Shown: piece by piece, positions 1-64,000 of the stretch
Layout of the letters: each line of letters opens with the position of its first letter
Position numbering within the stretch: position 1 is the stretch's first letter
Source: Moniliella sp. 'wahieum'
Taxonomy: Eukaryota
Length of the DNA: 64,000 bases
Reading direction: 5' to 3'
Assembly (NCBI GenBank): GCA_003971905.1
Contig: RSEE01000122.1
Coordinates: forward strand, 1 to 64,000
Notes under the pieces: generated by a model
The model's input: only the letters and a program-made list of their open reading frames with translations
Databases searched by the model: none
What the model was told of the DNA's origin: nothing
Program-made: the position numbers and the translations under genes

Positions 1-2112
1 GTCACCTCTCTTTTTGACCACGCTATGACGAGGCGCTATCAGACTTTATTGCGTTGGAAAACCACACGGCGCTCGTGCTGGCATTGTACCCTCCCTCGAT
101 CGCTGGCGACCTGGCCTTGCCCCCTGCCGAGTGGCTCTCGCCTTTGGTGCACCTACCACGCCCGCCAAATACTTGGCCCGTCGCCCTCCCGGCCCCCTCG
201 CGCGATCTCAGCACCGACCCGACCGGATCGCCATTGGCTTCGCCGTCCAGCACCCTTCCTGCTCGCTCCCAGAGCATCCGACTCTCCCACTCTTTGGTCC
301 CGGCGGACCGTACCAGCCTGGCCTCGGTCGGCAGTGGTCGGGGTTCCTTGGACCTGGAAGCCCCGTTGTGGCAGATGGGATGGAGGAAGGGGAGCCAGAA
401 CGAGAACGAGCACGCGCCCGGGCCGCTCGGCGTCCAAACGTGCTGCCAAGCAGCTCGACGCTCTGCAGAAGGACAAACGCCATTCACTCGATGCGCTAGG
501 CAAGTTTCTAGCGACCGAAGGAGGATTTACCAGTCGCTGTTGGAACGGCACCCCGAGTCCATGGCCCAGACCAAGTCGCAAAACATACGATGCCTCAACC
601 TTACGTGCCATCCCTTCTGTCCCTCTGCACGCACTTTCCTCGAGCAGCTGGCGGATGTGGCGGGGTGGTGGACACGGCGCTGCTCAAAACCTTTCTCGAG
701 ACAAACCGGGATTGGTGGGCTCGTTGGCCGTTGGAAAATTGGTGCGAGGTAGATGAGGGGAGCAGCTCTTGTCGTCGGCAGGCAAATCGTCCGAGCTGAT
801 TGCGTCTGTATGGCGGGAAGAATATGCATGCCAAGGCGCTTCAGCTGCTGCGGCAGTTTGGGGAGCAAGTCACATCGAGGAAGAGGCCGATAAGGAGGAA
901 CGGTTGGGTCCGACGATCCGCTATCTCCAAAACCTCGACCCTAAGCATCTTCCTGTCATTTTGGAGGCGTCCCATTGGGTCTTGGAGGAAGATCCGACAA
1001 TGGGCTGGAAATCTTTACTGCCGATACGGGCAAGGTGGGCTCGTTCCGCAAAGCCTCGTCACGGCCGATCTGGAGCAATTTGACCCGCCTTGGCCATCCG
1101 GTACTTGAAACCATTGTGGCTTCGGGGAACAGGACCCAACCTCCACGAGAAACTGATCTTTCTCTCACTAGAGCAAGCGGGCAGTATGAAGGTGGGATCC
1201 GACGAGCGAGCCCTTCTCACCAAATGCTCTTGTTTCTCAGGTCTTCTCATAGCTACCATGCCTCCCACGTTCTCGCCCGCCTGCCTGTTGCGGCGCCCAT
1301 GATGTGGGCATGGTCGAGGTCCGTGCGGCCCTACTGGGACGGGGGACATCATGCCGCTGCCTTGCACCTGTACGTTGATGTACTGCACGACCTTCCGCAG
1401 GCCGAGCGGTACTGCGAGCAGTCTATGCCCTACCGCCCCCGCATACCCAGGCGCAGCAGGACGTGTTCCTCATCTTGCTCCAGACCTTGCTCCCACCTCC
1501 TTCGTCGTCAAGTTTAGCATCGGCCTCGGCCTCGGCCTCGGGTCGGTGCCAATGGACTCGATTGGCTCCTTGCATTCAGGCAGGCGACGTACCGTTTCAC
1601 TCCTGCCTCGCGGCCCACGTCACCCTTGCCCTTGCCGCGGCTGCGTTCCGCCGCCACTCACGACAGAACAGCGCTTCTTCCTTTGGCTTTGATTCGCCCG
1701 TGGCGCCGACCGAGGAGCGGGGGACGCCGCACTTGGCGTGCTCGCCCGACAGGGCGCGCCATCGACCTGACACGCGCCTTGCCGCTCGTCCCCCCTTTGT
1801 TCCTGTCAAGCAAGTCAAGGGCTACGTTACCCATTCGCTCCGGCGCGCCGTGGCGGCGCAGCGTCGGCGCACCTGCTGCGCTCTACCGCCGAGGCTCGGC
1901 GGGTGCAGCTTGACCATGCGCTGGTTGCGCTGCGCGGCCGGAGCGTGGTGATCACGGACGATTCGCGCTGTGCGCGCTGCAGCAGGAAACTCGGGACCGT
2001 CGCGGGCTTGACGGTGAACCCAACGACGGGCGAGGTGACGCATTACTTTTGTCGTGCCGACGAGGAGGAGGAAACAGCCGCGCTCGGAAGCGCAGCAGCA
2101 GCACCTCCATGA
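1..2112 (+). CDS. VPS39: Vam6/Vps39 (HOPS subunit), C-terminal part; 5' end lies before the window; frameshifted
   Basis: Collinear fragments across frames: VDTALLKTFLE..ENWCEVDE, GKNMHAKALQLLRQF, LGPTIRYLQNLDPKHLPVILEASHWVLEEDP..GLEIFTAD, HAAALHLYVDVLHDLPQAERYC, and a C-terminal Vps39_2-type VVITDDSRCARCSRKLG...HYFC. Confidence 0.85.
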
Positions 2113-2429
2113 TCTTTATCTGTGAGAATCGACTACCCTGGATGGTGGCGATGCACTTGCTCTGGGACGAAGGGGTGGCTTTGCTTGGTGGACAGAGCAG
2201 CACGATCGACAGAGGTGGGCCCAGTCTGCCAAAGAAAGGTTCCCTACGCGCTGGCCCCCCAGCAACACAACGTAGGATGCAGAACATGAAACAGATCTTT
2301 TTTCAAAAATAAAAATAGAACCCAGTGGGCTGCCTGAGCCTCACCTGAGCTTCAAGCAAGTCCAAGCTGGGGCACCTTTTCTGGGACGCGGCTGCTGCCG
2401 ATGGCTTTCTGTCCTGCCTTGCTGCCACC

Positions 2430-3182
2430 ATGATTGCTACGCCGTCGACATCGCATGTCAAGCGGACAGAGTGGGAGGAGGTGTACGAGCCAGCGGAAGA
2501 TACGTTTGCGCTGCTGGATGCGCTCGAGGCGGACGCTGCGTTGCTCCGCGCCCACCCGGCGCCGCTGGTGGTGGAGCTAGGCACGGGGAGGGGTGGTCAG
2601 TGCTTTACCGCTGCGCTGCCGCACAGGGGGGTGGCACTGGCTACCGACCTCAATCCTGTCGCGGCCAACGTGGCGCGCAGGACGGCGGAGGCGAACCAGG
2701 CGGAACCAATGGAGGTGGTGGTCACGTCGCTCCTCACGGGCCTGGCGCCGCGGTTAAAGGGCAAGGTGGATGTGCTGCTGTTCAATCCACCCTATGTGCC
2801 CACGACGGAGGCGGAGGAACAGATGGCGCAACGCGCTGCGCCGCACGCCGACGCGCCCGCCCTGGCCGCGCCTGGGCCGGGGGACAGACGGGCACCAAGC
2901 TGGTGGAGGCGCTGTTGGCGGGCACGGCGCTGGCGGGGGGCGTGGCGCTGGGGGAGCTGTGGCGCCGGGGGGCGTGCTGTACCTGGTGGCCATCAAGCAG
3001 AACGACCCGCCGGGGCTGGTGCGCAGGATGCAGCAGCTGGGGCTGGAGGCGAGGTACGTTGGCGTGTGGGGGGGACGGTGGTGGGGGGGGGGCTATGCTG
3101 ACGGGGGGACTAGGTTGTGTTGGCGCGCAGGGCGGGTGGGGAGCATCTGCACATCCTCCGGGCGCGCAAGCCAGGCGCATGA
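2430..3182 (+). CDS. MTQ2: HemK/N6AMT1-family eRF1 glutamine methyltransferase; one 3' intron (~3054-3113)
   Basis: VYEPAEDTFALLDALE, SAM motif VELGTG, catalytic FNPPYVPT, WAGG..G, GGVLYLVA; last exon VVLARRAGGEHLHILR ends at TGA 3180-3182. Confidence 0.9.
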
Positions 3183-3538
3183 GCATGTGTGTGGATGGGA
3201 GGGCAAGGATGGGCTTACGTCAGGGCCCAGCGTGCTGAGGCGTCTGCATTCAGTGGGCAGCCTTGCCTGGGCGATGCTGCGTGCACCGGGGCAAGGGGAC
3301 AAGGGAGAAGGGCGAGGGCCAGCGCCACTGGCCATGGACAGGACGAGGCGGGCTGGATGGACTATGCAGGGGGAGAGTCGATAGAGGTGATGGAGGGATG
3401 CGCGGATCTGCCGCCGCCGAGCTGGAACAGCCGCGCGGCGCTGTTCTGCCGAGCCACACGCGCCGCTCCGGCTGTGCGTGCTGGGCAGCAGGGGCAGGGC
3501 GTGCGATGGCACGGCCAGGACACGCACACGCGTGACCG

Positions 3539-6500
3539 ATGGCATCGGTGATCGCGGATCCCACGCCGCTCGCTTCAGGCCGCAGCACGCAGCACTCAGC
3601 CGGGGCTGAAACAGGCCCACCGCCGCCCCTCCCGCCCCTCGCACCATCCCAGACCCCCCACCCCCACCCCTCCTCCGCCTGCGGGATGCTGTGCCTGCCG
3701 TCGGGGCTGCATGCGCACCGCCCGCCCCATGCCGCTGCCCGCGACGCGCCCCCCGCCCCCGCCGCCACCACGCGCCCGCTGCCACGCCCACCCCACTGTC
3801 ATTGCGCCGTCGCCGCGGCCGTGCGCACCCACGCCCCCGCCGCCGCCGAGCCCCTGGCCGCCACCCTCTTCCCCGCCCCCACTGCCCACGCCGCCGACCG
3901 CCGCTGGCCCATCCACTCCGCCACCGGCCGCCGCGACGCCCACTGGGTCTGGTCCAAGGGGCCGTGCATGCCGCCAATGCGCCCCCCGATCAGCACGAGC
4001 TCGACGCCATCTGCGACTACTTTGGCTATGCCCGCCCTCCGCCTCCCAGCCGCTCGGCACCAGCGGACACAACAACCCCCTTCGCACCGGTCCTCCCGCC
4101 CCCAACGGCCAGCCGAGCAACACCCCAGAAGGGGTCCCGTCGCGCCTGTATCTCATGGTACGCTCTCGGCCTCCGCTCCTACCTGCGCCGGCTAACTTTC
4201 TCCCTCCCCCCGGCAGATGTTGGCCGATGCACTGCTGCCGCTCCCACGCCACCCGATGAACGGCGTCGTCTCGCCCGCCTTGCTGGCAACCACGGGCATC
4301 GTTCCCCTTCTATCTTTAGCACCGGCCCCGACATCATTGGCCACTACTATGACTGCATCATCGGCCCGCCGCGAGGTGGTGGTGATGACCAACTATTGGC
4401 AGGGCGGTCAAAACGTCAACAAAATTTCCGATGGCCTTCGCGAACTCAACCGCCGCGAGGCTGCACGCCAGCGCAACCACACCAGTCGTGCGAGGAGGTG
4501 CACGACCCACGCACGCCCGGGCAACCGCCCCGCAAAAGGATCGTTGTCAAGGTTATGTGGGACCGCGGTCCGCGCACGGTGGGCGACTTGTTCCGCATGC
4601 GCACCCTGTGCCCATCTCGGAGTGGAAGGAGAACGGTCTGCCCACCCCGGACGAGGTGGAATGTCTACATATGGAGGTGCTCAACTACCATCGGCCTCTC
4701 ATGGGCACCTTCCATGCCAAGCTCCTGTTGGTTGACCGCCGCGTTGCCCTCGTCAACTCGAACAACATCCAAGACCGGCCCAACCTCGAGGCCATGGCCC
4801 GTCTTGAGGGCGACATTGTCAATTCGGTGTATGAGCATGCGCTTCTCTCTTGGGGCGTTGCCATGGACCCTCCGCTGCCTTGCTTAGAGGTGCCTGCGAC
4901 GGCCGACCCAGGAACCATGTCTTTTGCCTCTGCTTCCAGACGAAAGTCCCTCTTGGCACGACACAAGCCTCCCGTCAAGCTCGATGCCAATCCCCACGTG
5001 CCTCCAGCGGAGGTACGACCGGGCCCCGCTGCGTCCGAGGACGATTTGGCACGATTGTCCAATATGACCATTATGAATCTGCGGGAACGGGCGCAACACG
5101 CTCGCGCAAGATTGCACAAGATGCGGACGAAGCCGAGGCGGAGGAACTCAGTGGTGGCAACCACCGTCATTTGGCTGATGTGATCGCCCGTCGGCGTCGG
5201 AACAGCACCTCGGTCGATGGCCAGCCATCGTCGCCCACGACGAGGCCAAGCCCAGGTTTTCGGGGCCCCGTTCGGATGGAGAGAGCGACGAGGAGACGGC
5301 ATGGGATGCGGCACGCAAGGCCGGGAACCAGTGGCGCCAAAAAGTGCTCGGCGACCGCTTTTCCCGCCCGTCGACCACAGCAGGCACGTCAAGTGAAATC
5401 CCGCTCGAGGAGATCCACCATGCTTCCACGGTGCAGGCCGCACCGCCCGAAGGGGGGAGCCGTACCTTTGCAGACGTGGTGGAGTCCCTGATGCAAAAGG
5501 AAGGCATCCATCCTCCCGGTTGGGCAGATGGTGCGTTGGATGCGCTAGGTATCGGTGAAAGTTCGTCCAAAAATGTAGCCCAAGAAGCAAGACGAGCCCG
5601 CGCGGCCCGACAAGGCCAAGTCCACGTCCCCACCACGGTGCATGAGGAGGACCAGCTGTCACGCACCATGACGGCGCCCTCAACGATGACCCAGTGGCGC
5701 CTAGCGAGTGGCCGCAGACGCCGCGGTCCAAGGCGACGCTGGTGTCGTCGCCCCACGATAAGGATAAAGAGAAGGAACGAGAAGGGGGCAAAAGTGTCGG
5801 TTGCGGAAAAGCAAACAATCTGTGCGTTCATATGCATCCACAACACCGGCTGGGCCACTGGACGACGCTCTGCAGCCCCACCCGGATGCGGCGCCGGGCG
5901 CCGAGGCACTGCACCATGCTGCGCTCAACTCGCCGCCAACTCCTAGTAGCTTGCCCATTCCTGATGACGCCGACGCGAGGATGGGCCGCCTGGTCTGCAG
6001 GGCTACCATCGTGCCATCACGTGTCCCACACCTTGCACCAGTCGGCTGCCGAACGCCTCAACAAGACCACGGGCCGATTGGACTTTGCCAACAACTCCAA
6101 GGTCAAAGGGGAGATCACGGCCGAGCGACTGCACCGGATGAACCATGGGTCGGCACCAGCTGTGTCGGCGCCTGCGGTGCCCAATGGCGCGAGCGACTCG
6201 AGCTCGGACCCCACCACGGTACCTACTACGACTACTGCGCCTACCACCGTCCCGGCGCGTTGGACGAGGAGGAAAGTGCATCGTGTGGGTCGGGCGAGAG
6301 CGGGGCAGGTTCGATGGCACACGAAGATGAGATTGTGTATGACCCGACGGATTTAGTCCGTACATTTTCCATCGGCCGCACCGGCCGGTACCGATGGCAT
6401 TGGTCAATCGTCGTCCGCATGGCACGCCGGGTCACTCGGACATTCGCAATCCGCAAGACGCCGCCTGGCTCGCCGGGTTCCGCTATGCCCAGCACATCTT

Positions 6501-7018
6501 TATCCAGACGCCGACGTTGAATGCTGGCCGATCAAGGCTGCCGTCTTGGCTGCCGTGCAGCGCGGGGCCAAGGTCGAGCTCTGGCTCGATCTCGGCTTCA
6601 ACGACAAGTCCGAGTCCATGCCGTTCCAGGGAGGCACGAACGAGCAGGTGGTCACGGGCATGTTTCGTACCTCAAGTCGCATGCGCCTGAGGCACGGAAG
6701 AACTTGCATGTGTACTGGTACACGGGCAAGGACATGACCCGTCCACTCAATGCGGTGCGCAAACAACGCAATTGCCACGTGAAATTTGCTGGGTTTGATG
6801 GCCAGGTGGCCATCATGGGCTCGGGCAACCAGGATACCCAGTCTTGGTTCCATTCCCAAGAGATCAACGTCATGGTCGACGACCAGACCATCGTCCAGGA
6901 ATGGATCGATGCCCTGCGCCGCAACCAGTCCACCCACATTTACGGCCGCGTCGACGATGATGGCATCTGGCGCGGTCGCACAGGTACCCAAAAGGTCGAC
7001 ACGGGCAAGGAACACTGA
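3539..7018 (+). CDS. Phospholipase D/nuclease superfamily protein with two HKD motifs; frameshifted, probable intron ~4158-4216
   Basis: HAKLLLVDRRVALVNSNNIQD (~4713-4775) and HVKFAGFDGQVAIMGSGNQDTQSWFHSQE (~6776-6862), separated by a long low-complexity insert. Confidence 0.8.
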
Positions 7019-7833
7019 GTACTGATCCTGCTCTCTGATCTTGCCTTCTGTCCATCATCCCCCAATCCAACCATTCCTTGTTCCTTTTCCTTTTCCCTTC
7101 GCTCTCGCTCCCTTTTGTTTTGCATTTCCATTCTGCATCCCCAATCCCCAATCCCCTCCTCTCTTCCTCTCTTCCTCCCTTCTTCCCTCCTTTTATCCTT
7201 CTTATTGTACATTCCCCTTTCCTTTGTGCTCTTGACTGACTCACATCCGTTTTCCCTCGCACCTTGCCTACTTGGACCGCGTCGCTTCCGAAAAAACAAA
7301 CAAACAAACAACGCTTCTGCCTCCCCATCCTCATCCCCTTCTCCTTCTCCTTACCTTTATCCTTGCCCCGCGCCGGCGCTAGCTTCCTCCGCCTCGCTCC
7401 ACTGGGACAGTGGGTGGAGGAAGGTGCTCCCGCAGGTTGCCTGTTCCGTTCGTACTTTGGATGTCTGCCCTGACGACGACGATGACGCCGCCCAGAGCCC
7501 TACGTGCCTTCTCCCTTGGATCGGGGCGGAGGGGGGATGGGGTCCGGCCAGGCTCCCAATTCAAATGCAATGGACGCTGAGACAAATACAAAGACGCGCT
7601 GCGAAGCGCCGCCAAGCGCTCGACCTGCTTTGTATCGCTGAGGCGTTGGTATCTTGAGGCCCCTGCTCAAGCACGGCCTAGCGCTGCTCCGGAACTATTG
7701 AACGTTTCACTCCTGCTACCCTGACGCGGTGGGTTCAAACGTTCAAATCCGGCAATCCCCGTTTGATTTCCACATCCCACGGAACTGTGACTCGCAGCGA
7801 CCTGGGAGTGAGCGAGTAGGGCCGAAGCTGGAG

Positions 7834-7849
7834 GGGTGACGCGTCACCC
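7834..7849. repeat. Perfect 16-bp palindrome GGGTGACGCGTCACCC
   Basis: Read directly; has a TGA-CGCG-TCA core. Confidence 0.9.
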
Positions 7850-8372
7850 GTCAAGCGTGAGCGAATTTACCCAAGAGGGTGATATGTGATACGTGGGCTG
7901 TGTTTTGGTGTGTGATAGCGTAATGCGTCAGAGACGTAGATGGGATGGGGGGAATGGGAGCGTTGCAGCGGAACGCAATCATTAATCACGCATTGCGCAG
8001 GGAGGCATCATGCACCACGCGTCGCAGCGCGCGAGACGAGGGGGGAAGCTGGAAGACAGGCTGGACGCCACTTGCTCGTGCCGCTCGAGCCGCCCCCAGG
8101 TTCGGGCGATTGCAGCAAGGGTGATCGAGATGATCGGTGATCGATGAAGATTGGCTAAGCGCCTGGCCAGCGTAAGACCGCAGCCTGCCGCGGGACGCGC
8201 TGAGCGTTTGCTGAACGCACTGCTGCGCGCAGCCCAGCTCGGGCGCGCTAGGCACCAGCACACTGGGCACCAGCACAGTGTGCATGCGATCCTCGTCGGC
8301 TGTTTGCCCGTGCCGTTCATCACATGCATCACCGGCTCACCGGGCGCGCTCACCGCCTTGGCCTCCCCCGGG

Positions 8373-8398
8373 TAATAGCCTTAACTAATAGCCTTAAC
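8373..8398. repeat. Tandem duplication (TAATAGCCTTAAC)x2
   Basis: Read directly. Confidence 0.9.
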
Positions 8399-9035
8399 TG
8401 CCCGAGGTGGCTGAGGCGCTGAGGCCAGCGTCGCGTGGGCGTTTTCAGAGGCTGAGCGGCTCAGCCGCTCTGCGCTCAGCGCGCGCTCAGCGCCAGCACT
8501 AGTCAGCTCGATAGCCTCATCGATCATCGACATGCCCCTTTTCACCTTTCAAGTATCCGTGCCTTACACCCCCCACCCGACGATGCCACGCGGCACAGCC
8601 AAGAGAGCACGTACCCGAAGGAGGTCCATTTCTCTCGTTTGGCATGGGTAGTACCATAGGATAACGCGTTGAACGTTGACTCCAGGGCAGCAGGGGCACA
8701 GCGGATTGATGAGGCGAGGCGTAATTGGGTTTCATGCGACGAACCGCTAAAAAAAGGGATGGGTGATGCAATGCGAGAGATGGTCGAACGTACATTGAAC
8801 GTTCATGCAGGACACGCTCAGCGCTGAGGCTCGCATTCAACTTGCATATCCAGTGACGGCTTCAGCACGGGGGCAGTGCGGCGGCTGGGGCGGATCAGCG
8901 TAACCGGTAACCAAATCTTGCGTGGCTACTAAAAACAGATTTCTTTTTTGCCGCCTTTTCCCATCAGTTCTTTTTCTTTCCCCTTGAGCCCCTCTCTCTG
9001 ACCGCCCACCACCACCACCACCCTTTCACCCTCCC

Positions 9036-11091
9036 ATGTCGACGCCAACGGACGAAGGTACGTCTTCCGTGTTCTGGCTTCGCCCGTTGCTAGGCTAATT
9101 CTTCCCCTCTGTCTGCATTCAGTCCACGATGCCGACTCGGTGATGCCCCCCCACGAAACTGAGCGCAGCGGCACCAGCTCGGACAGCCCAGGCCGCCACC
9201 CACCTGCTTTCGCTCACCGCCGCTGAGCGGCTGGACCGGATCCTTTATCCGCGTGACTGCTTCACCTCGGACAAGATTTACTGGGCCGACCTACCGTCCG
9301 CCGCCGCATGCGCTGGGTCAATGCTCAGAACAATGCTGAGGCCAAGCGCGAGATTGGCGTCATCTGGCGCATGTTCAAGAACGACCCCCTTTCGCCACTC
9401 GGTGCATACTTTCAAAACTATGCCATCACCGGCCTTGGGCTCTTGTCGAGGGCTACACTCTATTTTCTGTCGGCAATCTCCAGCCGCTCTTCAAGGTCGT
9501 CTGGCCCGAGTGCTGGAAGACATTCAAGGTCTGCAACAAAACCTGGACCGAGGCTACCGACTATCTTCAAATCATTGGCATTGTCCTCGGCCAGTTCGTG
9601 TCGGTATCGAGTCTGACTGGATTGGTCGTCGGTTCGGCATGGTACAGAACGCACTGATCATGACCCTGGGCAGTATCATGCTGACCGCCATGTGTGGGCA
9701 CCTCCCTCAACGGCGGGTCATCTGCTATGCTTGGTGCCAGTTCGTCTACGCTTTGGCGTTGGTGGAGAATATCCCATCGTCGGTACCACCTCTATGGAAA
9801 GTGGCAAGGGGATGGGTGCGGATGAGCGGGATCGCATGCATCGTGGTCGCCGCGTGCTCCTTTCCTTCCTTATGCAAGGATGGGGACAGGTGGCGAACCA
9901 GGGGCTACTCATCATCCTCATGCTCATCTTCCACAACCGCTTGGGCGACACTGATTACAACAAAACCTCGACCCGGACGTTCCGTGTTTCGTTTGGCATC
10001 ATTGCTGCCTTTACCCTTCCTTGCCTACCTTCGTTTCTACCGTATCAAGGGCGTCGACGATGCGATCAAGGCCGCCAAGGGCGGGGCGGGACGACGTCGG
10101 GGTACGACCTGGTTTCCCTTAAGCTTTGCCATGGGCCATTACTGGCATCGCCTCATTGCGACTTGCCTTGGTTGGGGCGCCAACGATTTCGCCTTTACGG
10201 CAACAAGACCTTTAGCGGTGTCTTTATCCAGATCATCACCGCATCTGCGTCGGTTCGCCTGACTTGGCTCTACAACCTTATCAACGTGGGCGTCTCCTTG
10301 GCTGGATACTATTTGGCGGCGCTGCTGATTGAACAAAAAACTATGGGCGCAAGTGGATGCAAGCCAACGGGTTCATGATGCTCTTCATCCTCTTCCTCAT
10401 TGCCGCTGCAGCGTACGAGCCGCTAACCAAGCCAGGCGCAGGAGTCAAAGGATTTATGGCACTCTATTCCTCATTGGGTTCTTCAACCAAGCTCGGCAGC
10501 AACACCACCACTTCCTCATTGCTGGTGAGTCCTACCCAGCCTCCATTCGCGCCACCGCCCATGGCATGTCCGCTGCTGTGGCAAGATGGGCGCCTTGATT
10601 CCCGCCGCGCTCTACCCGCACATTGGTGACCGGGCCAAGTTCTGGCTCGGGATGGGGCTAGCTGCGATGGGGTGGGTGGTCACCCTCATCTTTGTCCCAG
10701 ATACGTCCGGGTTGGACCTGCGGGAGCTGGAGCGGTACTGGTCTTATGTTCGGGACGGCCGAGCGAACGATTACCACGGTGTGGCGGTGCACCCGCGCCA
10801 CCTGAGCTTGTTTGACGTGTGGTCCTCCACCGCCATCGCACTTACAACCCCGAGCTGGATCGTCAAGCAAAGATGGACGAGATGCGCACCGCGTACGACG
10901 CTATGCGCGCCGTCAACGGGGTCAAGTTTGAGCCGTCGGACATGAGCGCCGAGCAACGTGAGTTCCTCGAGATGGAGCTTACCAGCTTCTTCAACTCGGA
11001 CCGCAAACTGCGCACCCACGATGTGCTTGCCTCCCACGAAGCTGCTACCCACCCATCCAAGTTGGCAGCGCTCGAAAAGAAGTTGCATTGA
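9036..11091 (+). CDS. MFS transporter of the Pho84/Git1-like phosphate:H+ symporter group; intron ~9058-9122; frameshifted
   Basis: SDWIGRRFG (MFS motif A region), GVGGEYP, RGRRVLLSFLMQGWGQ, TFLIAGESYPASIRATAHGMSAA; several hydrophobic segments. Confidence 0.8.
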
Positions 11092-11402
11092 TGCTTTCAA
11101 GCTTCAGCTTCGCCCCGCCGTCACCGCACCATGTTATCTATACTTTGCTGTCCCTCTTCCATCTCATTGTACCCTTTCATTGTACCTGCCGCGCCCCCTA
11201 TGACCCCATTTTCCTCTGCCCCTGTATTCCACAGGCTTGCGGACCATGCATTTCTGTCCCCTGTTGAAGAACCCCATATATGTCCACTAGAGCAATAGAC
11301 GAGCACGCCATTTACGGCCAAACAATAAAGTCCGGACTATATTTGTTGTAGTGCACAGTCGCAAACCCAAGATCATAGATTACTGTGGGCTTCATCCCTT
11401 GT

Positions 11403-13659
11403 CTACTGAATCAAATGCCGTTCCAGAGACGCTTCAAGAACGGGTTGGTTGGCCATCTGCGCCTTGTGCTTGGCCACCGCGATGCCTGCTTCACCTTCCT
11501 TGGGATTCTCCAACACCCGCCCGTCATTGCCCGTGCCGTCGACCGCGTTCTGGGCCTTGCCCAAGTAGTAGTTGGGCATGTACAACCCACACAGGAGCGG
11601 GACAAACGACAGGCTCAGCGCGGCAATGAACATGGGCCGCATCGTCTCGTCAAATGCGGCCATGACTTTGATCCGGTCCTCGGAGCCCCAGGAAGGGCAT
11701 GCGCCTTGGTGTAGGATCATACGCCGACTTGGCCACCGCAGGGGACAAGCCCTGTTTGGCCAAGTTGACCGGATAGCGGCCCGTGTAGATCGCGCTGCCC
11801 ACGGCCGATCCCATCGAGGAGCCAAGTTTGGTCCAGAGCGCCAAATTGGCCATGACCATGGCCAAATCTTGGTGCGGCACCGAAGCTTGCGACGCGACGC
11901 GCGTGCCCACCACCGAACACGCGCCGCCCAACCCAATCAAAATTTGGGTAAAGGCCAAGGCAGTGTTGTTGGCATGCGAACCGCGAGCCCAGTAGGTGAT
12001 GCCCATCCCGATGAGCCGCACACAGGCCAAACAGTTGGATGGCCTTGTAGCGGTGGGTGTACCGCAAACACAGACCGGCCAGGATACCAAACAGGTCAAG
12101 GCCACCGTTTCGGTCTGGGTAAAGTAGGCCCAGCTTTGGTTCGACCACGGCTTGATCACGTACACCCAGTCGTCATAGAACGACGAACGGATGAAGCCAG
12201 AGACTAGATGGAAGGTGTATGTCAGTCTTTGCTTTCTCTTCTCAATGCAAACCTTCTTCCTCCGATACGTGATACGATGGTGGAAAAGTGGGTGCGGGCT
12301 TGGGAAGGGGGAAGGGGAGGGGGAGGAGATGGTACATACACATGTAGAAGATATCAAGTGTAGCTGCCAAGACAAAGGTCTTGTTGCCCCAGATGCGCTT
12401 GTTGACTATGGGCGCCGGAGCGAGGAAGACCTCCCAGGCAAAGAAAAGAAGCAGAATGACAAACCCGCACACAATCATAGCAATCATGCTCGGGTTACCC
12501 AGCCTCCGGCTTTCTTGTTGAGCGAAAAAGGGGAGAAAGATGAGCGAAAAGGCAAACCCAAGCAGGATCAGGCCCACCGCATCAATGTCCACAAAAAGTG
12601 ATACAGTTGCTTCAAACGAGACTGGGCACTCATACGTTCCACGGCAAACGTGCCCGCTTGCTCAGCGCGCTCCATATCAATCTTGCTCATGCCCACACCC
12701 AGCTCGCCACTCGCCTTGGCTTTCATGTCGGCATAGGTGAGTGTCAAAATGACGGGCGTAACAAAGACAGGGGTGATGATGCAGAACATGCCAAAGCCCC
12801 AGCGCCAGCACCCCGAATGGTGGGCGTCGCCGAGGTGGGACACAAGTGTCCTACCATCGTCGACGCGATCCAGGAAGGAAGAGGTAACAAAAGTCTGTCA
12901 TGGCGGTCGAGAAGCCACGCCATTCGAGTGGGTCAAATCGGCAATCACAATTTGGGTGATGAGACTAAGTCCAGCTTGTCCAGTGGCCGTAATGACGCGT
13001 CCTACACAGAGTGCCGTGCCGGTCGGCGAAGCGGCGACACAAGTAGCCAACAATGTAGAAGGCAATCGTCACTGTGTACGCCATTTGCCGTGAGAAGGTG
13101 TCGGCAATCTTGGCTAGGAACGGTTTGATACGGCGGCTGCAGTACGCGTACAAGACGAGATGTTAGCCCTATATTGTGCTCATCATACAAACCGTATAGT
13201 GTAGGGGGATGAAGCGGAAGAAGAATACGCACTGATCACACTTTGAACCGTCGCAATGGTACCAATGTATTCGGCCGCGTCAAAGTAACTTGTGGCGAAC
13301 GTAAGTAGTTTAAGGTAGAGGATTGGTCAAACACGTAAGCCATACTGGTCAGGGCCAACGACACATAAAGCATCCATGCCATCGCTGAGCCCCGGGCAAA
13401 AACACGATTGAAGGCCTCGATGCGGTTGATTCCCTTTTGTTGATGCAATGTGCTTCAGCCACATTGGCACGTCCAAAGTTGGGGTTGTCCTCGGGAGCGC
13501 GGTGCAGATGTTCCTCCTCTACGTCTTCGTGTCCGCCCCATTCCTTTGGTCCTTCAAACTTTCCGAGTGAGATTCCGATCCACCGTCAAACCGGTGCGAC
13601 AGGTCATTCTGCCCCATTTGCTGGACAATGGGACCAGGTGGGGTTACCTTCTCCGCCAT
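11403..13659 (-). CDS. Siderophore-iron transporter (ARN/SIT/MirB family MFS); multi-exon, frameshifted
   Basis: GINRIEAFNRVF, IKPFLAKIADTFSRQMAY, WRWGFGMFCIITP, DAVGLILLGFAFSLIFLPF, ASQASVPHQDLAMV..LWTKLGSSMGSAV. Confidence 0.85.
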
Positions 13660-15680
13660 GTTGAAGAAGTTGAGGGAGGGAGGGCAGTGGGGATGGTGGG
13701 AGATACAGGGATCTTTTCACCCTTGAGCGTCAAGGTATATATCCTTCCACAACAGGCTTCAGTACCTGAGTACTCCTGAGCTACTCATGGCTGTCGCTTG
13801 GCTTGGGGTAACTGGATATGGGCCAGCGGGAAGCGCAGGATGAGTCTGAAGCTTCATCATGTGCGCGCCGTCATCATCGGCTGCGAGGACAAGCGGGGCC
13901 AGAGCGCACTGACAGAATGACCAAACTGTTTTGGAGAGAAAAGCATTCGTCCGCGCACACGAAGAACACAAGTCGGTTCCATCTGATTGGCAGAGTTATT
14001 CGCACAAGAGGGACATCTTTGCTCGTCTTGGCGCTTTCCGTTATGCTGGAGGGGATGGTGGTATGGGGCGTGTATGTGCTTGGGTGTGCTGACTGTGAAG
14101 GCTGCCCGGCCAGTGGGCTACAATATTATTATGGGGGTGGCACTATATGCCGTACCCGCTCGGACTCTCTCCCAAGCTTGGCAAAAGGTGAGAGAGTGAA
14201 ACCAGGGCTTGGTGTGCCCCAATGCCCAGTGGATTTAGCCGTTGTTTCTTAGCAACTACAGAAGAGGATATGCGGGCCGGAAACCACTTTGACCACACCA
14301 ATCGCACCGGGTGACATCCCTTGCCACAGCATGGAGACTCATCCCGGCCTTCTCACATTCCTCATCATGTACTCTCTGTCTCGTCCTCTTCTCAGAGCCT
14401 CTCGCCGAAACGAGTCTCACACCGAGAGGGAACAATTCACGTTTTATTCAGGCGTCGCCCATCACATCATCTGCTCTCCAGCCTGTGTACGATGCGATGT
14501 TCGTGAGGGCAGTTCACATGCACACTCTTGCCGAATTTGGTGATGCGTTTCCTCAGACACCCGCACGAATGAGGCCTGAGGCTCAGGCCTGAGGGTTAAT
14601 TGAACGGCCACGTTATAGTACAGACGGGAGAGGCCCATCAGTAATACCATAGAGTGCAGGGGATAGAGAGACACAGTAAACGGGCGCGTGACGATCCAGC
14701 GTGTACTTTCGGGACACCCTCCATATCAACCCTATACCGAAACTGGCTGACGCAAGAACGCGTACGAGAATGACAAAGGTCCACCTGGCCCTCGAGAGCT
14801 ACTACTGTAGTCTCATCGAGAGATTAGCCCCTGTCGAGGCGGAGACGGGTTCCTGTGCCTGTGAATAAGGTACCAGGCACACTGTTGCAGACGCAGTAAC
14901 TAGCTAGTAACTACCCCCTCCACCGTTCCGGCTAGAGTATGAGATCCAGTGAGATGAGTCTGAAACGGACATGTGTAGGGTGAAGCCGGTGAAGGTTCTG
15001 ATACAAGAGGGGAAGGGGCTAATACAGAGGGCGTTACAACAAAAAGCTTGGCATTCTTTCCGTCGACACGTGTATTGGGGCTGACAGTTGGTTGTTACCA
15101 ACAGGATCTACAAAAAGGGGCAAGAAAAGAAGCTACCTGCTTTTATCCGCTTTTGTACCACAATCTGATCCATCTGATGGGATTGGTCTAAGATCTAAAA
15201 CCTCTCGAAATATACCCTGCCAAGAGTGTGTCATCCGTGTGGTGATGATCGAGTGATTCCTGCCAGCCTCGGCACCACTTCTCCCACTGCTTGCGATCGG
15301 CCCTGCGCGCCACGCACAGGTGATCTGTGAGCCTTCACCACCACCTCGTCCTTCCTGTGTTCTATAGACCACCACCGCCTCGCTTTCACTTTTGCAGTGT
15401 GCATATATTCCCTGTTCTGTATCAGCCAGCCCCCACTACTTGAACTTGCACGTAGAGAGCTGCTGATGGTGGCGGTGCGCTTAGACCCTCATTCAAACGG
15501 GAGAGGCCCACAGTGGTAGCAGCCTGTGGGACGGTACATTTCCACCACGACCCCTGTAGGTTGGGATCTTCGCCTTCATGCCAGTCCACATTCAATCTGG
15601 CCCGCGAGCATGCAACATGGAGGACCCTAGGTTTCCCTATTCCATTTCCCCCAAGGGCCAGTCATTGTCGGGTAGCATTC

Positions 15681-16600
15681 CTAATTCAATATCGTTCCGA
15701 GCTTCACCATAGCTTCACCGTGCAATGGACTCGGTGTGCATTCACAGGAGCACCGCAAAGCGCTACAGCAGTACCTCCTCCAATTGGCTGGCCCATTGGC
15801 CAAACGCCGCTTCGCCTGCTTCTGCTCGAGCGTAAACACATCCGCCTCCTCTGCCGCCTGCCGCGCCGCCATCTCCGCCGCCTGTGCACGCATGTGCGCC
15901 ACCACCACCTCGCGCTCCGTCTTGGCCAACGACAAGACATTGTGCACCGCCTGCCCAGCACCGGCGACGCGTACAGCTGGCCCAGCCCACGTAATCGCTC
16001 CCGACTTTCATTCGCCCATGCTGCTTCCAGCCCGCCGTGGCGAGAAGGAAATTGCGCGGCGGCTATACCGTTGGGGTTCTGGCTCGCCCCCCCCAGGCTC
16101 CCACTTTGCGCGACCTGCCGCAGGCGCGGACGGGCGCGTGGGCGGAGGGCCAGGAGGAGGACCAGGGGGAGGACCGGGCGGTGGGCCGGGGGGAGGCCGA
16201 CGTCGGGGATCGGGACCACCACCTTGGTCCGAGCGGGAGCGCCGACTCGCCCCAGTTGATGTAGTAGATGTGGATGTAGATGTCGGGGTGGAGCGGTGGG
16301 GCACGAGCTCCCGTGCCCTCAGACCGACGGCCCCAGCGAGACCGATGTTCTCGTCCCGTCTAGGACTGCGGTCTCTCCGTCGCTCGTCGTACCTGGGACG
16401 CGGCTCCGTCTCGGCGGGGACTGCGCGGGGACTCCGCTCTCCTCCGCTCCTCGTCGTCGCGTCGAGGACTGCGCTCGCGCCGCTCCTCGCCCCAAGCACG
16501 GGAAGGGCGTCGCGCGGATCGTTCCGGTTGGGTGAGGATGCGCGTGGTGGCGCGGGGGGTCACGAGGCGGGCCCCAGGGTCGACGCGGGGGCGGGTCCAT
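15681..16600 (-). CDS. Hypothetical Arg/Ser/Pro-rich protein with a C-terminal helical segment; frameshifted
   Basis: GC-rich coding-like segment: RRRDRSPRRDE, PPPG repeats, then AKTEREVVVAHMRAQAAEMAARQAAEEADVFTLEQKQAKRR; no family recognised. Confidence 0.45.
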
Positions 16601-17047
16601 GGGGGTGATGGTTGTGGATGAGGACTTGGGACTGGCGCTGGACCGAGCTGGAGGACCTGGGCCGCCTCGCAAATACGCGGAATTCCGCCCGAGGAATCCT
16701 TACGTATGCCAGGCAGCTTCCACGTCAACGTCAACGTTCAACATTCAATTTGCCAGTACGTAACATTGGTCGTGTGTTCAATGTGCAATCATCACTGCGT
16801 TGAAACGTTCAATGCAGAACCCGATTGGGAAATGGACCAACCGGGCTGAGTGATGGCGGCGACCGGCGGCAGACGGATAGATATATGGGGCGCGGGAAGC
16901 AGCACCTGCTGGCCCCGTCCGTCGGCTGGCTCTTCGTGCTGGGTGCTAGCCACCCGTATTCCATCCCTCTGTCCTCCTCCTGCCTCTCCGTGTCCCCCCC
17001 CGAGCCATGCAGTGGAAAAGATGCAGTCGCGGGCGCCGTGGGCGCGA

Positions 17048-20000
17048 TTAAAACGTTTGCCACCCGCCCGAATCGGGGTGGCTTCAATCTTGCGCGCTAC
17101 CAAGTTGGGCAGGCCATGGAGCAGCCACTGCCGCCGCAGCTCGTCGTACCGTTCCGGTGGAGATGCTGCGGGCGTCCCTTGCACAGCCCAATGTCCACCT
17201 CGCCATGCGAATCCAGGTAGGGCGAAAAGGTAAACGTGCCATGTTCCTCGCACAGGACCAGAATCACATTCGTCTTGAGTTTGAAGAACAGGCCCACCGA
17301 CCCACACTCGTCCCGGTGCACGTTGCACTCGCCTCGCCCTTCGTCCGACTGGCAGCAAAACGACTGGTAGCATACCACCTCGCCACACACAGCAGACATA
17401 CCGCCGGGTCCGCAGGCACGTCGCCGCACCGCGCACACGGCCGCAGCTGCGTTCTGCAGCAACGTCGCCATGTCCGTCGGCAGGTCCACCAGCTCGTACA
17501 CACCGGGTGCTCGAGGAGCAGGATGGGCTGCTGTGGCATTCTTTCGCTCGGCAGTTGGATAGGCAAAGGCTGGAAGAGCGAAACAAAGGGCACATACGCA
17601 TGCTTGATCCAGCCATCAATGATGCCCACCAAACTGGTCTGTCGACCCGAGCGTGCAGGCAGTGCCGAACTGGGCAACTCAATGTCGAGGTGGTGCATCA
17701 GACGAAGGTACTCGGATTGGGATGCTTCTGGATCGGTCGAGCCAGAATCCCGAACGGGTCCGGGACCAAATACGGCAGAACGTAGCAGCGCGGCGCGGCG
17801 CAAGAAGGGCAATGTGTGGGTGCAGAGCAACTTGGCCAACGTATCGTCCTCCAACCGGTCCACACCGAGGGAAATGTTGCCGCGTTCGTAGCCGACGAGG
17901 CGATGATGTTGGCCACGGTCCAGCGTACGTCGGGGAAGATTGACGTGCGGTTTGGAGGTCACAGGGGTCAATCCCTGCCTCGCCACGACGGAAGAGGGAG
18001 CGGTAGGCGTCCCCCGAGGGCGGCCAGAGACTGGGCTGAGCCAAGCCAAAGACGAGCTGGACAAGGGCTACATAGAACATGAGGGAAATGATGTGGTCCA
18101 GCTCGGCGGGCATCACAGCAGCTGCTTCAATCAGAATGCTAACCGGATCCCGTAGGATGAGAGGCGACCGCACGGCCTCATCCACCGTCCAATGGGGCAA
18201 AAGACGCTTGAGTAACCCTTGTCGGATCACGTCCGCTCCGCCCTCGACGGAAAGGTGCATTCGTAACCGCAAAGTGTGCAGCAAGCCCTAAAAGGTGCGA
18301 GGTAGCATCGTTCAGCGTCTCGACCACCGTCGTCCTCGTTGCCCGTCCGTGAAGCAACTTCCAACATGGACAAGGTGTATCCCACCACGTCCTGCGGTAG
18401 GTAGATCTTTCGACTGGGAAGAGCCAGGATGGTACGTTCCTGCATCCGACCCATCATGCCTTTCATCTCCTCGGCCTGCAGGTGACCACTTTCTGAAACC
18501 GCTCCAAGGTGCCATCCATAGCCTCCTCCCACAGCCCCACCTTACCCACCGACGCAAGCGTGGGGACCGCAGGGGTTTCCGAGGCATACCAGGGGTAAAC
18601 GTGCCTGACCCACTTGATTTCTGGACATTGCCCTCACCCCGCCAGCGTAGCACATCAATGTTGACCTTGCGAATCCAGTCCGGTAGGGATCGCCGGTCAG
18701 GCGTGCACGCAGGTTCCACGAGCGAGGCGGACCGATGCGAGTCGGGCAGAGGGAGAAGTGTGTTGCCCAACGCCTTGCACAGCGGACACACCACCTCCAG
18801 CCGGTCCACATTTTCGGGAAGGCGCCTACCGTGTCCTGTGGCGCGGGCTTGGGCGTACGAGGCAAAGCACACGCTGTGCATCATGTGTCCACAGGTACTG
18901 CATACAGTCCAGGCCGATTGAACGAAGGGGGAAAGCGCCTTTTGGACGGAAGGGTCGGGGTGGTCCCAGGTTGAGAAGTTGGACGGGTGCCTCGTACGCG
19001 AGGAACGCCTTTCTCCCCTGCCGGCCCATCCCCACGGTCAAGCGTAAGTGGGGCAGCTACACTCTGCGCCAGACCTTCAAGATCCGTGTTGGGAAGGATG
19101 CGCATGCGGCTCTGCTGGATATGAACCAACATCCCAAACGGTTCGGCCGGCGTCAGTCCCTCTTGACACAAGATGCACGAGCCATGTTTCAGCGTCACCT
19201 CATCGTCCGTTTGCAAGAGTTCAGGACCCTTGGCCTCGACGGGTGGCACGTCCTCCGTGGGGGTGGCGGAAGGCCCCGTTTCTTCCTCATCCAAGGTCCG
19301 CAGCAAATTCTTCTGTTGCTGTGAAAACTTCTTCATAATCGCTGCTTGGCGCGAGCGGGCAGCCGCCCGGCGGGCCTCCAAGCGCTTCGCCTCCTTATCC
19401 TCTTCACTAGGGGGGCACGCAACGTCTTGCCCTCCGAATGGAAAATGTGAGTGAGACGGTCGAGACCACCATGATCGTGAGCGAGTTGGACTGCTGCTCC
19501 AAAACAAAGTTGATCTTGCCTCGAACGCTTGATGCTCGCTCGCTCTTCTCTAGTCGGCACAGAAGCAGGAGCAAACTTGCCCCACTCGCAAGAGGGTCCA
19601 TCAGCTTCTGCACAAACACAGGCCCCTGTGTCACCATACCCGCAGAAACGAGTTGGAGTAACGAATCCAGTAGCGACTCTGGTACGTCCTCCTCCAATTT
19701 GTTCACAGCCAACAGGGTCCCCTCTAACGCTAGTAGAAACTGTTCGAGACGAAAATGGCGTGGAAGGCAGGTTGGTCAAAGAGGGTGCCCGGGACGATTT
19801 TGGGCATACGCGCGGCCCAGACAGACAAGGGATTGACGCCATCATCGAGTTTGCCGCCGTGAGAGTTGGCAGCGACAAAACGAGCAAGTAGAATTTCTTC
19901 GACTTTCTCGCGTTGGTTGCGCGTGTAGTGGCGACAGTAAGGGTGCACCTCCTTGTAGCACCCATCCTTTAGTGCATAGTGGCCTTGTCCTGTCGCGCCA

Positions 20001-23000
20001 TCCGGGGATGGAAGTCACTCACATCAGCCAGCACGCGGTCAAAGCACGCTGCCTCCCCGAGTCGCGTGAGACCTGGTCTTTGAGGTCGGTAAAGGTAGTG
20101 GGACCAAAGGCAAGGAAATGGACAATCTCGTATCGCACCACCTCCTCCATGGACCAACCGCCACAGAGGGACGTGTCCATAAGCAGGTGTACCAGCAACA
20201 GCACGCCTCGTCCAGCATTGCTACTTTTTCCCCGCTCTCCTCTCCGTTCCTGAGAAGAGGAAGCACACCGAACCGATCCACAGAGTGACGAACCAGAGCT
20301 CGGGCGAGGGCAACAGGAAGCCAACCTGCAACAGATACACTCGTGATCGTAAAGGATATCGCGCATCTGGCTTCCGCGATAATGATGCGCTTGCGAACGG
20401 AGTGCAAACCCATTTCGCACCCACATCCCCGAACGGACCTGGGCCAGCTTGACTGCAACCCTAAGCGGGATCTCGAGGGAAGCCAAAGCATACGCCTCTC
20501 CGCCCTCGTGAGCGGGGATGAGACTTTGTCGCAAAGCGGTGAGGGAGAGGGCGCGTGTGGCGTAGCAGCTCGGCTAGGGCCCATGCAGAGGGTGATGAAA
20601 TGAGACGGGTTGGGAGGCCACATCAAAAGCAATCACATGGAACGTTTCCTTTCCGAGGACAAACCGAGTGCCACTGCCACGGCCCATACGGCTTCACGGC
20701 CTGCGCCCGTCCCACCCACCTGGGCGGCCCGGAGGCACATCTGGATGACACTCTGAACATTTTTGGAGCTGGTCAGATGAGGCGAATCGGAACGCTTCTC
20801 CGATCAGTTTGGTCATCCGACCCAGGTGCGACGAGATGTGAATAGAGCAATCCACTCGTCCGACTCGTATTCGAGATGCTGTCCTGTCTGACGTGTGGTC
20901 TGGCGCGATTCCTTCAAAATAGGCAAGGAACGTGAGAAGACAGTGAGGTGGCGGGTCTTGGCCAGGAGACGCTGTACCACCCCCTCGGCCTGAGGATATA
21001 GCGCAAGTCATAGAAAGTGGGTAGCACGTTCCGATGGAAATAGTGCCGTCATCGTCGTTTCCCTCGGGGAAGGATCACGTTGGTTTGACCTGGCTTGAGC
21101 ACCAGCAGCGCCCGAAGAAGATCAGCAATCTTGGCAAGAAAGTTTGCTCCCGGACCAGATAGGTGGCCACCGAGGGAACACTGAATACCTGCACCGTCAT
21201 GCTCGAAATGGATTGGTCCTCCCTGTCTCGGAGATATGAACGTCTCGACCATACTTGCATACATAGCGGAAAAGCGGAGAGCTACACATACGTCAGCCAC
21301 TGGATAAAAGGCAAGAGGAAAGGGGGACATACCAATCTGTTTCTTGGTATCCTTAAACCCAATGCAAAGCAAAAGCAGGTCTTGCAATTCGATGCGAGCC
21401 TGCTTCGGCAACTTGTTTCCAAAAGCAGGAGCCCATCAAGTTTGACCAAGTCGCTTGGATCAAAGAATTGTGGGGACATCTGTGGGTGAGAGATAGAGTA
21501 GAGGTGTTGCCACGGCTGCATTAGCTGTTCGTCACAAGTGTTCTCAGGACCATGGGTGCCGGAATCATGCCAGGGAGAAAGAAGGGCTGCGCTACACATG
21601 TCCTTCAAATGCCGCCAGAGCAGGAACGCAACATCTTCACCGAAAACGTCATATGCCGGCCGGATAGAGACGCCCAAAGTCGATACGGGCAAAACCGCAA
21701 GCTGCAAGTAGTAGGTCAGGGACGGAGGTGGAAGTGACCAGCGCATCTCGTCCATACCGATCCACACGCTCCGCCACGCCTTTTGCCTCGCTGGTCGACC
21801 TACCCATGGTATGGGAGACGGTACGAATGACGGTGGGGAAATCATGGTTCTCGTCGTTCCACAACAAAAGAGTAAAGAAACGGCTTTTCTCCTCGCCCCA
21901 ATTCGCAGAGGAAGCAGCAGAGGTAGCTTCTTTCCTCCAAATCCCTAATTCCCTGGGTGCCCTCATACGGGGAAGGCGTCCAAGGGACTGCTGCAGCAAG
22001 ACCAGGGCTTCGTACGGGTCGGTACGCACCTCCCGTGTTTGCGCCTCAGCGTCGGCCACCCATTCGGGTTCAACCCCCCACTCGGGATCGACTACCCATT
22101 CCGGGTCGGCTTGGTCTTCAAACCCTCCCACTCCATATCGCTAGCGTCCGGAGAGATGTCAAGGGATCTCTCATGTTGTAGAAGAAGTCGGACCCGCTGC
22201 GAGGAGGCGAGAGCGCAGGATCCGGGTCTGGGGCCGGGGAAGGGGAAGGGGCACTGGCTTGGGCGGGGGGTTGGGAGGGGAGCGCAGTCCGTTCCACTGC
22301 CTCGTTCCCAGCAGGGTTGGTAAACGACAGAGCCGGAACTGGGTCAAAGGGATCAAGGCTGGGCATGCGGGACAGGACCCGGACGGCGCGCACTTGGGGC
22401 AAGTCAAGGGTGGTTGGGGCGTGTTCGAGAGTGTCGAGAATCAGGTCGAGCATGGCGGCAATATGAGTCTGGAATGCAGCAAGAACGGGGGCGGGCATTC
22501 CCTGGAGAAGATCGGAGAGGTCGCGTTCCTGGGCTTCTGGTGGGTCGGCCTGTTCAGGAGAGGGGGAATGGTAGGTACAGCCAACAGGGAGTTTCCACGC
22601 CTCGGCGTCGCCACAATCACAACAGCCATCACCGCCCTGGGAGATGGAGAAGACAATGTCGTGGCCCACGTGGTTGCTGGCCGAAAAGCAGGGAGCACAT
22701 TGCACATGTGTCATCGTGGCCGCAGTCGCGGCAGCGGTAGAAGGCTTCGCCCCGGCGAAAAATGTGGCCACAGGGGGTGCCCTTGCGGTCAGGGCTGTAC
22801 TCAGCGCCGAGCGGAACACCGCCGGCGGGCGCAACCGAGGCAGCGACGGCCTTCTGGGCCCCCTCTAAGCTCCATCCATGGGCGGAAAGCATGTCAAGGC
22901 AGGCGTCGGCCGAGGCTGGCGCAGCGGGGCTGGGCGGGAAGAGGAACTGGGCGGGGTTGCCGAACGGCTCGATGGCACGGACGAGGTGGGTCCAGAGCGC

Positions 23001-23263
23001 CTCGGCCATTGCTTCGGGCGCGGGGGCACGAAGTCCGAGGGGGCACGGCGGGGAGGAGCGGCGGCGGCGGAGGCGGGGGCAGCGGGGATGGGCTGTGCGA
23101 GCGGATGGGAGGGCAGATAGGCGGCGAGAAAGGCGGGCAGGCTGGGCCACCGCACGTGGCCGTCGGGCTGCGTGCGCACCCGCTGGGCCGCGAGCGGCGC
23201 CCACACCTGCGCCCGGCCCGTCTGCGCTCCGCCGGCAACAAGCACGCGTTGGCCCGCCGTCAT
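17048..23263 (-). CDS. UBR1: E3 ubiquitin ligase Ubr1 (N-recognin); many indels, at least one intron (~21283-21332)
   Basis: UBR box CGHIFRRGEAFYRCRDCGHDDTC..CF..NHVGH..GCCDCGDAEAWK; ClpS-like LLWNDENHDFPTVI; RING-H2 CILCQE...GHMMHSVCF...CPLCKALGN; C-terminal SPYLDSHGEVDIGL...GGWQTF then stop. Confidence 0.93.
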
Positions 23264-23538
23264 GGAGAGAGCAGGTGGGTGGGGGAGAGGCGGGGGGGGT
23301 GGGATGGAATGCGATCGACACGGGTGCGATCGAATCAGGTGGTGGTGGACGCGGCGCATGTGCTGTGGATCCCCGATAGCCGTTTCACACACACTCGTCC
23401 ACACTTCAAGCTTCAGCGCCTCGCGCCCTGCCGCCGCCCCGTCAGCCGCCTCTTACCTAAGCGGTGCCCCGCCCGCACCACCCACCGGCCGCCTCCCCCC
23501 GCCCCCCCCCCCACCGCCCCCACCACCATCCGCCCCCC

Positions 23539-24469
23539 ATGGCCACCCCCGTGCTGGCCGCTGCCACCCCCTCCGCCCTGCGTCCAACGCCCGCCACAGC
23601 CGACAGCGCCGGCATCGTCACCTTCTTCGCCGCCGATGCCAGTCTGCCATCGACACAAACCGCCGATGCAACGCTCCTCTCGCTCCTCCTCGCCGAGCTC
23701 CCGGCCGCTCTGCGCCAGTCCACCATCGCCGCCTCCGACCGTGTCGCCCATCACACTGACCAGCTCCGAGAGGCTGGCTTCCACCACACCCTCGCAGACC
23801 CACCCGATATGGAGGTGCAGACGCTAGCTCGCCTCGACAAACTCGGCGCCCATGTTGGCGCAAACACGGCTGAGCGGTACGTGACCCTCCCCCCCTTCTT
23901 CCCCACACGCTTACCCTTCCCTCCATGGCAGACTCTGTGCGCTTCGCCCTCCTTTTGGAAGTGTGCTCGAGGTACTCAAGTTTGTCTGCAAGGATATGTG
24001 GATCCACCTCTGGGAACGACAGGTGGATAACTTGCGTACCAACCATCGCGTACGTCCCCCCCTCCCCCTGTCCATGTCCCGCGCTCCCAATTCCTGGTGC
24101 CACTCCTCCTTGCTAACATACATGATCCAGGGTGTGTATGCTCTCCAAGTCAACCAATTTGTCCTCCTCCGCTTTCTCGGCGTCTCCTCTGGCAATGCCT
24201 TTGCCCGTCTCGCTCGGCCCCAACTTGCCTGGGCCGCGGGCGTGGTACGCGGCGCCCTAGGCCGACTCGGCGTGCCAGCTACGGTGACGGTGGATGTACT
24301 TCCTCTCCCTCCGCCCGGCGAAGAAACTGCGCCGCTGGGACACAACAAATTCCTCCCGCCCGTCCTGTTCAATGTCAAGACGTTCCCCTCTCATCCTGCG
24401 CCTGCTCCTACCGTGACCCGCGCCTCTTCCACTGCCACCTCGACACGGCCTTCCGTCCTCTCCCCTTGA
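23539..24469 (+). CDS. TRS33: TRAPP complex subunit Trs33/TRAPPC6; introns ~23877-23930 and ~24049-24130
   Basis: RLDKLGAHVG, LEVLKFVCKDMW..LWERQVDNLRTNHR|GVYALQ, GVVRGALGRLG. Confidence 0.9.
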
Positions 24470-25026
24470 CTTTCCCTTGCGCACTTTGTACCCCTCTACC
24501 CTCTGTTTTCTCGTGCACATGCCCCGCAACATGTCCAGCTAACTCTCTCGGTCTGGTATGCGTGCCGTTACCTGTTAGGAAGAACTATCACCTACGGCCT
24601 ATGATAGAAGTAGGAAGCCGATCGGAACGAGGAGAGGACAGTACCTTACAGCATATACTCAGAGTAATCCATTGCACCCTTTTTTCCAGCTGGGTAATCA
24701 TCTCCCCTTCCTTCCCCCCTGCCTATTGATTGGCCTGTATTAATGGTGGCCATTTCGACGGTTCTCTCGACTCGCTTCTTAGCCCACGAGCTCATGGATC
24801 CGTTTTTCTTCTACACATGTGCCGTGTACCTAACAACTAGCCTACGCACTACGCACCGCATATGCTCATCGGTGAGACTCAGCTCGCCCAATCGTCGCCC
24901 AATTCGTCCGGCCCTCCCGGTTCGCCCGTTTGCCCGGTTTGTCCATTCGGCTGAGCCACGCTCCACGCGTTTACACATTATGCGTTACGCCCACAGAGCG
25001 CCGAGCCTTTCCTGTCGCCTTGGTGT

Positions 25027-25050
25027 TCAACGTTCAACGTTCAACGTTCA
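25027..25050. repeat. Heptamer array (TCA-ACGT)x3-TCA
   Basis: Read directly. Confidence 0.9.
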
Positions 25051-26153
25051 TACCCACAAGGAAATGTGCCAACGTGAGCTTACAAAAGAGAGTGGAGTAG
25101 GTCTATAACTGTCAATGATGCAGTCCCTTTTCCCCTTTTCCGCGTGCAGTCAGTCGGTGGTGCACGCATGGCTGCCAAGACGTGTCACATGATGTGTATG
25201 ATGCTTGAAGCTTGACATGACATATGACAGGAGACTGCCTCGTGGCTGAACAAGGAAGAGTGTCCTGAGTTGTATTACCGAATCTCGTAGTGCGGACGAG
25301 GGAGAACAGGGGGGGGGTCACCTGGGGTAACTCTGTAAAGAGTGTCCTGGGCAGAAAGGAGAAAACCCTGTGTGACATGGAACAGGTACCGGTAAAGCTC
25401 TGCTGCCCCACCGGCCACCCCTCCCCGAGACGCACGCTGCGTTCAGGAATATGTAGCAGGTACCCGGGGTACCGCACTACCCGTACCGGCCCTGCACCGA
25501 TGCCGAGGCGGTCGAGCAGGGCACGAAATAGACGCGTTCCGTTGTCATCAACTGTATGTATACCTTGCAAGAAGCCACACAAGGCCACACACACTACTGG
25601 CACTCCAACAAAAACGAATCGGGTCTTGGGCCCGTTGATTGATCATAGATTATCTCGATCGTCCCCATCGTCGTTACGCGAGTTACATACTCATCGTTGG
25701 CATATTATAGTGGCGAATAGTCAAGATCAAGACAAGGCCGGGGAATGTCAGGGAGGAACAAGACGGAGGGTACGGAACAAATGACCAAAAACGAGAGAGG
25801 AAAACGCGAAAAAGGGAAGAGCAAGTTGCCAAACCGGTCACAGTACTCGAGTACTCATTGAGGGCTCTCTTCCAGCGTTCAGCACGTTCAGCCAACTCCT
25901 ATGATAAAATGCTCAGCGCTCACACACCCGCGCAGTTCGAACAATCCCATTCCACAACCACCCGCTGCCATATTTCTCCGGGCGAGTGGCAAAAAAGGGC
26001 CAGATTGCAGCATTAGATCATGCATCGTGCGAGACCGTCCCATGCACAGATCACAATACATCATGTGTATATCCCACGAGCCGTGCCTCTTCTTAGTCTG
26101 TTGGTGCGCAACTGTGTATATGATCTGATCTAAGACTCCTGTGAGCGCGCGCC

Positions 26154-26184
26154 TGAGGCCTGAAGCTTGAAGCTTGAAGCTTGA
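26154..26184. repeat. Heptamer array TGA-GGCC-(TGA-AGCT)x3-TGA
   Basis: Read directly. Confidence 0.9.
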
Positions 26185-27662
26185 AGCGTGTAGCTTGAAG
26201 CTGGAAGAACTGTGAAACTGCTTACGGTCCAGTGCACGGCTACTGTGAAGAGTGCTAATGTAAATAGCACACAGTAGCAAAATGTTCTCATTCGAGGCAT
26301 GTGGCTGCCGATCCGTCGGTTTTTGCCACCCACGTATACATCGTGTGCATCATACTTCCTCTCAACCTACGTGCCTCATCGAATGAATTGTCCGTCCTGG
26401 CAGTGCCGTGGCATGGCAACCCAATGATCACAGTCACATCTGTGCGTCGGCCCAACCACAGCAGCTCAAAAACGGCATGTGCAATCTGTGGGCGCCAATA
26501 GGGGTCGGCCGGTCCGGTCATCGAAGTCATCGCACATGCTATATGCATCCCTCTGTCTGCTACTGCCATGTCTCGTGCCAAGAGACAGAGGGCAGAGTGG
26601 CTGGAATATGTAACAGAGAGAGGCTGTTATATACGTAACTTGGCCCGAAAAAGCCTACTCCGAGCGAACCAAGGTGGACTGGTGTTGGTTTTGGTGCACC
26701 TAAAAGTTTGTAGCTACTTCCAAGAAGCGTTGGGCGAATATCAATCGCCGTGTAGTAGCACCGGCCAAGAGATGTCGCATGTTTTTACCTTCAGAATCTC
26801 TGAGGCCTTGGTTGGCATGATGCATGAGCCATGATGCATGAGCTCTTGAACCACCACACGCCGAAGAGAGAGTTTGTTTTTCTGTTTGTTCTAGCGTATC
26901 GTTGCCGGTTTGGATTATATGAATGAATCACAAAATATGTAGTGCACCGCCATGCCGTGGTGGCGGTCGTGCTCTTCATCATCGAAATCACAATACCATT
27001 GCCCCTGCCTGCCTTGCCTTCCCAGGGCGGCGCAGTTGTGACCACATTGAATGTGTGCCGCAAGAGCCGAGAAGGATAAGAGACGACCGTAGTAGTCCAT
27101 CAAAGCATGTCATGCACACTTTGAAGTATGCATTCCAATCTATCTCTTCCCCCACGCAAACGGTGAAGAGCATACGTATATTTCTTCTGCATTGGGCCGC
27201 CTGTTAACAGGGTGGATATAGGATAGCTCTGGATGCGGTGGCAAAAAATCGGATACCCGTGGGCCTTGGAAGCCTTTTTGGAACGGAAGAATGACATGTG
27301 AATGTGACGGCGGTGGAGGCGTCCATGGAAGGCCGACACCTCGGGTGGTGGCTTGTGCCCCCACGCCTCCTGGAGCTCGTCGTCCTCGCATGATGCGCAT
27401 GATGCATGATGCACAATGCATGATGTATGAACGCGTGAGCTGCCGAAGCGCCCCCGTGCCTGAGTGGATGGGGCCGACGAGGCTGGCGCCCTGAGGAACT
27501 TCGCATTTCACAATCAAAGCCCATTTACTTCTGTGCCTGCGTTGTGTCTTCTGTGACATTGTGACATGGGGGAGCCATCACATAACTGTGACTTTCGTCA
27601 CGCGTACCAACTGCTCCTAGATCCCAAATCCTACTACTTCTTTCTTTGCTGTTGGCCAGCCT

Positions 27663-27712
27663 ATATACCAGAAGAAGACCACGAAACCATATACCAAAAG
27701 AAGACCACGAAA
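27663..27712. repeat. 24-bp direct repeat ATATACCARAAGAAGACCACGAAA x2 (period 26, one mismatch)
   Basis: Read directly. Confidence 0.85.
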
Positions 27713-29067
27713 AGGCGAGAGAGAGAAGGCCCGTGGGCATCTCCCAGGCGCCTGTCATAGCTACCACCAGTTCTCATGCATGTAGAACGGAAGGATTAGT
27801 GATCAATGATTCAAGAGCTACCCACACCGGTGCACCGTGTACTCATGCAACAGACGAACCAACATACAAACCCGAAAGTGGATGCCACGGCCGAGCACAT
27901 GTCCAGCGCGATCAGCTGAGCGCATTGAGCGCATTGAGCTCAGCCTGAGCGCTCTCAGGTTGTGGGCACAGCACAGAACGTAGAACGCTCATCGATCATC
28001 TCAGGCACTGCGCGCAATGCGAAACGATGTGGTGTATGGAAAGAAAGCTGCTGAGTGAGTGCAGCGCACTATAACCACCCGATGATTACTAACGTTAATG
28101 TGGGGCTCGCAGGTTCACTGAGAGTACCGAGGCACAGTCGAGAGGGCGCCGGGTAGCCAAGTACAAACCGCCAAACGAAAAAGGGGGACGCAATAAAGGG
28201 AACACATGGCGGAGCGTATAGTAAGTGTGGCGCCCACGATCCAAGTGGGTCTCGCGTGTGCAAATTTACTACCAACATCACATCCGTGGAAATGCCTTCT
28301 GAGCTTGTGAACGAGAAACCCTCAGTACTCAGGGGCGAAGATGAGAGGCGATGAGAGGCGATGAGAGGCGATGATGAGGTCCTCAGATCAGATCAGCGTG
28401 GTCAGCGTATATGGCCAGCACCTATATTAAGTCGTGGGAGTCTGGACATTTTGAGGCCTTCTAAGGCTCCCCCTTCGCGCTTCTCTTGGTCTCCTAAGGC
28501 CTCCCCAGGATTTTATCGGTTTCTTTTCGGCTTCCTCGCGCCACATCAACTTTTAAGCTGATGAGAGGGCCTCAACCATCTCATCTCACCCGTATCCCAG
28601 TCCTTTCAGAGGGCCCCAGATGATCTTCGACGATCTCTTTCAATGGTGCCCACTAAATGCTCTTTTCCGGGTCAGGCATGCAGACCAGGCTCACGGAGGG
28701 CACACCTCCCACTCCGGCCCACTGCTTCGACCGCGCGTCCGTCGTAGTCGCATGCAACGACGATTATATTCTGTCAGTAAGTACGTGCGCGCACGTCTGT
28801 ATCCAAACACGCAGACGCACGAAAAATATATATCCCTCCCTAGTAATACCTTTTCTTCTAATACACACCCCGCATGTGAGTCATTCATCCTTGCCTGCTC
28901 CAGACGGAGGGCGTTATATCGGCTTGGGGTCTGGGACCCTGCTGGTGTCGGAGGAATGGGGAGGATCGAGTTGGGAGGGGCATTGTGGACGCTGGAAAGA
29001 AGAGCTGATGGAGTGAAGTACTGAAGCTTGGAGCAGGCAAAAGAGTCGTTTGGGTAGAGGGGAGAGA

Positions 29068-30500
29068 TGAGACATGATGCATGATGCATGAGCGCATGAG
29101 CTGCTGCCAGAAATCAGGTTTCGATTACCTAAGAAACACGTTAGTTGCTCATTGCTAGTTTATCAAGCTGCTAGTTGGGTGTCTGAACGTCTGAACAAAG
29201 TCGCCGTTTCCATGTCACATGCATGTCACAAGTTGCATGCTGCCACACAAGTCACAAGTCACCGTCTGTCACAGGCATCACTGTGACTAGCGAGAATGAC
29301 TGTAGTGACTTGGCCGGGGACCGGTGACCGGTGCCGGGGACGCGTCACGCGTCACGCAACACCACAGTGTCCCGTCGCAAATAATAAGCTTTCCCACTCA
29401 TTATAGAAACAGGAACAGGTCACCAGGTCACTAGCTTCACTAGTTATTGTGAAGATCACCGGTCACTAGGTAACTGGTCACCGGTCACCGGCCACTGTTA
29501 GTAATTAGTAACTAGTAATACTAGCACTGGGTACGTACTCAGTAGAAAGGCTACCGGCTACCGGTTACCGGTTACCGGCAACTAGTCACTAGCTAGTCAG
29601 TCACTCGCTTAGCGCAGCGCTGGCGCTGAACCTCGTTGCTGAGGCTGACCGGTGACCGGTGACCTTACCAGACAGGGATGAAATCTGAGATCTGGGAGAT
29701 GGGCTATGGAGCGGTGCAGAAGGGTGCCCCGACCGCCGAACCCCAGCCTGTCGTGGAAAACGCACGGAAGGTACTTACTTGGCGTGCAATCTATATACGC
29801 AGGTGTTTTATTACTCGCCTGGCCTGAGATCAGAACGTGTGAACGTGTGAACGTTGTGAACGCACAGATTGAATATTGAATGTTCAACGTGTTCAACGTT
29901 CAACGTTCAATAACATCTTTCACATTAGACCTGCAAACGTAAGCAAGCCCCTGTAGGCTGTACCATTAACCATTGTTGAGCCTGAGGGACCAGGCTGCCC
30001 CCAGGCTGCCCGCTGGCCAATGCTTGTTTGGATGCCAGGGGCGAGCGAGCGAGGTGGTAGGGTTTGCTGGGGCCTTGTGTCCCTCCAGCCTGGGGCCGCA
30101 CGTAGGCCTCGGCCAGCGGTTCGCCCTGGCGTGCTGCATGCGTTGCCACGTATCCTGAACGATGATCGGTGATCATGCATCTTGGCACACAGCACACTAG
30201 TCACTAGTCACGCGTCACGCGTCACTCATCCTGCGGTCGGATCTCAGATCTCAGACAGCCCTCGGCAGGCACTAGGCGTACGACTGGCATACTGGCCGCG
30301 GGCTACGTACGGTTCGAACAGGCCTGGGGCCTGGGGCCTGGCTGCCCTGTCTTCTGGCCCTACGCGGGGCGGAAGCGCAGCGGTGCTTCCTTGGTCCAGT
30401 ACTGTGGTGCGCGTGCCGGCCCTCCAGAGCGCCCGGCGGGCGCAGTGTCGCCAGGCTGGCGTCATGTAGTCATGCATCATGCAGTCATGCAGTCATGCAT
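29068..30500. repeat. Dense cluster of TNA + 4-bp-palindrome heptamer arrays
   Basis: Examples: TGA-TGCA (29075), TCA-CCGG/CTAG (29456), YTA-CCGG x4 (29551), TGA-CCGG (29646), TCA-ACGT (~29890), TCA-CTAG/CGCG (30201), TCA-GATC (30244). Confidence 0.85.
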
Positions 30501-31323
30501 GCACCAAGCACCCTGCACGATGCACCATGCTGCATCGCCGCCAGACTGCCCGGTTGCGGGGGCGGGCACACGGCGACCAGCAGCCACCGCCGCGGGCACC
30601 ATGCGGGAGCCGGGGTGCTGTGGGTGCTGGCCGCGGTGTGTCGCACCCACACGCGCACCGCACCAGGCAGATGCGCCCGCGCTGCACCCTGGCCTGCCGG
30701 CGTGCTGGCACAGTGGCCGGCTGCGGCGCCGCCACGCGCTGCACCAGGCGGCTGATGCGCTGATGCGAGCGGCTGGAATAGGATGCGTGATGGGAGTAAG
30801 TCACCACTTTACCGGCCGTCGGTGCTCACCGCCGCACTCACCCATACGTGTCACCCATCCCGTCTCAGCTCCCGCAGCACACGCACAGTCACCCGTCCCA
30901 TCCAGCCCGCACTACACAGGCCCAACCAGCCAGCCAGCCAAGCCCACGGCACACGCTCCCTCGCCCTGCCCTGCGCTGGGCACGCCAGTCGCAGCCACCA
31001 CCACCACCTCCACCACCGCCACCGCCACCGCCACCGCCTCCTCTCAGCCCCTCCAGCCTCTCCACCCTCTCCGCGCCCATCCACCGCCCCCTCCCTCCCC
31101 CCCCTGCGCACTAGCAGCCGGCCGCTCATTTATACACGAAGCGCTTGCTGCTCCTCGCCACCCCTCCCCCCGCCCCCTCCCCTCCTGCCCTCCCGCCAGC
31201 GATGCCCGACACTGGCACCCACACAGCCACCCTTGTCGCTTCCTGTGTCGCCACCACCGCTGCTGCTGCTGCCTCTGCATCCCGTCTCCCTCCGCCCGTC
31301 TCCACCGTTGTGCGCCTCCCGCT

Positions 31324-33770
31324 ATGAACACCAGCCCTCCTCGTGCTGGCGCAGCTGCCGCCTCCTCCGGTGCGTCCAACAGCCCCCGAACCCCAACGCT
31401 TCCAGCCTCAACCCCTCTGCCTCCTTCTCCGCCCCCTTTGGTCCCTGGCCCCCCCAGCCCTGGTCCTCTGCCGATCCCTCCACCGTGGGCCCAAGCCCCC
31501 CCCCCGCCTCCTTCCGTCCTGCACCAGTCTCCGTCCCCCCTGCCGGCGCGCCTGGCATGTGGGACATCCGCTCTTGGTCCGACACGTTCCCGTCTGCCTC
31601 GGCTGCCCCTCCCTCGCGCCCTGTTCCTCGCCCCGAAGCAACCAGCCCAGACGCCATGCACGGTCTACTGCCCACCCCACAACAGTCCTCCGTCAACCCC
31701 CACCTACCTCTCCTCCCTTCTCTCTGCGCCGTATGATCCCTCGCCCAACGTAACCGACCCTTCCCTCCTCCCCGATCCGGGACAGACCCCGCCGCTGCAG
31801 CGCCACATGTCCATGGCCAGCACGGCTCAAACTTCCAAACCCACCTCTCGCTCTGGCGAGTTTCTCCTTGACCCCTCCTACCTCCCCTACCAGCGGCCCT
31901 TTTCCTTCCCAAAAGCCCCCGCCCCCATCTATGGGATCCTTCACCTTCGACACATCTGCCTTTGGTCCAGCTGGCTTTGGCGCCTTCCCTCCTCCCCCTC
32001 AGCCTGCTGCCGCGTCCCAAACGTCGTCGTCGCAATGGCCGCCACCGCAAGCGCAGGTGCCAACAATGGGCCAATCTCGATGGCCGATTTGCCGACGGGG
32101 ATGCAGGGTCGCTTGCGCTCGGTTCTGGGCCCCTCTCATCGTCGCGGCACACTGGGCGCTATGCCACAGTGGTCCAAGCCTGCTTCCGACGGGTTTGACC
32201 CTTCGATCGGCCGGCTTGCCGAGTACCCCTCGGCGCCCCTTTGGCCCGGCTCTCCCTCACAGCCGTCGGTGCCAGCGAACGAGTCGGATTCAACGTCGCG
32301 AACGCCTTCCTTCCAAATCACCGCCTCGGGTGGCGTAGTCAAGGGCGCAACGTTCCTCTCTCGCAACGTGCTTCCTCCCTCGGCGTTGGGCGGGCACGCG
32401 GCTTCCCATCCTCCTGGCTTGGGCGCCCGCGTCCTTCGTCCCGATTCGGCTATGGGCAGTGGAATCAGTATGGCGGCCTGCATGGCCGTACCGAGTTGCA
32501 GTCCATGGCGTATGGCGGCGCGGCAACGGCCGCTGCCGCGACGGAATTTACTAAACGCAAAGGATGGCCGCTGCGCGTGGTAGAGGAGTTGATTGATTTT
32601 GTTCATGTTCTCGATCCTAAGGGTACCATCCTCTTTGCCTCGCCTAGCATTGTCGACTTGACCGGGTGGAAGCCCGAGGAAGTCAAAGGTCAAAAGTTGG
32701 TCGATGTACGTGCCTGTCCCTTTCATCTTACCGTGTCTCCCCTTGTACCGTATTACGTGAGGAGCAGAGTGGCTGATCGTTTCTTCTTTTTTTTCTTTTT
32801 GCTTGCTCTTTGACGTAGTTTGTCCATCCTGATGACGTGCAAGCGGTGCGAGAGCATCTCGACCCCGCCATCCAAGTGCCGGGGGCGGATGATTATGTAC
32901 ATGCGGTTCCGGTGCAAGCCCGAGAAGAGCAAGAAAGCTGGGCGAGAGGGGGATACGTCTTCCGTCGGCGATTCCTCTTCTACACCTTCCTCTACCAGCG
33001 AGGCGGGAAAACGGGGCAACAAGCGGAGACCGCGGGCCTGACTCAGGTCGGCCGCGTCATGGCCAACAATGTGCCTTATGTGGTGTTTGAGTTTACGGGT
33101 CATCCTTACTTTCCTCCTGCTGAGTTTGCTCAGTTGGCCAAGGAGCGTGCGCAGCGGCATGCGGCCAAGAAGAACGCGTCTCCGCGTACGGCCAAAGCGG
33201 CCTCGCTGCCGCTAACCCTTCCATCGAGAACACAAGCACCAGACGGCAATGAGAATGACAACCCTGAAGAGAATGCGTTGCAATGTTTCTTTTGTTCCTC
33301 TCGTGTCCATCCCACGCCCAACATTTCCATCCTCGACTCGTTCCTGGAGCTCAAGGTGGAAAATGAACGGTTGCGGTTGATGCTGCAGAAACTGAATATG
33401 GAGGAAGAGGCTGAGCTGCCTTCGTCCAACGCTGCTGCTCGATCGCCTCGTCTGCCCACGCGAACCGACGCGAGCGAGGAAGACCATAAGAACAAGAAGA
33501 AGAAATCACGCCCGACGAAGGCGACCACGTCTGTGCCGATTGTGGTCGGGTGGACTCGCCCGAGTGGCGCAAAGGTCCCCTCGGACCCAAACGCTGTGCA
33601 ACGCATGCGGATTGCGCTGGGCCAAACGCATCAAACGCCATGGCGGCGATCCCAACGCTGCCGCCATCGCTTTTCATCAACAAGCTTCCGCCGCAGCACA
33701 ACAAGCCGCTGCAGCTCCCACCGCTACTCCTTCCTTCCCCTCCAACCCGGGTATGGGCTTCCACCCCTAA
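31324..33770 (+). CDS. wc-2: White collar-2-like PAS + GATA zinc-finger transcription factor; intron ~32706-32818; frameshifted
   Basis: EFTKRKGWPLRVVEELIDFVHVL..ILFASPS..LTGWKPEE|FVHPDD (PAS); LDSFLELKVENERLR (coiled coil); CADCGRVDSPEWRKGPLGP.TLCNACGLRWAK (GATA finger). Confidence 0.9.
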
Positions 33771-35628
33771 CCGGCCTGCCCCCCTTCCCTGTCCTGTTTC
33801 CCCCCCTCGTTTCCCCCGTTTTCCTCGTTTCCTCGTTTCCCTCGCTTTCATCGTTTCCCTCGTTTCCCTGCTCGCCCGACCCTATCTATCTGCGGCCACG
33901 CATTCGCTCCCTTCCCTCCGTGCTCTTTTTTTCTTCCCCTTTCCCCTCACCTCGCTCCCTGTCCACCCCCCTCCCCCGCGCCCCGCTGTCTGCCCCCCCC
34001 CCCCCCCCCCCGTCACTTTGACTGTTTCCCCTCGCGCTTGCTACGGTATGAGAGGCGGCGCTGTCCTGCCTCACCCCCCTCGCCCTTCACCCTCGTCTTT
34101 CACCCTCGTCTTTCACCCCTCCACTTACCTCTGAACTCTCGTCTCCCGCCAACGTCTCCAATCCGTATACTTGTACCGACCCCTGGCACTGGCAATGGCA
34201 CTGATACTGAGTACCGAGTAATACTGAAACTGAACACTGAGCGCACTGAGATCTGAGAGCACTTCACTGAACTCTGGACCCTGAACCCTGAGGCCTGAGG
34301 TTAGTCTAAGCCCTGAACCTTGAGCCCTACTCCACTCCCTCTCCTTGTCCGGGTAGGGGTAGTGATGCACGAGGATCGATGAGCGCTCAGGCGCTCAGGG
34401 CTCATGCCTGCCTCAGGGCTCAGGCTGAGCAGCGAAAGGCAGGGCAAGGCAGGGTCGGGTCTGGTCTGTGATAGATGATAGAAGACGGATGATTCGATGA
34501 TAGAAGATGGGAGATAGAAGATCATTAGGAGAGGCTACAACGCCCTCCCCCGCTGCACAGATAGTGCCCCCGCACTGCACCTTGAAGTCTCCCATTTTGT
34601 TCCCTTTGGGGGGGCATTGCGGTTTGCAGAGAGGGATACGGAGATGCGTACTTCATGAAGATAAAGACCGGCCTGAAGCTGCTGAAGCGTCAAGCGTAAG
34701 GCCTGAGATGGAAAGGAAACTAACTGCGTAAGAGTTCTGAGCCTGAGCGCTGAGCCCACTCTGACGTGCACCTCGTTTGTTCATGCATCGTGCAGCAGTG
34801 CATTGAACATCGAACGTTGACTTGCCGGGGGGCGATGTATGAGTTATGAATCATTGGCCCGGCACGGGCCCGTCTCTATTCTCCCCTGACATATGTGCAT
34901 GACGAGGGCCCTTGGGAGGTATATATATGGCTCCCTGGGTCGATCGCGTCGCGATCTTGCCCGAGTCAATATAGTCACTATATATGGTCACTAGTAATTA
35001 GTCACTAGGTACGGGCCCTCGCAGCAACGTCCGAAACCTTCGATCGCGGATCTCGCGGGAGGATCCGACTAGGTGCCGCAGAGTGACTAAGTATAGTAGT
35101 GACTATAATACCTTGAACCTTGGGGTGCCGTTTGGCGTACATATTGAGCAACCACGGCTTTTCACGCCACGGTTGGAGGTGTGGCCTGCGTCTGTCAGAT
35201 GTAGAGGCGAACGGTAGGACTCTAGGATCTATAAGGTCGAACCGGGTCTAAGATCTAAGATCTAGCCCCACCTCAGGCCTTTATTACCCCCGCATATCTA
35301 CATTTTTCGACAGATGAGGTCCCGAGACATCTCTCAGAAAGTCATCGATCTCATCGATCACATCTGGGGCCCACGAGATGCTTTACTTAATGACAAAAAA
35401 GCTATTCAAGTATTCCAGCTTCAAGAAAGAGATATGCTTCAAGTTCTGGAGATCAGATGATTAAGATGTTTGAAAAAGGGGCGGTGATTGGTGAGCAAAG
35501 AAAGTATCAGCTAGTAGTAGAGGAGAGGAAGAGGAGAGAGGAGGCCCGGGGAAAGAACGGGGGCTAGCAAGGGTGAAAATATGAATAGTGAGTCATTTGG
35601 TGAAGCGCGAAAAAGCTTGGCGCTTGAA

Positions 35629-35710
35629 AAGAGAAGAGAAGAGAAGAGAAGAAGAGAAGAGAAGAGAAGAGAAGAGAAGAGAAGAGAGAGAAGAGAAGAA
35701 AGAGAAGAGA
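35629..35710. repeat. Polypurine microsatellite, approximately (GAGAA)n
   Basis: Read directly; imperfect pentamer run of about 80 bp. Confidence 0.9.
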
Positions 35711-37178
35711 CAAGTCGGAACATCACACAAAGGAAGCTACGAGAAGGAGAGTTCCTTAAGCTATTCAGTCCGTCGCCCTTGTGAACCTCGAAGGAACCAT
35801 AGTTGGGTGCCAAAAGCGTCAGTGGCTGAGAAATCTCTGTTGTGACAATGATAGCATTCGCCTAGCTATAGTGCCTTTTTGGAGGGAATAACACTACAGA
35901 GAGCCAATAAAGCGTCCCGTTCAGCCCGACGCGGAGCGGGCAACCTTCTGATTCTTCCCCCGCCACACCGCTTTTCTCTGATCTGCTCGAGTTACTTGTG
36001 CCTTCTATTTGCCAACGCCACGGTTCTCGTTCCACTCGTAACCTCATCCCCGCTCCTGCTATCGTCGATTACTGGTGATTAGCTCGATTAGTCTTCTATC
36101 CCAGAGACTCTCTGGGCACCACAAAGAGTGTCCTGTGTTGTCGCCCTGGATTGCACCCACAACGACGGTGCAAAACACTGCCCCGCATATATATATAGAG
36201 TTGTGGGTTGTAGTGCCCTTTCGGCACACACTGACCGAAGATTAGGGTCCCGAAAATTTATCAGTCCAGTATGGCATATGATCAGGCCGTGGTGAATGTT
36301 AGAATGGGATTATGGCCACAGTTCCTTGAAGGATAAGGTTATGGTCGAGCTGGATAAGATGAAGGCGAAAAAGACGTGACAAATTGACGGGGGCATATAA
36401 TTGTCCTCTCGCCCATTTTTTTGATGGGGAAACGTTATAGCTAGATGCTTGTATATTCAGTGGGGAAGGAGAATATATTACGGAATGATTAATTAACTTA
36501 CCGAAAGATGTCTTCCTTCGAGTAGGAAAGCTGATCCTTCTCATGACATACATAGTATATCTACTACGAGAGGCTCATATATTCGCATCCTTTCCCGCAT
36601 TATTGCATTTGTTGGTTTGGCAACGAGAGAGTAGATGGTCTCGCGTGAACGCGTGAACGTACCGTCAACGAACATCACGAAGGGTCCTGGCTTGCTGGCG
36701 CCCATTTTTCTCCTATTGGGTGGTGACGATCCGACATCAAAGTTCGGACGAGCAAGAGCCTCTTTGTTGGGATATAGGCAGTACTACCCCTCGAGTTAGA
36801 TCAGCTTACTTTTTGGTCTCTCTTGGTGGATCTGCGTCACCAGCTCGCGGGTGGCAGCAATGATCGATGGTAAAGCTCCAAAAACGTGCTTAGGGCAGCT
36901 CTGAGCCGGAAGCGCTAATATATCTAAGGAAACATTGCCTAGGTTGTGGAGTTTATAGACACGTCTCTAGCACAGGAGAGACCAAGTATATTGATCTTCT
37001 CAAGGCTCCCATTTGAGGCGCCTCCTAATTCCGCCCGCTGGGCGGCAGGGCTAAACATTGCACCGATCCAGTCCTAGCACGACCACAAAACAATTTCCTG
37101 CTTGAATTGTCGGAATTGTCGAGGCATTTTCTGCCGTTCTTCTGACCTGGTAGACTGCCACCACTCCGACTGCCCATC

Positions 37179-38098
37179 ATGCCCGCCAAGCCCACGCCAA
37201 CGACATTGTCCTCACCCTTGCCTGCCCCGACCGCAACGGGATCGTGTTTGCCGTCACCGGTTTCCTTGCCCACCGTGGCTTCAATATTATTCAGTCCGAC
37301 CAGTTTGGCGACCCCACCACCACCGTTTCTTCATGCGTGTCCACGCCGCCGGTCTCGACGCCGCCAAGGATGCCGCTGCTCCTGCCGAGGAGGACGACGC
37401 AGCACGCGAAGCACGTTGAAACTCTTCGCGCTCAATTTCCTCTGAGCTCGCCACTGAGTACGCCATGGACTTCCACATTCACCGCGCTGATGCTCGTCCC
37501 CGGACGCTCATCATGGTCAGCAAGATTGGCCACTGCCTCAACGACCTCTCTTCCGTCACAGCACTGGCACCCTCCCAATTGAAATTCCGTTGATTGTTTC
37601 CAACCACACCACGTATCAATCGTTGGCCGAACGGCATGGGATCCCCTTCTACCACTTGCCCATCGACGCCGCCGCTGGCAAGACCAAGGAGTGGCAGGAA
37701 GAGCAGCTGATGCAGCTCGTTAAGCAGTACAATGTTGAACTTGTTGTTCTCGCCCGGTACATGCAGATCCTCAGTGACAAGCTCTGTTTCCGCTCTGTCG
37801 GGCCAAATTATCAACATTCACCACTCTTCCTGCCCTCGTTCAAGGGCGCCAAACCTTACCACCAGGCCTACGAACGCGGGGTCAAGATCATTGGTGCTAC
37901 CGCCCACCTCGTCACTGCCGATCTCGATGAAGGTCCAATTATTGAGCAGGATGTGGAGCGCGTCACTCACGCCGATTCCCCGCCACCTTGGTTCAAATCG
38001 GCGCCGACATTGAGGCCCGCGTACTCAGCCGTGCTGTGCGCTGGATGGCTGAGCACCGCATCCTGCCCAATGGACCCAAGACGGTTGTCTTTGTTTAA
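37179..38098 (+). CDS. purU: Formyltetrahydrofolate deformylase (ACT + formyltransferase domains); apparently intronless, frameshifted
   Basis: GIVFAVTGFLAHRGFNIIQSDQF, LIMVSKIGHCLNDL, IVSNH, VVLARYMQILS, INIHHS.LPSFKGAKPYHQAYERGVKIIGATAH, DLDEGPIIEQDV, ending KTVVFV then stop. Confidence 0.92.
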
Positions 38099-38359
38099 AC
38101 AACCCTTTCCGGCCTCTTTTCCCTAGAACGCGCCTCCCCCCCACCCACCCACCAGTTCACCCCTCATCTTCTAGTGCGTTCAGCATATTGTATTCTGTCC
38201 TGTACCCATCAGGATCACTGCATACATCCCAACCTATTCGTCTACGTCGTTGCAGCTAGTAGTTGTATGGAATAAAAGTCATAATGACAACCCTTGTGGC
38301 TGGTTGACATGGTTACTTTGCCCAGTGTCGAGGTCAAAGTGCCAGTTCAGAGTTGTGGT

Positions 38360-41300
38360 TTACGAGGCGAATAGGGTCAACTGAATGGGACGAACAAGAG
38401 ACTGGTAGAGGTCGAGCCGGACCAGTTCGACCAGCTCGGATGGGGTATCGCGCCACGCAACATAGGCGGCGCCCAGAACAAGTCCAACGCAAAGGAACAT
38501 CATGATCGGGATGAATGGGCGGAATATGCGCTTCGTCACCTGGAGCACAATCGAAATGAAGCCCAGCACGCGGGCAGGCCAACCCAACAACTCCCAGACC
38601 GCACCCGAAGAAAAGGCTGGGCCTGCGGCACCGCCACTCCCACGGAGCCCAGGGGGGCGCATAAATGCCATAAACCAAGTCATCATCTGAGGCGTCTGAC
38701 TTGATCAATTGAATGGCGAGGTCGGCTTCCATTGGGCCCGTTTCCTCCCCAAGCCCATTCCTGAGCCACTTCCACGGCCCGATGGTGCTCTGCAGCGTTC
38801 GAAGTTTCACGGCTGGATGGAGTGGAGGGATATTGATGGTGGTCACATCAACCTCCTCCAAAGTAGTGTCTCCCTCCCCACTCATCTCCGCGATACGCAC
38901 TTCGAGGTTGCAAGAGGGATCCGGCTCAGGAATAGTGTCCGCCTCTGGGGGCGAGATCTTACCATCACCATCAACAATGAAGGTGTCAGGCGCGGGTTCT
39001 TGGAGGGAAATATATGTTGTCCCATCAGACCGTCGAGAGAATGAGGTGGTCACCATCGACGATGGGCTGCTCCTCCCAAACATCTTCTTTGTCCAAGTCT
39101 CCCTCGGGGTCCATCCCGTCCGTCGGTGCCAAAGCCCCCTCTTTCCCCATAGCGGCCAGAGCGGTGCGTAGAAGTTCAAGCTCAGGACCCGTTCCGAAGC
39201 AATGTTGCCGTTGATATCGAGGTAGTGCAGAGCGGGCCATGCACCTTGTTCGATGGTCGCAGCAAGCGTGGTAAGGGAGGCGCCTACGAGTTCACAGAAC
39301 TGAAGTTCCAACCGGGTCAGGTGCGGCGTAGTTCCCTTCGCCAGAGCATCGACAAGCATTTGGCTTCCACGAGGACGCATACGGCATCCGCCCAAACGCA
39401 GCTCCTCCCGTAGCAGGGGCCAAGACTTGAGTGCATTGGCAATCGCCCGTGCACCCCGGAGATTGGCCAAGTTGTCACTCAGGTCAAGAATGGCAAGGTT
39501 CGAGTTGTGCGCAAGGCCCAGGACTAGGTCTTCGAACGCCCTCAATTCAAGCTTGTTTTCTTCCATTTGGATCTCCTCCAGACCGGAGTGAGCTTCAAAC
39601 ACGTTTCGCCACGAAGCCACACCTCCCTCCTCCAGTTTCTGGCCGGAGTAGTGGAGCACTCGCAGCAAAGATCCTCCCGGAGGCTGTGTGGCAGCGCCGC
39701 GCGTGATTGCTTGGGCCACTACACCCCCAGCCTCAGAATCGAGTCCGTTGTTGGACAATTTGAGGGCGTGTAGACTACCTGATTGCTCCAACAGGGGAAC
39801 GAGAGACATGAAGCTGTTCTCATCCAAACCGTTGTTCGACAAGTTTACCTCCTCCAGGGACCCTTGAGCCAACGATGCCAGTACCGGAACCAGCAAGTCA
39901 AGGGAGTCCGTGATGTCGTCTGCCTCGCAGTTGATGAACATGCCCGACAAGTCCATCAACCGCAACTTGGTCTGCGTCTTGAGAAGCTCGGCCAGAACTT
40001 GACACCCGCCTACACCCCACGTGTTCCCTCCCAAGTACACTTCTTCCACCTGAGAGGTCGCAAGGGGTTTGAGGTGAGGCTCAGCTTCGGTAGCCGTAGT
40101 GAGCAACAAGTGGTTGCCTGCAATGCTAAAAATACGCGAAGGACACATATCCTCCGAGGGAAGCTGCTCAACCAGATCCGCGGGTGCCCGGATTTGCGCA
40201 GAGAGAGTGGGCGACTGGGCAGAGCGTGTGGAGGTTGATTGAAATACTTGATCCTCCATGGTTGTGGCGAAATCCACCACCCCCTTGTCCGCCTCGTGTT
40301 TGACGGGTACTTCCACCTCAGTTGCTTCTGCGTTTTTCAGAACGTCATCGTTCGGAATAAACTGCACCACGACAAACGTCAGAATCTGCACAACACAGGA
40401 GATGAAGAAAGCCCACATACCTCTTTTGACAGTTCACCCTGTTCGCTGTCGCTCGACTCGTGCACCGTCGAGCTATCATCGTTGTCGCTCTCAAGATCGT
40501 CTTCTCCCTCCGGGTCCATCTCATCCGTGTCACCAAGCGCATCAGGTCGGCCCAGTGCGGCGAGAACATCGCGCAGCTTTTCAAGCTCGGGACCGTCCTC
40601 TTCAGCAAAGTTCCCATTGACGTCCAACCGCTCCAACGCCAGCTTGTGCAGCGCAATCACCTCGGCCAGCTCGAGAAGAAGACGACCAGGGATGTCGCAT
40701 AAGTCAAGACCCAGGCGGCGGAGCTTTTTGGGGGCGGCATTACGCAGCGCGTCGATAACTAGCCCCGCACCCTCGGGGCGAAGCAGCGTTTCGCTCAGCT
40801 GCAGTTCCTCCAGCTCGGGCCAATTGGCCAGCGCCAGTGCGACTGCACGAGAACCGCGAAGCGTTGCTGTGTTATCTTGCAGATCCACGACCCTCAGCTT
40901 GGGGTTGGCGGCCAAACCGTTGGATACTAGCTGCTCCACGCCCTTCATCCTGATCCCGTTCTGGTGCATTCGGACCACTTCCAGCGTCCCATGAGCAGCC
41001 AGAGCACGGGCAAACGCTGCCGCACTTCCGTCCTCTAACCGGTTGCGGCCAATAATCAGGACTTGAAGCTTGGATTGCTGGTCAGCCTGCTTGGCACGCT
41101 CGGCACTGCGGGCCAAGGCGTCTGCCACGACATTCCCGCCTGCCGGCCCGAGTCCATTATTCTCCAGCTTGAGCACCCGGAGTGAATGGGCCTGCTCCAG
41201 GAGAGGCACCAGGGGAAGAACAGTCCTCTCACCCAACGCGTTGTCGGACAAGTCCACCTCTTCTAATTGGCCGTGGGGGGGCACGATGCGCGCCAGCGCC

Positions 41301-43065
41301 GAGCAAATCGCCTTCAGGGCGAGAGGGATCTCAGTGATCATTCGTCCCGTGAACAGATCGTCCAGCCAGGCTGATCTGAGTGTTGTGATCGTAGCCAGTG
41401 TGTCGGCGAAGGCCTCGGCGGCCTCGACTCCCATCGTGTTCCCACCCATGACCACTTGCTCAACGCCGACCTGGGCGCGCAAGGCACACAGATACGGCTC
41501 GATGTCGCTTGCCGTTTCGAGACGAAGACCTTTGCCTTGAATGGAGAAAATCTGGTTGGGCTGGACCGAAGATGCTTCGTCCCCATTTTCATCGGGGACG
41601 GGGATATCATGGGGTATGGCATCGGGGGCATCATCCACTTCGTCAATCGTAGACTTCTCCTCTCTGTCCTCCTCGGGGTTTACCTCGGTCTCCTTTTCGA
41701 TCGCCTCCGGGTTCTCCTCGACCACCTCCGGGTTCTCCTCGACCACCTCCGGGTTCTCCTCGACTTCCTCCGGGTTCTCCTCGACTTCCTCCGGGTTCTC
41801 CTCGATCGCCTCTGAGTTCTCCTCGATCGCCTCTGTTTCGTCCTCAATCGCCTGCGTTGTTTCCTCGATCGCCTCCATTTTGTCCTCGATCGTCTTGGCC
41901 CCCTCGTCCTGGACCACGACCTCGTCCGGAGCATCACTTAGATCATCATCTGAAATATCGGACAAAGGTGTCTCATCCACCTCTGTAACATCCACCAATG
42001 CGCTTCCCAGGCCTTGCGCTTCCAGTGCTTGACGCAATGCCTCAATCTCTGGCCCTTCCCCATCCACCAAGTTGCTGTTCACGTCCAGATGAGTGAGACG
42101 GGGCCAAGGATTGGAGGCGATCAGGTGGGATAAAGCCATAATGTTTGCCGGGCTGAGCTCACAACAACTCAACCCGATCTGGGTGAGGATGCATGCCGTT
42201 CGACCAACAGCGCGTCCATCAAGAGCTGACCTCCTTTAGGCCGAAGAAGTGTATCAGTCAAGTGGAGCTCCTCGAGATTGGGCCAGAATCGGAGACACTC
42301 AGCAACAGCCTTGGCACCGCGTAAGGTGGCAGTGTTGTCACCAAGGTCGAGAATGCGCAAATGGGGGTTCTTGGCCAGACCCGAGCGCACGATCACCTCA
42401 AATCCTTGCATGCGGATCCCGTTCTGTGCCATACGCACTTCTTGCAAGGTGCCGTGCGCGGCGAGCGCACGCGCCCAGTTCAATGCGCTGCCATCCTCCA
42501 GCCGATTGCGCCCGCATTCAAGCACCTGCAACTGAGACGACTCGCCTTGGGCAGCAGCTTTCTGGGCGCCACGGGCCAACGCATCAGCCACAACGATGCC
42601 TGCCTCGGGCCCCAGACCATTGTTGTTAAGCCTGAGAACACGGAGGCCGTTGGCAGCCTCGAGGAGAGGGACGAGCGGCGAGCATACACGTTCGCCAAAT
42701 GCATTGTCGGACAAGTTGACCTGTTCCAGTGCCCCGCCAGGGGGCACGAGGCTGGCGAGGGCAGTGCAGAGCGCAGTGAGCGCGCCGGGGATCTCGTCGA
42801 TGCTGCGGCTGGTAAAGATGTTGGACAGGTCAATGGAGCGGAGAGAGGTACAGGTGGCGAGAACCGTAGCGAGCGCCTGGGCGGCAGGGACGCCGATGGT
42901 GTTGTCGCTGAGGCGCACCTCGTCGACAGCGCCGCGCTGGGCCAGCTCTGCGAGCTCGGCGGCATACGTGGCTGCATCCTCAGCGGAATCGAGGGTGAGG
43001 CCGCGGCCAGCAAGCGAGAAGATGCGCGGGGCGCTCTCGGCGTCACTCTCAGCGGCGTCAGACAT
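38360..43065 (-). CDS. RNA1: Ran GTPase-activating protein (Rna1/RanGAP1 family) with three tandem LRR + acidic-tail units and a probable C-terminal transmembrane segment; intron 40362-40420
   Basis: Units start IFSLAGRGLTL, IFSIQGKGLRL and IFSIAGNHLLL. Units 1-2 have IFTSR/LFTGR, LSDNA(F/L)G, NNGLGP, GRNRLEDG, QNGIR and L(G/Q)DNT. Units are joined through an indel site (~42180) and a phase-0 GT-AG intron. Confidence 0.85.
41690..41890 (-). repeat. Coding 21-bp tandem repeat (E-A/V/E-I/V-E-E-N-P) in the linker between RanGAP units 1 and 2
   Basis: EAIEENS-EAIEENP-EEVEENP-EEVEENP-EVVEENP-EVVEENP-EAIEKET. Confidence 0.9.
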
Positions 43066-43220
43066 GAGCAGCGCGTGCGTGGCGGTGGAGGCAGCAGCGC
43101 ACGGCGGGGCTTCGATCGGCGCCTGAAGCAGCCTCAGGCCTCAGGCCGGAGGCCGCGCGAGGACGCTAAGAAAAACCGCAGATTTTAATCAGGCAGCTCG
43201 CGAGTGTGTTGGCTTGTTAA

Positions 43221-46060
43221 TTACGTTAATTGTCCTCTGTCTGTCTGTCCGCCATCGCGTCCATCCCGACGGGGATCGTGGCAAGAATAGATTACGCAAA
43301 AGCTACGCCTCGTCTGGATCTGAATACGTCGTGCGGTCACGCAGCCGCGCACGCCGCAGCCCGCCACGCCAGGCCCAGCCCGAGCCAGCTCGTGAGGCGG
43401 CCTCGTTGGACGAGGTTGCCGCTGGTGGTTGTGCGCTCTCGTCGCCCGACGCGGCGCTTCGACCGACAGCAACAGAGCAGACGCAGCACCAGCACCAGCA
43501 GCACTAGCACCAGCACCAGATGCCGACGGAGCAGCAGAAGAAACACCCACCGTCTCTTCGTCTTCCCTCTGTGGTAGCAGGCTGCTTCCTACTGGAGCAC
43601 TCGTGGTATCCACGCTCCGTACTGGCACGCCAACGCTCGGCTCAGTTGAGCCCGCTGCCTGAGGGGGCTCGGACGTCGTGGGCGCTGCCATGGCCGTGGC
43701 TGCGGCGGGAGGAGAAGGGGACGGTGGCCGAGATGGCGAGATAGGGGCCGCTTCTTCCGCAACTTCAGATTGTGCTTCAGGGTGCGAATCGCGACGAGCG
43801 AGTTGACGTTCGCGCTCCAGTCGCTCGGCCCGTAATCGTCGGGCGGCCCATTCGGCCCGGCGCTCTTCGTCTCGGGCCAGCAGGTCCAACTGCGCGTTAA
43901 TCCACTCCTCGTCCGATGCGGCCTCTGAACGCGCCCCATTCCCATCCCCAACGGAACGTAAACGCGTAGACCTGCCAGGAGGCGGTGTTGCTGGCGGCAA
44001 TGTGTAGTCCTCCTCCCGATGTCCTGCTGCGTCGCCTCGTCGCTCGTGGCGAGACCGGTGCCGGTGTCTCCTATGTCGTCGAGAGGAGGTGTGGGTGTGC
44101 TCTCGAGGGTGCGGACGCGAGTGGGAGAGAGAGGTCCGTTGGCTGTGAAACGACACCATGTCTGGTAACGAGTTTGCCTCCTCGTCCTCCTCTCCATCCT
44201 CGTCATCCTCGTTATCTGACCGGGGCGGGTGGTGGCGCTGTTGTCGCTTTTGCAGCACTTGGTCCCGCAATGCAGTCTGATGCGTCGCAGCGCTCCGAGC
44301 GGCAGCAAAGTGCGCCACTCGTAGTCGACGGAACCGATCGGTAAAGAAGGTGGCTGGAGGCAGTGCAGAGCGGGCATGCCGCGCCGCTTGGAACAACGTA
44401 TCTGCTCTGCTCTCGCTGTGGAACTCGTAGCCGGGAGGGGGCGTCGTAACACTCTCCTCTCTCCAGGCTACGTCCGATGGAGGAATGCTCCCCGGCAAAG
44501 AGATGCGGCGTTGGCTGAGCGATGCTCTTGGCCCATCCACCTGTGCCATTTCCTCGTCCTCGGGGGCAGCAGGATTGGGTGGTACTGGTTGATCCGTTTC
44601 AGGTGATGGAATGCCATCTACTTCGGTCACAGACGGGTGCGTGGGGCGAAGACTGGAACGAGTCGAATGGGGACGTGAAGCAACGGACGCCATGGCTGGT
44701 CTGGACACCAAAGAGGAGGCACGAGATGGGTGCCGGCGTGGCCGGAGCGAGGCGGAGGGACGGCGGGAGTTACTCGATAGATGGGATGAGATGCGAGCCA
44801 ATGACGAGTCGGGCTGAGCAAGGCTGTCACGAGCGTGTGAGCCATCGTGTTCATCGCTGGCCATGCCATCAACCGGTCCATCTTGAGCCGCAGAGCGCAG
44901 TTGGGCCTTGCGCGCTGCTCGCTTGGCCGATCGCATTTCCCGATCTTCCACTTCTCCAATGCCCATCCCAGCCCCGACCCACCACCAAAAGCCAAGCCAG
45001 GACTGCCAAACGGTCAATGTCCAGCCAATCTGGGGAAGCCACCACAAACGATCCCACTTGATTCCGAGAAAATTCAGCAACGCCGTAATAAAGGCGAGAC
45101 CGCTAGCGCCCATGCCAAAAATGGCCGTGCCCCCATCCGTGCGCCAGGCACGGCGTCGGTTGACAAGCAAGCCCCAAATCAGCAGGGCGCAGAGGTACAG
45201 TAGCGAAAGTGTACTGTTGCAGATGTTTCGAAATGCATCGCCCAGATCGAGTGCCTTTTCATCGTCAGGCGGCGCCATGTCAGTAAAGAGCAGCGCCGCT
45301 GCGCAGAAAGCAAGCGGGCCAAGCATCCAAAGGATGAGGCGGCGCTCAAGGTTGGATGGATAAAGGAGGGTGAGGAACTGAATGTGGGTGGTGTGTACAG
45401 CAAGGGTGAGGATGGCCTGGAGCACGGTGTAGCAGGCAACCTGGGCATCGGACCATTCTCCCGTCGGCGGCGGGATCTCCATGTTGATGTAGGGAAACAT
45501 GTATGGGTACTTGTACGAGCGCTCCGCCGCGGTCCACAGCAGCACGCCCACGTCGCATGCCACGTCGACCACGAGACAGAAACAGGAGAATGCCTGCATG
45601 CAGAAGTTGATTTTGGAAAGGGGGTAGTGGTAGCGACCAGTAAAGGCGAGATGAAATCCAAGCATGACCGCCAGGGACAGGCTGATGCCACCGAGCAGCA
45701 CCTGCACGGGCATGCTCCAGATGAAGTCGGGCATCAGCGCGAGGAGGGGATCGTTGGGGTCATTTGGATCAAGCGTTGGCCGAGGCTGGCCGTCATAGTC
45801 GGATACGGTGGTGGGGAGACTGGCGAGTTGTTGCGAGGGGAGAGAGAGGGCGTGGGGGTGGGGGAAGGAGTGGCCGAGACGGCGAGCAGGGCGATGGCGA
45901 GGATGGCGATGACCGTGATGCGCGTGCAGCGGACGCGGCCAGCGCGCATACTGAGGGGTGAGGGCGTTGGGATTGACACTGGTGGCGGTGGTGATGGTGG
46001 TGGTCGAGTTGGCGTTGGGCCAGCGGCTGGAGGAGGCGGTGCGATGCGGCGAACAGCCAT
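43221..46060 (-). CDS. PalH/Rim21-type multi-pass membrane pH sensor (basidiomycete Rra1-like) with a long charged C-terminal tail; both ends uncertain
   Basis: Hydrophobic N-terminal segment in the adjacent frame (ITVIAILAIALLAVSA), about 7 hydrophobic segments, HLAFTGRYHYPL, HIQFLTLLYPSNLERRLI, VNRRRAWRTDGGTAIFG, WLGFWWWVGAGMGIGEVED. Confidence 0.65.
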
Positions 46061-47095
46061 CACACATCACACATCCCAATCACACACCCTCGATCCTAGC
46101 CTCTGTGCTTAGGTAATATGCAATACAGCCCCCGTGCGGCGATTTACCCCACCGTTGCCACCCGTATTCATCACGTCGACATCACAACCTTCGCCTATGC
46201 GATCAGGAAGACAGTACACCCACACCTGATTATGGGTGGTTCGACCACATCTCGATTAACCCTCGGCAAACGATACCGACGGCGATGATCTGACCCAAGG
46301 GGAGCTCCATATCCGCCCTGAAGATGGGCAGGTCCATGTCAATACAAGGGTAGGTCAGTGCAAGTCATTGATACTTTGTCTCCTGGGCACAAATACAAGT
46401 CGAAAACCGGATCGCGGAGGCCTTGGGACAAAGAGTAACTAACTAAACTGCGTGGCTAGTATACAGTCGACTATGAGTATCTCCTCAGCGCCTCAGCGAA
46501 GGATACGGCCGATTTTTGAGCATTGTGGTCTTATTACGCTTTTCTTGCTTTCAGTATGCTGTGAAGCTGATTATGAGAGAACGAAAGAGCAGAACGAGCA
46601 CAACCCGGAGGCGCTTGCACTCACCTTTGCTCAGGGAGATGGAACCCAGAGGCTTGTTGTGCGTGGTGGGGGACTTGGGTACCACAGGACACCGTTACTA
46701 TAGCTTTCTCAGACTTAAATTCCTTTCACTTCAGCTGCCACTGCAATGGGGGGGGCATTTTGCCAGGTCAGCCGTGTGTTGAGTAGTAAGTAGACCAGCA
46801 GGGGGGGGGGCGGATCTCACCCCCCCGCGTACCCACTGCCCGATCAAGACCTAGTTCCACTTAGTACCCCACTTCTGTTCATCTACTATCCCATCCTTTC
46901 CCGGGGAAACACGCAAGACACTTCAATTCAATACAGGGCAGTTCCAGGTCCAGTTTGAGGTGCAGGCCCAGACTCAGGTACAGGTGTAAGTAGGTGCAGG
47001 TACCTGCCCACATCCACACTTCACTTCTCCGTAAGTTCTTTTTTTTTTTACCCCCCTTCCTTTCTTCACCGCTTCTGACAGAAACAACCTGAGCC

Positions 47096-50000
47096 TCACG
47101 CGCCAAACGGCGGTTCCTGGCCCGGATGGGCAAAGCTCAAATTGGGCGTGCTGGGCTGGGTAACGCCCGGGGTAGCCCCCGGGGTACGCATCCAGCGACT
47201 GCCCAACGACATGCCTCCCATGGCAAATGGGTTGTCGGGGGGAACGGCAGGGGTACTTGCGTCCCAAGCCCCCCCAAACCCAGGTGGGAGGAACGAGGAC
47301 CAGAACGTTTCGCTCAGCAACTGTTCACTTGGTTCGTCTTCTTCCCGTGCGCCTGGCATGAGCGGGAAACCGAGTGTAAATTGCGCCGCTTCCGCCGGCT
47401 GCATCGTCGGACTGGCAGCGCGCGAGGCGAGCCGCGAAGCAGGTCGGGTAGGCGGACGCGAATGCAATTGCGCTTGCGATTGCGATTGGGCAGCGACCAG
47501 GGCAGCGACAATGCTATTGACGTGGGCGCCCGTGGTGCGTTTGGTGCTGTGGGGCGTGTGGGGCGAGGCGGCGCGGGAACGGTGGGGCGTAGTAGCGTTG
47601 GACACCGACGGCTGGGTACGGTCCGAGTGACTTTGCACGAGCATACGAAGAAAGGTGGCGTAGAGGTAAGGCGTGTGGGTCGGTCCAACAGCGAGCGATT
47701 GGAGAAAGTTGGCCGTGTGGCTGACCAACCGGAGCAAGTGCGCTTCGTCGCTGTACGCGGCAAACGCCGGCTGGAGCAACTTGAGCAAAAACACACACGC
47801 ATATGCCACCATGACAAACTGGCTGTCGGGCGCGTAGCGCAAGTCGCGGCCCAACAGACACGCCGCTTTGATGATCCCCTTGGCCGCATGCAGACAACGC
47901 GAATAGTACGTCGGCGTGTCGAGGCCCGTGCTGGTTGGGTGGTCCAGAGCATGTTGCAGCCCAAACGAGTTGAGCAACAGGACGGCATAGTGGTACCGTA
48001 CCGGACCTTGGCGGATCAGAAAGTAGAGCGCCCGCTGGATGTAATCGGCATTCTCGGGGGCGAATCCGCCTCCACATCCGGTTCCTCCCCCAACAGACGC
48101 AGGATCAACCTTTCCTCCCCGATCCGATTCTCCGACTCGGTCGGCTCTTGCTCTGGGCCAGGCTCTCGCTCTTGCTCGTGCCCAGGTTCCCGCTCGTGTT
48201 CCTGCTCGGGCAAGTGCTCGTGCTCTTGCTCGTGCTCCTCTCCATGCTGGGGCTCGTGCTGGGGCTCATGTTCATGTTCATGCTCAGGCTCAGGCTCATG
48301 TTCACGTTCATGTTCACGTTCATGTTCATGCTTATGCTCATGTTCATCTTTATGCTCATGTTCATGTTCATGTTCATGCTCGTGCTCATGGCCTTGACCT
48401 GAATCTTGGCCTTGCCCGCTTCCCGACGCGTTCTGGGCCGGTGTACTACGTTCCCCCTCGGCCGGCATGGGCGCCGTGCGCTCGACGCCAGCTGGGGTTG
48501 GTTCCTTGGTTGGTTCCGCAGCAGCGTGGCGCAGAGCACGATAATGCTGCATCAAATCATCAAAGCGCCAGACCTCCTTCCACTCTTCCAGCTGCTGGTT
48601 AAAGATCTTGAGCACGGACGGGTAATCAATATCGAGGTGCAAGCCCGACACGGACGTGGTAGAAGAATAGAGAAAGTCCATTTGACGCGACTGGATTCGC
48701 TGCAACTCCACCAGCCCCGAGATTCCCACGTCCCAAGGGCGCGAGTGGCGTTGCATGCACCACGGACGCGAGTTGCGAATCAGCCAGTCTTCCCGCACAC
48801 TGTACGCCTTGCCCATCTGCGCGGCAAACCCACGGTCGATGGTAAAGCACACGTACCACGTACGTTCGCGGTTCAGCAGTTCCCGTTCTCGCTCTGCATC
48901 GTCCTCTTGCGGGCCCATGGCTTTGCGGTCCAGGTTCAAGTCCGTGGCCATGCGAATGGCCAAGCCCGAGAACATCCACGCCGTATCTTGCTCAAACTTG
49001 GCCGACGGCTCGCCCCACAACGACAACAACAAGAAGGCCTGCACAATTTCCACCGATTTGAACCCGTGTTCGAGCGAGACAAAGGCGCATTGCTTGGCGT
49101 ACTTGAGAGCTTGCGCATGTAGCTCGGGCCGCGCAGCATAGAAGCGCGACGCAACCGCCAAGATGGCCGTGAAGAGGAATGGAGACCGGGCACAGACAAA
49201 GGTAGGTGTGTGCCAGTCCGGGTCGAGCAAAAAGGCATACTGCATGCAATGCACAAAGAAAATCCGAAACAGTTCCACCACCTCCTCACTGTCCACCACC
49301 CCATCTTGCAAAATCTCGGGCGGCATCTCCCGTTCAATCGCAATCTGACGCAAGGGCAGAATGGAGATGGCCGACGGCTTAAAGTACGTCGAATTGGCCA
49401 CGCCCAATGGGATCTCCTCGTCCCCAGCCAGAGAGGGCACCACATCGGGACCCGCACCGCCCGACGCGGCCGCAGCAGCGGCAGCAGCAGCGGTAGACGC
49501 GCTGTAGCTTGGCGAATTGCTCGGCCCATCCGACACGCTGGCGGGAGGGTTGCTGTCCATGCGCGTGGCCGAGGTGCCACGGTGCTTGCGACGGGACCGC
49601 TGGGCGTTGTGCAGACTGGCCTCGGCCAAGAGCCCTAGTGGGTTGAGCGTGTTGTCGGGTAACGCATGCAGACGTGGCGACGTGGTGCGCGAGTGGTTGT
49701 CCCGGCCCTTGCGTGAGGGGGCGGGTTGGTACGGCTTGAGGCGGTCCTTGAGGCTCGCTCGCCGATCCACGCTGTCCCCGCCGTTGGAGCCGGCCGATTG
49801 GCCCGAGGTATTGGACAGCACCGAATCGCCGCCATTGGTAGAGGGGGAGTGGAGGTGGGGCATGGGCTCGGCAAAGCGCAAGTCGGGGTGGCGGGTGGTC
49901 GTGCCCGAGCGCGGACGCTTCTGCATCGTCGAAGTCAAGGTGGGCCGGGGCACAAATGCCGGTGGAGCAAAGTCGGTGGGCGCCGGGGGGGCAGGTTCAG

Positions 50001-50854
50001 TCAGCGCCGGATCAACGGGAGGCCACGACGCGGGCGGCGGTGGGCCGGTGGCCGCCGCTGCAGCCGCAGCCGCTGCTGCCGCCGCCGCCGCCGCGGCTGG
50101 GTCGACGAGGTTGGACAGACCCGGCGGCGGGGGCGGCTGGAGCTGCTGCTGGAGCGGCTGCTGCTGGGTCTGCTGCGGCGGCTGGGGCTGGTGCGTGGGC
50201 GGCTGCGGCTGCGGCTGCGGCTGCGGCGGGAAGAGGCCGGGCGGGGGCATGTGCTGCAGCTGGCTCAGCACGTGCGGGGGCAGGGTGGTGTTGGAGGAGT
50301 GGAGGGACTGGAGGACGGTGGCCAGCGTCTGCTCCATCTTCTGCAGCGACGCGGCCATGGCCTCGGTGCGCTGGCTCTTGGTGCCCTTGCGGCGGCGGTT
50401 GGACTCTTCAAACACACACGCATGGTTCGACGCCTTGCAGCGCACACAGGGCGGGCCGTCCTCGGCGCCGAGGCAGCGCATCTTGAGGCGGCGGCAGTGG
50501 AGGCAGGCGCGCTGGGAGCGCTTCTGCTTGGCGGGCTTGTCCTTGGCGGCGGCCTTGGAGGCGGAGGGGCTGGGCTTGGATTGGAGGCGGGGGCGCTTGC
50601 TGCGCGGCGCGGCGTCGGGCGCGGCGGCGGCATCGGGGGGGCAGCGGCGGCGGCGGCGTCGCGTGGCTGGGCGCGAGCGAGTCCGAGTCGGAGGCGGAGG
50701 CGGAGTCGGAGTCGGAGCCGGACGCGGAGCCGGACGCGGAGGCGAGCGGGGAGCAGCGGCAGGCAGCGGCAGCGGCAGCGATGCGCCGGTGCGTGCTGGC
50801 GGCGGCCAGGCCCACGACGGGCCGGCTGGGCCGGAGGTGTGGGGGGAAGGACAT
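47096..50854 (-). CDS. Zn(II)2Cys6 transcription factor with a fungal-specific TF (middle homology) domain, PriB-like
   Basis: RACLHCRRLKMRCLGAEDGPPCVRCKASNHACVF; RSPFLFTAILAVASRFY, KSVEIVQAFLLL, GLAIRMATDLNL, NRERTW..CF..DR; C-terminal LRYAPDSQFVMVAYACVFLLKL. Confidence 0.9.
48140..48390 (-). repeat. Coding His-Glu dipeptide repeat (CATGAA/CAYGAG)n inside the transcription factor
   Basis: GHEHEHEHEHEHKDEHEHKHEHEREHEREHEPEPEHEHEHEPQHEPQHGEEHEQEHEHL. Confidence 0.9.
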
Positions 50855-51076
50855 GGTGGGTGCACTCCGGTTCGTGCTGTGGCCCGGGGGCCGGATGGCC
50901 GGAGCGGCGGCGCCCCCGCGCGCCTGCTGACGTCAGCCCTGCTCACGTCAGCGTCTCGTCCGGGCCAGTCCGGGCCACATGATCGAGGATCGGTGGCCCG
51001 AGTCCCGCCGCACCGGCACGACGCTGAACATTTGACAACGCGACACGCCGCGCACAGACACGCGCAGCCATACGAG

Positions 51077-51148
51077 TCACGCGTCACGCGTCACTCCGCC
51101 AGACCCAGGGACGCGTCGCGGACGGCGGCTGGAGAGCACACGCGCGTT
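51077..51148. promoter_or_regulatory. Cluster of MCB-like ACGCGT/CGCG elements upstream of MSH6(-ECO1), in a divergent promoter
   Basis: TCACGCGTCACGCGTCA (51077-51093), GACGCGTCGCG (~51110), ACACGCGCGT (~51139). Confidence 0.5.
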
Positions 51149-51215
51149 TTCCCTCGGCTGGTCCACCGCGCGCTCTTGCCCTCTGCCCACCACCATCTCC
51201 CCTCCCTCTCCTCCC

Positions 51216-54200
51216 ATGGGCAAGCAGAGCTCCCTCTTCGGCTTCTTTGCCGCCGCCAAGGCGCCTCCTCCCCCCGCCGCCGCCCCCGCCGGCACCAACG
51301 CGGAGTCCAACGCGGAGACCCAGGCGGAGGCCAACGCGCAGACTCCAGCGGAGACCAAGACCCAGACCAAAGCTAGTGCCAAGGCCAAGGCTAACACCAA
51401 GGCCAAGACCAGCACCAAGGCCAAGACCAACACCAAGACCAGTCGCGCCGCCCCTGCCCAATCCAAGCCCACTCCCAAGCCCACTCCCAAGCCCACTCCC
51501 AAGCCCACTCCCAAGCCCACTCCCACCCCCCTCGACCGGTCCAACTCCCCCCCCGGTCCAACCGACGAGATGGACATTGACGCGTCTTCCCCCCCGCCGC
51601 TTTCCGCCACCGCCACCGCCGCGACCACGACCGCGTCGCCCCCCTCCCCACCCACGCCCATCCCACCGCTGCCCACCGCTGCTTCCCCCGCCGCGTCAGA
51701 GGAAGACATTCCTGGTGTCGTACGTACCTCCCCTCCTCACGTTGTGCTCGCTTGCTCCCGTGCCGTCTAACATGCCCTACTTAGCGTCGCACCCGTCGTC
51801 GCGTGATCAATTATGTCGAGTCGGACGCGTCCGACTCGGACGATGCCCCGGCGCCCAAGCGGGCCAAACTGGCGCGCGGCCGGACGCGCCGTGCGCGGTC
51901 GGAATCGGAAGAAGACGACTTTGCTCCGTCGGACAGTAGCGCCAGTGACAATGAGAGCGAGATGGCTTCGGCTTCGGCTTCAGCGTCGGAAGCCGAGTCG
52001 GCATCGTCCGAACCGGAATCCGAACTGGAATTCTCCACTGCCATCACCAAGAAGAAGGGTAAGGGTAAGGGAAAGAGCACACTGTCTGCTGCGCGACCGC
52101 AGTCACGCTCGCGCGTTCCTCCCTCTGAAGCGGGTAGACCGAGTGGGTCGCCGCCACGCGAGGCAGGGCGGACAGTGGTAGTCAAGGGAAAAGCGAACGA
52201 CCAACCGTTTGCCTTTCTCCATCCTCCGCGCGACAAGGACGGCAATGTGCGTGGTTCGGCGGCGTACGATCCGCGTACGCTGCTCATCCCCGCGTCGGCC
52301 TGGACGAGCATGACGCCGTTTGAGCGGCAATTTTGGCAATTGAAGCAGGACCGGTTTGATACCGTCTTGTTTATTCAAAAGGGCAACTTTTACGAACTGT
52401 ACGAGGACGATGCTACGCTAGGCCACCAAGTGCTCGATCTCAAGTTGGTCGATGCGCCCAAGATGCGCATGGTGGGCGTACCGGAAAAAAGTTACGAAGG
52501 GTTTGCAGCCAAACTGCTCGGCTTGGGATACAAGGTGGGCAGGGTAGACCAGGACGAGACGGGCGTCGGACGCGATGTCCGCACAGCCCAAGTCAAGGGC
52601 AAAACCATTGTCCAGCGCACCCTGCGCCATGTGTTGACCAGTGGCACGATTGTCGAACCGTCAGCATTGCAAGATGATTTGAACAGCTACTGTCTTGCCA
52701 TCTGCCAAGCGCCGCAGGGCAGCGGCATCGGTGTCTGTACTCTGGATGCGGCCACGGCCGAGTTCCGTTTGGCCAGCCTTCCGGACGAGGCGGGGCTGGA
52801 ACTACTGCTCCGCTCGTTCCGGATCAAGGAGGTGTTGTTGGAAAAGGGGCGGAGCGAGGCCACCCTGCGTTTGGTCCGCGCTTGTCTCCCGCCTTCGGCC
52901 CAACTGATTCAACTTACCAGCGGAGACGAGTTCCCTTCCCCCGCCATGGCCAGCGAGGTCCTGCGCACATTTTTCCCCGATGCGCTTCCCGCCGGGGTAC
53001 GCGACACGGTGCAGGCGGATACGCCCGAGCCTCTGGCCGCACTGGGTGCGATGCTTTTGTACCTCCGTACGCTCAATTTGGACCAGGACTTGCTGGCGAG
53101 TGACAACTTTGGTCCGCTGCTATGGCAAGGTGATCGGATGGAGTTGGATGCCCAGACGTTGACTCACCTCAACATCTTGACCAACGACCAGGGTACCGAC
53201 GAAGGCACGTTGCATGCGTTGCTCAACCACTGCCAATTGCCCTGGGGCAAGCGGCTGCTGCGGCATTGGCTCTTGCATCCGCTTCGGGACATTGGCCAGC
53301 TCAACCAGCGCCTGGACGCCGTGCAAGATTTGTTGATGGACGATGATTTCCACCAGGCCTGGGCCACGTTCGCACGCACGTTGCCCGATGTGGAACGGGT
53401 GGTAGCGCGCATCCGTGCTGGGCGGGCCAAGCCACGGGAATTTGTTGCGTTGCTCGAAGCGTTGGGCGGAGTGGACGAGGCGGTGGAGCAATTGCGCACG
53501 TACGTACAGGACCACCATGGTACCCATGCCATCGAACGCATCTTGGCTTCCATCCCCTCCTTGGCACAGGTCGTGCTTCCCCTGCGCGACCAATTTACTA
53601 TTGCGCCTGACCTGGGCTTTGATCCGGTCCCCGGCACCGACGATGCGTATGACCAAGCTCAGGCTCACCTTGCCACGCTCGAAGAGGAACTGGACACGTT
53701 ACTCGACACGATTGCCAGCGAACTCAAGTTGGCCCGGACCAAGGTGCAGTACCGCCATAGTGGGACCAAGGAGATTTACCAGGTCGAAGTGCCGCGCAGC
53801 ACCAAGGTCCCTCCCAACTGGATCCTCCTGGGCCAGACCAAGGACAAAGCGCGTCACTACCCGCCCGCGGTCAAGCAACGTGTCCAAGCGTTGCAGCATG
53901 CGAGGGAAGCTCGCTTGGCCAGCCTCACGCAGTTCCGACTGCGCTTGTTTGACCAACTCGCCACCTTGGCCCCGACCATCCTGCTGGCTGCCACCCACTT
54001 GGGCCAAGTCGACTGTCTCGTCTCCTTGGCAAGGGCCAGCGACGCAATGGGCTCAACCGTACGACCCACCCTGGTCCAATCGGACGAAGCGCTGGTGGAG
54101 CTGACGCAGGTACGTCACCCCACCCTTGCTACCAAGAGCACCTTTGTGCCCAACGACGTCTCCCTTGGTGGGAAGGCGGAAGATGTGATGCTTCTCACGG

Positions 54201-55080
54201 GCGGCAATATGGCCGGTAAGTCCACCTTGGCCCGCACCGCCGCCACCGCCGTTCTGCTCGCTCAAATCGGTTGCTTTGTCCCGGCTGAAAAGGCCGTCGT
54301 GGCGCCTGTGGACCGGATCGCGTCCCGAATGGGCGCAAACGACCAACTCTTCCACCGCCAGTCTACCTTTATGGTCGAGATGATGGAGGCTTCTCGGGTA
54401 CGTTTTGTTTCGCTCCCCTGGGAAATTTGGTTCTGTCACATGGATTGGCTTGGGGCTATGTCCTGCTCTTGTGGCCCGGGCACGCAAGACAGACACGCTG
54501 ATGGCTGGCTTACTGACAACACTCTTTGGTTACTTGTTTTGATGGTTTGGTGGGGGGGTGGAACGGATAGATTGTGGCACAAAGCACGCCGCGTTCGTTG
54601 GTCATTCTGGATGAGTTGGGACGCGGGACATCGACGTACGATGGCCAAGCGATTGCCTATGCCGTGCTGCACCACCTCTTGGCGCGCACGCGATGCCGAG
54701 GTTTCTTTTTGACGCACTATGCTGCGCTCGCACGCGCGTTTGCTTCGTACCCGCGCGTCGCTAACCGACACATGCGCGTGCTGGTCGAGCCAGGGCAGGA
54801 CGACGTGGCGTTCACCTACCAGTTGGTCCCGGGCATTGCTCAAGCTAGTTACGGTACCCAAGTTGCTCGTCTGGCCGGAGTGGATCGCTCGATCACCCAC
54901 CATGCCCACCAGGTCAGCACCCAGTTCCAACGTGCCTCTGAACCCGACACGCACACGCCCAACCCCGTTCAGGCCTGCACCCTCTCCGACTTTGCCTTTC
55001 TTGTGCGCCTGGCTACCGAGGGCGAGCCGGCGTGCGTCGCACAGCTCGATCTCGTCCGACAAGCTGTCCTCGCCGCTCCC
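51216..55080 (+). CDS. MSH6: DNA mismatch repair protein Msh6 (MutS-alpha); introns 51720-51784 and 54398-54570; no stop codon, reads on into ECO1
   Basis: PIP box QSSLFGFF, YDPRTLLIP, KGNFYELYEDDA (Phe-X-Glu), Walker A TGGNMAGKST, QSTFMVEM, Walker B SLVILDELGRGTSTYDG, THY, SYGTQVARLAGV; both introns are phase 0 and restore the frame. Confidence 0.95.
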
Positions 55081-56267
55081 GCCTCGTCCTGCCGGCCTGA
55101 GCACGTCGAAGCAGAGTGCCGCTCGCCTGTCTCCCTGCGGGAGGAACACCGAGTCGACGCCCAGGACGATAAGGACAACGACAACGCCATGGATAACGAC
55201 AAGGGCAACGACAAGGACGCGAGTCATTTGTTGCCTGCGCACGCCTCGTCGGCTCGCACGACCGACGAAGATGAGGACATGGCTGTATCCGAGCCCGAGT
55301 CCGTGTCGGCGTCCGTCTCCTCGCCTCAGACGCAAGGCGAAGAGATGCGGGCCTGGTCGCCGGGCACGGCGGACGAAGAAGAGGTGCGTGCGTCGTCGCC
55401 TCCCACGTCGCCTGTGGCCGGGGAGCGAGGCACGCGCAATCCGCTGCTGACTGCGGCGGGGGGTAAGGCGCGAGCACAGACCAAGAGCCGGACCCGAACC
55501 CGACCGGCGACGCAATCGCTCCTCCTGGCGCCTGGGACCAAGACGTGCAAGGAGTGTGGCATGGCGTACGACGCGGTGAACAAGCAAGACGCGGCGCTGC
55601 ACCAGGCCTTCCATACACGCATGACGCAGGGCCTGCGCTGGCCCGCGCGCTGGGCTGCCGCCGCCGAGGCGCAAGCGGCGGACGCAGGGCCCGACACGAC
55701 CATCCTGGTTTACCCGCTCAAGATGGGCGGCGAGGTGGGCAAGGCGGTGGGGGAGGTGGTGGCGATGATGGACGAGGGCGGGCGCGGCCGGTGGCGGAGG
55801 AGGTGCGGTGCGGGGGGAAGGTGCTGGTGGCGCGGCGTGCTGGGCGGGTGGTGGGGGCGGCGCTGGTGGCGCCGGTGGCGGAGGGCGCGGCGCGGGAGGT
55901 GGTGATGCGTGCGGGCGAGGCGGGGGCAGCGGCCGAGGCGGCGCTGGAGGCGGTGCTGGTCGACCGCACGGCGCGGCGGTGTGGGGCGGCGGTGGGGGTG
56001 CACCGGATCTACGTCGTGGCGGGTGCGCGTGGGCAGGGGCTGGGGCAGCGGCTGCTGGATGCGGCGCTGGCACACGGCGTGTATGGCCAGACGGCGGCCC
56101 AGACGCTGGCCCAGGCAGGCTCCCATGCGCGCGCGCTCGCCTTCTCCCAGCCGACGGCCGCGGGGCGCCGCCTGGCCCAGCGCTGGATCGCCGCCCACGC
56201 CGCCGCGCTCCCGCCGGCCGACGCCGCGGCCGAGCGGCGGACGCTGCTCGTGCTGAGCGAGGAGTAG
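55081..56267 (+). CDS. ECO1: Eco1/ESCO cohesin acetyltransferase moiety (linker, C2H2 finger, GNAT domain), in frame with MSH6; one indel at ~55780
   Basis: TQSLLL..KTCKECGMAY....QDAALHQAFH; KAVGEVVAMMD; KVLVA..GRVVGAALVA; VGVHRIYVVAGARGQGLGQRLLDAA...YG; LAFSQPTAAGRRLA. Confidence 0.88.
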
Positions 56268-56734
56268 GCAGGGAGCATGCATTCATCTTTGCGACTGCGA
56301 TTGCGATCGCCATGGCCGCCATGGCCATGGGCATGGCCGTCGTGGCCGTCGTGGGGGTTATCGGATAGCAGACACGCGCAGGGTGTGATGGGGCGGTGAC
56401 AGAATGACAGGCAGTGATAGCCGCGTGATGTGACGTGGCACAGGCCTGGTGCGGGCGGGCGCGACGCGACGGGTGAGCGGGTGGGGCGGGGACGCAGACG
56501 GCGGCACGGGGCCAGTGCTGGACGCTGCCAGCCGCGGCGGACGTGGCGCAGGCGGGGGCGGGGCACGGGGGCGCTGTGGCCCATCCGCGCGCCGCCGTGG
56601 CTCGAGGCGGACTAGCCCGCAGAACGCAGCGCGGCGTCCCCCGTGCGTCCCCCGTGCATGCCCCGGCGGAGCGCTGAGCGCCAGCCGCCTGATGGGTGAC
56701 AGTCGCGGGCGCTGATTGCGTCCACAGCATCGGC

Positions 56735-59700
56735 ATGGCCGCTGCCACTCCAACCCAACCCGCCCATCGCCATCGCCACCCCCACCGCCGCCACCGCCAC
56801 CACCGCGTCCACTGGCCCATGCCGTCCTCTGCGCTCGTGGCCAGCGCCTCGCGCCTCGCCCTCGCCCCCTCCATCTCCGCCACCTCCTCCGCCTCCGCCC
56901 TCCCGCCCACCGGCACCCGTGAGCTGGCCGACGTCCTCGCCGTCGCCAACCAGTCCGCCGCCGCGCTGGTCCGCGCCTACGGCTACTTCGACCTCCCCCA
57001 GGCGCTCCATCTCGAGCTCGACCCCCGCCACGTCGAGGCCCTCGTCCGCGTGTGCGGCGCCCAGCTCCGCCAGCGCGCCCTCGACACCCCGCTCATCTTC
57101 TCCTCCCTCGCCCTCGACCTGAGCCCGGCCGGATGCGTGTCGCTGCTGCGCACCTTTCTTGGCCTGCCCACCGGCCTCGACGCCTACCGACCCGGCGCAC
57201 ACCCCGCCGCCATCCACCCGGCCCTCCCACCCGTCGACAAGCCCATCAGCCCCGCCTTTGCCCAGGAAGTCGCCTTTGCCAACCCCAACGACCTCGCCGC
57301 CCTCATCAAATGGAGCCTGAGCCGCATCGGCAAGGTGATTGCCGTCCATGCCCCCCACCCTGGCGCGGGCACCGAGCCACCAGGAGTGACGCCTGCCGAT
57401 CCGCAAACCCTCTACGTCCAACAGCGCGGCTTCCTCTCCTTGGACATGTACACCCAATGGAGCGCCGCCGAACGTCGTACGTGTTTCCGCCGCTCTTCAC
57501 ATTCCCCTCCCCCGCGCCCTCATCGCCCCCCCACCACGCGCCCACCCCACGAGCGCAACTGACCTTCTCTTCCCTCCCCCCCCTCTTTCTCCAGGCGCCG
57601 GCTTCCCCGACACTGCTTTTGGGCTGTTTGTAACCCAGCTGCCGCCACATGAGCGCCAACTCCTGCTCACCCTCTTCTCCCTCCTCTCCTCCACCGTCTC
57701 CTACTCGCTCAAGAACGGCATGACCCCCTCCCGCATGGGCCGCACCTTTGGTCCCCTCCTCTTTGGTCTGCCGGAAGACGAGACGTTTAGCAAGACATAT
57801 TCCGCCTACGTCAAGACGAGCAATGCGGCGGAACACTTGCTGCTCGCCTACATTCGTCAAGCTGGTTCCACCTCCTCCCTCCCCGTGCGTCTGGCCGAGC
57901 ATGTGGCCGACTATGTGACGAGCATCAGCAATGACCCCGCCACAGTCAAACCTCACATTCAACAGGCACCCTTAACCCTGATTGAATCCAACGTTCGCCT
58001 CTACAACCCCGACCTGATCCAGACCGCTTGCCTTGCGCCGGTGCACAATTGTCCCGAGTGGACCGCTTGCCTGTCCACCTCCGACACGTTTGGACGGCTG
58101 CCTCAACTCTCCAACCGGTCGCGCAAACTGCTCAAATTCACCGGTGGCGTACAGGGCCTCCCCTTCTCTCCGCCCGTTGGCGGTGGGGGCTTGGACCACT
58201 TGCAGAGCAAGACGGCCGTTCTGCCTGCTTCCTCGCTTGCCGAGGTGGAATGGGGTCAATTCGCCTCGCTTGGGTTTGAAGAGACAGATGCAAGCAAGTT
58301 AAAGTTTGATCTTACCGAGTCGCAGCGCAAGAATCGCCGGGAGCGGCCCAAGACGATGGTGTGGTCCGACTTTGAACATGCTGGCTTTATTGGGACCGAA
58401 AAGGAGGAGGACACGTTGGACTCGATCTTGGCCTTTGATGCGCAGCTCAAGTCCGGATTGGAAGAGCGGCCGGACGAACGAGCGGCGTTGATGCAACGCT
58501 TGAAAGATGCAGAAGCGTGCTTGCCCCCCTTTACGTACCCGACCGAGCCCGTTGTCATCTCCTCGCCCTCCCGCCCGACCGGCGGCGTACCCCCCCAGTT
58601 TGACCCCATGTTTGCCGAGGTATGGGCAGATTACCTGATTGGCAGCGGATGGAGCAACCGCGATGAACTGTCCCATCGCCCAGCCAACTTTGTGGTGGTG
58701 CAGTACAAAAGTGTCAAAACCCGTTCGTCCATTGCCGTGGGAGGAAAAGACGCAGAGGACTCGGACCCGCGCACGAAGGCGCGTGGTTCGTGCTGTCCGA
58801 AGTGGTTCCTCAGGGCTACCGCAACGAGCTCGAGACATTTGATCGCAAACGTGAAAAATCGAGGCCCATGTTGCGCAAGTTCTCCTTATTCAAGCGCGGC
58901 AGGAAGTCCGGCGCCAAAGCTATCGATCCGGACGATGTCTTCCAGCCAGGCAGTGGAGGCGGGACAAAAATGCTCAAGTTGTCGGACGAGCCACAATCGT
59001 CCAAAGACCCAAGTATGCTCCGGGTCAGCCCTACTACCAGCTCTGTCTCACCACTGCCGTCGCCACGAACGACCCAGTCGTCTCTGTCCAAGCACTCTGT
59101 CTTGTCTGACACGACCAACCGCGACTTTGAACCTCCCACGACGGGCAAAACCGCACGCCTGACCGCCGGGGGGACCAAGTTGATCTCTGCCATCAAGTCG
59201 CGCAGTTCCAATGGGAAGAACAAACATCTTCGTCCCTTGACACCCGGTAGCATTGAGTCCAACGAACACTTGCCCCACCCGCATTCGCCTGCCTCGTCGC
59301 TCGGCCACCGAGGCAAAGTGCGCCACGAGTTGGCTGGCGTCGTGTCCGGTATGGCCTCCGTTGCGAACCGGCGCAAGCCACGGAAAGAAGCCGAATTCTC
59401 CACCGTCGACTTTGACACGGTTTCTGTCGCTGAGATGGACCCTGCTACAGGCCGGCCTGTGGCGCGGGAAGACCGATGGGTGGATGTGCAAGTGCGGGCG
59501 GAACCGAGATCGTCCAATTCATCGGTACCGTCGGTGCCGCCCATGTCGCCTGCGCAGGGAGGCAGTGCTACGCCCAAAGCCCGACGTCCCACCTTGGTCG
59601 TTGACCCGCCACAGGGGGCCGAACTCCCTCGCTCCTCCCCTGCTTCCACCCAGCCTTCGCCCAGGATCGCCTCCCCTGCCTCGTCGGTCCCGACACGCTA

Positions 59701-60808
59701 CCTCTCTTCCCCTGGCCCGTCCCCGGATCCCAGCCACACGGTTGGGCGTGCTCGCATGGCCGAGCTGAGGGGCACGTCTTCTCCTGTCCTCTCCTCGCCC
59801 AGCACGCCCAACGACGAGGAAGAGGAAGATGGATCAGCAACGCCCAAGATGACCGCCTCGCGTTCCTTGGTGGAAGAACGACGGGCTGGGTCGCCACCGG
59901 GTGGATCCAAGTTACTACCTCCGGACCATCCTTTGAACTTACGTTCGGCGCTGCGCAAAACCCCTTCGCCAGTCCCGTTTGTCGATCCGCTTCAAGCCCG
60001 TTCCACCACGCCTACCGAACCACGAGCCCGTACGCCCTCAACCGCCTCGGTGCACGACGACCCGTTCGACAAGTCGCGTGGCGCTGGCCGCGTCGCCCGC
60101 TTGGCCGGCCAATTTGGTGCGCTGAGCCCCCCAGGCGGGAGCGGGAGTGGGAGTGGGAGCAGCGCGCGCAAGCCTCCCCCTTCCCTGCTCGATCGGCCGG
60201 ACAGCCTGGGATCAGACGTGTATGTGCCAACGTCCAGTCCGGAGATGGGCAAGAACGCGCGTCTGTACGAGCGCGAGCGCGAAGCGGCTGCGCGGCGCGA
60301 CGAACTCGATCCCGAGCGCGAAGAGGCATCGGCGTTCATTGGCGACTTTATGCAGCGCAATGGGTCTGGCACCACGCTCGGTGCCACGTCCGAGACCGAG
60401 GAAGATATTGTCCTCCACCGTCCGACCGCCCTGCCCCTAGGCGCTGGACTGGGACTCAGTGGTCTGACCTTACCCACCAACACGAGTACGAATACGAATA
60501 CGAGCACCAGTACGAGTACGAGTGCGAACCATTCGCTGGCTGTGCCGCCTTCGCCCTCTGCCTCGTCCTTCACCTCGTCCTCTTCCGCTGGCATGCGTCC
60601 CAACTCGTTCGACGCGCCTCGACAGTGGCGCTTCACCACCGACCTCCCGCCCGACGAACAAGAGCAGCTCATGATGGAGGAAGACGAGGAGGATGAACCT
60701 GTGTTCCGCGAACGGTACCAGCCTGGTCAACCGCTCCACTCGCTCGTCGAGGCGCCGAGAAGAAAGTTTGCGCTCGAGCATGACAAGTGCCTCGTTCAGC
60801 TTGCGTAG
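56735..60808 (+). CDS. Msb1/Mug8-domain (RhoGAP-like fold) protein with a long Ser/Pro-rich tail; intron ~57477-57594; indel ~58785
   Basis: LVRVCGAQLRQRALDTPLIFS, DLAALIKWSLSR, GFLSLDMYTQWSAAER, KNGMTPSRMGRTFGPLLFGL, AAEHLLLAYIR, WGQFASLGF, WSDFEHAGF. Confidence 0.6.
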
Positions 60809-61626
60809 GATGGCACGTGCTTAGATCCAGCCTTCACTCCCACTCCTGCTGCGGCTACTGCTGGGGCTACTGCTCCTCCTCACCTTCCCTCCCTCGCACC
60901 GACCAGTTCATTCGCTTCTCAGATCTCCGAGGTGGGATCTCAGATCTCGTCGTTCGCAGCGCGACATCGACAGGGCATCACAACTTTCTTGTGAGCCCCG
61001 TTCCCCCCCTTCTTTCCTTTCCTCCTTTCCTCCCTCTGGCGGGCCCGACGGATGTGTTTTTCTTTTTCTTTTTCGTTTCTTTCTTGTGGCCCACATCCCC
61101 CATTCGTCTGTCCATTCCATCCATTCATCCCTTCTTTTCTCCCTTTCAGCTCCGTTTCGCCCTTCATCGGTGAAATTGTCGCTGCTCGATGTTCGATGTT
61201 CATTATCATGATTTTTCCCTTCCCTTCCTTTCCTTTCTTGCTCCTCTCTTCCACCCCCTTTGCCCTGCCCTGTCCTGTCCCGTTCCGTCCTGCCCTGGTT
61301 TGCCCTGCCCTGGTCTGCATGATCTGCCCTGATTTGCCTGGATCTGCGCTGTTCTTGTTCCCGCCTCCTCCCCCTCCCCTTCGCTCCGTTGTGGCCTGCC
61401 CTTCGTTTGGTGTCTGCGACCTGCCTGGAGCATAATACCCTCACCCTCTCCTTTCCTCTGGCTGCCGGGCTGGGGGGGGGTCTGAGAATGCATCTGTGTC
61501 CCATTGCCTTGTTTGTGCTGGTTGGCCCGCTTGCCTTTGCGGGTGCGTACCTTGCTTGGACGTAACACACAATGTAGTTCCAACGAGACAGAAGAGGGAA
61601 CCGAGATGGCTGTGTTAGCGCCGAAC

Positions 61627-63019
61627 CTAGGCATGGCGCATCTGCAGCGTAGCCTCGATCATGCGCCAAAAAGAAGCGGCCAACTGCTTGTCGGTGTGGC
61701 GTTGATGGCGGTCGACCACCAACTCACGTACAGGCCAAAGCGAGATATTTTCCTGCCGCGGTTCGTTGTGGTACCGCACGTACAGGCCGAGGTGACGCTG
61801 GAACAGCGCTTGGGATCCTGCTCCTTGTACGCTTTAAACTGCCACGTTTGGCCCGTGGTGAAGATGGCTGCCACGCGGCTCCACGCGTCCGAAGGCGCAC
61901 CCGGTCGCGACGGCCCAGCTAGCTTCTGAAGCGCATCCACATTGTCCACCACGAGGAACCGCGTCGGTTTCGGTGCTTGACCAGGCACGTTGGACCGAGC
62001 AAAGCTCATGGTATGGCTAAGTGTAACCACGGTCTCCGCGACGCCGCGCGCTTCGCGCCGTGCTTGGTCCGGGTGCACAAACACGCCTTCCTCCAACAGT
62101 TGTTTGACATTAAACATATTGACCAACGCCGTCGGCGAATTGGACAAAAGCAAAATCGGATCCTGAGCACGCTGTTTGCGCACCAAGCCCGCCCGCTGGC
62201 GCACTCGCTGGCACAGGCGGTGCAACAACTTCTTTCGCACGACCCATAACCAGCTTGCGCATACTTTCCAGCCGATCCGCAATCGTCGTTCGGAAATGAG
62301 AAAAGTCACTGGTCTGGGCCCAAAACTGCGTACCATGCGCCGCATCGTTCCGGTTGCGCGGCACCATCTCCACTTCGCTCCGCAGTTTCTTGACAAACAC
62401 CTTATCCGCCTCGTCCGGCACGTACGTACGTTTGGCCGCCGTCGGAGCAGCCGTTGTCGTTGTTGCGGTCGCGGTCGAGGTCTCTGGCGCTGTCGAAGTC
62501 GAAGTCGACGTCGCTGTAGTTGTCGCTGTTGCTGGCGCTGGCGCGGGGAGGTCCTTGTCTTTCACCGCTGCGGGCGCGGAAGAAGGCGGGGGAGTCGTCT
62601 CCTTCTTCTCATCGCCTGCGAGGGGACACGCCATCCCATTCTTCACGCTTTCCCAGCAAGTACTCCAAGATCTCCGCGCGGTAGATCAACTCGAGACGGG
62701 CGACCTTGGCGGCAGCACGGAGACGGGTGTAGGTGCCGCTGGACTCGTCTTTGGTCCGAAGAGCAAAAACCAACGCGTCTAATGGAAGCAGTCCATCGGG
62801 CTTGGAGCTCGCCGAACCATCGCGCGCCGAGGCGCGGGTGGCGGCAAGCCGGGTGGGCTGCGAGGCGGGGAAAGTGACTTCGCCCGTGGGCAGCTGGAGA
62901 CGCACGTGGCTCGCCTGCTCAATCGCATCGACGGGCTTGCCATCAGCGAGGAGCGTGACGTTGCTCAGATCGCCCGTAGGCGCAACGGCAGCGCGAAGCG
63001 CGTCCAGGGCGTCAGCCAT
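61627..63019 (-). CDS. CDC73: PAF1 complex subunit Cdc73/parafibromin; frameshifted
   Basis: DPILLLSNSPTALVNMFNVKQLLEEGVF, RFLVVDN, WSRVAAIFTTGQTWQFKAYK, ending FWRMIEATLQMRHA then stop. Confidence 0.9.
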
Positions 63020-63283
63020 GGCCGGCGAGAGGAGACGAGGGGGGGTGGTGAGCAGAGCAGAGCAGAGGTGCGTCGCTGCGTCGCCGCGTCGCCGCGCTGG
63101 ATTCGAGTCCATCAACGACCAGTCGGGGATGGATTTCGGATTTTGTTTTGGATTTCTTTTTGGGAGGAATTAATTGTTTGAGCGGGGGACGCTTTTTTTC
63201 TTCGCGGATTGGGCTACTACGTGACAACGCTGCCTTGCTTTGCGGTGCCCCCACCATCTTCGCTCTGGCTTTCTCCGTTTCCC

Positions 63284-64000
63284 ATGGCCAAGGGGAAAAG
63301 CAAGTTCGCTGCCCGCCGCGGCGCTAAGGCTCCGCAGCACGCTGGAAAACCCAAGACCGACGACCGTCACGAGCCTGACCCGCGCGACTTCCTCGACCAA
63401 TGGTGGACTCGGCCTGACGAGCAGCACAATGCGCGCTTCGAGTCGTATTACCGCACCCAGTCTATCCTTCCGCCCGAGGAACTGGAGAAGATGATGACTG
63501 TTATGCGCCAGCCGCTGCCCTCGACGTTCCGCATCGCCTCGGGCCGCGACTTTACTCAGCAGGTGGCCAACTATATGACCCGTGAGATGGCCCCTGCGTG
63601 TGCGGGGATTGAGTACGAGGGTGAGGCTGTACCGGCGCCATCGCAGCTGCCATGGTACCCCCCCAGTTGGGTTGGAACCTGGATGTGAAGAAGATGGTGC
63701 TGCGCAAACAGCCGCAGTTCAAGGCGTTGCACCAATGGCTCGTTGTCGAAACCGAGAGTGGGATGGTAAGCCGACAAGAAGCTGTCAGTATGTTGCCGCC
63801 CCTCTTCCTCAATGTGCAGCCGCACCACTTGGTTCTCGACTTGTGCGCCGCACCGGGTAGCAAGTCGGCCCAGCTGTTGGAGGGCATCCATGCCCCTCCT
63901 TGGCCCTCAGGGGCAAAACCAAGGCGCGCCGTTTGACCCCATGCCATTGGGTCTGGTGGTGGCTAATGAGCTCGACACAAAGCGGGCCAACCTCTTGTCG
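63284..64000 (+). CDS. NCL1: tRNA (cytosine-5)-methyltransferase Ncl1/Trm4/NSUN2, N-terminal part; runs off the window
   Basis: [74 protein letters not shown]. Confidence 0.92.

Follow-up and report, generated by a model that had tools for sequence, protein, structure and literature searches.

Heptamer arrays in and around a gene-poor stretch

We analyzed a stretch of 64,000 nt from Moniliella sp. 'wahieum' (contig RSEE01000122.1, assembly GCA_003971905.1, positions 1 to 64,000), referred to below as the window. A TRAPP-subunit open reading frame (ORF; 23885-24466, plus strand) and a long PAS-fold ORF (30208-32583 / 32199-32813, plus strand) border a gene-poor stretch in which Pfam searches of ORFs of at least 70 aa (24.7 to 30.2 kb) found no family at a convincing score. 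No Rfam family reached its gathering score in the whole window. The gene-poor stretch holds three arrays of anchor triplets and 4-bp palindromic cores that an earlier sequence-only reading of this DNA had cited, and their sequences and coordinates read exactly as it described them. A copy of part of the third array lies further downstream. These features, all without assigned strand, are as follows.

24700..30200, no strand: gene-poor stretch, ~5.5 kb, containing all three cited arrays
26154..26207, no strand: mixed-core array 1, TGA GGCC TGA (AGCT TGA)x3 at 26154-26184, flanks cc and ag
29551..29603, no strand: mixed-core array 2, flanks gg and ct
30197..30228, no strand: mixed-core array 3, ctag TCA ctag TCA cgcg TCA cgcg TCA, then ct
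51075..51096, no strand: second copy of a 22-mer of array 3, ag TCA cgcg TCA cgcg TCA ctc, lacking the ctag unit

Array 1 (6.7 copies, 87% matches) has a decayed continuation, agcg TGT agct TGA agct GGA ag, that runs to ~26207. Its original site was probably cc-TGA-ag: the lone ggcc core, at the left edge, mirrors the left flank cc, and the agct cores do the same for the right flank ag, as both flanks predict. Array 2 reads CTA CCGG CTA CCGG TTA CCGG TTA CCGG CAA CTAG TCA CTAG from 29551 to 29592; the right end after 29592 reads ctag TCA g TCA, followed by the flank ct. It holds an 11-bp junction, TCA ctag ctag TCA, and its right end is broken by a 4-bp GTCA duplication. Here the original site was probably gg-TNA-ct, with ccgg mirroring the left flank gg and ctag mirroring ct. 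Three of the six anchors (CTA, CTA, and CAA) are not T-N-A, so that later substitutions and slippage have to be assumed. In array 3, ctag is the mirror of the left flank ag, and cgcg mirrors neither flank (the right flank being ct). This is the sole failure among six flank predictions: across the three arrays, each with one core switch, the cores on either side mirror the flank on their own side in five of six cases.

The 22-mer copy at 51075 sits between divergently oriented genes for a Zn2Cys6 regulator and MutS. Its identity to 30206-30227 is confined to 22 bases, no extended homology was found among the ACGCGT arrays past the 22-mer, and the copy offers an unscarred reference within the window against which array 3 can be compared. 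The unit to the left of the 51077 array is cgag, one step from ctag and from cgcg. A search of a metagenome collection for relatives of the MutS ORF gave 55 pattern matches, none of which was confirmed.

Junctions of this kind, which we call scars on the interpretation developed below, all fall in non-coding DNA in the window. The inferred sites number 52 in 64 kb, and 26 scarred loci with 40 junctions are packed into the 5.9 kb from 24700 to 30600. A weak preference for G at -4 and C at +4 is seen at the inferred sites.

A window-wide grammar of T-S-A anchors and palindromic cores

A T-N-A triplet followed by a 4-bp palindrome and the same T-N-A occurs 51 times in the window, whereas 200 block-wise dinucleotide shuffles of the window average 2.1 and never exceed 6. 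This lattice bears out the contention of the sequence-only reading that the heptamer pattern is a system. The anchors are specifically T-(C/G)-A (T-S-A): among identical-triplet flanks, TCA encloses 25 palindromic and 13 non-palindromic cores and TGA 21 and 22, respectively, versus 151 palindromic and 1739 non-palindromic cores over all identical-triplet flanks, TCA and TGA included. The same preference is evident in the 11-mer structures, where the outer base is A in 32 of 35, T precedes in 28 of those 32, and the middle base is C in 13, G in 12, A in 2, and T in 1. Different palindromes 7 bp apart are in excess when T-S-A is the middle triplet, with 20 cases, or ~12 per 1000 triplets, versus 3.55 per 1000 for all triplets.

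Palindromes are enriched only at cores of 4 bp (51 of 91; expected, 5.7) and 8 bp (4 of 33; expected, 0.13). At least 14 different cores occur. Counted as excess over shuffles, perfect structures outnumber decayed ones (49 versus ~36 with one mismatch).

We considered whether the mixed-core arrays could be a chance juxtaposition of independent short repeats. Strict mixed-core arrays, defined by three identical T-N-A anchors around two different palindromic cores, number only two in 64 kb (26154 and 30201); the array at 29551 falls outside this count by its CTA, CTA, and CAA anchors. Different palindromes spaced 7 bp apart without regard to anchors show no excess (227, versus 204 to 261 at other distances). 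Against this, independent placement of the 32 links between 24.7 and 30.6 kb yields 0.16 in-register abutting pairs (P of at least two, 0.011), which places the mixed arrays above chance, as the sequence-only reading had held, on very small numbers. Further, five of the six flank predictions are borne out, each with a chance of 1/16. We give chance juxtaposition almost no weight.

Mirror bases and a 7-bp duplication at the junctions

The palindromic core mirrors the two bases flanking T-N-A in 33 of 40 chains (left flank only in 14, right only in 9, and both in 10), compared with 9 of 40 in an offset control. Six further arrays in the gene-poor stretch illustrate the rule and its variants.

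25027..25050, no strand: homogeneous array, site gt-TCA, (TCA acgt)x3 TCA
27391..27409, no strand: array, site ca-TGA-tg, tg-cg-ca (9 bp), then tgca (7 bp)
29068..29101, no strand: array, site ca-TGA-gc, tgca, tgca, gc-g-ca (7, 7, and 8 bp)
29646..29662, no strand: homogeneous array, TGA ccgg TGA ccgg TGA, right flank cc
29833..29862, no strand: array, site tg-TGA-ac, tg TGA ac g tg TGA ac gt tg TGA ac
29884..29912, no strand: array, site gt-TCA-ac, junctions of 9, 7, and 7 bp

Junction lengths differ within single arrays. At 29833 an 8-bp junction is followed by one of 9 bp, the extra g and gt being one- and two-base mirror copies of ac; its junctions are unequal, and this array was therefore not made by slippage. 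In the 9-bp junction of the 27391 array, each side contributes one mirror base. Altogether, six of the nine arrays with at least two junctions mix junction types or lengths.

The longer junctions carry a duplication of 7 bp, l-TSA-r, where l and r are the two bases on either side; among the junctions that show it, 12 are 8 bp long, 7 are 9 bp, and 3 are 11 bp. In all 12 structures of the form l TSA r X l TSA r the extra base X complements an adjoining base, although this 8-bp class alone is no proof of mirror bases, because 10 of the 12 are also plain 8-bp tandem duplications. All seven structures with two extra bases (9 bp) can be accounted for as r', l', or one base per side, and four of these seven junctions are not explicable by duplication of the flank. 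The mirror type is found around T-S-A in 12/12 and 6/6 cases for the 8- and 9-bp shapes, respectively, versus 24/77 and 16/98 around other central triplets. The intact 7-bp duplication occurs without a mirror base in one case only. A duplication of just the 3-bp T-N-A together with mirror bases was rejected by reasoning, since the mirror would then copy T-N-A itself, not the variable flank. Independent retention of both overhangs of a break was also set aside: double overhangs are kept in four cases only, with identical overhangs and identical cores in all four, so that this class is not independent evidence. Judged from their sequences, the junctions indicate that a 7-bp target, nnT(C/G)Ann, was duplicated, with the ends probably joined via zero to two hairpin-derived (P) nucleotides each.

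These junctions bear on the idea that slippage arrays formed first and that, as put forward in the sequence-only reading, each switch of core needed two coordinated substitutions, with selection, or else strand-templated correction of quasi-palindromes, preserving the palindrome. The cgag unit at the 51077 array, a single step from both ctag and cgcg, speaks for such a route, as do the long homogeneous runs (25027; 26161-26207) and the over-frequency of arrays of at least three units. The arrays also fold better as single-stranded DNA than their shuffles (z from -2.9 to -4.3), but these scores are a trivial consequence of palindrome content. In a slippage microsatellite, units are copied and junctions are identical; here, as noted, six of nine multi-junction arrays are heterogeneous, and 23 of the 40 chains are single-junction scars that mirror one flank, with a new 2-base inverted insert that is not obtainable by copying an existing unit. 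Array 1 would in addition require a third matching change, in the flank. We tabulated adjacent cores across the window, as the earlier reading had proposed to do genome-wide. The 32 anchor triples comprise 9 with the same palindrome, 2 with different palindromes, 14 pairing a palindrome with a non-palindrome, and 7 with neither; the 14 palindrome/non-palindrome neighbors compare with only 2 of different palindromes. Among neighbors with two differences, 2 of 8 are palindromic, versus 1/9 expected from two random substitutions, so the table, with its small numbers, gives no sign of paired substitutions. The cores are instead made anew from the flanks, as 33 of 40 chains attest, and on this reading paired mutations are not needed, because each scar mirrors its adjoining bases. 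The earlier reading was right that single-unit slippage cannot produce these arrays and that the palindromes derive from the complementary strand; its premise of paired substitutions that owe their survival to selection or their origin to quasi-palindrome correction finds no support. We regard this substitution route as highly improbable.

Symmetry could also reflect protein recognition, the arrays being selected clusters of dimeric transcription-factor sites in promoters, such as MluI-box-like ACGCGT. One copy of the identical 22-mer, with its two ACGCGT motifs, precedes the PAS-fold ORF and the other falls in the divergent MutS/Zn2Cys6 promoter, and ACGCGT occurs 29 times in the window versus 15.9 in shuffles, with four copies upstream of MutS (51079-51585). 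The scars are all non-coding, as promoter sites would be, but absence from coding DNA is expected of any 7-bp insertion. A single motif cannot account for at least 14 cores, each set by its own flank, nor does one motif explain the mirror-base junctions of 8, 9, and 11 bp; judged by sequence, only the ACGCGT subset (29340, 30210, and 51079) would fit a constant motif. Selection may retain products such as ACGCGT without explaining how they originate. We therefore think it improbable that recognition sites account for the arrays.

Proposed serial repair scars and known systems

The explanation we favor, and consider probable with considerable room for doubt, is that single T-(C/G)-A sites were scarred by DNA repair time after time and that the arrays record this series. 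A cut-and-paste element would duplicate the 7-bp target l-TSA-r and, on excision, leave the flanks capped by hairpins. Nicking of a hairpin 2 nt from its tip would produce a 4-nt palindromic 3' overhang, r r' at the left end and l' l at the right end, and if either overhang were ligated to the opposite flank at its recessed 5' end, the product would be TSA, a 4-bp palindrome, and TSA, for a net gain of 7 bp. A nick nearer the tip, or retention of both overhangs, would lead to the rarer 8-, 9-, and 11-bp junctions. Because each scar adds one T-S-A, the site stays open to renewed hits. Scars from the right-end overhang would add l'l cores on the left and those from the left-end overhang rr' cores on the right, resulting in an array of the form l (TSA l'l)m TSA (rr' TSA)n r. 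With l'l cores on the left and rr' cores on the right, one in-register core switch is possible without any substitution; it would represent two events at one site.

Re-hitting can be compared with simulation. Loci with at least two events number 8, versus 5.6 simulated (p = 0.13), and mixed-core loci 2, versus 0.52 (P of at least two, 0.09). Loci with at least three events are over-frequent, with 5 observed versus 0.93 simulated (p = 0.0004). The longest runs appear to need, in addition, slippage or a preference for already scarred sites, and slippage may lengthen long homogeneous runs.

The joint signature of a 7-bp duplication and mirror bases is one that excision of a flank-hairpin-forming transposon carries. 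The hairpin chemistry is accordingly the likely one, and the agent is probably a transposon, the closest known kind being a hAT that duplicates 7 bp. Pfam found no transposase domain in 93 of the 95 ORFs of at least 200 aa in the window, nor any transposase in 62 ORFs of at least 70 aa at 23.8-30.4 and 33.8-38.4 kb. A search of the window for inverted repeats with flanking direct repeats found no element, and a duplication-first search examined 1091 pairs and returned two hits, both array artefacts. The agent itself is unseen: the window yielded no element in which inverted ends are paired with a matching 7-bp duplication. Also counted against the proposal are the over-frequency of loci with at least three events and a density, 52 sites in 64 kb and 26 loci in 5.9 kb, that is very high for excision scars. 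The arrays are imperfectly covered as well, in that the cgcg units of array 3 are unexplained by its flanks and array 2 needs three anchor substitutions.

The same grammar could arise without a conventional transposon, if a host or domesticated hairpin-forming nuclease, or another break-repair process, cut nnTSAnn with a 7-nt stagger and repair wrote the scars directly. The outcome of the element searches in the window and the very high scar density are in keeping with such a process. The excess of perfect over decayed structures suggests, if read as a sign of age, that the process may still be running, and scarred sites are re-used above the prediction of uniform targeting. However, the 7-bp duplication and the mirror bases need two steps, staggered insertion and then flank hairpins, which a transposon gives together; we know of no element-free process that supplies both. 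Moreover, the search covered 64 kb, and it would take no more than a few copies of an element in other parts of the genome. We consider an element-free origin unlikely. In its fullest form, to which we assign the same low likelihood, the scars would not go back to an ordinary transposon but would be produced continually by a hairpin-forming nuclease, domesticated or tolerated by the host, with nnT(C/G)Ann in non-coding DNA as its target. With each event a further target and a further 6-bp palindrome (A-xyy'x'-T) would arise, so that the system would seed itself, build arrays, and go on adding candidate dimer sites to promoters, such as the double ACGCGT module common to two promoters here.

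If the serial-scar reading is correct, this fungal genome holds a dense and readable record of a single break-and-repair reaction, one that reveals the choice of target, the stagger, where hairpins were opened, and how ends were joined. Design-like palindromic repeats, even arrays that seem to require paired mutations, would then arise without selection for symmetry, and new palindromic promoter motifs would have a concrete route of birth. It would also indicate that an element, or a nuclease, is highly active at 7-bp targets centred on T-S-A; none is described for this lineage in the literature we searched. Annotators should then take care not to mistake these heptamer arrays for regulatory code or ordinary microsatellites.

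Our literature search returned no paper on T-S-A-centred palindromic heptamer scars in fungi, and PMC13234504 proved to be unrelated. The arrays are best placed by comparison with better-known reactions. Template switching at quasi-palindromes resembles the present case in making perfect palindromes from the complementary strand. Correction of this kind requires a pre-existing imperfect inverted repeat with a loop, whereas the arms here are 2-3 nt and loop-free, probably no substrate for hairpin-templated correction, and 7 bp are inserted instead of bases being substituted. Tc1/mariner elements leave a footprint of TA, element-end bases, and TA, and so share a stereotyped short scar with a symmetric middle between duplicated target copies. 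Their middle is constant and comes from the element ends; here it is variable and mirrors the flank (33/40), and Tc1-like element-end footprints were ruled out on these grounds. At V(D)J coding joints, where P nucleotides also occur, a hairpin is nicked by Artemis ~2 nt off its tip to give a 4-nt palindromic overhang with two mirror bases. The off-centre opening is alike, but those joints are vertebrate, somatic, and without target duplication, whereas these are germ-line scars of a fungus.

Among transposons, a hAT7 lineage with 7-bp duplications is described in rust fungi (Kojima 2025, PMC12730594), where, in the part of that account drawn on here, it clusters with fungal hAT, Ac, and Tam3. 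hAT7 and Kyakuja of Laccaria bicolor are, as partly documented, basidiomycete DNA transposons with 7-bp target duplications. They are described from Pucciniales and Agaricomycotina, a different lineage, and are likened to the present case by duplication length, not by target consensus or footprint; no homologue of either was found in the 64-kb window.

The nearest parallel is with hAT footprints. Flanking DNA ends up capped by hairpins after the action of hAT, Transib, and MULE transposases, according to a portion of PMC5499845, and opening by host nucleases such as Artemis is possible. For Ac/Ds in Candida albicans, part of PMC5873905 reports short deletions or palindromic P-nucleotide insertions, with two types dominating, and mentions the Artemis-related Pso2. 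The scars differ from these footprints in a 7-bp duplication centred on T-(C/G)-A where 8 bp is usual for hAT, in a single dominant product (a 4-nt palindrome between two T-S-A), and in being extremely dense and chained in arrays, with no element in the window. As far as these sources describe the Ac/Ds footprints of plants, budding yeast, and Candida albicans, both keep the duplicated target on either side of the joint, both have inverted (P) nucleotides centred on the break-adjoining bases with short deletions on the other side, and in both a few stereotyped products dominate. Two hallmarks of a hAT-like footprint, a retained duplication of fixed length (here 7 bp) and P nucleotides that copy the bases adjoining the break, are thus both found at these arrays.

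Palindromic cores between T-N-A anchors

The window, fungal DNA with a G+C content of about 60%, contains 51 structures in which a 4-bp palindrome (the core) lies between two identical T-N-A triplets (the anchors), compared with a mean of 2.1 and a maximum of 6 in 200 block-wise dinucleotide shuffles. Palindromic cores occupy 25 of the 38 TCA-4-TCA structures and 21 of the 43 TGA-4-TGA structures in the window; across all identical-triplet flanks, TCA and TGA included, 151 cores are palindromic versus 1739 that are not. The resulting 6-bp palindrome has A as its outer base in 32 of 35 cases, and T precedes this A in 28 of the 32, with C (13), G (12), A (2), or T (1) as the middle base of T-N-A. 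Palindromes are enriched at core lengths of 4 (51/91; 5.7 expected) and 8 (4/33; 0.13 expected), with no enrichment in the window at lengths of 2, 3, 5, 6, or 7. Relative to the shuffles, the excess is about 49 for perfect 10-mers and about 36 (sd 7) for forms with one mismatch; this is roughly consistent with scars, each the proposed product of one repair event, that have built up over a long period reaching to the present.

Some perfect 10-bp palindromes have anchors that differ from each other (TCA-core-TGA or TGA-core-TCA), for example at 8818, 13847, 14583, and 34380. Those with different middle bases number 10 in the window versus about 4.5 in shuffles and may represent a small category of genuinely inverted events. 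Four loci hold repeats that do not belong to the lattice: (AAGAG)17 at 35629 to 35710, a run of 19 C at 33993 to 34011, a 21-bp unit repeated 9.3 times within a leucine-rich-repeat ORF at 41697 to 41892, and hexamer repeats within the Zn2Cys6 ORF at 48192 to 48390.

Flank mirroring and a proposed scar mechanism

Of the 40 same-anchor chains, 33 mirror a flank, compared with 9/40 in an offset control: the core half beside an outer anchor reverse-complements the two bases beyond that anchor, on the left alone in 14 chains, on the right alone in 9, and on both sides in 10, while 7 chains mirror neither flank. This supports the proposal of the sequence-only reading that the palindromes are strand-derived. 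The 23 one-sided chains carry two new inverted bases and therefore cannot duplicate an existing unit.

We write TSA for T-(C/G)-A, l and r for the two bases to its left and right, and primes for their mirror (complement) copies. A dimeric enzyme with a 7-nt stagger would fit a 7-bp duplication centered on the symmetric TSA, and the mirror bases may mark hairpin-capped ends that were opened off-center. Nicking of each flank hairpin 2 nt from its tip would leave both duplex ends at TSA with a 4-nt palindromic 3' overhang, rr' on the left end and l'l on the right end, and joining one of these overhangs to the recessed 5' end on the other side would yield TSA, a 4-nt palindrome, and TSA. With a 2-nt nick and single-overhang ligation, the 7-bp class would dominate with no need for an ad hoc deletion; nicks closer to the tip would give 8- and 9-bp classes. 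Because each scar would gain one TSA, a site could be hit again. Retention of the right-end overhang would add l'l cores leftward, and retention of the left-end overhang would add rr' cores rightward. An array built in this way would read l (TSA l'l)m TSA (rr' TSA)n r, with at most two core types, a single switch, the register held, and each flank continuing the core of its side. We infer the causal agent from the scars alone; the 64-kb window yielded neither an element nor a transposase nor any suitable inverted repeat. Scar density reaches 4.4 loci per kb, which is unusual for excision footprints.

Altogether, 53 chains hold 68 junctions (46 of 7 bp, 12 of 8 bp, 7 of 9 bp, and 3 of 11 bp), and the inferred original sites in the window number 52. 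In the pooled target profile, position -1 is T, position 0 is C or G (90/104), and position +1 is A; G is weakly favored at -4 and C at +4 (45/104 each). In all 12 structures of 8-bp period (l-TSA-r X l-TSA-r), X complements the adjoining base of r or l; in 10 of the 12, X is also the base just outside the duplication, making them equally plain 8-bp tandem duplications. The seven structures of 9-bp period (l-TNA-r XX l-TNA-r; six TSA, one TAA) all have XX as r', l', or one mirror base per side, and plain tandem duplication is excluded for four of them. The same 8- and 9-bp shapes around other central triplets are of the mirror type at chance level (24/77 and 16/98). Three junctions of 11-bp period read r r' l' l and match both flanks; a fourth TNA-pal4-pal4-TNA structure is matched by its left flank only. 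Doubled 4-bp palindromes between identical T-N-A anchors lie at 8476 (gcgcgcgc), 14897 (ctagctag), 29215 (catgcatg), and 29586 (ctagctag). Such double-overhang structures make up 4/85 versus 0.33 expected, and their two cores are identical in 4/4, reflecting either retention of both overhangs or duplication of the core by 4 bp.

The 7+7 duplication is intact and without a mirror base in one instance. The segment at 26816 to 26843 reads (ca TGA tgca TGA gc) x2, two identical 14-bp units in tandem, and its middle junction, gc+ca, is as expected of an intact 7-bp duplication lacking mirror bases; alternatively, the whole scarred unit was duplicated.

Mixed-core arrays and proposed repeated hits

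The sequences of three mixed-core heptamer arrays match the earlier transcription exactly.

Mixed-core arrays compared with the predicted array (forward strand)
Array 1, 26154 to 26207: cc / TGA ggcc TGA agct... / ag; full fit, with a lone ggcc at the left edge
Array 2, 29551 to 29603: gg ... ccgg x4 ... ctag ... ct; both flanks fit
Array 3, 30197 to 30228: left flank ag gives ctag, a fit; right flank ct versus cgcg cores, a misfit

Five of the six flank predictions hold in these arrays, each with a chance of 1/16. Three of the six anchors in array 2 are CTA, CTA, and CAA; as these are not T-N-A, substitutions must have followed, and probably slippage as well. The fit at its right end requires removal of a 4-bp GTCA duplication.

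All three arrays lie inside 24.7 to 30.2 kb (about 5.5 kb), upstream of a long PAS-fold ORF, and no convincing protein-family match was found in this interval. The other intergenic gaps of the window are much shorter than this one (24700 to 30200). ORFs in the window match a Zn2Cys6 regulator, a MutS homologue, Msb1, a UBR-box N-recognin, a TRAPP subunit, an ESCO-type acetyltransferase, and Cdc73. Long ORFs are free of scars apart from a single 8-bp case within the regulator ORF, probably a product of chance.

Junction types or lengths are mixed in six of the nine arrays with at least two junctions. In the array at 29840, tg TGA ac-g-tg TGA ac-gt-tg TGA ac, the junctions are unequal, and slippage cannot produce unequal junctions within one array. 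The earlier argument that slippage is insufficient stands. In the interval from 24.7 to 30.6 kb, which has 234 T-S-A sites, 40 junctions are spread over 26 loci: 18 loci have one junction, 3 have two, 4 have three, and 1 has four. We simulated re-hitting with uniform targeting and one new target per scar. Loci with at least two events number 8 versus 5.6 in this model (p = 0.13), and those with at least three number 5 versus 0.93 (p = 0.0004); given the latter excess, long runs must owe part of their length to slippage or to favored targeting of (palindromic) sites that carry a scar already. The two strict mixed-core loci compare with 0.16 by independent placement (P(>=2) = 0.011) and 0.52 in the re-hit model (P(>=2) = 0.09).

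Core switches had been attributed to two coordinated substitutions that preserve symmetry. Among 32 T-N-A anchor triples at 7-bp spacing, neighboring cores are the same palindrome in 9, different palindromes in 2, palindrome and non-palindrome in 14, and both non-palindromic in 7. Neighbors differing at two positions are palindromic in 2/8 cases versus 1/9 for two random substitutions; with these small numbers, the transition table for the window carries no compensatory-change signal and leaves coordinated substitution unsupported as the cause. Further, anchor-free different palindromes 7 bp apart show no excess in the window. Those whose middle triplet is T-S-A are enriched about 3.4-fold, as expected because scars end at T-S-A. 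The original observation is confirmed, and its interpretation was partly right.

Array 3 shares a 22-mer, ag TCA cgcg TCA cgcg TCA ctc, which is identical at 30206 to 30227, upstream of the PAS-fold ORF, and at 51075 to 51096, within the Zn2Cys6/MutS divergent promoter. No similarity between the two loci was found past the 22-mer, and no flank mirrors cgcg at either. The 22-mer carries two copies of ACGCGT, a motif over-represented in the window (29 versus 15.9), with 4 copies upstream of MutS. The 22-mer may be a cell-cycle-box-like module, its double ACGCGT resembling the yeast MluI cell-cycle box. On one reading, an older double ACGCGT module took a left-mirroring scar at 30201 in array 3, and 51075 would provide the unscarred comparison.

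Two local arrangements stand beside these arrays. At 29830 to 29912, TGA-ac arrays on the left and TCA-ac arrays on the right are mutual reverse complements around TGA atat TGA; as single-stranded DNA, this stretch forms a single long hairpin (-19.6 kcal/mol; z, -3.3). It may have arisen by inverted duplication or may be a pair of like sites that face opposite ways. Three dispersed 38-nt stretches (26817 to 26854, 27406 to 27443, and 29067 to 29104), 71 to 82% alike, lie on ca-TGA-gc/tg arrays, and GAGCTGC terminates two of them. They would reflect either repeated hits on one target 7-mer or the copying of small segments within the interval.

Comparison with hairpin-forming transposons

In the literature searched, we found no account of the T-S-A palindromic heptamer scar pattern. 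Hairpins on flanking DNA are among the features reported for hAT, Transib, and MULE transposases (PMC5499845). Footprints of Ac/Ds in Candida albicans show either a short deletion or an insertion of palindromic P nucleotides, and two products predominate (PMC5873905). Elements described with 7-bp duplications include hAT7, a hAT lineage of rust fungi, and Kyakuja of Laccaria (PMC12730594). We propose a link between the scar grammar and hAT elements that duplicate 7 bp.

Follow-up and report, generated by a model that had tools for sequence, protein, structure and literature searches.

The locus raises the question of whether a single gene can carry several RanGAP domains on one polypeptide, and whether each of these domains would still act on Ran. 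To our knowledge, RanGAP in the organisms studied to date combines one catalytic domain with a lineage-specific targeting part. The first-pass annotation of the window (the whole 64-kb stretch of DNA analyzed) had placed three complete RanGAP units on the minus strand in one gene. Our analysis indicates that the locus is probably one RNA1-type gene. Its product, about 1,550 aa long, would contain two GAP modules that are competent and one that is a pseudo-GAP, and would end in a hydrophobic C-terminus. The gene lies on the minus strand, most likely with its start at the ATG at 43065 and its stop codon at 38360-38362, and appears to come from a smut-related fungus (Ustilaginomycotina, Exobasidiomycetes-like).

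Organization of the Locus and Homology to RanGAP

The content of the locus was characterized with a profile HMM of 397 columns built from 106 single-domain fungal RanGAPs, the gene being read through with X at the frame breaks. Three full-length matches to the profile were obtained (Table 1), at positions nearly identical to those given by the first-pass annotation. An RI-type (ribonuclease-inhibitor-type) LRR crescent over the full Rna1p GAP domain was present in all three units, and each had an acidic stretch directly behind the LRR domain: ...DETPLSDISDDDLSDAPDE followed by E-rich repeats in unit 1, ...DTDEMDPEGEDDLESDNDD in unit 2 and a shorter ...TDGMDPEGDLDKEDVWEE in unit 3. The comparison with S. 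pombe Rna1p (1k5d_C) gave an E value series of 4e-62/3e-52/1e-37, that is, 4.4e-62 for unit 2 (chain residues 4-373), 2.6e-52 for the frame -2 part of unit 1 alone and 1e-37 for unit 3; human RanGAP1 matched unit 2 with an E value of 9.7e-57. Judged by sequence similarity, the units are true RanGAP homologs. Pfam searches (E ≤ 0.01) assigned LRR families to the first two ORFs but gave no family for the ORF of unit 3. A tblastn search of the 64-kb window with unit 2 gave five HSPs, and no RanGAP-like HSP was detected outside of the locus. The search covered this window, and a canonical RNA1 gene may be present in another part of the genome.

Residues 1-299 of a related protein, P0121, align from position 43065 with 69.7% identity. 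The tandem array in the linker between units 1 and 2 (41697-41892) has a period of 21, 9.3 copies and 83% matches.

Table 1. Features of the proposed RanGAP gene, listed from start to stop codon.
Feature	Position	Strand	Evidence or remark
Start codon (MSDAAESDAES...)	43063..43065	-	Sequence; P0121 start coincides
RanGAP unit 1, LRR domain and acidic tail	41930..43029	-	HMM positions 4-361, 382 bits
Acidic linker, unit 1 to unit 2	41558..41929	-	21-nt (7-aa, EAIEENP-type) tandem array inside
RanGAP unit 2 and acidic tail, intact, frame -1	40433..41557	-	HMM positions 4-374, 446.5 bits
Candidate intron, 59 nt	40362..40420	-	GTATGT...CTGAC...CAG; frame -1 to frame -3, SKE/FIPN
Linker exon, 74 aa, intron to unit 3	40140..40361	-	Frame -3 open from 40433
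RanGAP-like unit 3, diverged, probable pseudo-GAP LRR and short acidic tail	39070..40139	-	HMM positions 4-359, 255.6 bits
C-terminal tail	38363..39069	-	Coding-like in frames -2, -3 and -1 successively
FSSGAVWELLG motif	38614-38582	-	
Hydrophobic segment, 21 residues	38515-38453	-	
Stop codon of proposed gene	38360-38362	-	

Frame Changes and Assembly Quality

All three units match the profile over its full length, but calling them complete, as first proposed, requires reading through two 1-nt frame breaks that the first-pass annotation had missed. In unit 1 the frame shifts from -2 to -1 at 42190/42187, which equals a 1-nt deletion (tcc(c)tc); an intron is excluded by size, with 20 nt spanning 7 aligned residues, and unit 1 as deposited has a frame -2 stop at 42169-42171. 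The same frame pattern recurred against seven of the nine relatives tested, and the other two had no frame -1 HSP there. At 39192/39189 (cgg(g)gt) in unit 3, frame -3 gives way to frame -2; both breaks resemble a 1-nt deletion within a short C or G run. The units have no in-frame stops besides these single-base frame changes, and one or two further frame changes occur in the tail after unit 3. Unit 2 lies in full within a stop-to-stop ORF (40379..42235), preceded there by the acidic linker and the C-terminal portion of unit 1, so unit 1 does run into unit 2 as had been claimed, but with the frame of unit 1 broken. Similarly, the fusion of units 1 and 2 agrees with the earlier single-gene reading, but the deposited sequence has no single clean reading frame.

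Other genes in the window differ in their state. The adjoining purU-like gene has at least seven frame changes in approximately 0.9 kb, inside conserved motifs and without intron-sized gaps (PDB alignments). The UBR box of a UBR1-like gene is divided between frames with no gap, and a PRT6_C domain is scattered across three overlapping frames. The MSH ORF, by comparison, is clean over 975 aa. Because the purU-like gene and the UBR box are broken in the same way, we infer that the four frame breaks in the RanGAP gene are small indel errors of the assembly and not biology. Long clean stretches such as the MSH ORF mean that indel errors are uneven, and real frameshifts are therefore conceivable.

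Age of the Duplication and Related Proteins

The pairwise identities of the units in the window are 53.9, 43.7, and 44.7% (about 345 aligned profile columns), and these values uphold the earlier view that the units are old, diverged duplicates and not an assembly echo. Both unit 1 and unit 2 were found in one ORF in P0121 (952 aa), P0122 (731 aa), P0123 (679 aa) and P0001 (591 aa). A tree of 47 units paired window unit 1 with P0121 unit 1 and window unit 2 with P0121 unit 2 (SH-aLRT 99 for each), the pairs being nested in clades termed u1 (90) and u2 (94), and the units lay within the ordinary Ustilaginomycotina RanGAP clade. By this per-unit phylogeny, units 1 and 2 had already been duplicated when the lineage separated from four or more related species, as expected of the old duplication originally suggested.

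Unit 3 had an end branch length of 1.79 in the same tree. No match to unit 3 closer than P0121 (44% identity) and P0001 (42%) was found among 1.84 billion representative proteins, and therefore no ortholog of unit 3 is known. The most likely history is that the catalytic module, an LRR crescent with an acidic tail, underwent duplication within the gene, so that a single polypeptide now carries three of them, which would be joined by the acidic repeat linker and then by the 74-aa linker behind the 59-nt intron.

Multi-unit RanGAPs were also detected in deposited relatives, with two units in P0125 of Tilletia caries and in the NCBI protein P0124 and three in the Tilletia-like fragment P0161, and in distant lineages. 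The multi-unit RanGAP architecture is already in public protein sets; our literature search found no paper on it. The first-pass annotation had stated that its reading would be refuted if the architecture were already common in annotated relatives; two- and three-unit forms do occur in deposited relatives, and to this extent the objection applies, in part only.

Conservation and Likely Activity of the Units

The ability of each unit to act on Ran was evaluated from an invariant set of 84 columns, each with a conservation of 95% or more across the 106 single-unit proteins. Units 1, 2, and 3 keep 71, 73, and 44 of these columns, respectively, compared with a minimum of 73 and a median of 83 in the single-unit proteins. 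The DxFTGR, SDNAFG, GRNRLE, QNGIR and DLxDNT motifs are kept in units 1 and 2, as are all Ran-facing Arg and Asp residues (DxFTGR, SDNAFG, GRNRLE, DLQDNT) except for a D>N replacement in the DxFTGR motif of unit 1. The human residues that match the positions altered in unit 3 (D86, D121, R189/R191, and D273) are Ran contacts or a candidate arginine finger according to a preprint (10.64898/2026.04.28.721414). Because both units keep the Ran-facing residues, units 1 and 2 are predicted to accelerate GTP hydrolysis by Ran as Rna1p does, a RanGAP activity that RanBP1 enhances.

Unit 3 reads GMFINC, SNNGLD, SGQKLE and ENKLEL at the Ran-facing motifs and lacks most of the Ran-facing residues: the Arg of DxFTGR is replaced by Cys, the Asp of SDNAFG by Asn, GRNRLE by SGQKLE and QNGI by ENKL. 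The DLxDN Asp and the FCE Glu are still present. The replacements are unevenly distributed, with 23 of 27 conserved L/N residues kept vs. 3 of 17 conserved D/E/R/Q/T residues (Fisher p 1.7e-5). The LRR scaffold has been kept and the conserved polar residues of the Ran interface replaced, and unit 3 is probably inactive as a GAP. It may still fold and, without catalysis, serve a purpose in structure, regulation or targeting. Since unit 3 has lost most of the Ran-contact residues, a trivalent RanGAP, as the first-pass annotation implied, is unlikely; two competent modules and one degenerate module fit better.

Intron and C-Terminal Tail

The sequence at 40420-40362 reads GTATGT...CTGAC...GTGCAG and joins ...SKE in frame to FIPN..., with the donor, branch and acceptor signals described in the first-pass annotation. 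If this intron is retained, translation stops at 40379-40381. An intron of the MSH gene in the same window has signals of the same types (GTACGT and CTGAC). The motif pattern was not enriched in the window (25 occurrences vs. 28 ± 4.4 in shuffled sequence), and the weight of the intron therefore comes from its position and phase only. Read in this way, units 2 and 3 would be on a single mRNA.

Three-frame reading and a codon log-likelihood scan of the tail showed a coding signal from unit 3 to the stop codon, and the earlier estimate of roughly 1,500 aa for the whole protein is reasonable provided that the gene continues to this stop. By intron enumeration, the frame change in the tail reflects an indel or else another short intron, for which 39053-38999 (55 nt) is a candidate; an additional frame change is present at a C6 run near 38655. 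The FSSGAVWELLG motif had weak BLASTP matches at extreme C-termini, one within the final 20 residues in P0180 (E 0.04) and one at residues 772-782 of Tilletiaria P0126 (787 aa; E 0.058). The long-tailed type of Ustilaginomycotina RanGAP, represented by forms from Tilletiaria, Meira, Jaminaea, Sympodiomycopsis, Testicularia and Tilletia, has a long low-complexity tail with ...DLSxELY...(20-40 aa)...F..[AF]GA[IV].EL[LM] at the extreme C-terminus. The tail in the window has ...SDDDLVYGIY... and then FSSGAVWELLG 16 residues on. The relatives stop at the motif, whereas the protein encoded in the window has 73 residues more. No homolog of the hydrophobic C-terminal part was found by sequence search. 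The gene would end with a putative counterpart of the C-terminal motif of the long Ustilaginomycotina RanGAPs followed by a hydrophobic segment, which may tether the protein to a membrane.

Alternative Interpretations

The locus could instead hold two adjacent genes, a two-unit RanGAP (units 1 and 2) ending at 40379-40381 and a second gene for the diverged unit 3 and the tail, with its ATG somewhere in the interval 40360 to 40140. The ORFs of P0122, P0123 and P0001 stop 4-6 codons past S-K-[A/E]-V, so a two-unit protein ending near this point is possible, and the unspliced frame in the window stops 13 codons past it. Methionines are available upstream of unit 3 (...ATTMEDQ..., ...SEDMCPS...), and no relative with a unit 3 ortholog was found. 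Genes in this genome may also lie close together, since the ATG at 43065 follows the end of the upstream ORF by only about 155 nt. Against this, a well-formed intron with an in-phase join lies exactly at the ORF overlap, frame -3 is open throughout from 40433, and only about 120 nt would separate the stop from the first ATG. Moreover, the relatives have a Val codon (GTN) after S-K-A, so that a splice donor could lie at this site in them too, and the probable lineage C-terminal motif lies behind unit 3 and not behind unit 2, the layout expected of a duplication within a gene. We consider two genes rather unlikely.

A different reading takes the frameshifts as real, so that the array is decaying, unit 1 is truncated after about 298 aa, unit 3 is disabled, and RanGAP is supplied from elsewhere or by unit 2 alone. 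The frame -2 stop in the deposited unit 1, the frame change in unit 3, the loss of 39 of the 84 invariant residues in unit 3, and the clean long ORFs that show errors are not everywhere in the window would all agree with decay. However, the units are free of in-frame stops apart from the single-base changes, units 1 and 2 hold most of the invariant columns, and the losses in unit 3 fall at polar surface positions with scaffold Leu and Asn kept, unlike neutral decay. Sequencing error also fits better than several pseudogenes side by side, given that purU and the UBR box are broken likewise, and we regard decay as quite improbable. The suggestion that the gene is a selfish, drive-type duplicate that, by analogy to Sd-RanGAP, would distort the Ran gradient in nuclear competition seems very remote; it comes from the analogy drawn in the first-pass annotation, and none of our results support it. 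The unit 1/unit 2 architecture is common to several species and multi-unit forms exist in Tilletia and distant lineages, which argues for a stable lineage feature; the units lie inside the ordinary RanGAP clade; and the N-terminus and a probable lineage-type tail are both present, with no truncation of the Sd type. One gene with two competent modules and one degenerate module remains our preferred interpretation.

Significance

A stronger proposal is that the housekeeping RanGAP of this lineage is a protein of about 1,550 aa with two active GAP modules, a Ran-blind non-catalytic LRR module and a C-terminal transmembrane-type anchor. Taken as a whole, we think this unlikely. If true, it would add a third independent way to concentrate RanGAP on the cytoplasmic side of the nuclear envelope or ER to the two known from animals (SUMO-RanBP2) and plants (WPP), and would be the first conserved multivalent RanGAP. 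A fused form with two GAP modules that is conserved across species, at times with a third, degenerate module, raises the question of whether valency matters for the disassembly of export complexes, as well as questions about the job of the pseudo-GAP module and the anchoring of RanGAP in fungi. On the practical side, Tilletia entries with a multi-unit RanGAP are labeled merely "unnamed protein product" or "VWFA domain-containing protein," and, as the window shows, genes of this kind can be concealed or disrupted in assemblies rich in indels.

Comparison with Known Systems

Rna1p is a single-domain protein of about 385 aa. The units in the window resemble Rna1p of S. pombe and S. cerevisiae (PDB 1yrg, 1k5d) in that nearly the whole LRR domain aligns and an acidic stretch lies behind it. 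In contrast to Rna1p, the window has three domains in one apparent gene, the third of them motif-poor, and a long tail with a hydrophobic end. The nearest relatives are P0121, P0122, P0123 and P0001 and the NCBI protein P0124, with P0121 showing 65% identity unit for unit. These two-unit relatives have the same order of unit 1, linker and unit 2 in one ORF, and P0121 also shares the N-terminus, but no third unit is seen in these ORF proteins and their ORFs stop just past the acidic tail of unit 2.

Tilletia P0125 (1828 aa) and the Tilletia-like P0161 (three units, two of them cut by the fragment ends) also have several RanGAP units in one ORF with acidic linkers, and the Tilletia forms have a C-terminal ...FGAV.EL.. 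motif that the window appears to share. The database labels of P0125 are "unnamed protein product" and "VWFA domain-containing protein." Unlike the gene in the window, the Tilletia forms have a VWFA region at the N-terminus. Identity between the Tilletia units is 95.7%, and they cluster by species, indicating that their duplication is recent, independent or homogenized, whereas the window units are 44-54% identical with an old unit 1/unit 2 split.

Metazoan RanGAP1 has a SUMO-attachment domain and plant RanGAP a WPP domain, both of which place the GAP core at the nuclear envelope. We know of no repeated GAP domains and no hydrophobic membrane-type segment in metazoan or plant RanGAP. The positioning of human RanGAP1 at the nuclear envelope is described in a preprint (10.64898/2026.04.28.721414). 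The metazoan and plant proteins pair a single GAP core with a lineage-specific positioning part, and the hydrophobic C-terminus in the window could play a comparable targeting role; no similarity to the SUMO-attachment or WPP domains was seen in the window gene. Sd-RanGAP, the meiotic driver in Drosophila Segregation Distorter, is mislocalized and comes from a separate gene copy that is truncated. Both Sd-RanGAP and the gene in the window are RanGAP gene duplications, but the duplication in the window is internal, untruncated once the frame breaks are read through, and common to several species.

Identification of three RanGAP units

The window is eukaryotic and GC-rich (52-72% per 2 kb), and its minus strand from 43140 to 38334 contains three long stop-to-stop open reading frames (ORFs) in succession, each in another frame. 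Pfam detected only generic LRR families in the first two ORFs and no family in the ORFs of unit 3 and the tail. Because Pfam was uninformative, we relied instead on the PDB and on a purpose-built HMM of 106 single-domain fungal RanGAPs. In a read-through translation with X at each frame break, all three units matched the HMM from end to end. Each unit also matched S. pombe Rna1p in the PDB (E-values of 2.6e-52, 4.4e-62, and 1e-37 for units 1, 2, and 3) and likewise human RanGAP1, showing that the units are genuine RanGAP homologs. When the unit 2 translation was compared with the whole window by tblastn, five HSPs were obtained, every one in the RanGAP locus. The HMM coordinates were essentially those of the first-pass annotation, which had described a triple-tandem RanGAP, and the pairwise identity of only 44-54% between units rules out an assembly echo as their source, as that annotation had argued.

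Coordinates of the RanGAP locus and of other features in the window
Feature	Position	Strand	Remarks
Stop-to-stop ORF 1	42169..43140	-	
Stop-to-stop ORF 2	40379..42235	-	
Stop-to-stop ORF 3	38334..40433	-	
RanGAP unit 1	43029-41930	-	HMM end-to-end, 382 bits
RanGAP unit 2	41557-40433	-	HMM end-to-end, 446.5 bits
RanGAP unit 3	40139-39070	-	HMM end-to-end, 255.6 bits
tblastn HSPs, unit 1	43026-42208; 42187-41975	-	Frame -2, 60% identity; then frame -1
tblastn HSP, unit 2		-	Self-match
tblastn HSPs, unit 3	40142-39192; 39243-39085	-	Frame -3, 43% identity; then frame -2
purU-like formyltetrahydrofolate deformylase gene	about 37178-38098	+	ACT and Formyl_trans_N; adjoins RanGAP gene
UBR1-like N-recognin gene	about 17100-23400	-	zf-UBR, ClpS-like, PRT6_C; large, many overlapping ORFs
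TRAPP subunit ORF	23885-24466	+	
952-aa ORF	43221-46079	-	Hydrophobic segments, no Pfam match; directly upstream of RanGAP gene
Fungal-specific transcription factor ORF	48019-51090	-	
MSH (MutS-family) gene	51785-56264	+	Domains I-IV and first part of V in 975-aa ORF
Msb1/Mug8-domain protein ORF	57390-59159	+	
Cdc73 C-terminal domain ORF	61662-62561	-	

Frame breaks and probable indels

The claim of three complete units in one gene held for the three end-to-end domains but had missed frame changes in the middle of units 1 and 3. Translated literally from the ATG at 43065, the product ends at the stop codon at 42169-42171. The unit 1 homology runs in frame -2 as far as 42208 and is picked up again in frame -1 at 42187; these 20 nt cover seven aligned residues, which leaves no space for an intron. 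The same frame-change pattern was seen with seven of nine relatives tested, and the remaining two had no frame -1 HSP there. The closest relative (P0121) reads ...TRHASLARLGL... where the window has ...ERHAS and then, after a change of frame, LTQIGL, equal to one base missing in tcc(c)tc. The unit 3 break (39192/39189), where ...IASE is followed by GPELE..., corresponds to one G missing in cgg(g)gt. All GT/GC...AG pairs 20-600 nt long that left the frame open were enumerated, and none made a credible intron for the break in unit 1. Nearby candidates of 26-59 nt had non-consensus donors and would remove a part of the LRR that P0121 retains, and the evidence is in favor of a 1-nt indel over an intron.

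Breaks of the same type occur in neighboring genes. The purU-like gene has at least seven frame changes in about 0.9 kb, within invariant motifs and without intron-sized gaps; for example, the reading passes from ...ILSDKLC to LSGQIINIHHS by a change of frame and returns to the original frame for FLPSFKGAKPYHQ. Its frame-2 ORF aligned to residues 113-255 of the PDB deformylase 3lou_A, with a mismatched patch exactly at the motif of the LSGQIINIHHS region, and a 40-aa frame-1 piece that overlaps the frame-2 ORF in the DNA aligned to residues 249-286 of 3obi_A. This gene is the clearest sign of many small indel errors in the assembly; a young pseudogene is less likely. In the UBR1-like gene, the UBR box is divided over two frames at about 22715 without a gap, and the PRT6_C domain is scattered across three overlapping ORFs. 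The MSH ORF is a counter-example, as its MutS domains I-IV and the first part of domain V are read in a single frame. The window thus comes from an assembly with small but patchy indels, and the breaks in the RanGAP units, being of the type found in the neighbors, are most likely the same artifact. A crude seven-state codon-usage Viterbi analysis counted 76 direct same-strand frame switches in 37 kb of the window, a number that is not evidence and was set aside because the analysis did not tell short introns from indels and produced strand flips.

An intron of roughly 175 nt (about 54397-54571; GTACGT...CTGAC...ATAG) lies within MutS_V of the MSH gene. The stop-to-stop ORF at 54571-55902 contains the end of MutS_V and the zinc finger of an ESCO/Eco1-type acetyltransferase, and the catalytic domain of the acetyltransferase comes next (55467-56264); the candidate readings are a stop masked by an indel and two genes lying directly side by side.

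Gene structure

Unit 2 lies complete in a single ORF that also includes the last repeats and acidic tail of unit 1 and, between them, an acidic linker of 124 aa in which a 21-nt sequence forms an array of 9.3 copies. This order of unit 1, linker, and unit 2 was also found within one ORF in four contig-encoded proteins of relatives (P0121, 952 aa; P0122, 731 aa; P0123, 679 aa; P0001, 591 aa) and in an NCBI protein (P0124). The fusion of units 1 and 2 is very probably real. In P0121, the end of a RanGAP unit is present once more, in degenerate form, in the linker (residues about 425-470; ...ELSFNGNLAREDGSEPEALRVALDTL...), so partial duplications have also occurred in this gene family.

Units 2 and 3 are separated by a candidate 59-nt intron (40420-40362), which is as the first-pass annotation described it (GTATGT...CTGAC...CAG) and changes the frame from -1 to -3 to give SKE|FIPN. 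The MSH intron has signals of a like type (GTACGT and CTGAC). The pattern GT[AG]NGT..CT[AG]A[CT]..[CT]AG was found 25 times in the window compared with 28 +/- 4.4 in shuffled sequences; being no rarer than chance, the motif carries no weight by itself. The value of the candidate lies in its correct phase and its place in the roughly 40-nt overlap of two ORFs. Domain duplication inside one gene would give the layout seen here, with three consecutive units followed by a tail. The main alternative, a two-unit RanGAP gene that stops at 40379-40381 and a separate gene for unit 3, is consistent with the ORFs of three relatives, which likewise stop a few codons past a shared S-K-A-V position. It is also consistent with the search for a unit 3 ortholog among 1.84 billion representative proteins, where none of 2132 matches (E<=0.001) was closer than 44% identity. 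We regard two genes as rather unlikely and a single gene spanning all three units as moderately probable.

C-terminal tail

The codon-usage signal runs on past unit 3 to a stop codon at 38360-38362 through frames -2, -3, and -1. The change from -2 to -3 could be a second intron of 55 nt (candidate 39053-38999) or another indel, and the change from -3 to -1 falls in a C6 run near 38655. Near its end the tail has the sequence FSSGAVWELLG, which may correspond to the motif in which long Ustilaginomycotina RanGAPs terminate. It aligned with the extreme C-termini of the Tilletiaria (FSLGAVKELLG) and Tilletia-like (FGAVWELM) proteins, with single-comparison BLASTP E-values of only 0.058 and 0.04, respectively. 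A further 73 residues extend beyond the usual end of the family and include a 21-residue hydrophobic segment (encoded at 38515-38453). A word-indexed search of proteins of 62-200 aa gave 27 candidate homologs of the hydrophobic tail, none at E<=0.01, and the ESM Atlas had no usable match. The segment, which lies in error-prone sequence and for which these searches gave no homolog, might be a membrane anchor.

Conservation of functional residues

The 106 single-domain RanGAPs share 84 columns with a conservation of at least 95%; of these, unit 1 retained 71, unit 2 retained 73, and unit 3 retained 44; the single-domain proteins themselves had a minimum of 73 and a median of 83. Units 1 and 2 keep the Arg of DxFTGR, the Asp of SDNAFG, both Arg of GRNRLE, QNGIR, and DLxDNT, and the unit 3 counterparts are GMFINC, SNNGLD, SGQKLE, and ENKLEL. 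A preprint on human RanGAP1 (10.64898/2026.04.28.721414) lists D86, D121, D245, D273, and E304 among the residues that contact Ran, proposes R191 as a possible arginine finger, and equates human R189/R191 with yeast R182/R184. Mapping these positions onto unit 3 by alignment to 9b62_G, with an assumed four-residue offset in chain numbering, showed that D86, D121, R189, R191, and D273 are lost and D245 and E304 are kept. Unit 3 kept 23 of 27 conserved Leu/Asn columns vs. three of 17 conserved D/E/R/Q/T columns (p 1.7e-5, for residue classes picked after seeing the data). Such a pattern is typical of an LRR domain that still folds but has been released from the need for the Ran interface, and we read the locus, from its residues, as two putative working GAP modules and one predicted pseudo-GAP module.

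History of the units

In a tree of 47 units (IQ-TREE quick), unit 1 of the window paired with unit 1 of P0121 and unit 2 with unit 2 of P0121 (SH-aLRT 99 each). The window units fell inside clades of first units (support 90) and second units (94) with five rows in each, so the duplication is older than these five species, in keeping with the old duplication proposed in the first-pass annotation. The whole 11-row group (99) was nested in the Ustilaginomycotina RanGAPs, adjoining Tilletiaria anomala and P0124. Such a placement fits an Exobasidiomycetes-like fungus whose ordinary RNA1 gene gave rise to the units. Unit 3 was basal in the group with a very long branch (1.79). A recent derivation of unit 3 from the window's unit 2 was rejected (p-AU 0.011); a grouping with all five second units was not rejected (p 0.12).

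The RanGAP models of P0122, P0124, P0131, and P0134 begin or break just before ...VADFADIFTGRL, which suggests a conserved intron at that point that is mis-handled in some Ustilaginomycotina gene models. Units 1-3 of the window are uninterrupted at this position.

Full-text literature searches, in the text they returned, brought up no article on RanGAPs with domains in tandem or in multiple copies. Public protein sets already contain the multi-unit architecture, one example being a deposited protein of Tilletia caries that bears no other label than "unnamed protein product" or "VWFA domain-containing protein." The idea of a role for this RanGAP in drive found no support. Outside the smut clade, P0160 (1094 aa) has three RanGAP domains that are 96.5% alike in one ORF, and P0167 (793 aa) has two diverged domains in one ORF; either RanGAPs with several domains occur repeatedly, even in distant lineages, or both proteins are products of a merge, in the gene model or in the assembly. 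The Tilletia units clustered by species and were 95.7% identical, indicating that the Tilletia duplication was independent or has been homogenized, in contrast to the window, where the units are only 44-54% identical.

What the first reader, a model, noticed from the sequence alone, without database searches (positions are those of the whole stretch)
51216..56267. MSH6-ECO1 gene fusion: mismatch sensor joined to cohesin acetyltransferase
Seen: the last MSH6 exon (from 54571) passes Walker B, the HTH and the terminal helices. It then continues with no stop through a ~140-aa acidic/Ser-rich linker into the Eco1 QxxL motif and CKECGMAY..H...H zinc finger, all within ORF 54574-55905. The GNAT domain follows after one indel. 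The linker looks coding, with no pyrimidine-rich 3' tract or promoter-like gap, and the MSH6 region is otherwise free of frameshifts. Established: Msh6 and Eco1 both act at replication forks via PCNA, and S. pombe Eso1 is a natural Pol eta-Eco1 fusion. I know of no Msh6-Eco1 fusion. Inference: an independent fusion that delivers Eco1 to forks via MutS-alpha/PCNA and could couple mismatch recognition to cohesion or acetylation.
Basis: partly seen in the sequence, partly recalled or inferred. Interest (0 to 1): 0.86.

Follow-up and report, generated by a model that had tools for sequence, protein, structure and literature searches.

The report
MSH6–Eco1 fusion gene, fungal
In this high-GC basidiomycete yeast-like fungus the mismatch-repair gene MSH6 runs without a stop into the cohesin acetyltransferase gene ECO1, a fusion shared with relatives and already mentioned once in a preprint.

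Summary
MSH6 is exon 1 51216-51719, exon 2 51785-54397 and exon 3 from 54571. Its last exon reads with no stop through a 148-aa linker into an ESCO-type zinc finger (55546-55614). After one net -1 frame break at 55764-55790 it continues into an ESCO-type acetyltransferase domain, ending at TAG 56265-56267.

The fusion is not an artefact of this assembly:
- The closest relative found, P0121, is one 421-aa ORF with MSH6 end, linker, zinc finger and GNAT, and no stop or frameshift.
- P0124 (1634 aa) and P0129 (1724 aa) carry MutS I-V plus both ESCO domains.
- MSH6 and Eco1-module trees give the same grouping: window + sister + P0129.

The frame break is most likely a 1-nt assembly deletion. Intron-less -1 shifts of the same kind interrupt CDC73 and UBR1 in this window.

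The fusion is already in print. bioRxiv 10.1101/2024.10.15.618488 reports MSH6 fused to ESCO zinc-finger and acetyltransferase domains in Ustilaginomycetes. This is therefore a new member of a known, unstudied kind. Function is inferred, not shown: both modules probably act at PCNA-marked replication forks.

The parts
51216..51719 (+). MSH6 exon 1 (168 codons): start ATG, PIP-like QSSLFGFF at 51225-51248, low-complexity Lys/Thr/Pro-rich N-terminal tail
   Evidence: tblastn of P0129 q1-146 to 51216-51698
51720..51784 (+). intron 1, 65 nt, GTACGT ... CTAAC ... TAG
   Evidence: read from the sequence; the frame changes from coordinates mod 3 = 0 to mod 3 = 2, as required
51785..54397 (+). MSH6 exon 2 (871 codons): MutS domains I-IV and the first part of V; FYELYE at 52388-52405; Walker A GGNMAGKST at 54200-54226
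   Evidence: Pfam; all named hits among the 120 listed are MSH6/mismatch-repair proteins; motif coordinates
54398..54570 (+). intron 2, 173 nt, GTACGT ... ATAG. Two unnamed relatives appear to have an intron at the same position: their ORFs P0001 and P0002 lose homology just after the same 'EASR'.
54571..55068 (+). Start of exon 3: MutS_V C-terminal half (Walker B ILDELGRGTST at 54604-54636) and the MSH6 C-terminal helices up to ..LDLVRQAV. Unfused MSH6 of Ustilago-type fungi stops about 10-40 residues after this point.
   Evidence: Pfam; alignment
55069..55512 (+). Linker of 148 codons (D+E 19%, S+T+P+A 42%). It holds an acidic Asp/Asn/Lys stretch absent from P0121. The block SSPPTSP (55393-55413) ... 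RNPLLTAAGGK (55435-55467) is conserved with P0121. In-frame ATGs at 55189, 55279, 55345.
55513..55620 (+). Eco1 QxxL motif (QSLLL) and the ESCO C2H2 zinc finger CKEC...H...H (55546-55614)
   Evidence: Pfam zf-C2H2_3; clade profile against ESCO1/ESCO2; coordinates
55764..55790 (+). Net -1 frame break inside the conserved 'DEALGA' motif of Eco1, in a G/C-rich stretch
   Evidence: tblastn HSP ends; alignment; frame switch in the codon-usage scan between 55777 and 55807
55779..56267 (+). ESCO-type GNAT acetyltransferase domain in the -1 frame (RGQGLGQRLL at 56028-56057, AFSQPT at 56139-56156), stop TAG at 56265-56267
   Evidence: Pfam Acetyltransf_13; 57% identity to P0121; AlphaFold2 model with pLDDT 85.5; the best 12 PDB fold matches are all xEco2/ESCO1/ESCO2
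55903..55905 (+). TGA that ends the MSH6 frame as assembled. It would give a 1483-aa product lacking the GNAT domain.

Best explanation
This is a genuine, inherited gene fusion in an Ustilaginomycotina-type basidiomycete. The last exon of MSH6 has no stop codon of its own and continues into the whole Eco1/ESCO cohesin acetyltransferase. The product is one protein of about 1604 residues: N-terminal PIP box, MutS I-V, a roughly 150-residue low-complexity linker predicted to be disordered, a QxxL motif with the ESCO zinc finger, and a GNAT domain.

The single -1 frame break at 55764-55790 is most likely a one-base deletion made by sequencing or assembly, not a feature of the gene.

Shown here:
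- the architecture;
- its conservation in at least three other lineages;
- the same grouping of the fused lineages in the trees of both halves;
- the intact ESCO-type fold of the out-of-frame part.

Inferred:
- The fusion probably arose from adjacent tandem MSH6 and ECO1 genes by loss of the MSH6 stop.
- Both modules keep their ancestral jobs: mismatch recognition with Msh2, and Smc3 acetylation.
- The benefit is joint S-phase expression and joint tethering to PCNA at replication forks, as in the Pol eta-Eco1 fusion Eso1 of fission yeast.
For: - Pfam finds MutS I-V, zf-C2H2_3 and Acetyltransf_13 in order on one strand. The MutS_V end and the ESCO zinc finger lie in the same 444-codon open frame.
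- P0121 is the best hit of the GNAT piece (57% identity, E 3.7e-41) and comes from an independent data source. It is one uninterrupted 421-aa ORF with MutS_V end, linker, zinc finger and GNAT.
- P0121 has no Met between the MSH6 C-terminus and the zinc finger, so there Eco1 cannot start at an ATG of its own inside the linker.
- 2 of the 56 hits are long fused proteins. P0124 (1634 aa) and P0129 (1724 aa) each carry all seven Pfam domains.
- The alignment shows homology in the MSH6 frame before the linker, inside it (SSPPTSP..RNPLL[TS]AAGGK) and after it.
- The codon-usage scan favours the MSH6 frame in 37 of the 41 windows centred from 54607 to 55777. That includes the window centred at 55147, upstream of the first linker ATG. 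It favours the -1 frame in all 14 windows from 55807 on.
- Quick ML trees: MSH6 gives {window, P0001} (SH-aLRT 100) grouped with {P0002, P0129} at 98. The Eco1 module gives {window, P0121} at 99, joined by P0129 at 97.
- The frame break reads as an assembly error. CDC73_C profile positions 2-106 and 104-157 lie on abutting DNA in two frames (61803-61812). PRT6_C of UBR1 continues across about 17504 in the same way. Both are -1 shifts with no room for an intron.
- The GNAT ORF after the break is intact to a conserved C-terminus..RRTLLVLSEE in the window against ..RRTLLVLSE in P0121. It folds as ESCO.
- The preprint independently reports MSH6-ESCO fusions.
Against: - As assembled, the frame that carries MSH6 and the zinc finger stops at 55903-55905 before the GNAT domain. 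Without reads I cannot prove the break is an error.
- This assembly clearly contains 1-nt deletions. A deletion just upstream of 55098 would put that TGA into the MSH6 frame, because it lies in exactly the frame a 1-nt deletion would create. The codon-usage signal is weak at 55057-55117.
- The window's linker has three in-frame ATGs. The P0124 linker contains a stretch (M..SYGGRNKRRR) that matches the N-terminus of the free-standing Eco1 P0123. Separate Eco1 products from internal starts are therefore possible in some lineages.
- P0124 and P0129 may be automatic gene models.
- No transcript or protein evidence was available, and no functional test was possible.
- Both trees are 'quick' searches without bootstraps.
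Confidence: 0.82

Rival explanations
1. Two separate tandem genes. MSH6 really ends at the TGA at 55098-55100, hidden by a 1-nt assembly deletion just upstream. ECO1 starts at the ATG at 55189 (or 55279 or 55345).
For: - The assembly has -1 indel errors elsewhere.
- The TGA at 55098 sits in the frame such an error would create.
- It is close to where unfused MSH6 proteins of relatives end.
- The codon-usage signal is ambiguous at 55057-55117.
Against: - It needs an error within about 30 nt of one particular place.
- ECO1 would have to share the MSH6 frame by coincidence.
- It leaves only 88 nt between the stop and the first ATG for a terminator and a promoter.
- Frame-specific coding signal is present upstream of that ATG: 14.2 against -6.0 and -22.9 in the window centred at 55147.
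- The sister lineage P0121 and the next relative P0129 are fused with no stop.
- No error occurs in the 3.8 kb of MSH6 upstream.
Confidence: 0.04
2. The open frame is continuous, but most or all functional Eco1 is made as a separate shorter protein. It would come from an internal promoter and one of the linker ATGs, so the fusion protein would be a minor or non-functional by-product.
For: - Three in-frame ATGs lie in the window's linker.
- The P0124 linker retains a Met-led stretch homologous to the N-terminus of the free-standing Eco1 P0123.
- In S. pombe Eso1 the N-terminal partner is dispensable for cohesion (recalled, not checked here).
Against: - P0121 has no Met at all in its linker.
- The window's ATGs are not conserved with it.
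- No stop separates the genes in 4 of the 4 fused lineages seen.
- No promoter-like AT-rich or pyrimidine-rich gap is present: GC stays at 0.65-0.70 across 55000-55600.
Confidence: 0.15
3. The -1 frameshift at 55764-55790 is real. This strain (or one allele) makes MSH6 plus linker plus zinc finger without the acetyltransferase, and the GNAT part is a very young pseudo-domain.
For: The assembly says so. The break lies in a stretch without any long homopolymer.
Against: - The 163 codons after the break are open, 57% identical to P0121, and end at the conserved C-terminus.
- They fold confidently as ESCO.
- Identical -1 breaks hit other conserved genes in the window.
- Eco1 is essential in the yeasts studied (recalled).
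Confidence: 0.1

Closest known systems
MSH6-ESCO fusions of Ustilaginomycetes noted in bioRxiv 10.1101/2024.10.15.618488 (passages of section 8 and the legend of Fig. S5 read; figure and supplementary tables not visible)
   Same: The same two partners in the same order: MutS domains of MSH6, then the ESCO zinc finger and acetyltransferase. It is the same fungal subphylum as judged by the MSH6 tree.
   Different: The preprint gives a domain-architecture observation from predicted proteins, with no gene structure or analysis. Here the join lies within one exon, and the nearest relative has one uninterrupted ORF. The window's lineage sits on a long branch with P0001/P0121 and P0129, apart from the named Ustilaginomycetes. 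I could not check whether this lineage is among those in their Fig. S5.
Schizosaccharomyces pombe Eso1 (Pol eta-Eco1 fusion; recalled, not looked up here)
   Same: Eco1 is the C-terminal module of a larger PCNA-binding replication-fork or repair protein. It probably originated as a read-through of neighbouring genes.
   Different: The N-terminal partner is a translesion polymerase, not a MutS homologue, and it arose independently in an ascomycete.
Free-standing Eco1/Ctf7/ESCO1/ESCO2
   Same: - Zinc finger plus GNAT core.
- The clade profile matches ESCO1 (5t53, E 2.3e-22) and ESCO2 (6sp0, E 6.4e-22) in both parts.
- The fold matches xEco2, ESCO1 and ESCO2.
   Different: There is no start of its own. 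The N-terminal region is replaced by MSH6 plus a linker. The motif before the finger is degenerate in the window (QSLLLAPGTK) against the clade consensus EQLILDLGQK.
MSH6 with N-terminal PWWP or Tudor reader domains (animals, plants; the subject of the same preprint)
   Same: MSH6 serves as a scaffold that acquires chromatin-related domains by fusion.
   Different: Those domains are N-terminal histone readers. Here a C-terminal enzyme is added, and no PWWP or Tudor domain is found.

Membership tests
MSH6 (MutS-alpha subunit) | MutS domains I, II, III, IV, V in order | tested here: met
   Pfam: all five are above their gathering scores. MutS_V is split by intron 2 into profile positions 1-71 and 71-187.
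MSH6 (MutS-alpha subunit) | Orthology to MSH6 rather than MSH2/3/4/5 | tested here: met
   every one of the 120 listed hits that carries a source name is called MSH6, a mismatch-repair protein, a MutS-domain-V protein or 'hypothetical protein'. The window sits inside Ustilaginomycotina MSH6 in the tree. No tree with other MutS paralogues was made.
MSH6 (MutS-alpha subunit) | N-terminal PIP box, Phe-x-Glu mismatch motif, Walker A and B (motif definitions recalled) | tested here: met
   QSSLFGFF at 51225-51248, FYELYE at 52388-52405, GGNMAGKST at 54200-54226, ILDELGRGTST at 54604-54636
MSH6 (MutS-alpha subunit) | Heterodimer with Msh2 and mismatch-binding activity | not testable with these tools
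   No MSH2 in the window; no assay.
Eco1/Ctf7/ESCO acetyltransferase | ESCO-type C2H2 zinc finger | tested here: met
   zf-C2H2_3 at 34.4 bits against a cut-off of 27; C-x2-C ... H-x3-H at 55546-55614
Eco1/Ctf7/ESCO acetyltransferase | ESCO-type GNAT domain (sequence and fold) | tested here: met
   Acetyltransf_13 at 52.9 bits against 22.8. The clade profile hits ESCO1, ESCO2 and XEco2 (4 of 4 PDB hits). The model has pLDDT 85.5, and PDB ranks 1-12 are all Eco/ESCO chains.
Eco1/Ctf7/ESCO acetyltransferase | Zinc finger and GNAT in one uninterrupted reading frame | tested here: not met
   There is a net -1 shift at 55764-55790 in the assembly. I judge it an assembly error from the same defect in CDC73 and UBR1, but this is not proven.
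Eco1/Ctf7/ESCO acetyltransferase | Acetylation of Smc3 and a role in cohesion | not testable with these tools
   No assay.
MSH6-ESCO fusion (preprint 10.1101/2024.10.15.618488) | MutS domains and ESCO domains on one polypeptide | tested here: met
   MutS_V and the ESCO zinc finger share the ORF 54571-55905. The same holds for P0121, P0124 and P0129. The GNAT domain joins after the -1 break.
S. pombe Eso1-type fusion | N-terminal DNA polymerase eta domain | tested here: not met
   No polymerase family was found in any part. It is an analogue, not a member.

The most novel reading that the evidence does not exclude
In this clade the fusion is obligate. The only Eco1 of the cell is the C-terminal domain of Msh6, with no second ECO1 gene and no internal start, as the Met-free linker of P0121 suggests. 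Cohesion establishment would then be physically tied to the Msh2-Msh6 clamp and its PCNA tether. MSH6 would become an essential gene. Eco1 might also acetylate mismatch-repair or fork proteins held next to it.
Probability: 0.35. Interest if true: 0.6.

Novelty: new member of a known kind. Interest (0 to 1): 0.4.

Why it matters
If the fused protein is the working form, it is a second, independent case after fission-yeast Eso1 in which evolution welded Eco1 to a PCNA-bound fork protein. That supports the view that Eco1 only needs to be carried along with the replisome.

It also has practical consequences:
- Deleting MSH6 to make mutator strains in these fungi could remove Eco1 and be lethal.
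- Annotators should neither split this gene nor call the Eco1 part a pseudogene because of an assembly indel.
- The fusion offers a natural construct for testing whether mismatch sensing and cohesion establishment influence each other.

Tried and rejected
- Candidate in-frame introns 54913-54972 (60 nt) and 55384-55467 (84 nt, GTGCGT..CTGAC..AAG), seen by eye. Rejected: P0121 aligns through both as coding sequence.
- An intron to explain the frame change at 55764-55790. Rejected: there is no room, the break lies inside the conserved DEALGA motif, and the sister ORF is continuous.
- (word-index search with linker plus finger, residues 121-400, 244-777 aa): 4943 candidates, none at E <= 0.001. 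Uninformative.
- (GNAT piece against longer proteins): only P0121 among the 8000 candidates scored. Weak evidence, as the tool itself says.
- none of the 120 listed MSH6 hits carries ESCO domains. Only proteins of 479-1525 aa were searched, so fused forms could not appear. This is not evidence of absence.
- (single-sequence PDB search of the -1 frame ORF): only marginal GNAT hits (best E 0.011). Replaced by the profile search.
- (protein atlas with P0129): only MutS clusters, all below 0.9; no large fused cluster. No conclusion.
- Synteny of MSH6 and ECO1 in Ustilago, Malassezia and other fungi could not be checked.
- The preprint's Fig. S5 image and its supplementary tables could not be seen. 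They may list this lineage.
- Two further long hits (P0134, 982 aa, and P0155, 785 aa, both with multi-stretch matches) were not examined.
- The Msb1 frame change at about 58765-58785 could be a weak 53-nt intron (GTACAA..CAG, no branch-site consensus) or another -1 error. Left open.
- No complex prediction was run. The report does not claim that the modules bind each other.


Full report
**What is there**

The window is GC-rich fungal DNA, 0.55-0.80 GC around the locus.

The MSH6 gene model follows from the sequence and from homologues.
- Exon 1 is 51216-51719. It starts MGKQSSLFGFF, a PIP-like motif at 51225-51248.
- Intron 1 is 51720-51784 (GTACGT..CTAAC..TAG).
- Exon 2 is 51785-54397 (871 codons).
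- Intron 2 is 54398-54570 (GTACGT..ATAG).
- Exon 3 runs from 54571.

Pfam finds MutS I-IV and the first 71 profile positions of MutS_V in exon 2. It finds positions 71-187 of MutS_V at residues 1-119 of the ORF 54571-55905. In that same ORF the ESCO zinc finger zf-C2H2_3 lies at residues 322-350. The ESCO acetyltransferase domain Acetyltransf_13 lies in the overlapping ORF 55467-56267, which is the -1 frame.

**Is it more than chance?**

Stop-free stretches are common in this DNA. 9.1% of all 201-codon stretches in six frames are open (11540 of 126790). 68 of 5000 shuffles of the linker region lack an in-frame stop. Openness by itself is therefore weak evidence.

The case rests on homology and coding signal.
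- A codon-usage score was trained on 2788 codons of other genes in the window. It prefers the MSH6 frame in 37 of the 41 windows centred from 54607 to 55777. The exceptions are centred at 54727, 55087, 55477 and 55507.
- It prefers the -1 frame in all 14 windows from 55807 on.
- The signal is strong at 55147, which is upstream of the first in-frame ATG of the linker.

**Relatives**

MSH6 exon 2 finds Ustilaginomycotina MSH6 proteins at 44-50% identity (Ustilago, Sporisorium, Pseudozyma, Malassezia, Ceraceosorus). It also finds one unnamed ORF, P0001, at 66%. That search could not show fused forms because of its 1525-aa ceiling.

Scoring the GNAT piece against 1.84 billion cluster representatives gave 56 hits.
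- The best is P0121: 421 aa, 57% identity, E 3.7e-41.
- Two are long: P0124 (1634 aa) and P0129 (1724 aa).

P0121 is one open frame. It contains the end of MutS_V, the MSH6 C-terminal helices, a Ser/Pro-rich linker, the ESCO zinc finger and the GNAT domain, with neither stop nor frameshift. It has no methionine between the MSH6 part and the finger. P0124 and P0129 each have all five MutS domains plus both ESCO domains.

In the alignment the window matches these proteins in the MSH6 frame:
- up to ..LDLVRQAV (55068);
- again in the linker block SSPPTSP..RNPLLTAAGGK (55393-55467; P0121 has SSPPTSP..RNPLLSAAGGK);
- and through the finger.

Unfused MSH6 proteins of Ustilago-type fungi and Malassezia end about 10-40 residues after the position of 55068.

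**The frame break**

tblastn with P0121 gives two abutting matches. Residues 1-258 fall on 54772-55776 in the MSH6 frame. Residues 257-421 fall on 55764-56261 in the -1 frame. The break falls inside the motif DEALGA, which 11 of the 12 full-length aligned Eco1 modules share (the exception has DASLSA; P0121 reads DDALGA). There is no room for an intron.

After the break the 163 codons are open and end in ..RRTLLVLSEE, against ..RRTLLVLSE in P0121. They give a confident AlphaFold2 model (pLDDT 85.5). Its 12 best PDB matches are all xEco2, ESCO1 or ESCO2. A profile of the fungal clade hits only ESCO1, ESCO2 and XEco2 in the PDB (4 of 4 hits).

**Why the break is probably an assembly error**

I examined other frame changes in the window.

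Five have recognisable introns:
- the two MSH6 introns;
- two in the LRR gene at about 40400 and 42200, the second less canonical (GTCAGC..CAG);
- one in the Msb1-like gene at about 57480-57595.

Others have no intron.
- In CDC73 the Pfam profile runs 2-106 in one frame and 104-157 in the next, on abutting DNA at 61803-61812. The translation reads ..KEQDPK / ALFQRHLGLYV.. across a single missing base.
- In UBR1 the PRT6_C profile continues across about 17504 in the same way..LLLEHP / GVYELVDL...
- Two more shifts are likely in 17880-18030, judged from the three-frame translations only.
- One more is possible in the Msb1-like gene at about 58765-58785.

Every one of these is a -1 shift in a short G or C run, like the one in Eco1. 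The assembly therefore drops single bases now and then. The Eco1 break is most simply one of these. I put about 0.85 on that.

**Could the same kind of error hide an MSH6 stop?**

The TGA at 55098 lies in exactly the frame that a 1-nt deletion would create. The codon signal is weak at 55057-55117.

Against it:
- The error would have to fall within about 30 nt.
- ECO1 would have to share the MSH6 frame by chance.
- Only 88 nt would separate the stop from the first ATG.
- Coding signal in the MSH6 frame is present upstream of that ATG.
- The two nearest lineages are fused.

I give this rival about 0.04.

**Evolution**

A quick ML tree of MSH6 (27 rows, SH-aLRT only) places {window, P0001} at 100. 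That pair joins {P0002, P0129} at 98, inside a 100-supported Ustilaginomycotina clade. P0124 sits on the branch that also holds Ceraceosorus and the named Ustilaginomycetes. Malassezia forms a third branch.

The Eco1-module tree (23 rows) independently gives {window, P0121} at 99, joined by P0129 at 97. P0124 groups with P0122. The two halves thus give the same grouping of the fused lineages, as expected if the fusion was inherited as a unit at least in the window/P0121/P0129 group. Whether P0001 and P0121 come from one organism was not established.

The P0124 linker contains M..SYGGRNKRRR, which matches the N-terminus of the free-standing Eco1 P0123. This is what a fusion of tandem genes by stop loss would leave. 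Whether there was one origin with later splits, or several origins, cannot be decided without genome context, and no such context was available.

**Known or new**

Searches of the held library returned one relevant source:
- Msh6 + Eco1 + fusion (14 papers, 10 listed);
- MSH6 / ESCO / Ustilago;
- hyphenated fusion names (1 paper);
- MSH6, Tudor, PWWP, convergent evolution, ESCO;
- Eco1 + Ustilaginomycotina (0 papers).

The source is bioRxiv 10.1101/2024.10.15.618488. I read passages of its section 8 and the legend of Fig. S5. [quoted passage not shown] The figure and supplementary tables were not visible.

The kind is therefore already in print as a one-sentence observation. What this window adds:
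- a member on a divergent branch;
- exon-level proof that the join needs no splicing;
- a conserved linker block;
- the same grouping of the fused lineages in the trees of both halves.

**How it probably works (inference)**

The following background is recalled, not checked here. Msh6 and Eco1 are both brought to replication forks by PCNA through PIP-type motifs. Eco1 acetylates Smc3 during S phase. In S. pombe, Eco1 is the C-terminal third of Eso1, fused to Pol eta.

In the window protein the MSH6 PIP box is intact. The motif before the Eco1 finger is degenerate: QSLLLAPGTK against the clade consensus EQLILDLGQK. This fits a shift of the tethering role to the MSH6 part but does not prove it. 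The linker is long and low in complexity (D+E 19%, S+T+P+A 42%). The two modules can therefore probably act independently while sharing expression and location.

**Context**

Neighbouring genes are ordinary housekeeping genes:
- a Zn2Cys6 factor, divergent upstream (48019-51090, minus strand);
- an Msb1/RhoGAP-like gene downstream (about 56700-60800);
- CDC73, UBR1, a TRAPP subunit, a formyltransferase, and LRR and PAS proteins.

None of the 80 ORFs scanned elsewhere in the window has an ESCO domain.

Noticed in passing
window 61803-61812 (minus strand): CDC73 is broken by an intron-less -1 frame shift. Pfam CDC73_C positions 2-106 and 104-157 lie on abutting DNA in two frames, and the translation reads ..KEQDPK / ALFQRHLGLYV... 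It looks like a dropped base in the assembly.
   Followed up: yes
window 17100-22900 (minus strand), especially ~17504 and 17880-18030: The UBR1-type N-recognin gene (zf-UBR, ClpS, UBR1 winged-helix, PRT6_C) is cut into a dozen ORF pieces. At ~17504 the PRT6_C profile continues across a -1 shift with no intron, and two more such shifts are likely in 17880-18030. This is either many assembly deletions or a decaying gene.
   Followed up: partly
window 58765-58785: The Msb1/RhoGAP-like gene (about 56700-60800) changes frame by -1 between ..DSDPR and EGAWFVLSEVVPQGYRNELE... It is either another dropped base or a weak 53-nt intron (GTACAA..CAG) without a branch-site consensus.
   Followed up: partly
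window ~48200-48450 (minus strand, within ORF 48019-51090): The Zn2Cys6 transcription factor upstream of MSH6 ends in a long His-Glu dipeptide repeat (HEHEHEHE..., with variants). It also has poly-Ala and Gln/Pro-rich runs. It is transcribed divergently from MSH6, with its 5' end facing the MSH6 start.
   Followed up: no
window 51340-51530: The MSH6 N-terminal tail contains short tandem peptide repeats: AKT(N/S)TK units and five KPTP units. It is low-complexity and not conserved with relatives.
   Followed up: no
window 54439-56976 (minus strand): An 846-codon open frame runs antisense to the whole linker-Eco1 region. It is Pro/Ala/Arg-rich and looks like a by-product of 70-80% GC, not a gene. 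It was not among the ORFs scanned with Pfam.
   Followed up: no
P0124 residues ~1310-1345 against P0123 residues 1-25: The linker of the fused protein P0124 contains a Met-led stretch (..SYGGRNKRRR..) that matches the N-terminus of a free-standing Eco1 of another Ustilaginomycotina-like fungus. This hints that the fusion arose from tandem genes by loss of the MSH6 stop, and that an internal start may persist in some lineages.
   Followed up: partly
window 55140-55230: The acidic Asp/Asn/Lys stretch of the linker (DAQDDKDNDNAMDNDKGNDKD) is an insertion relative to P0121. A similar DNDNDNDNDKEN run occurs inside the free-standing Eco1 P0130, at a different position.
   Followed up: no
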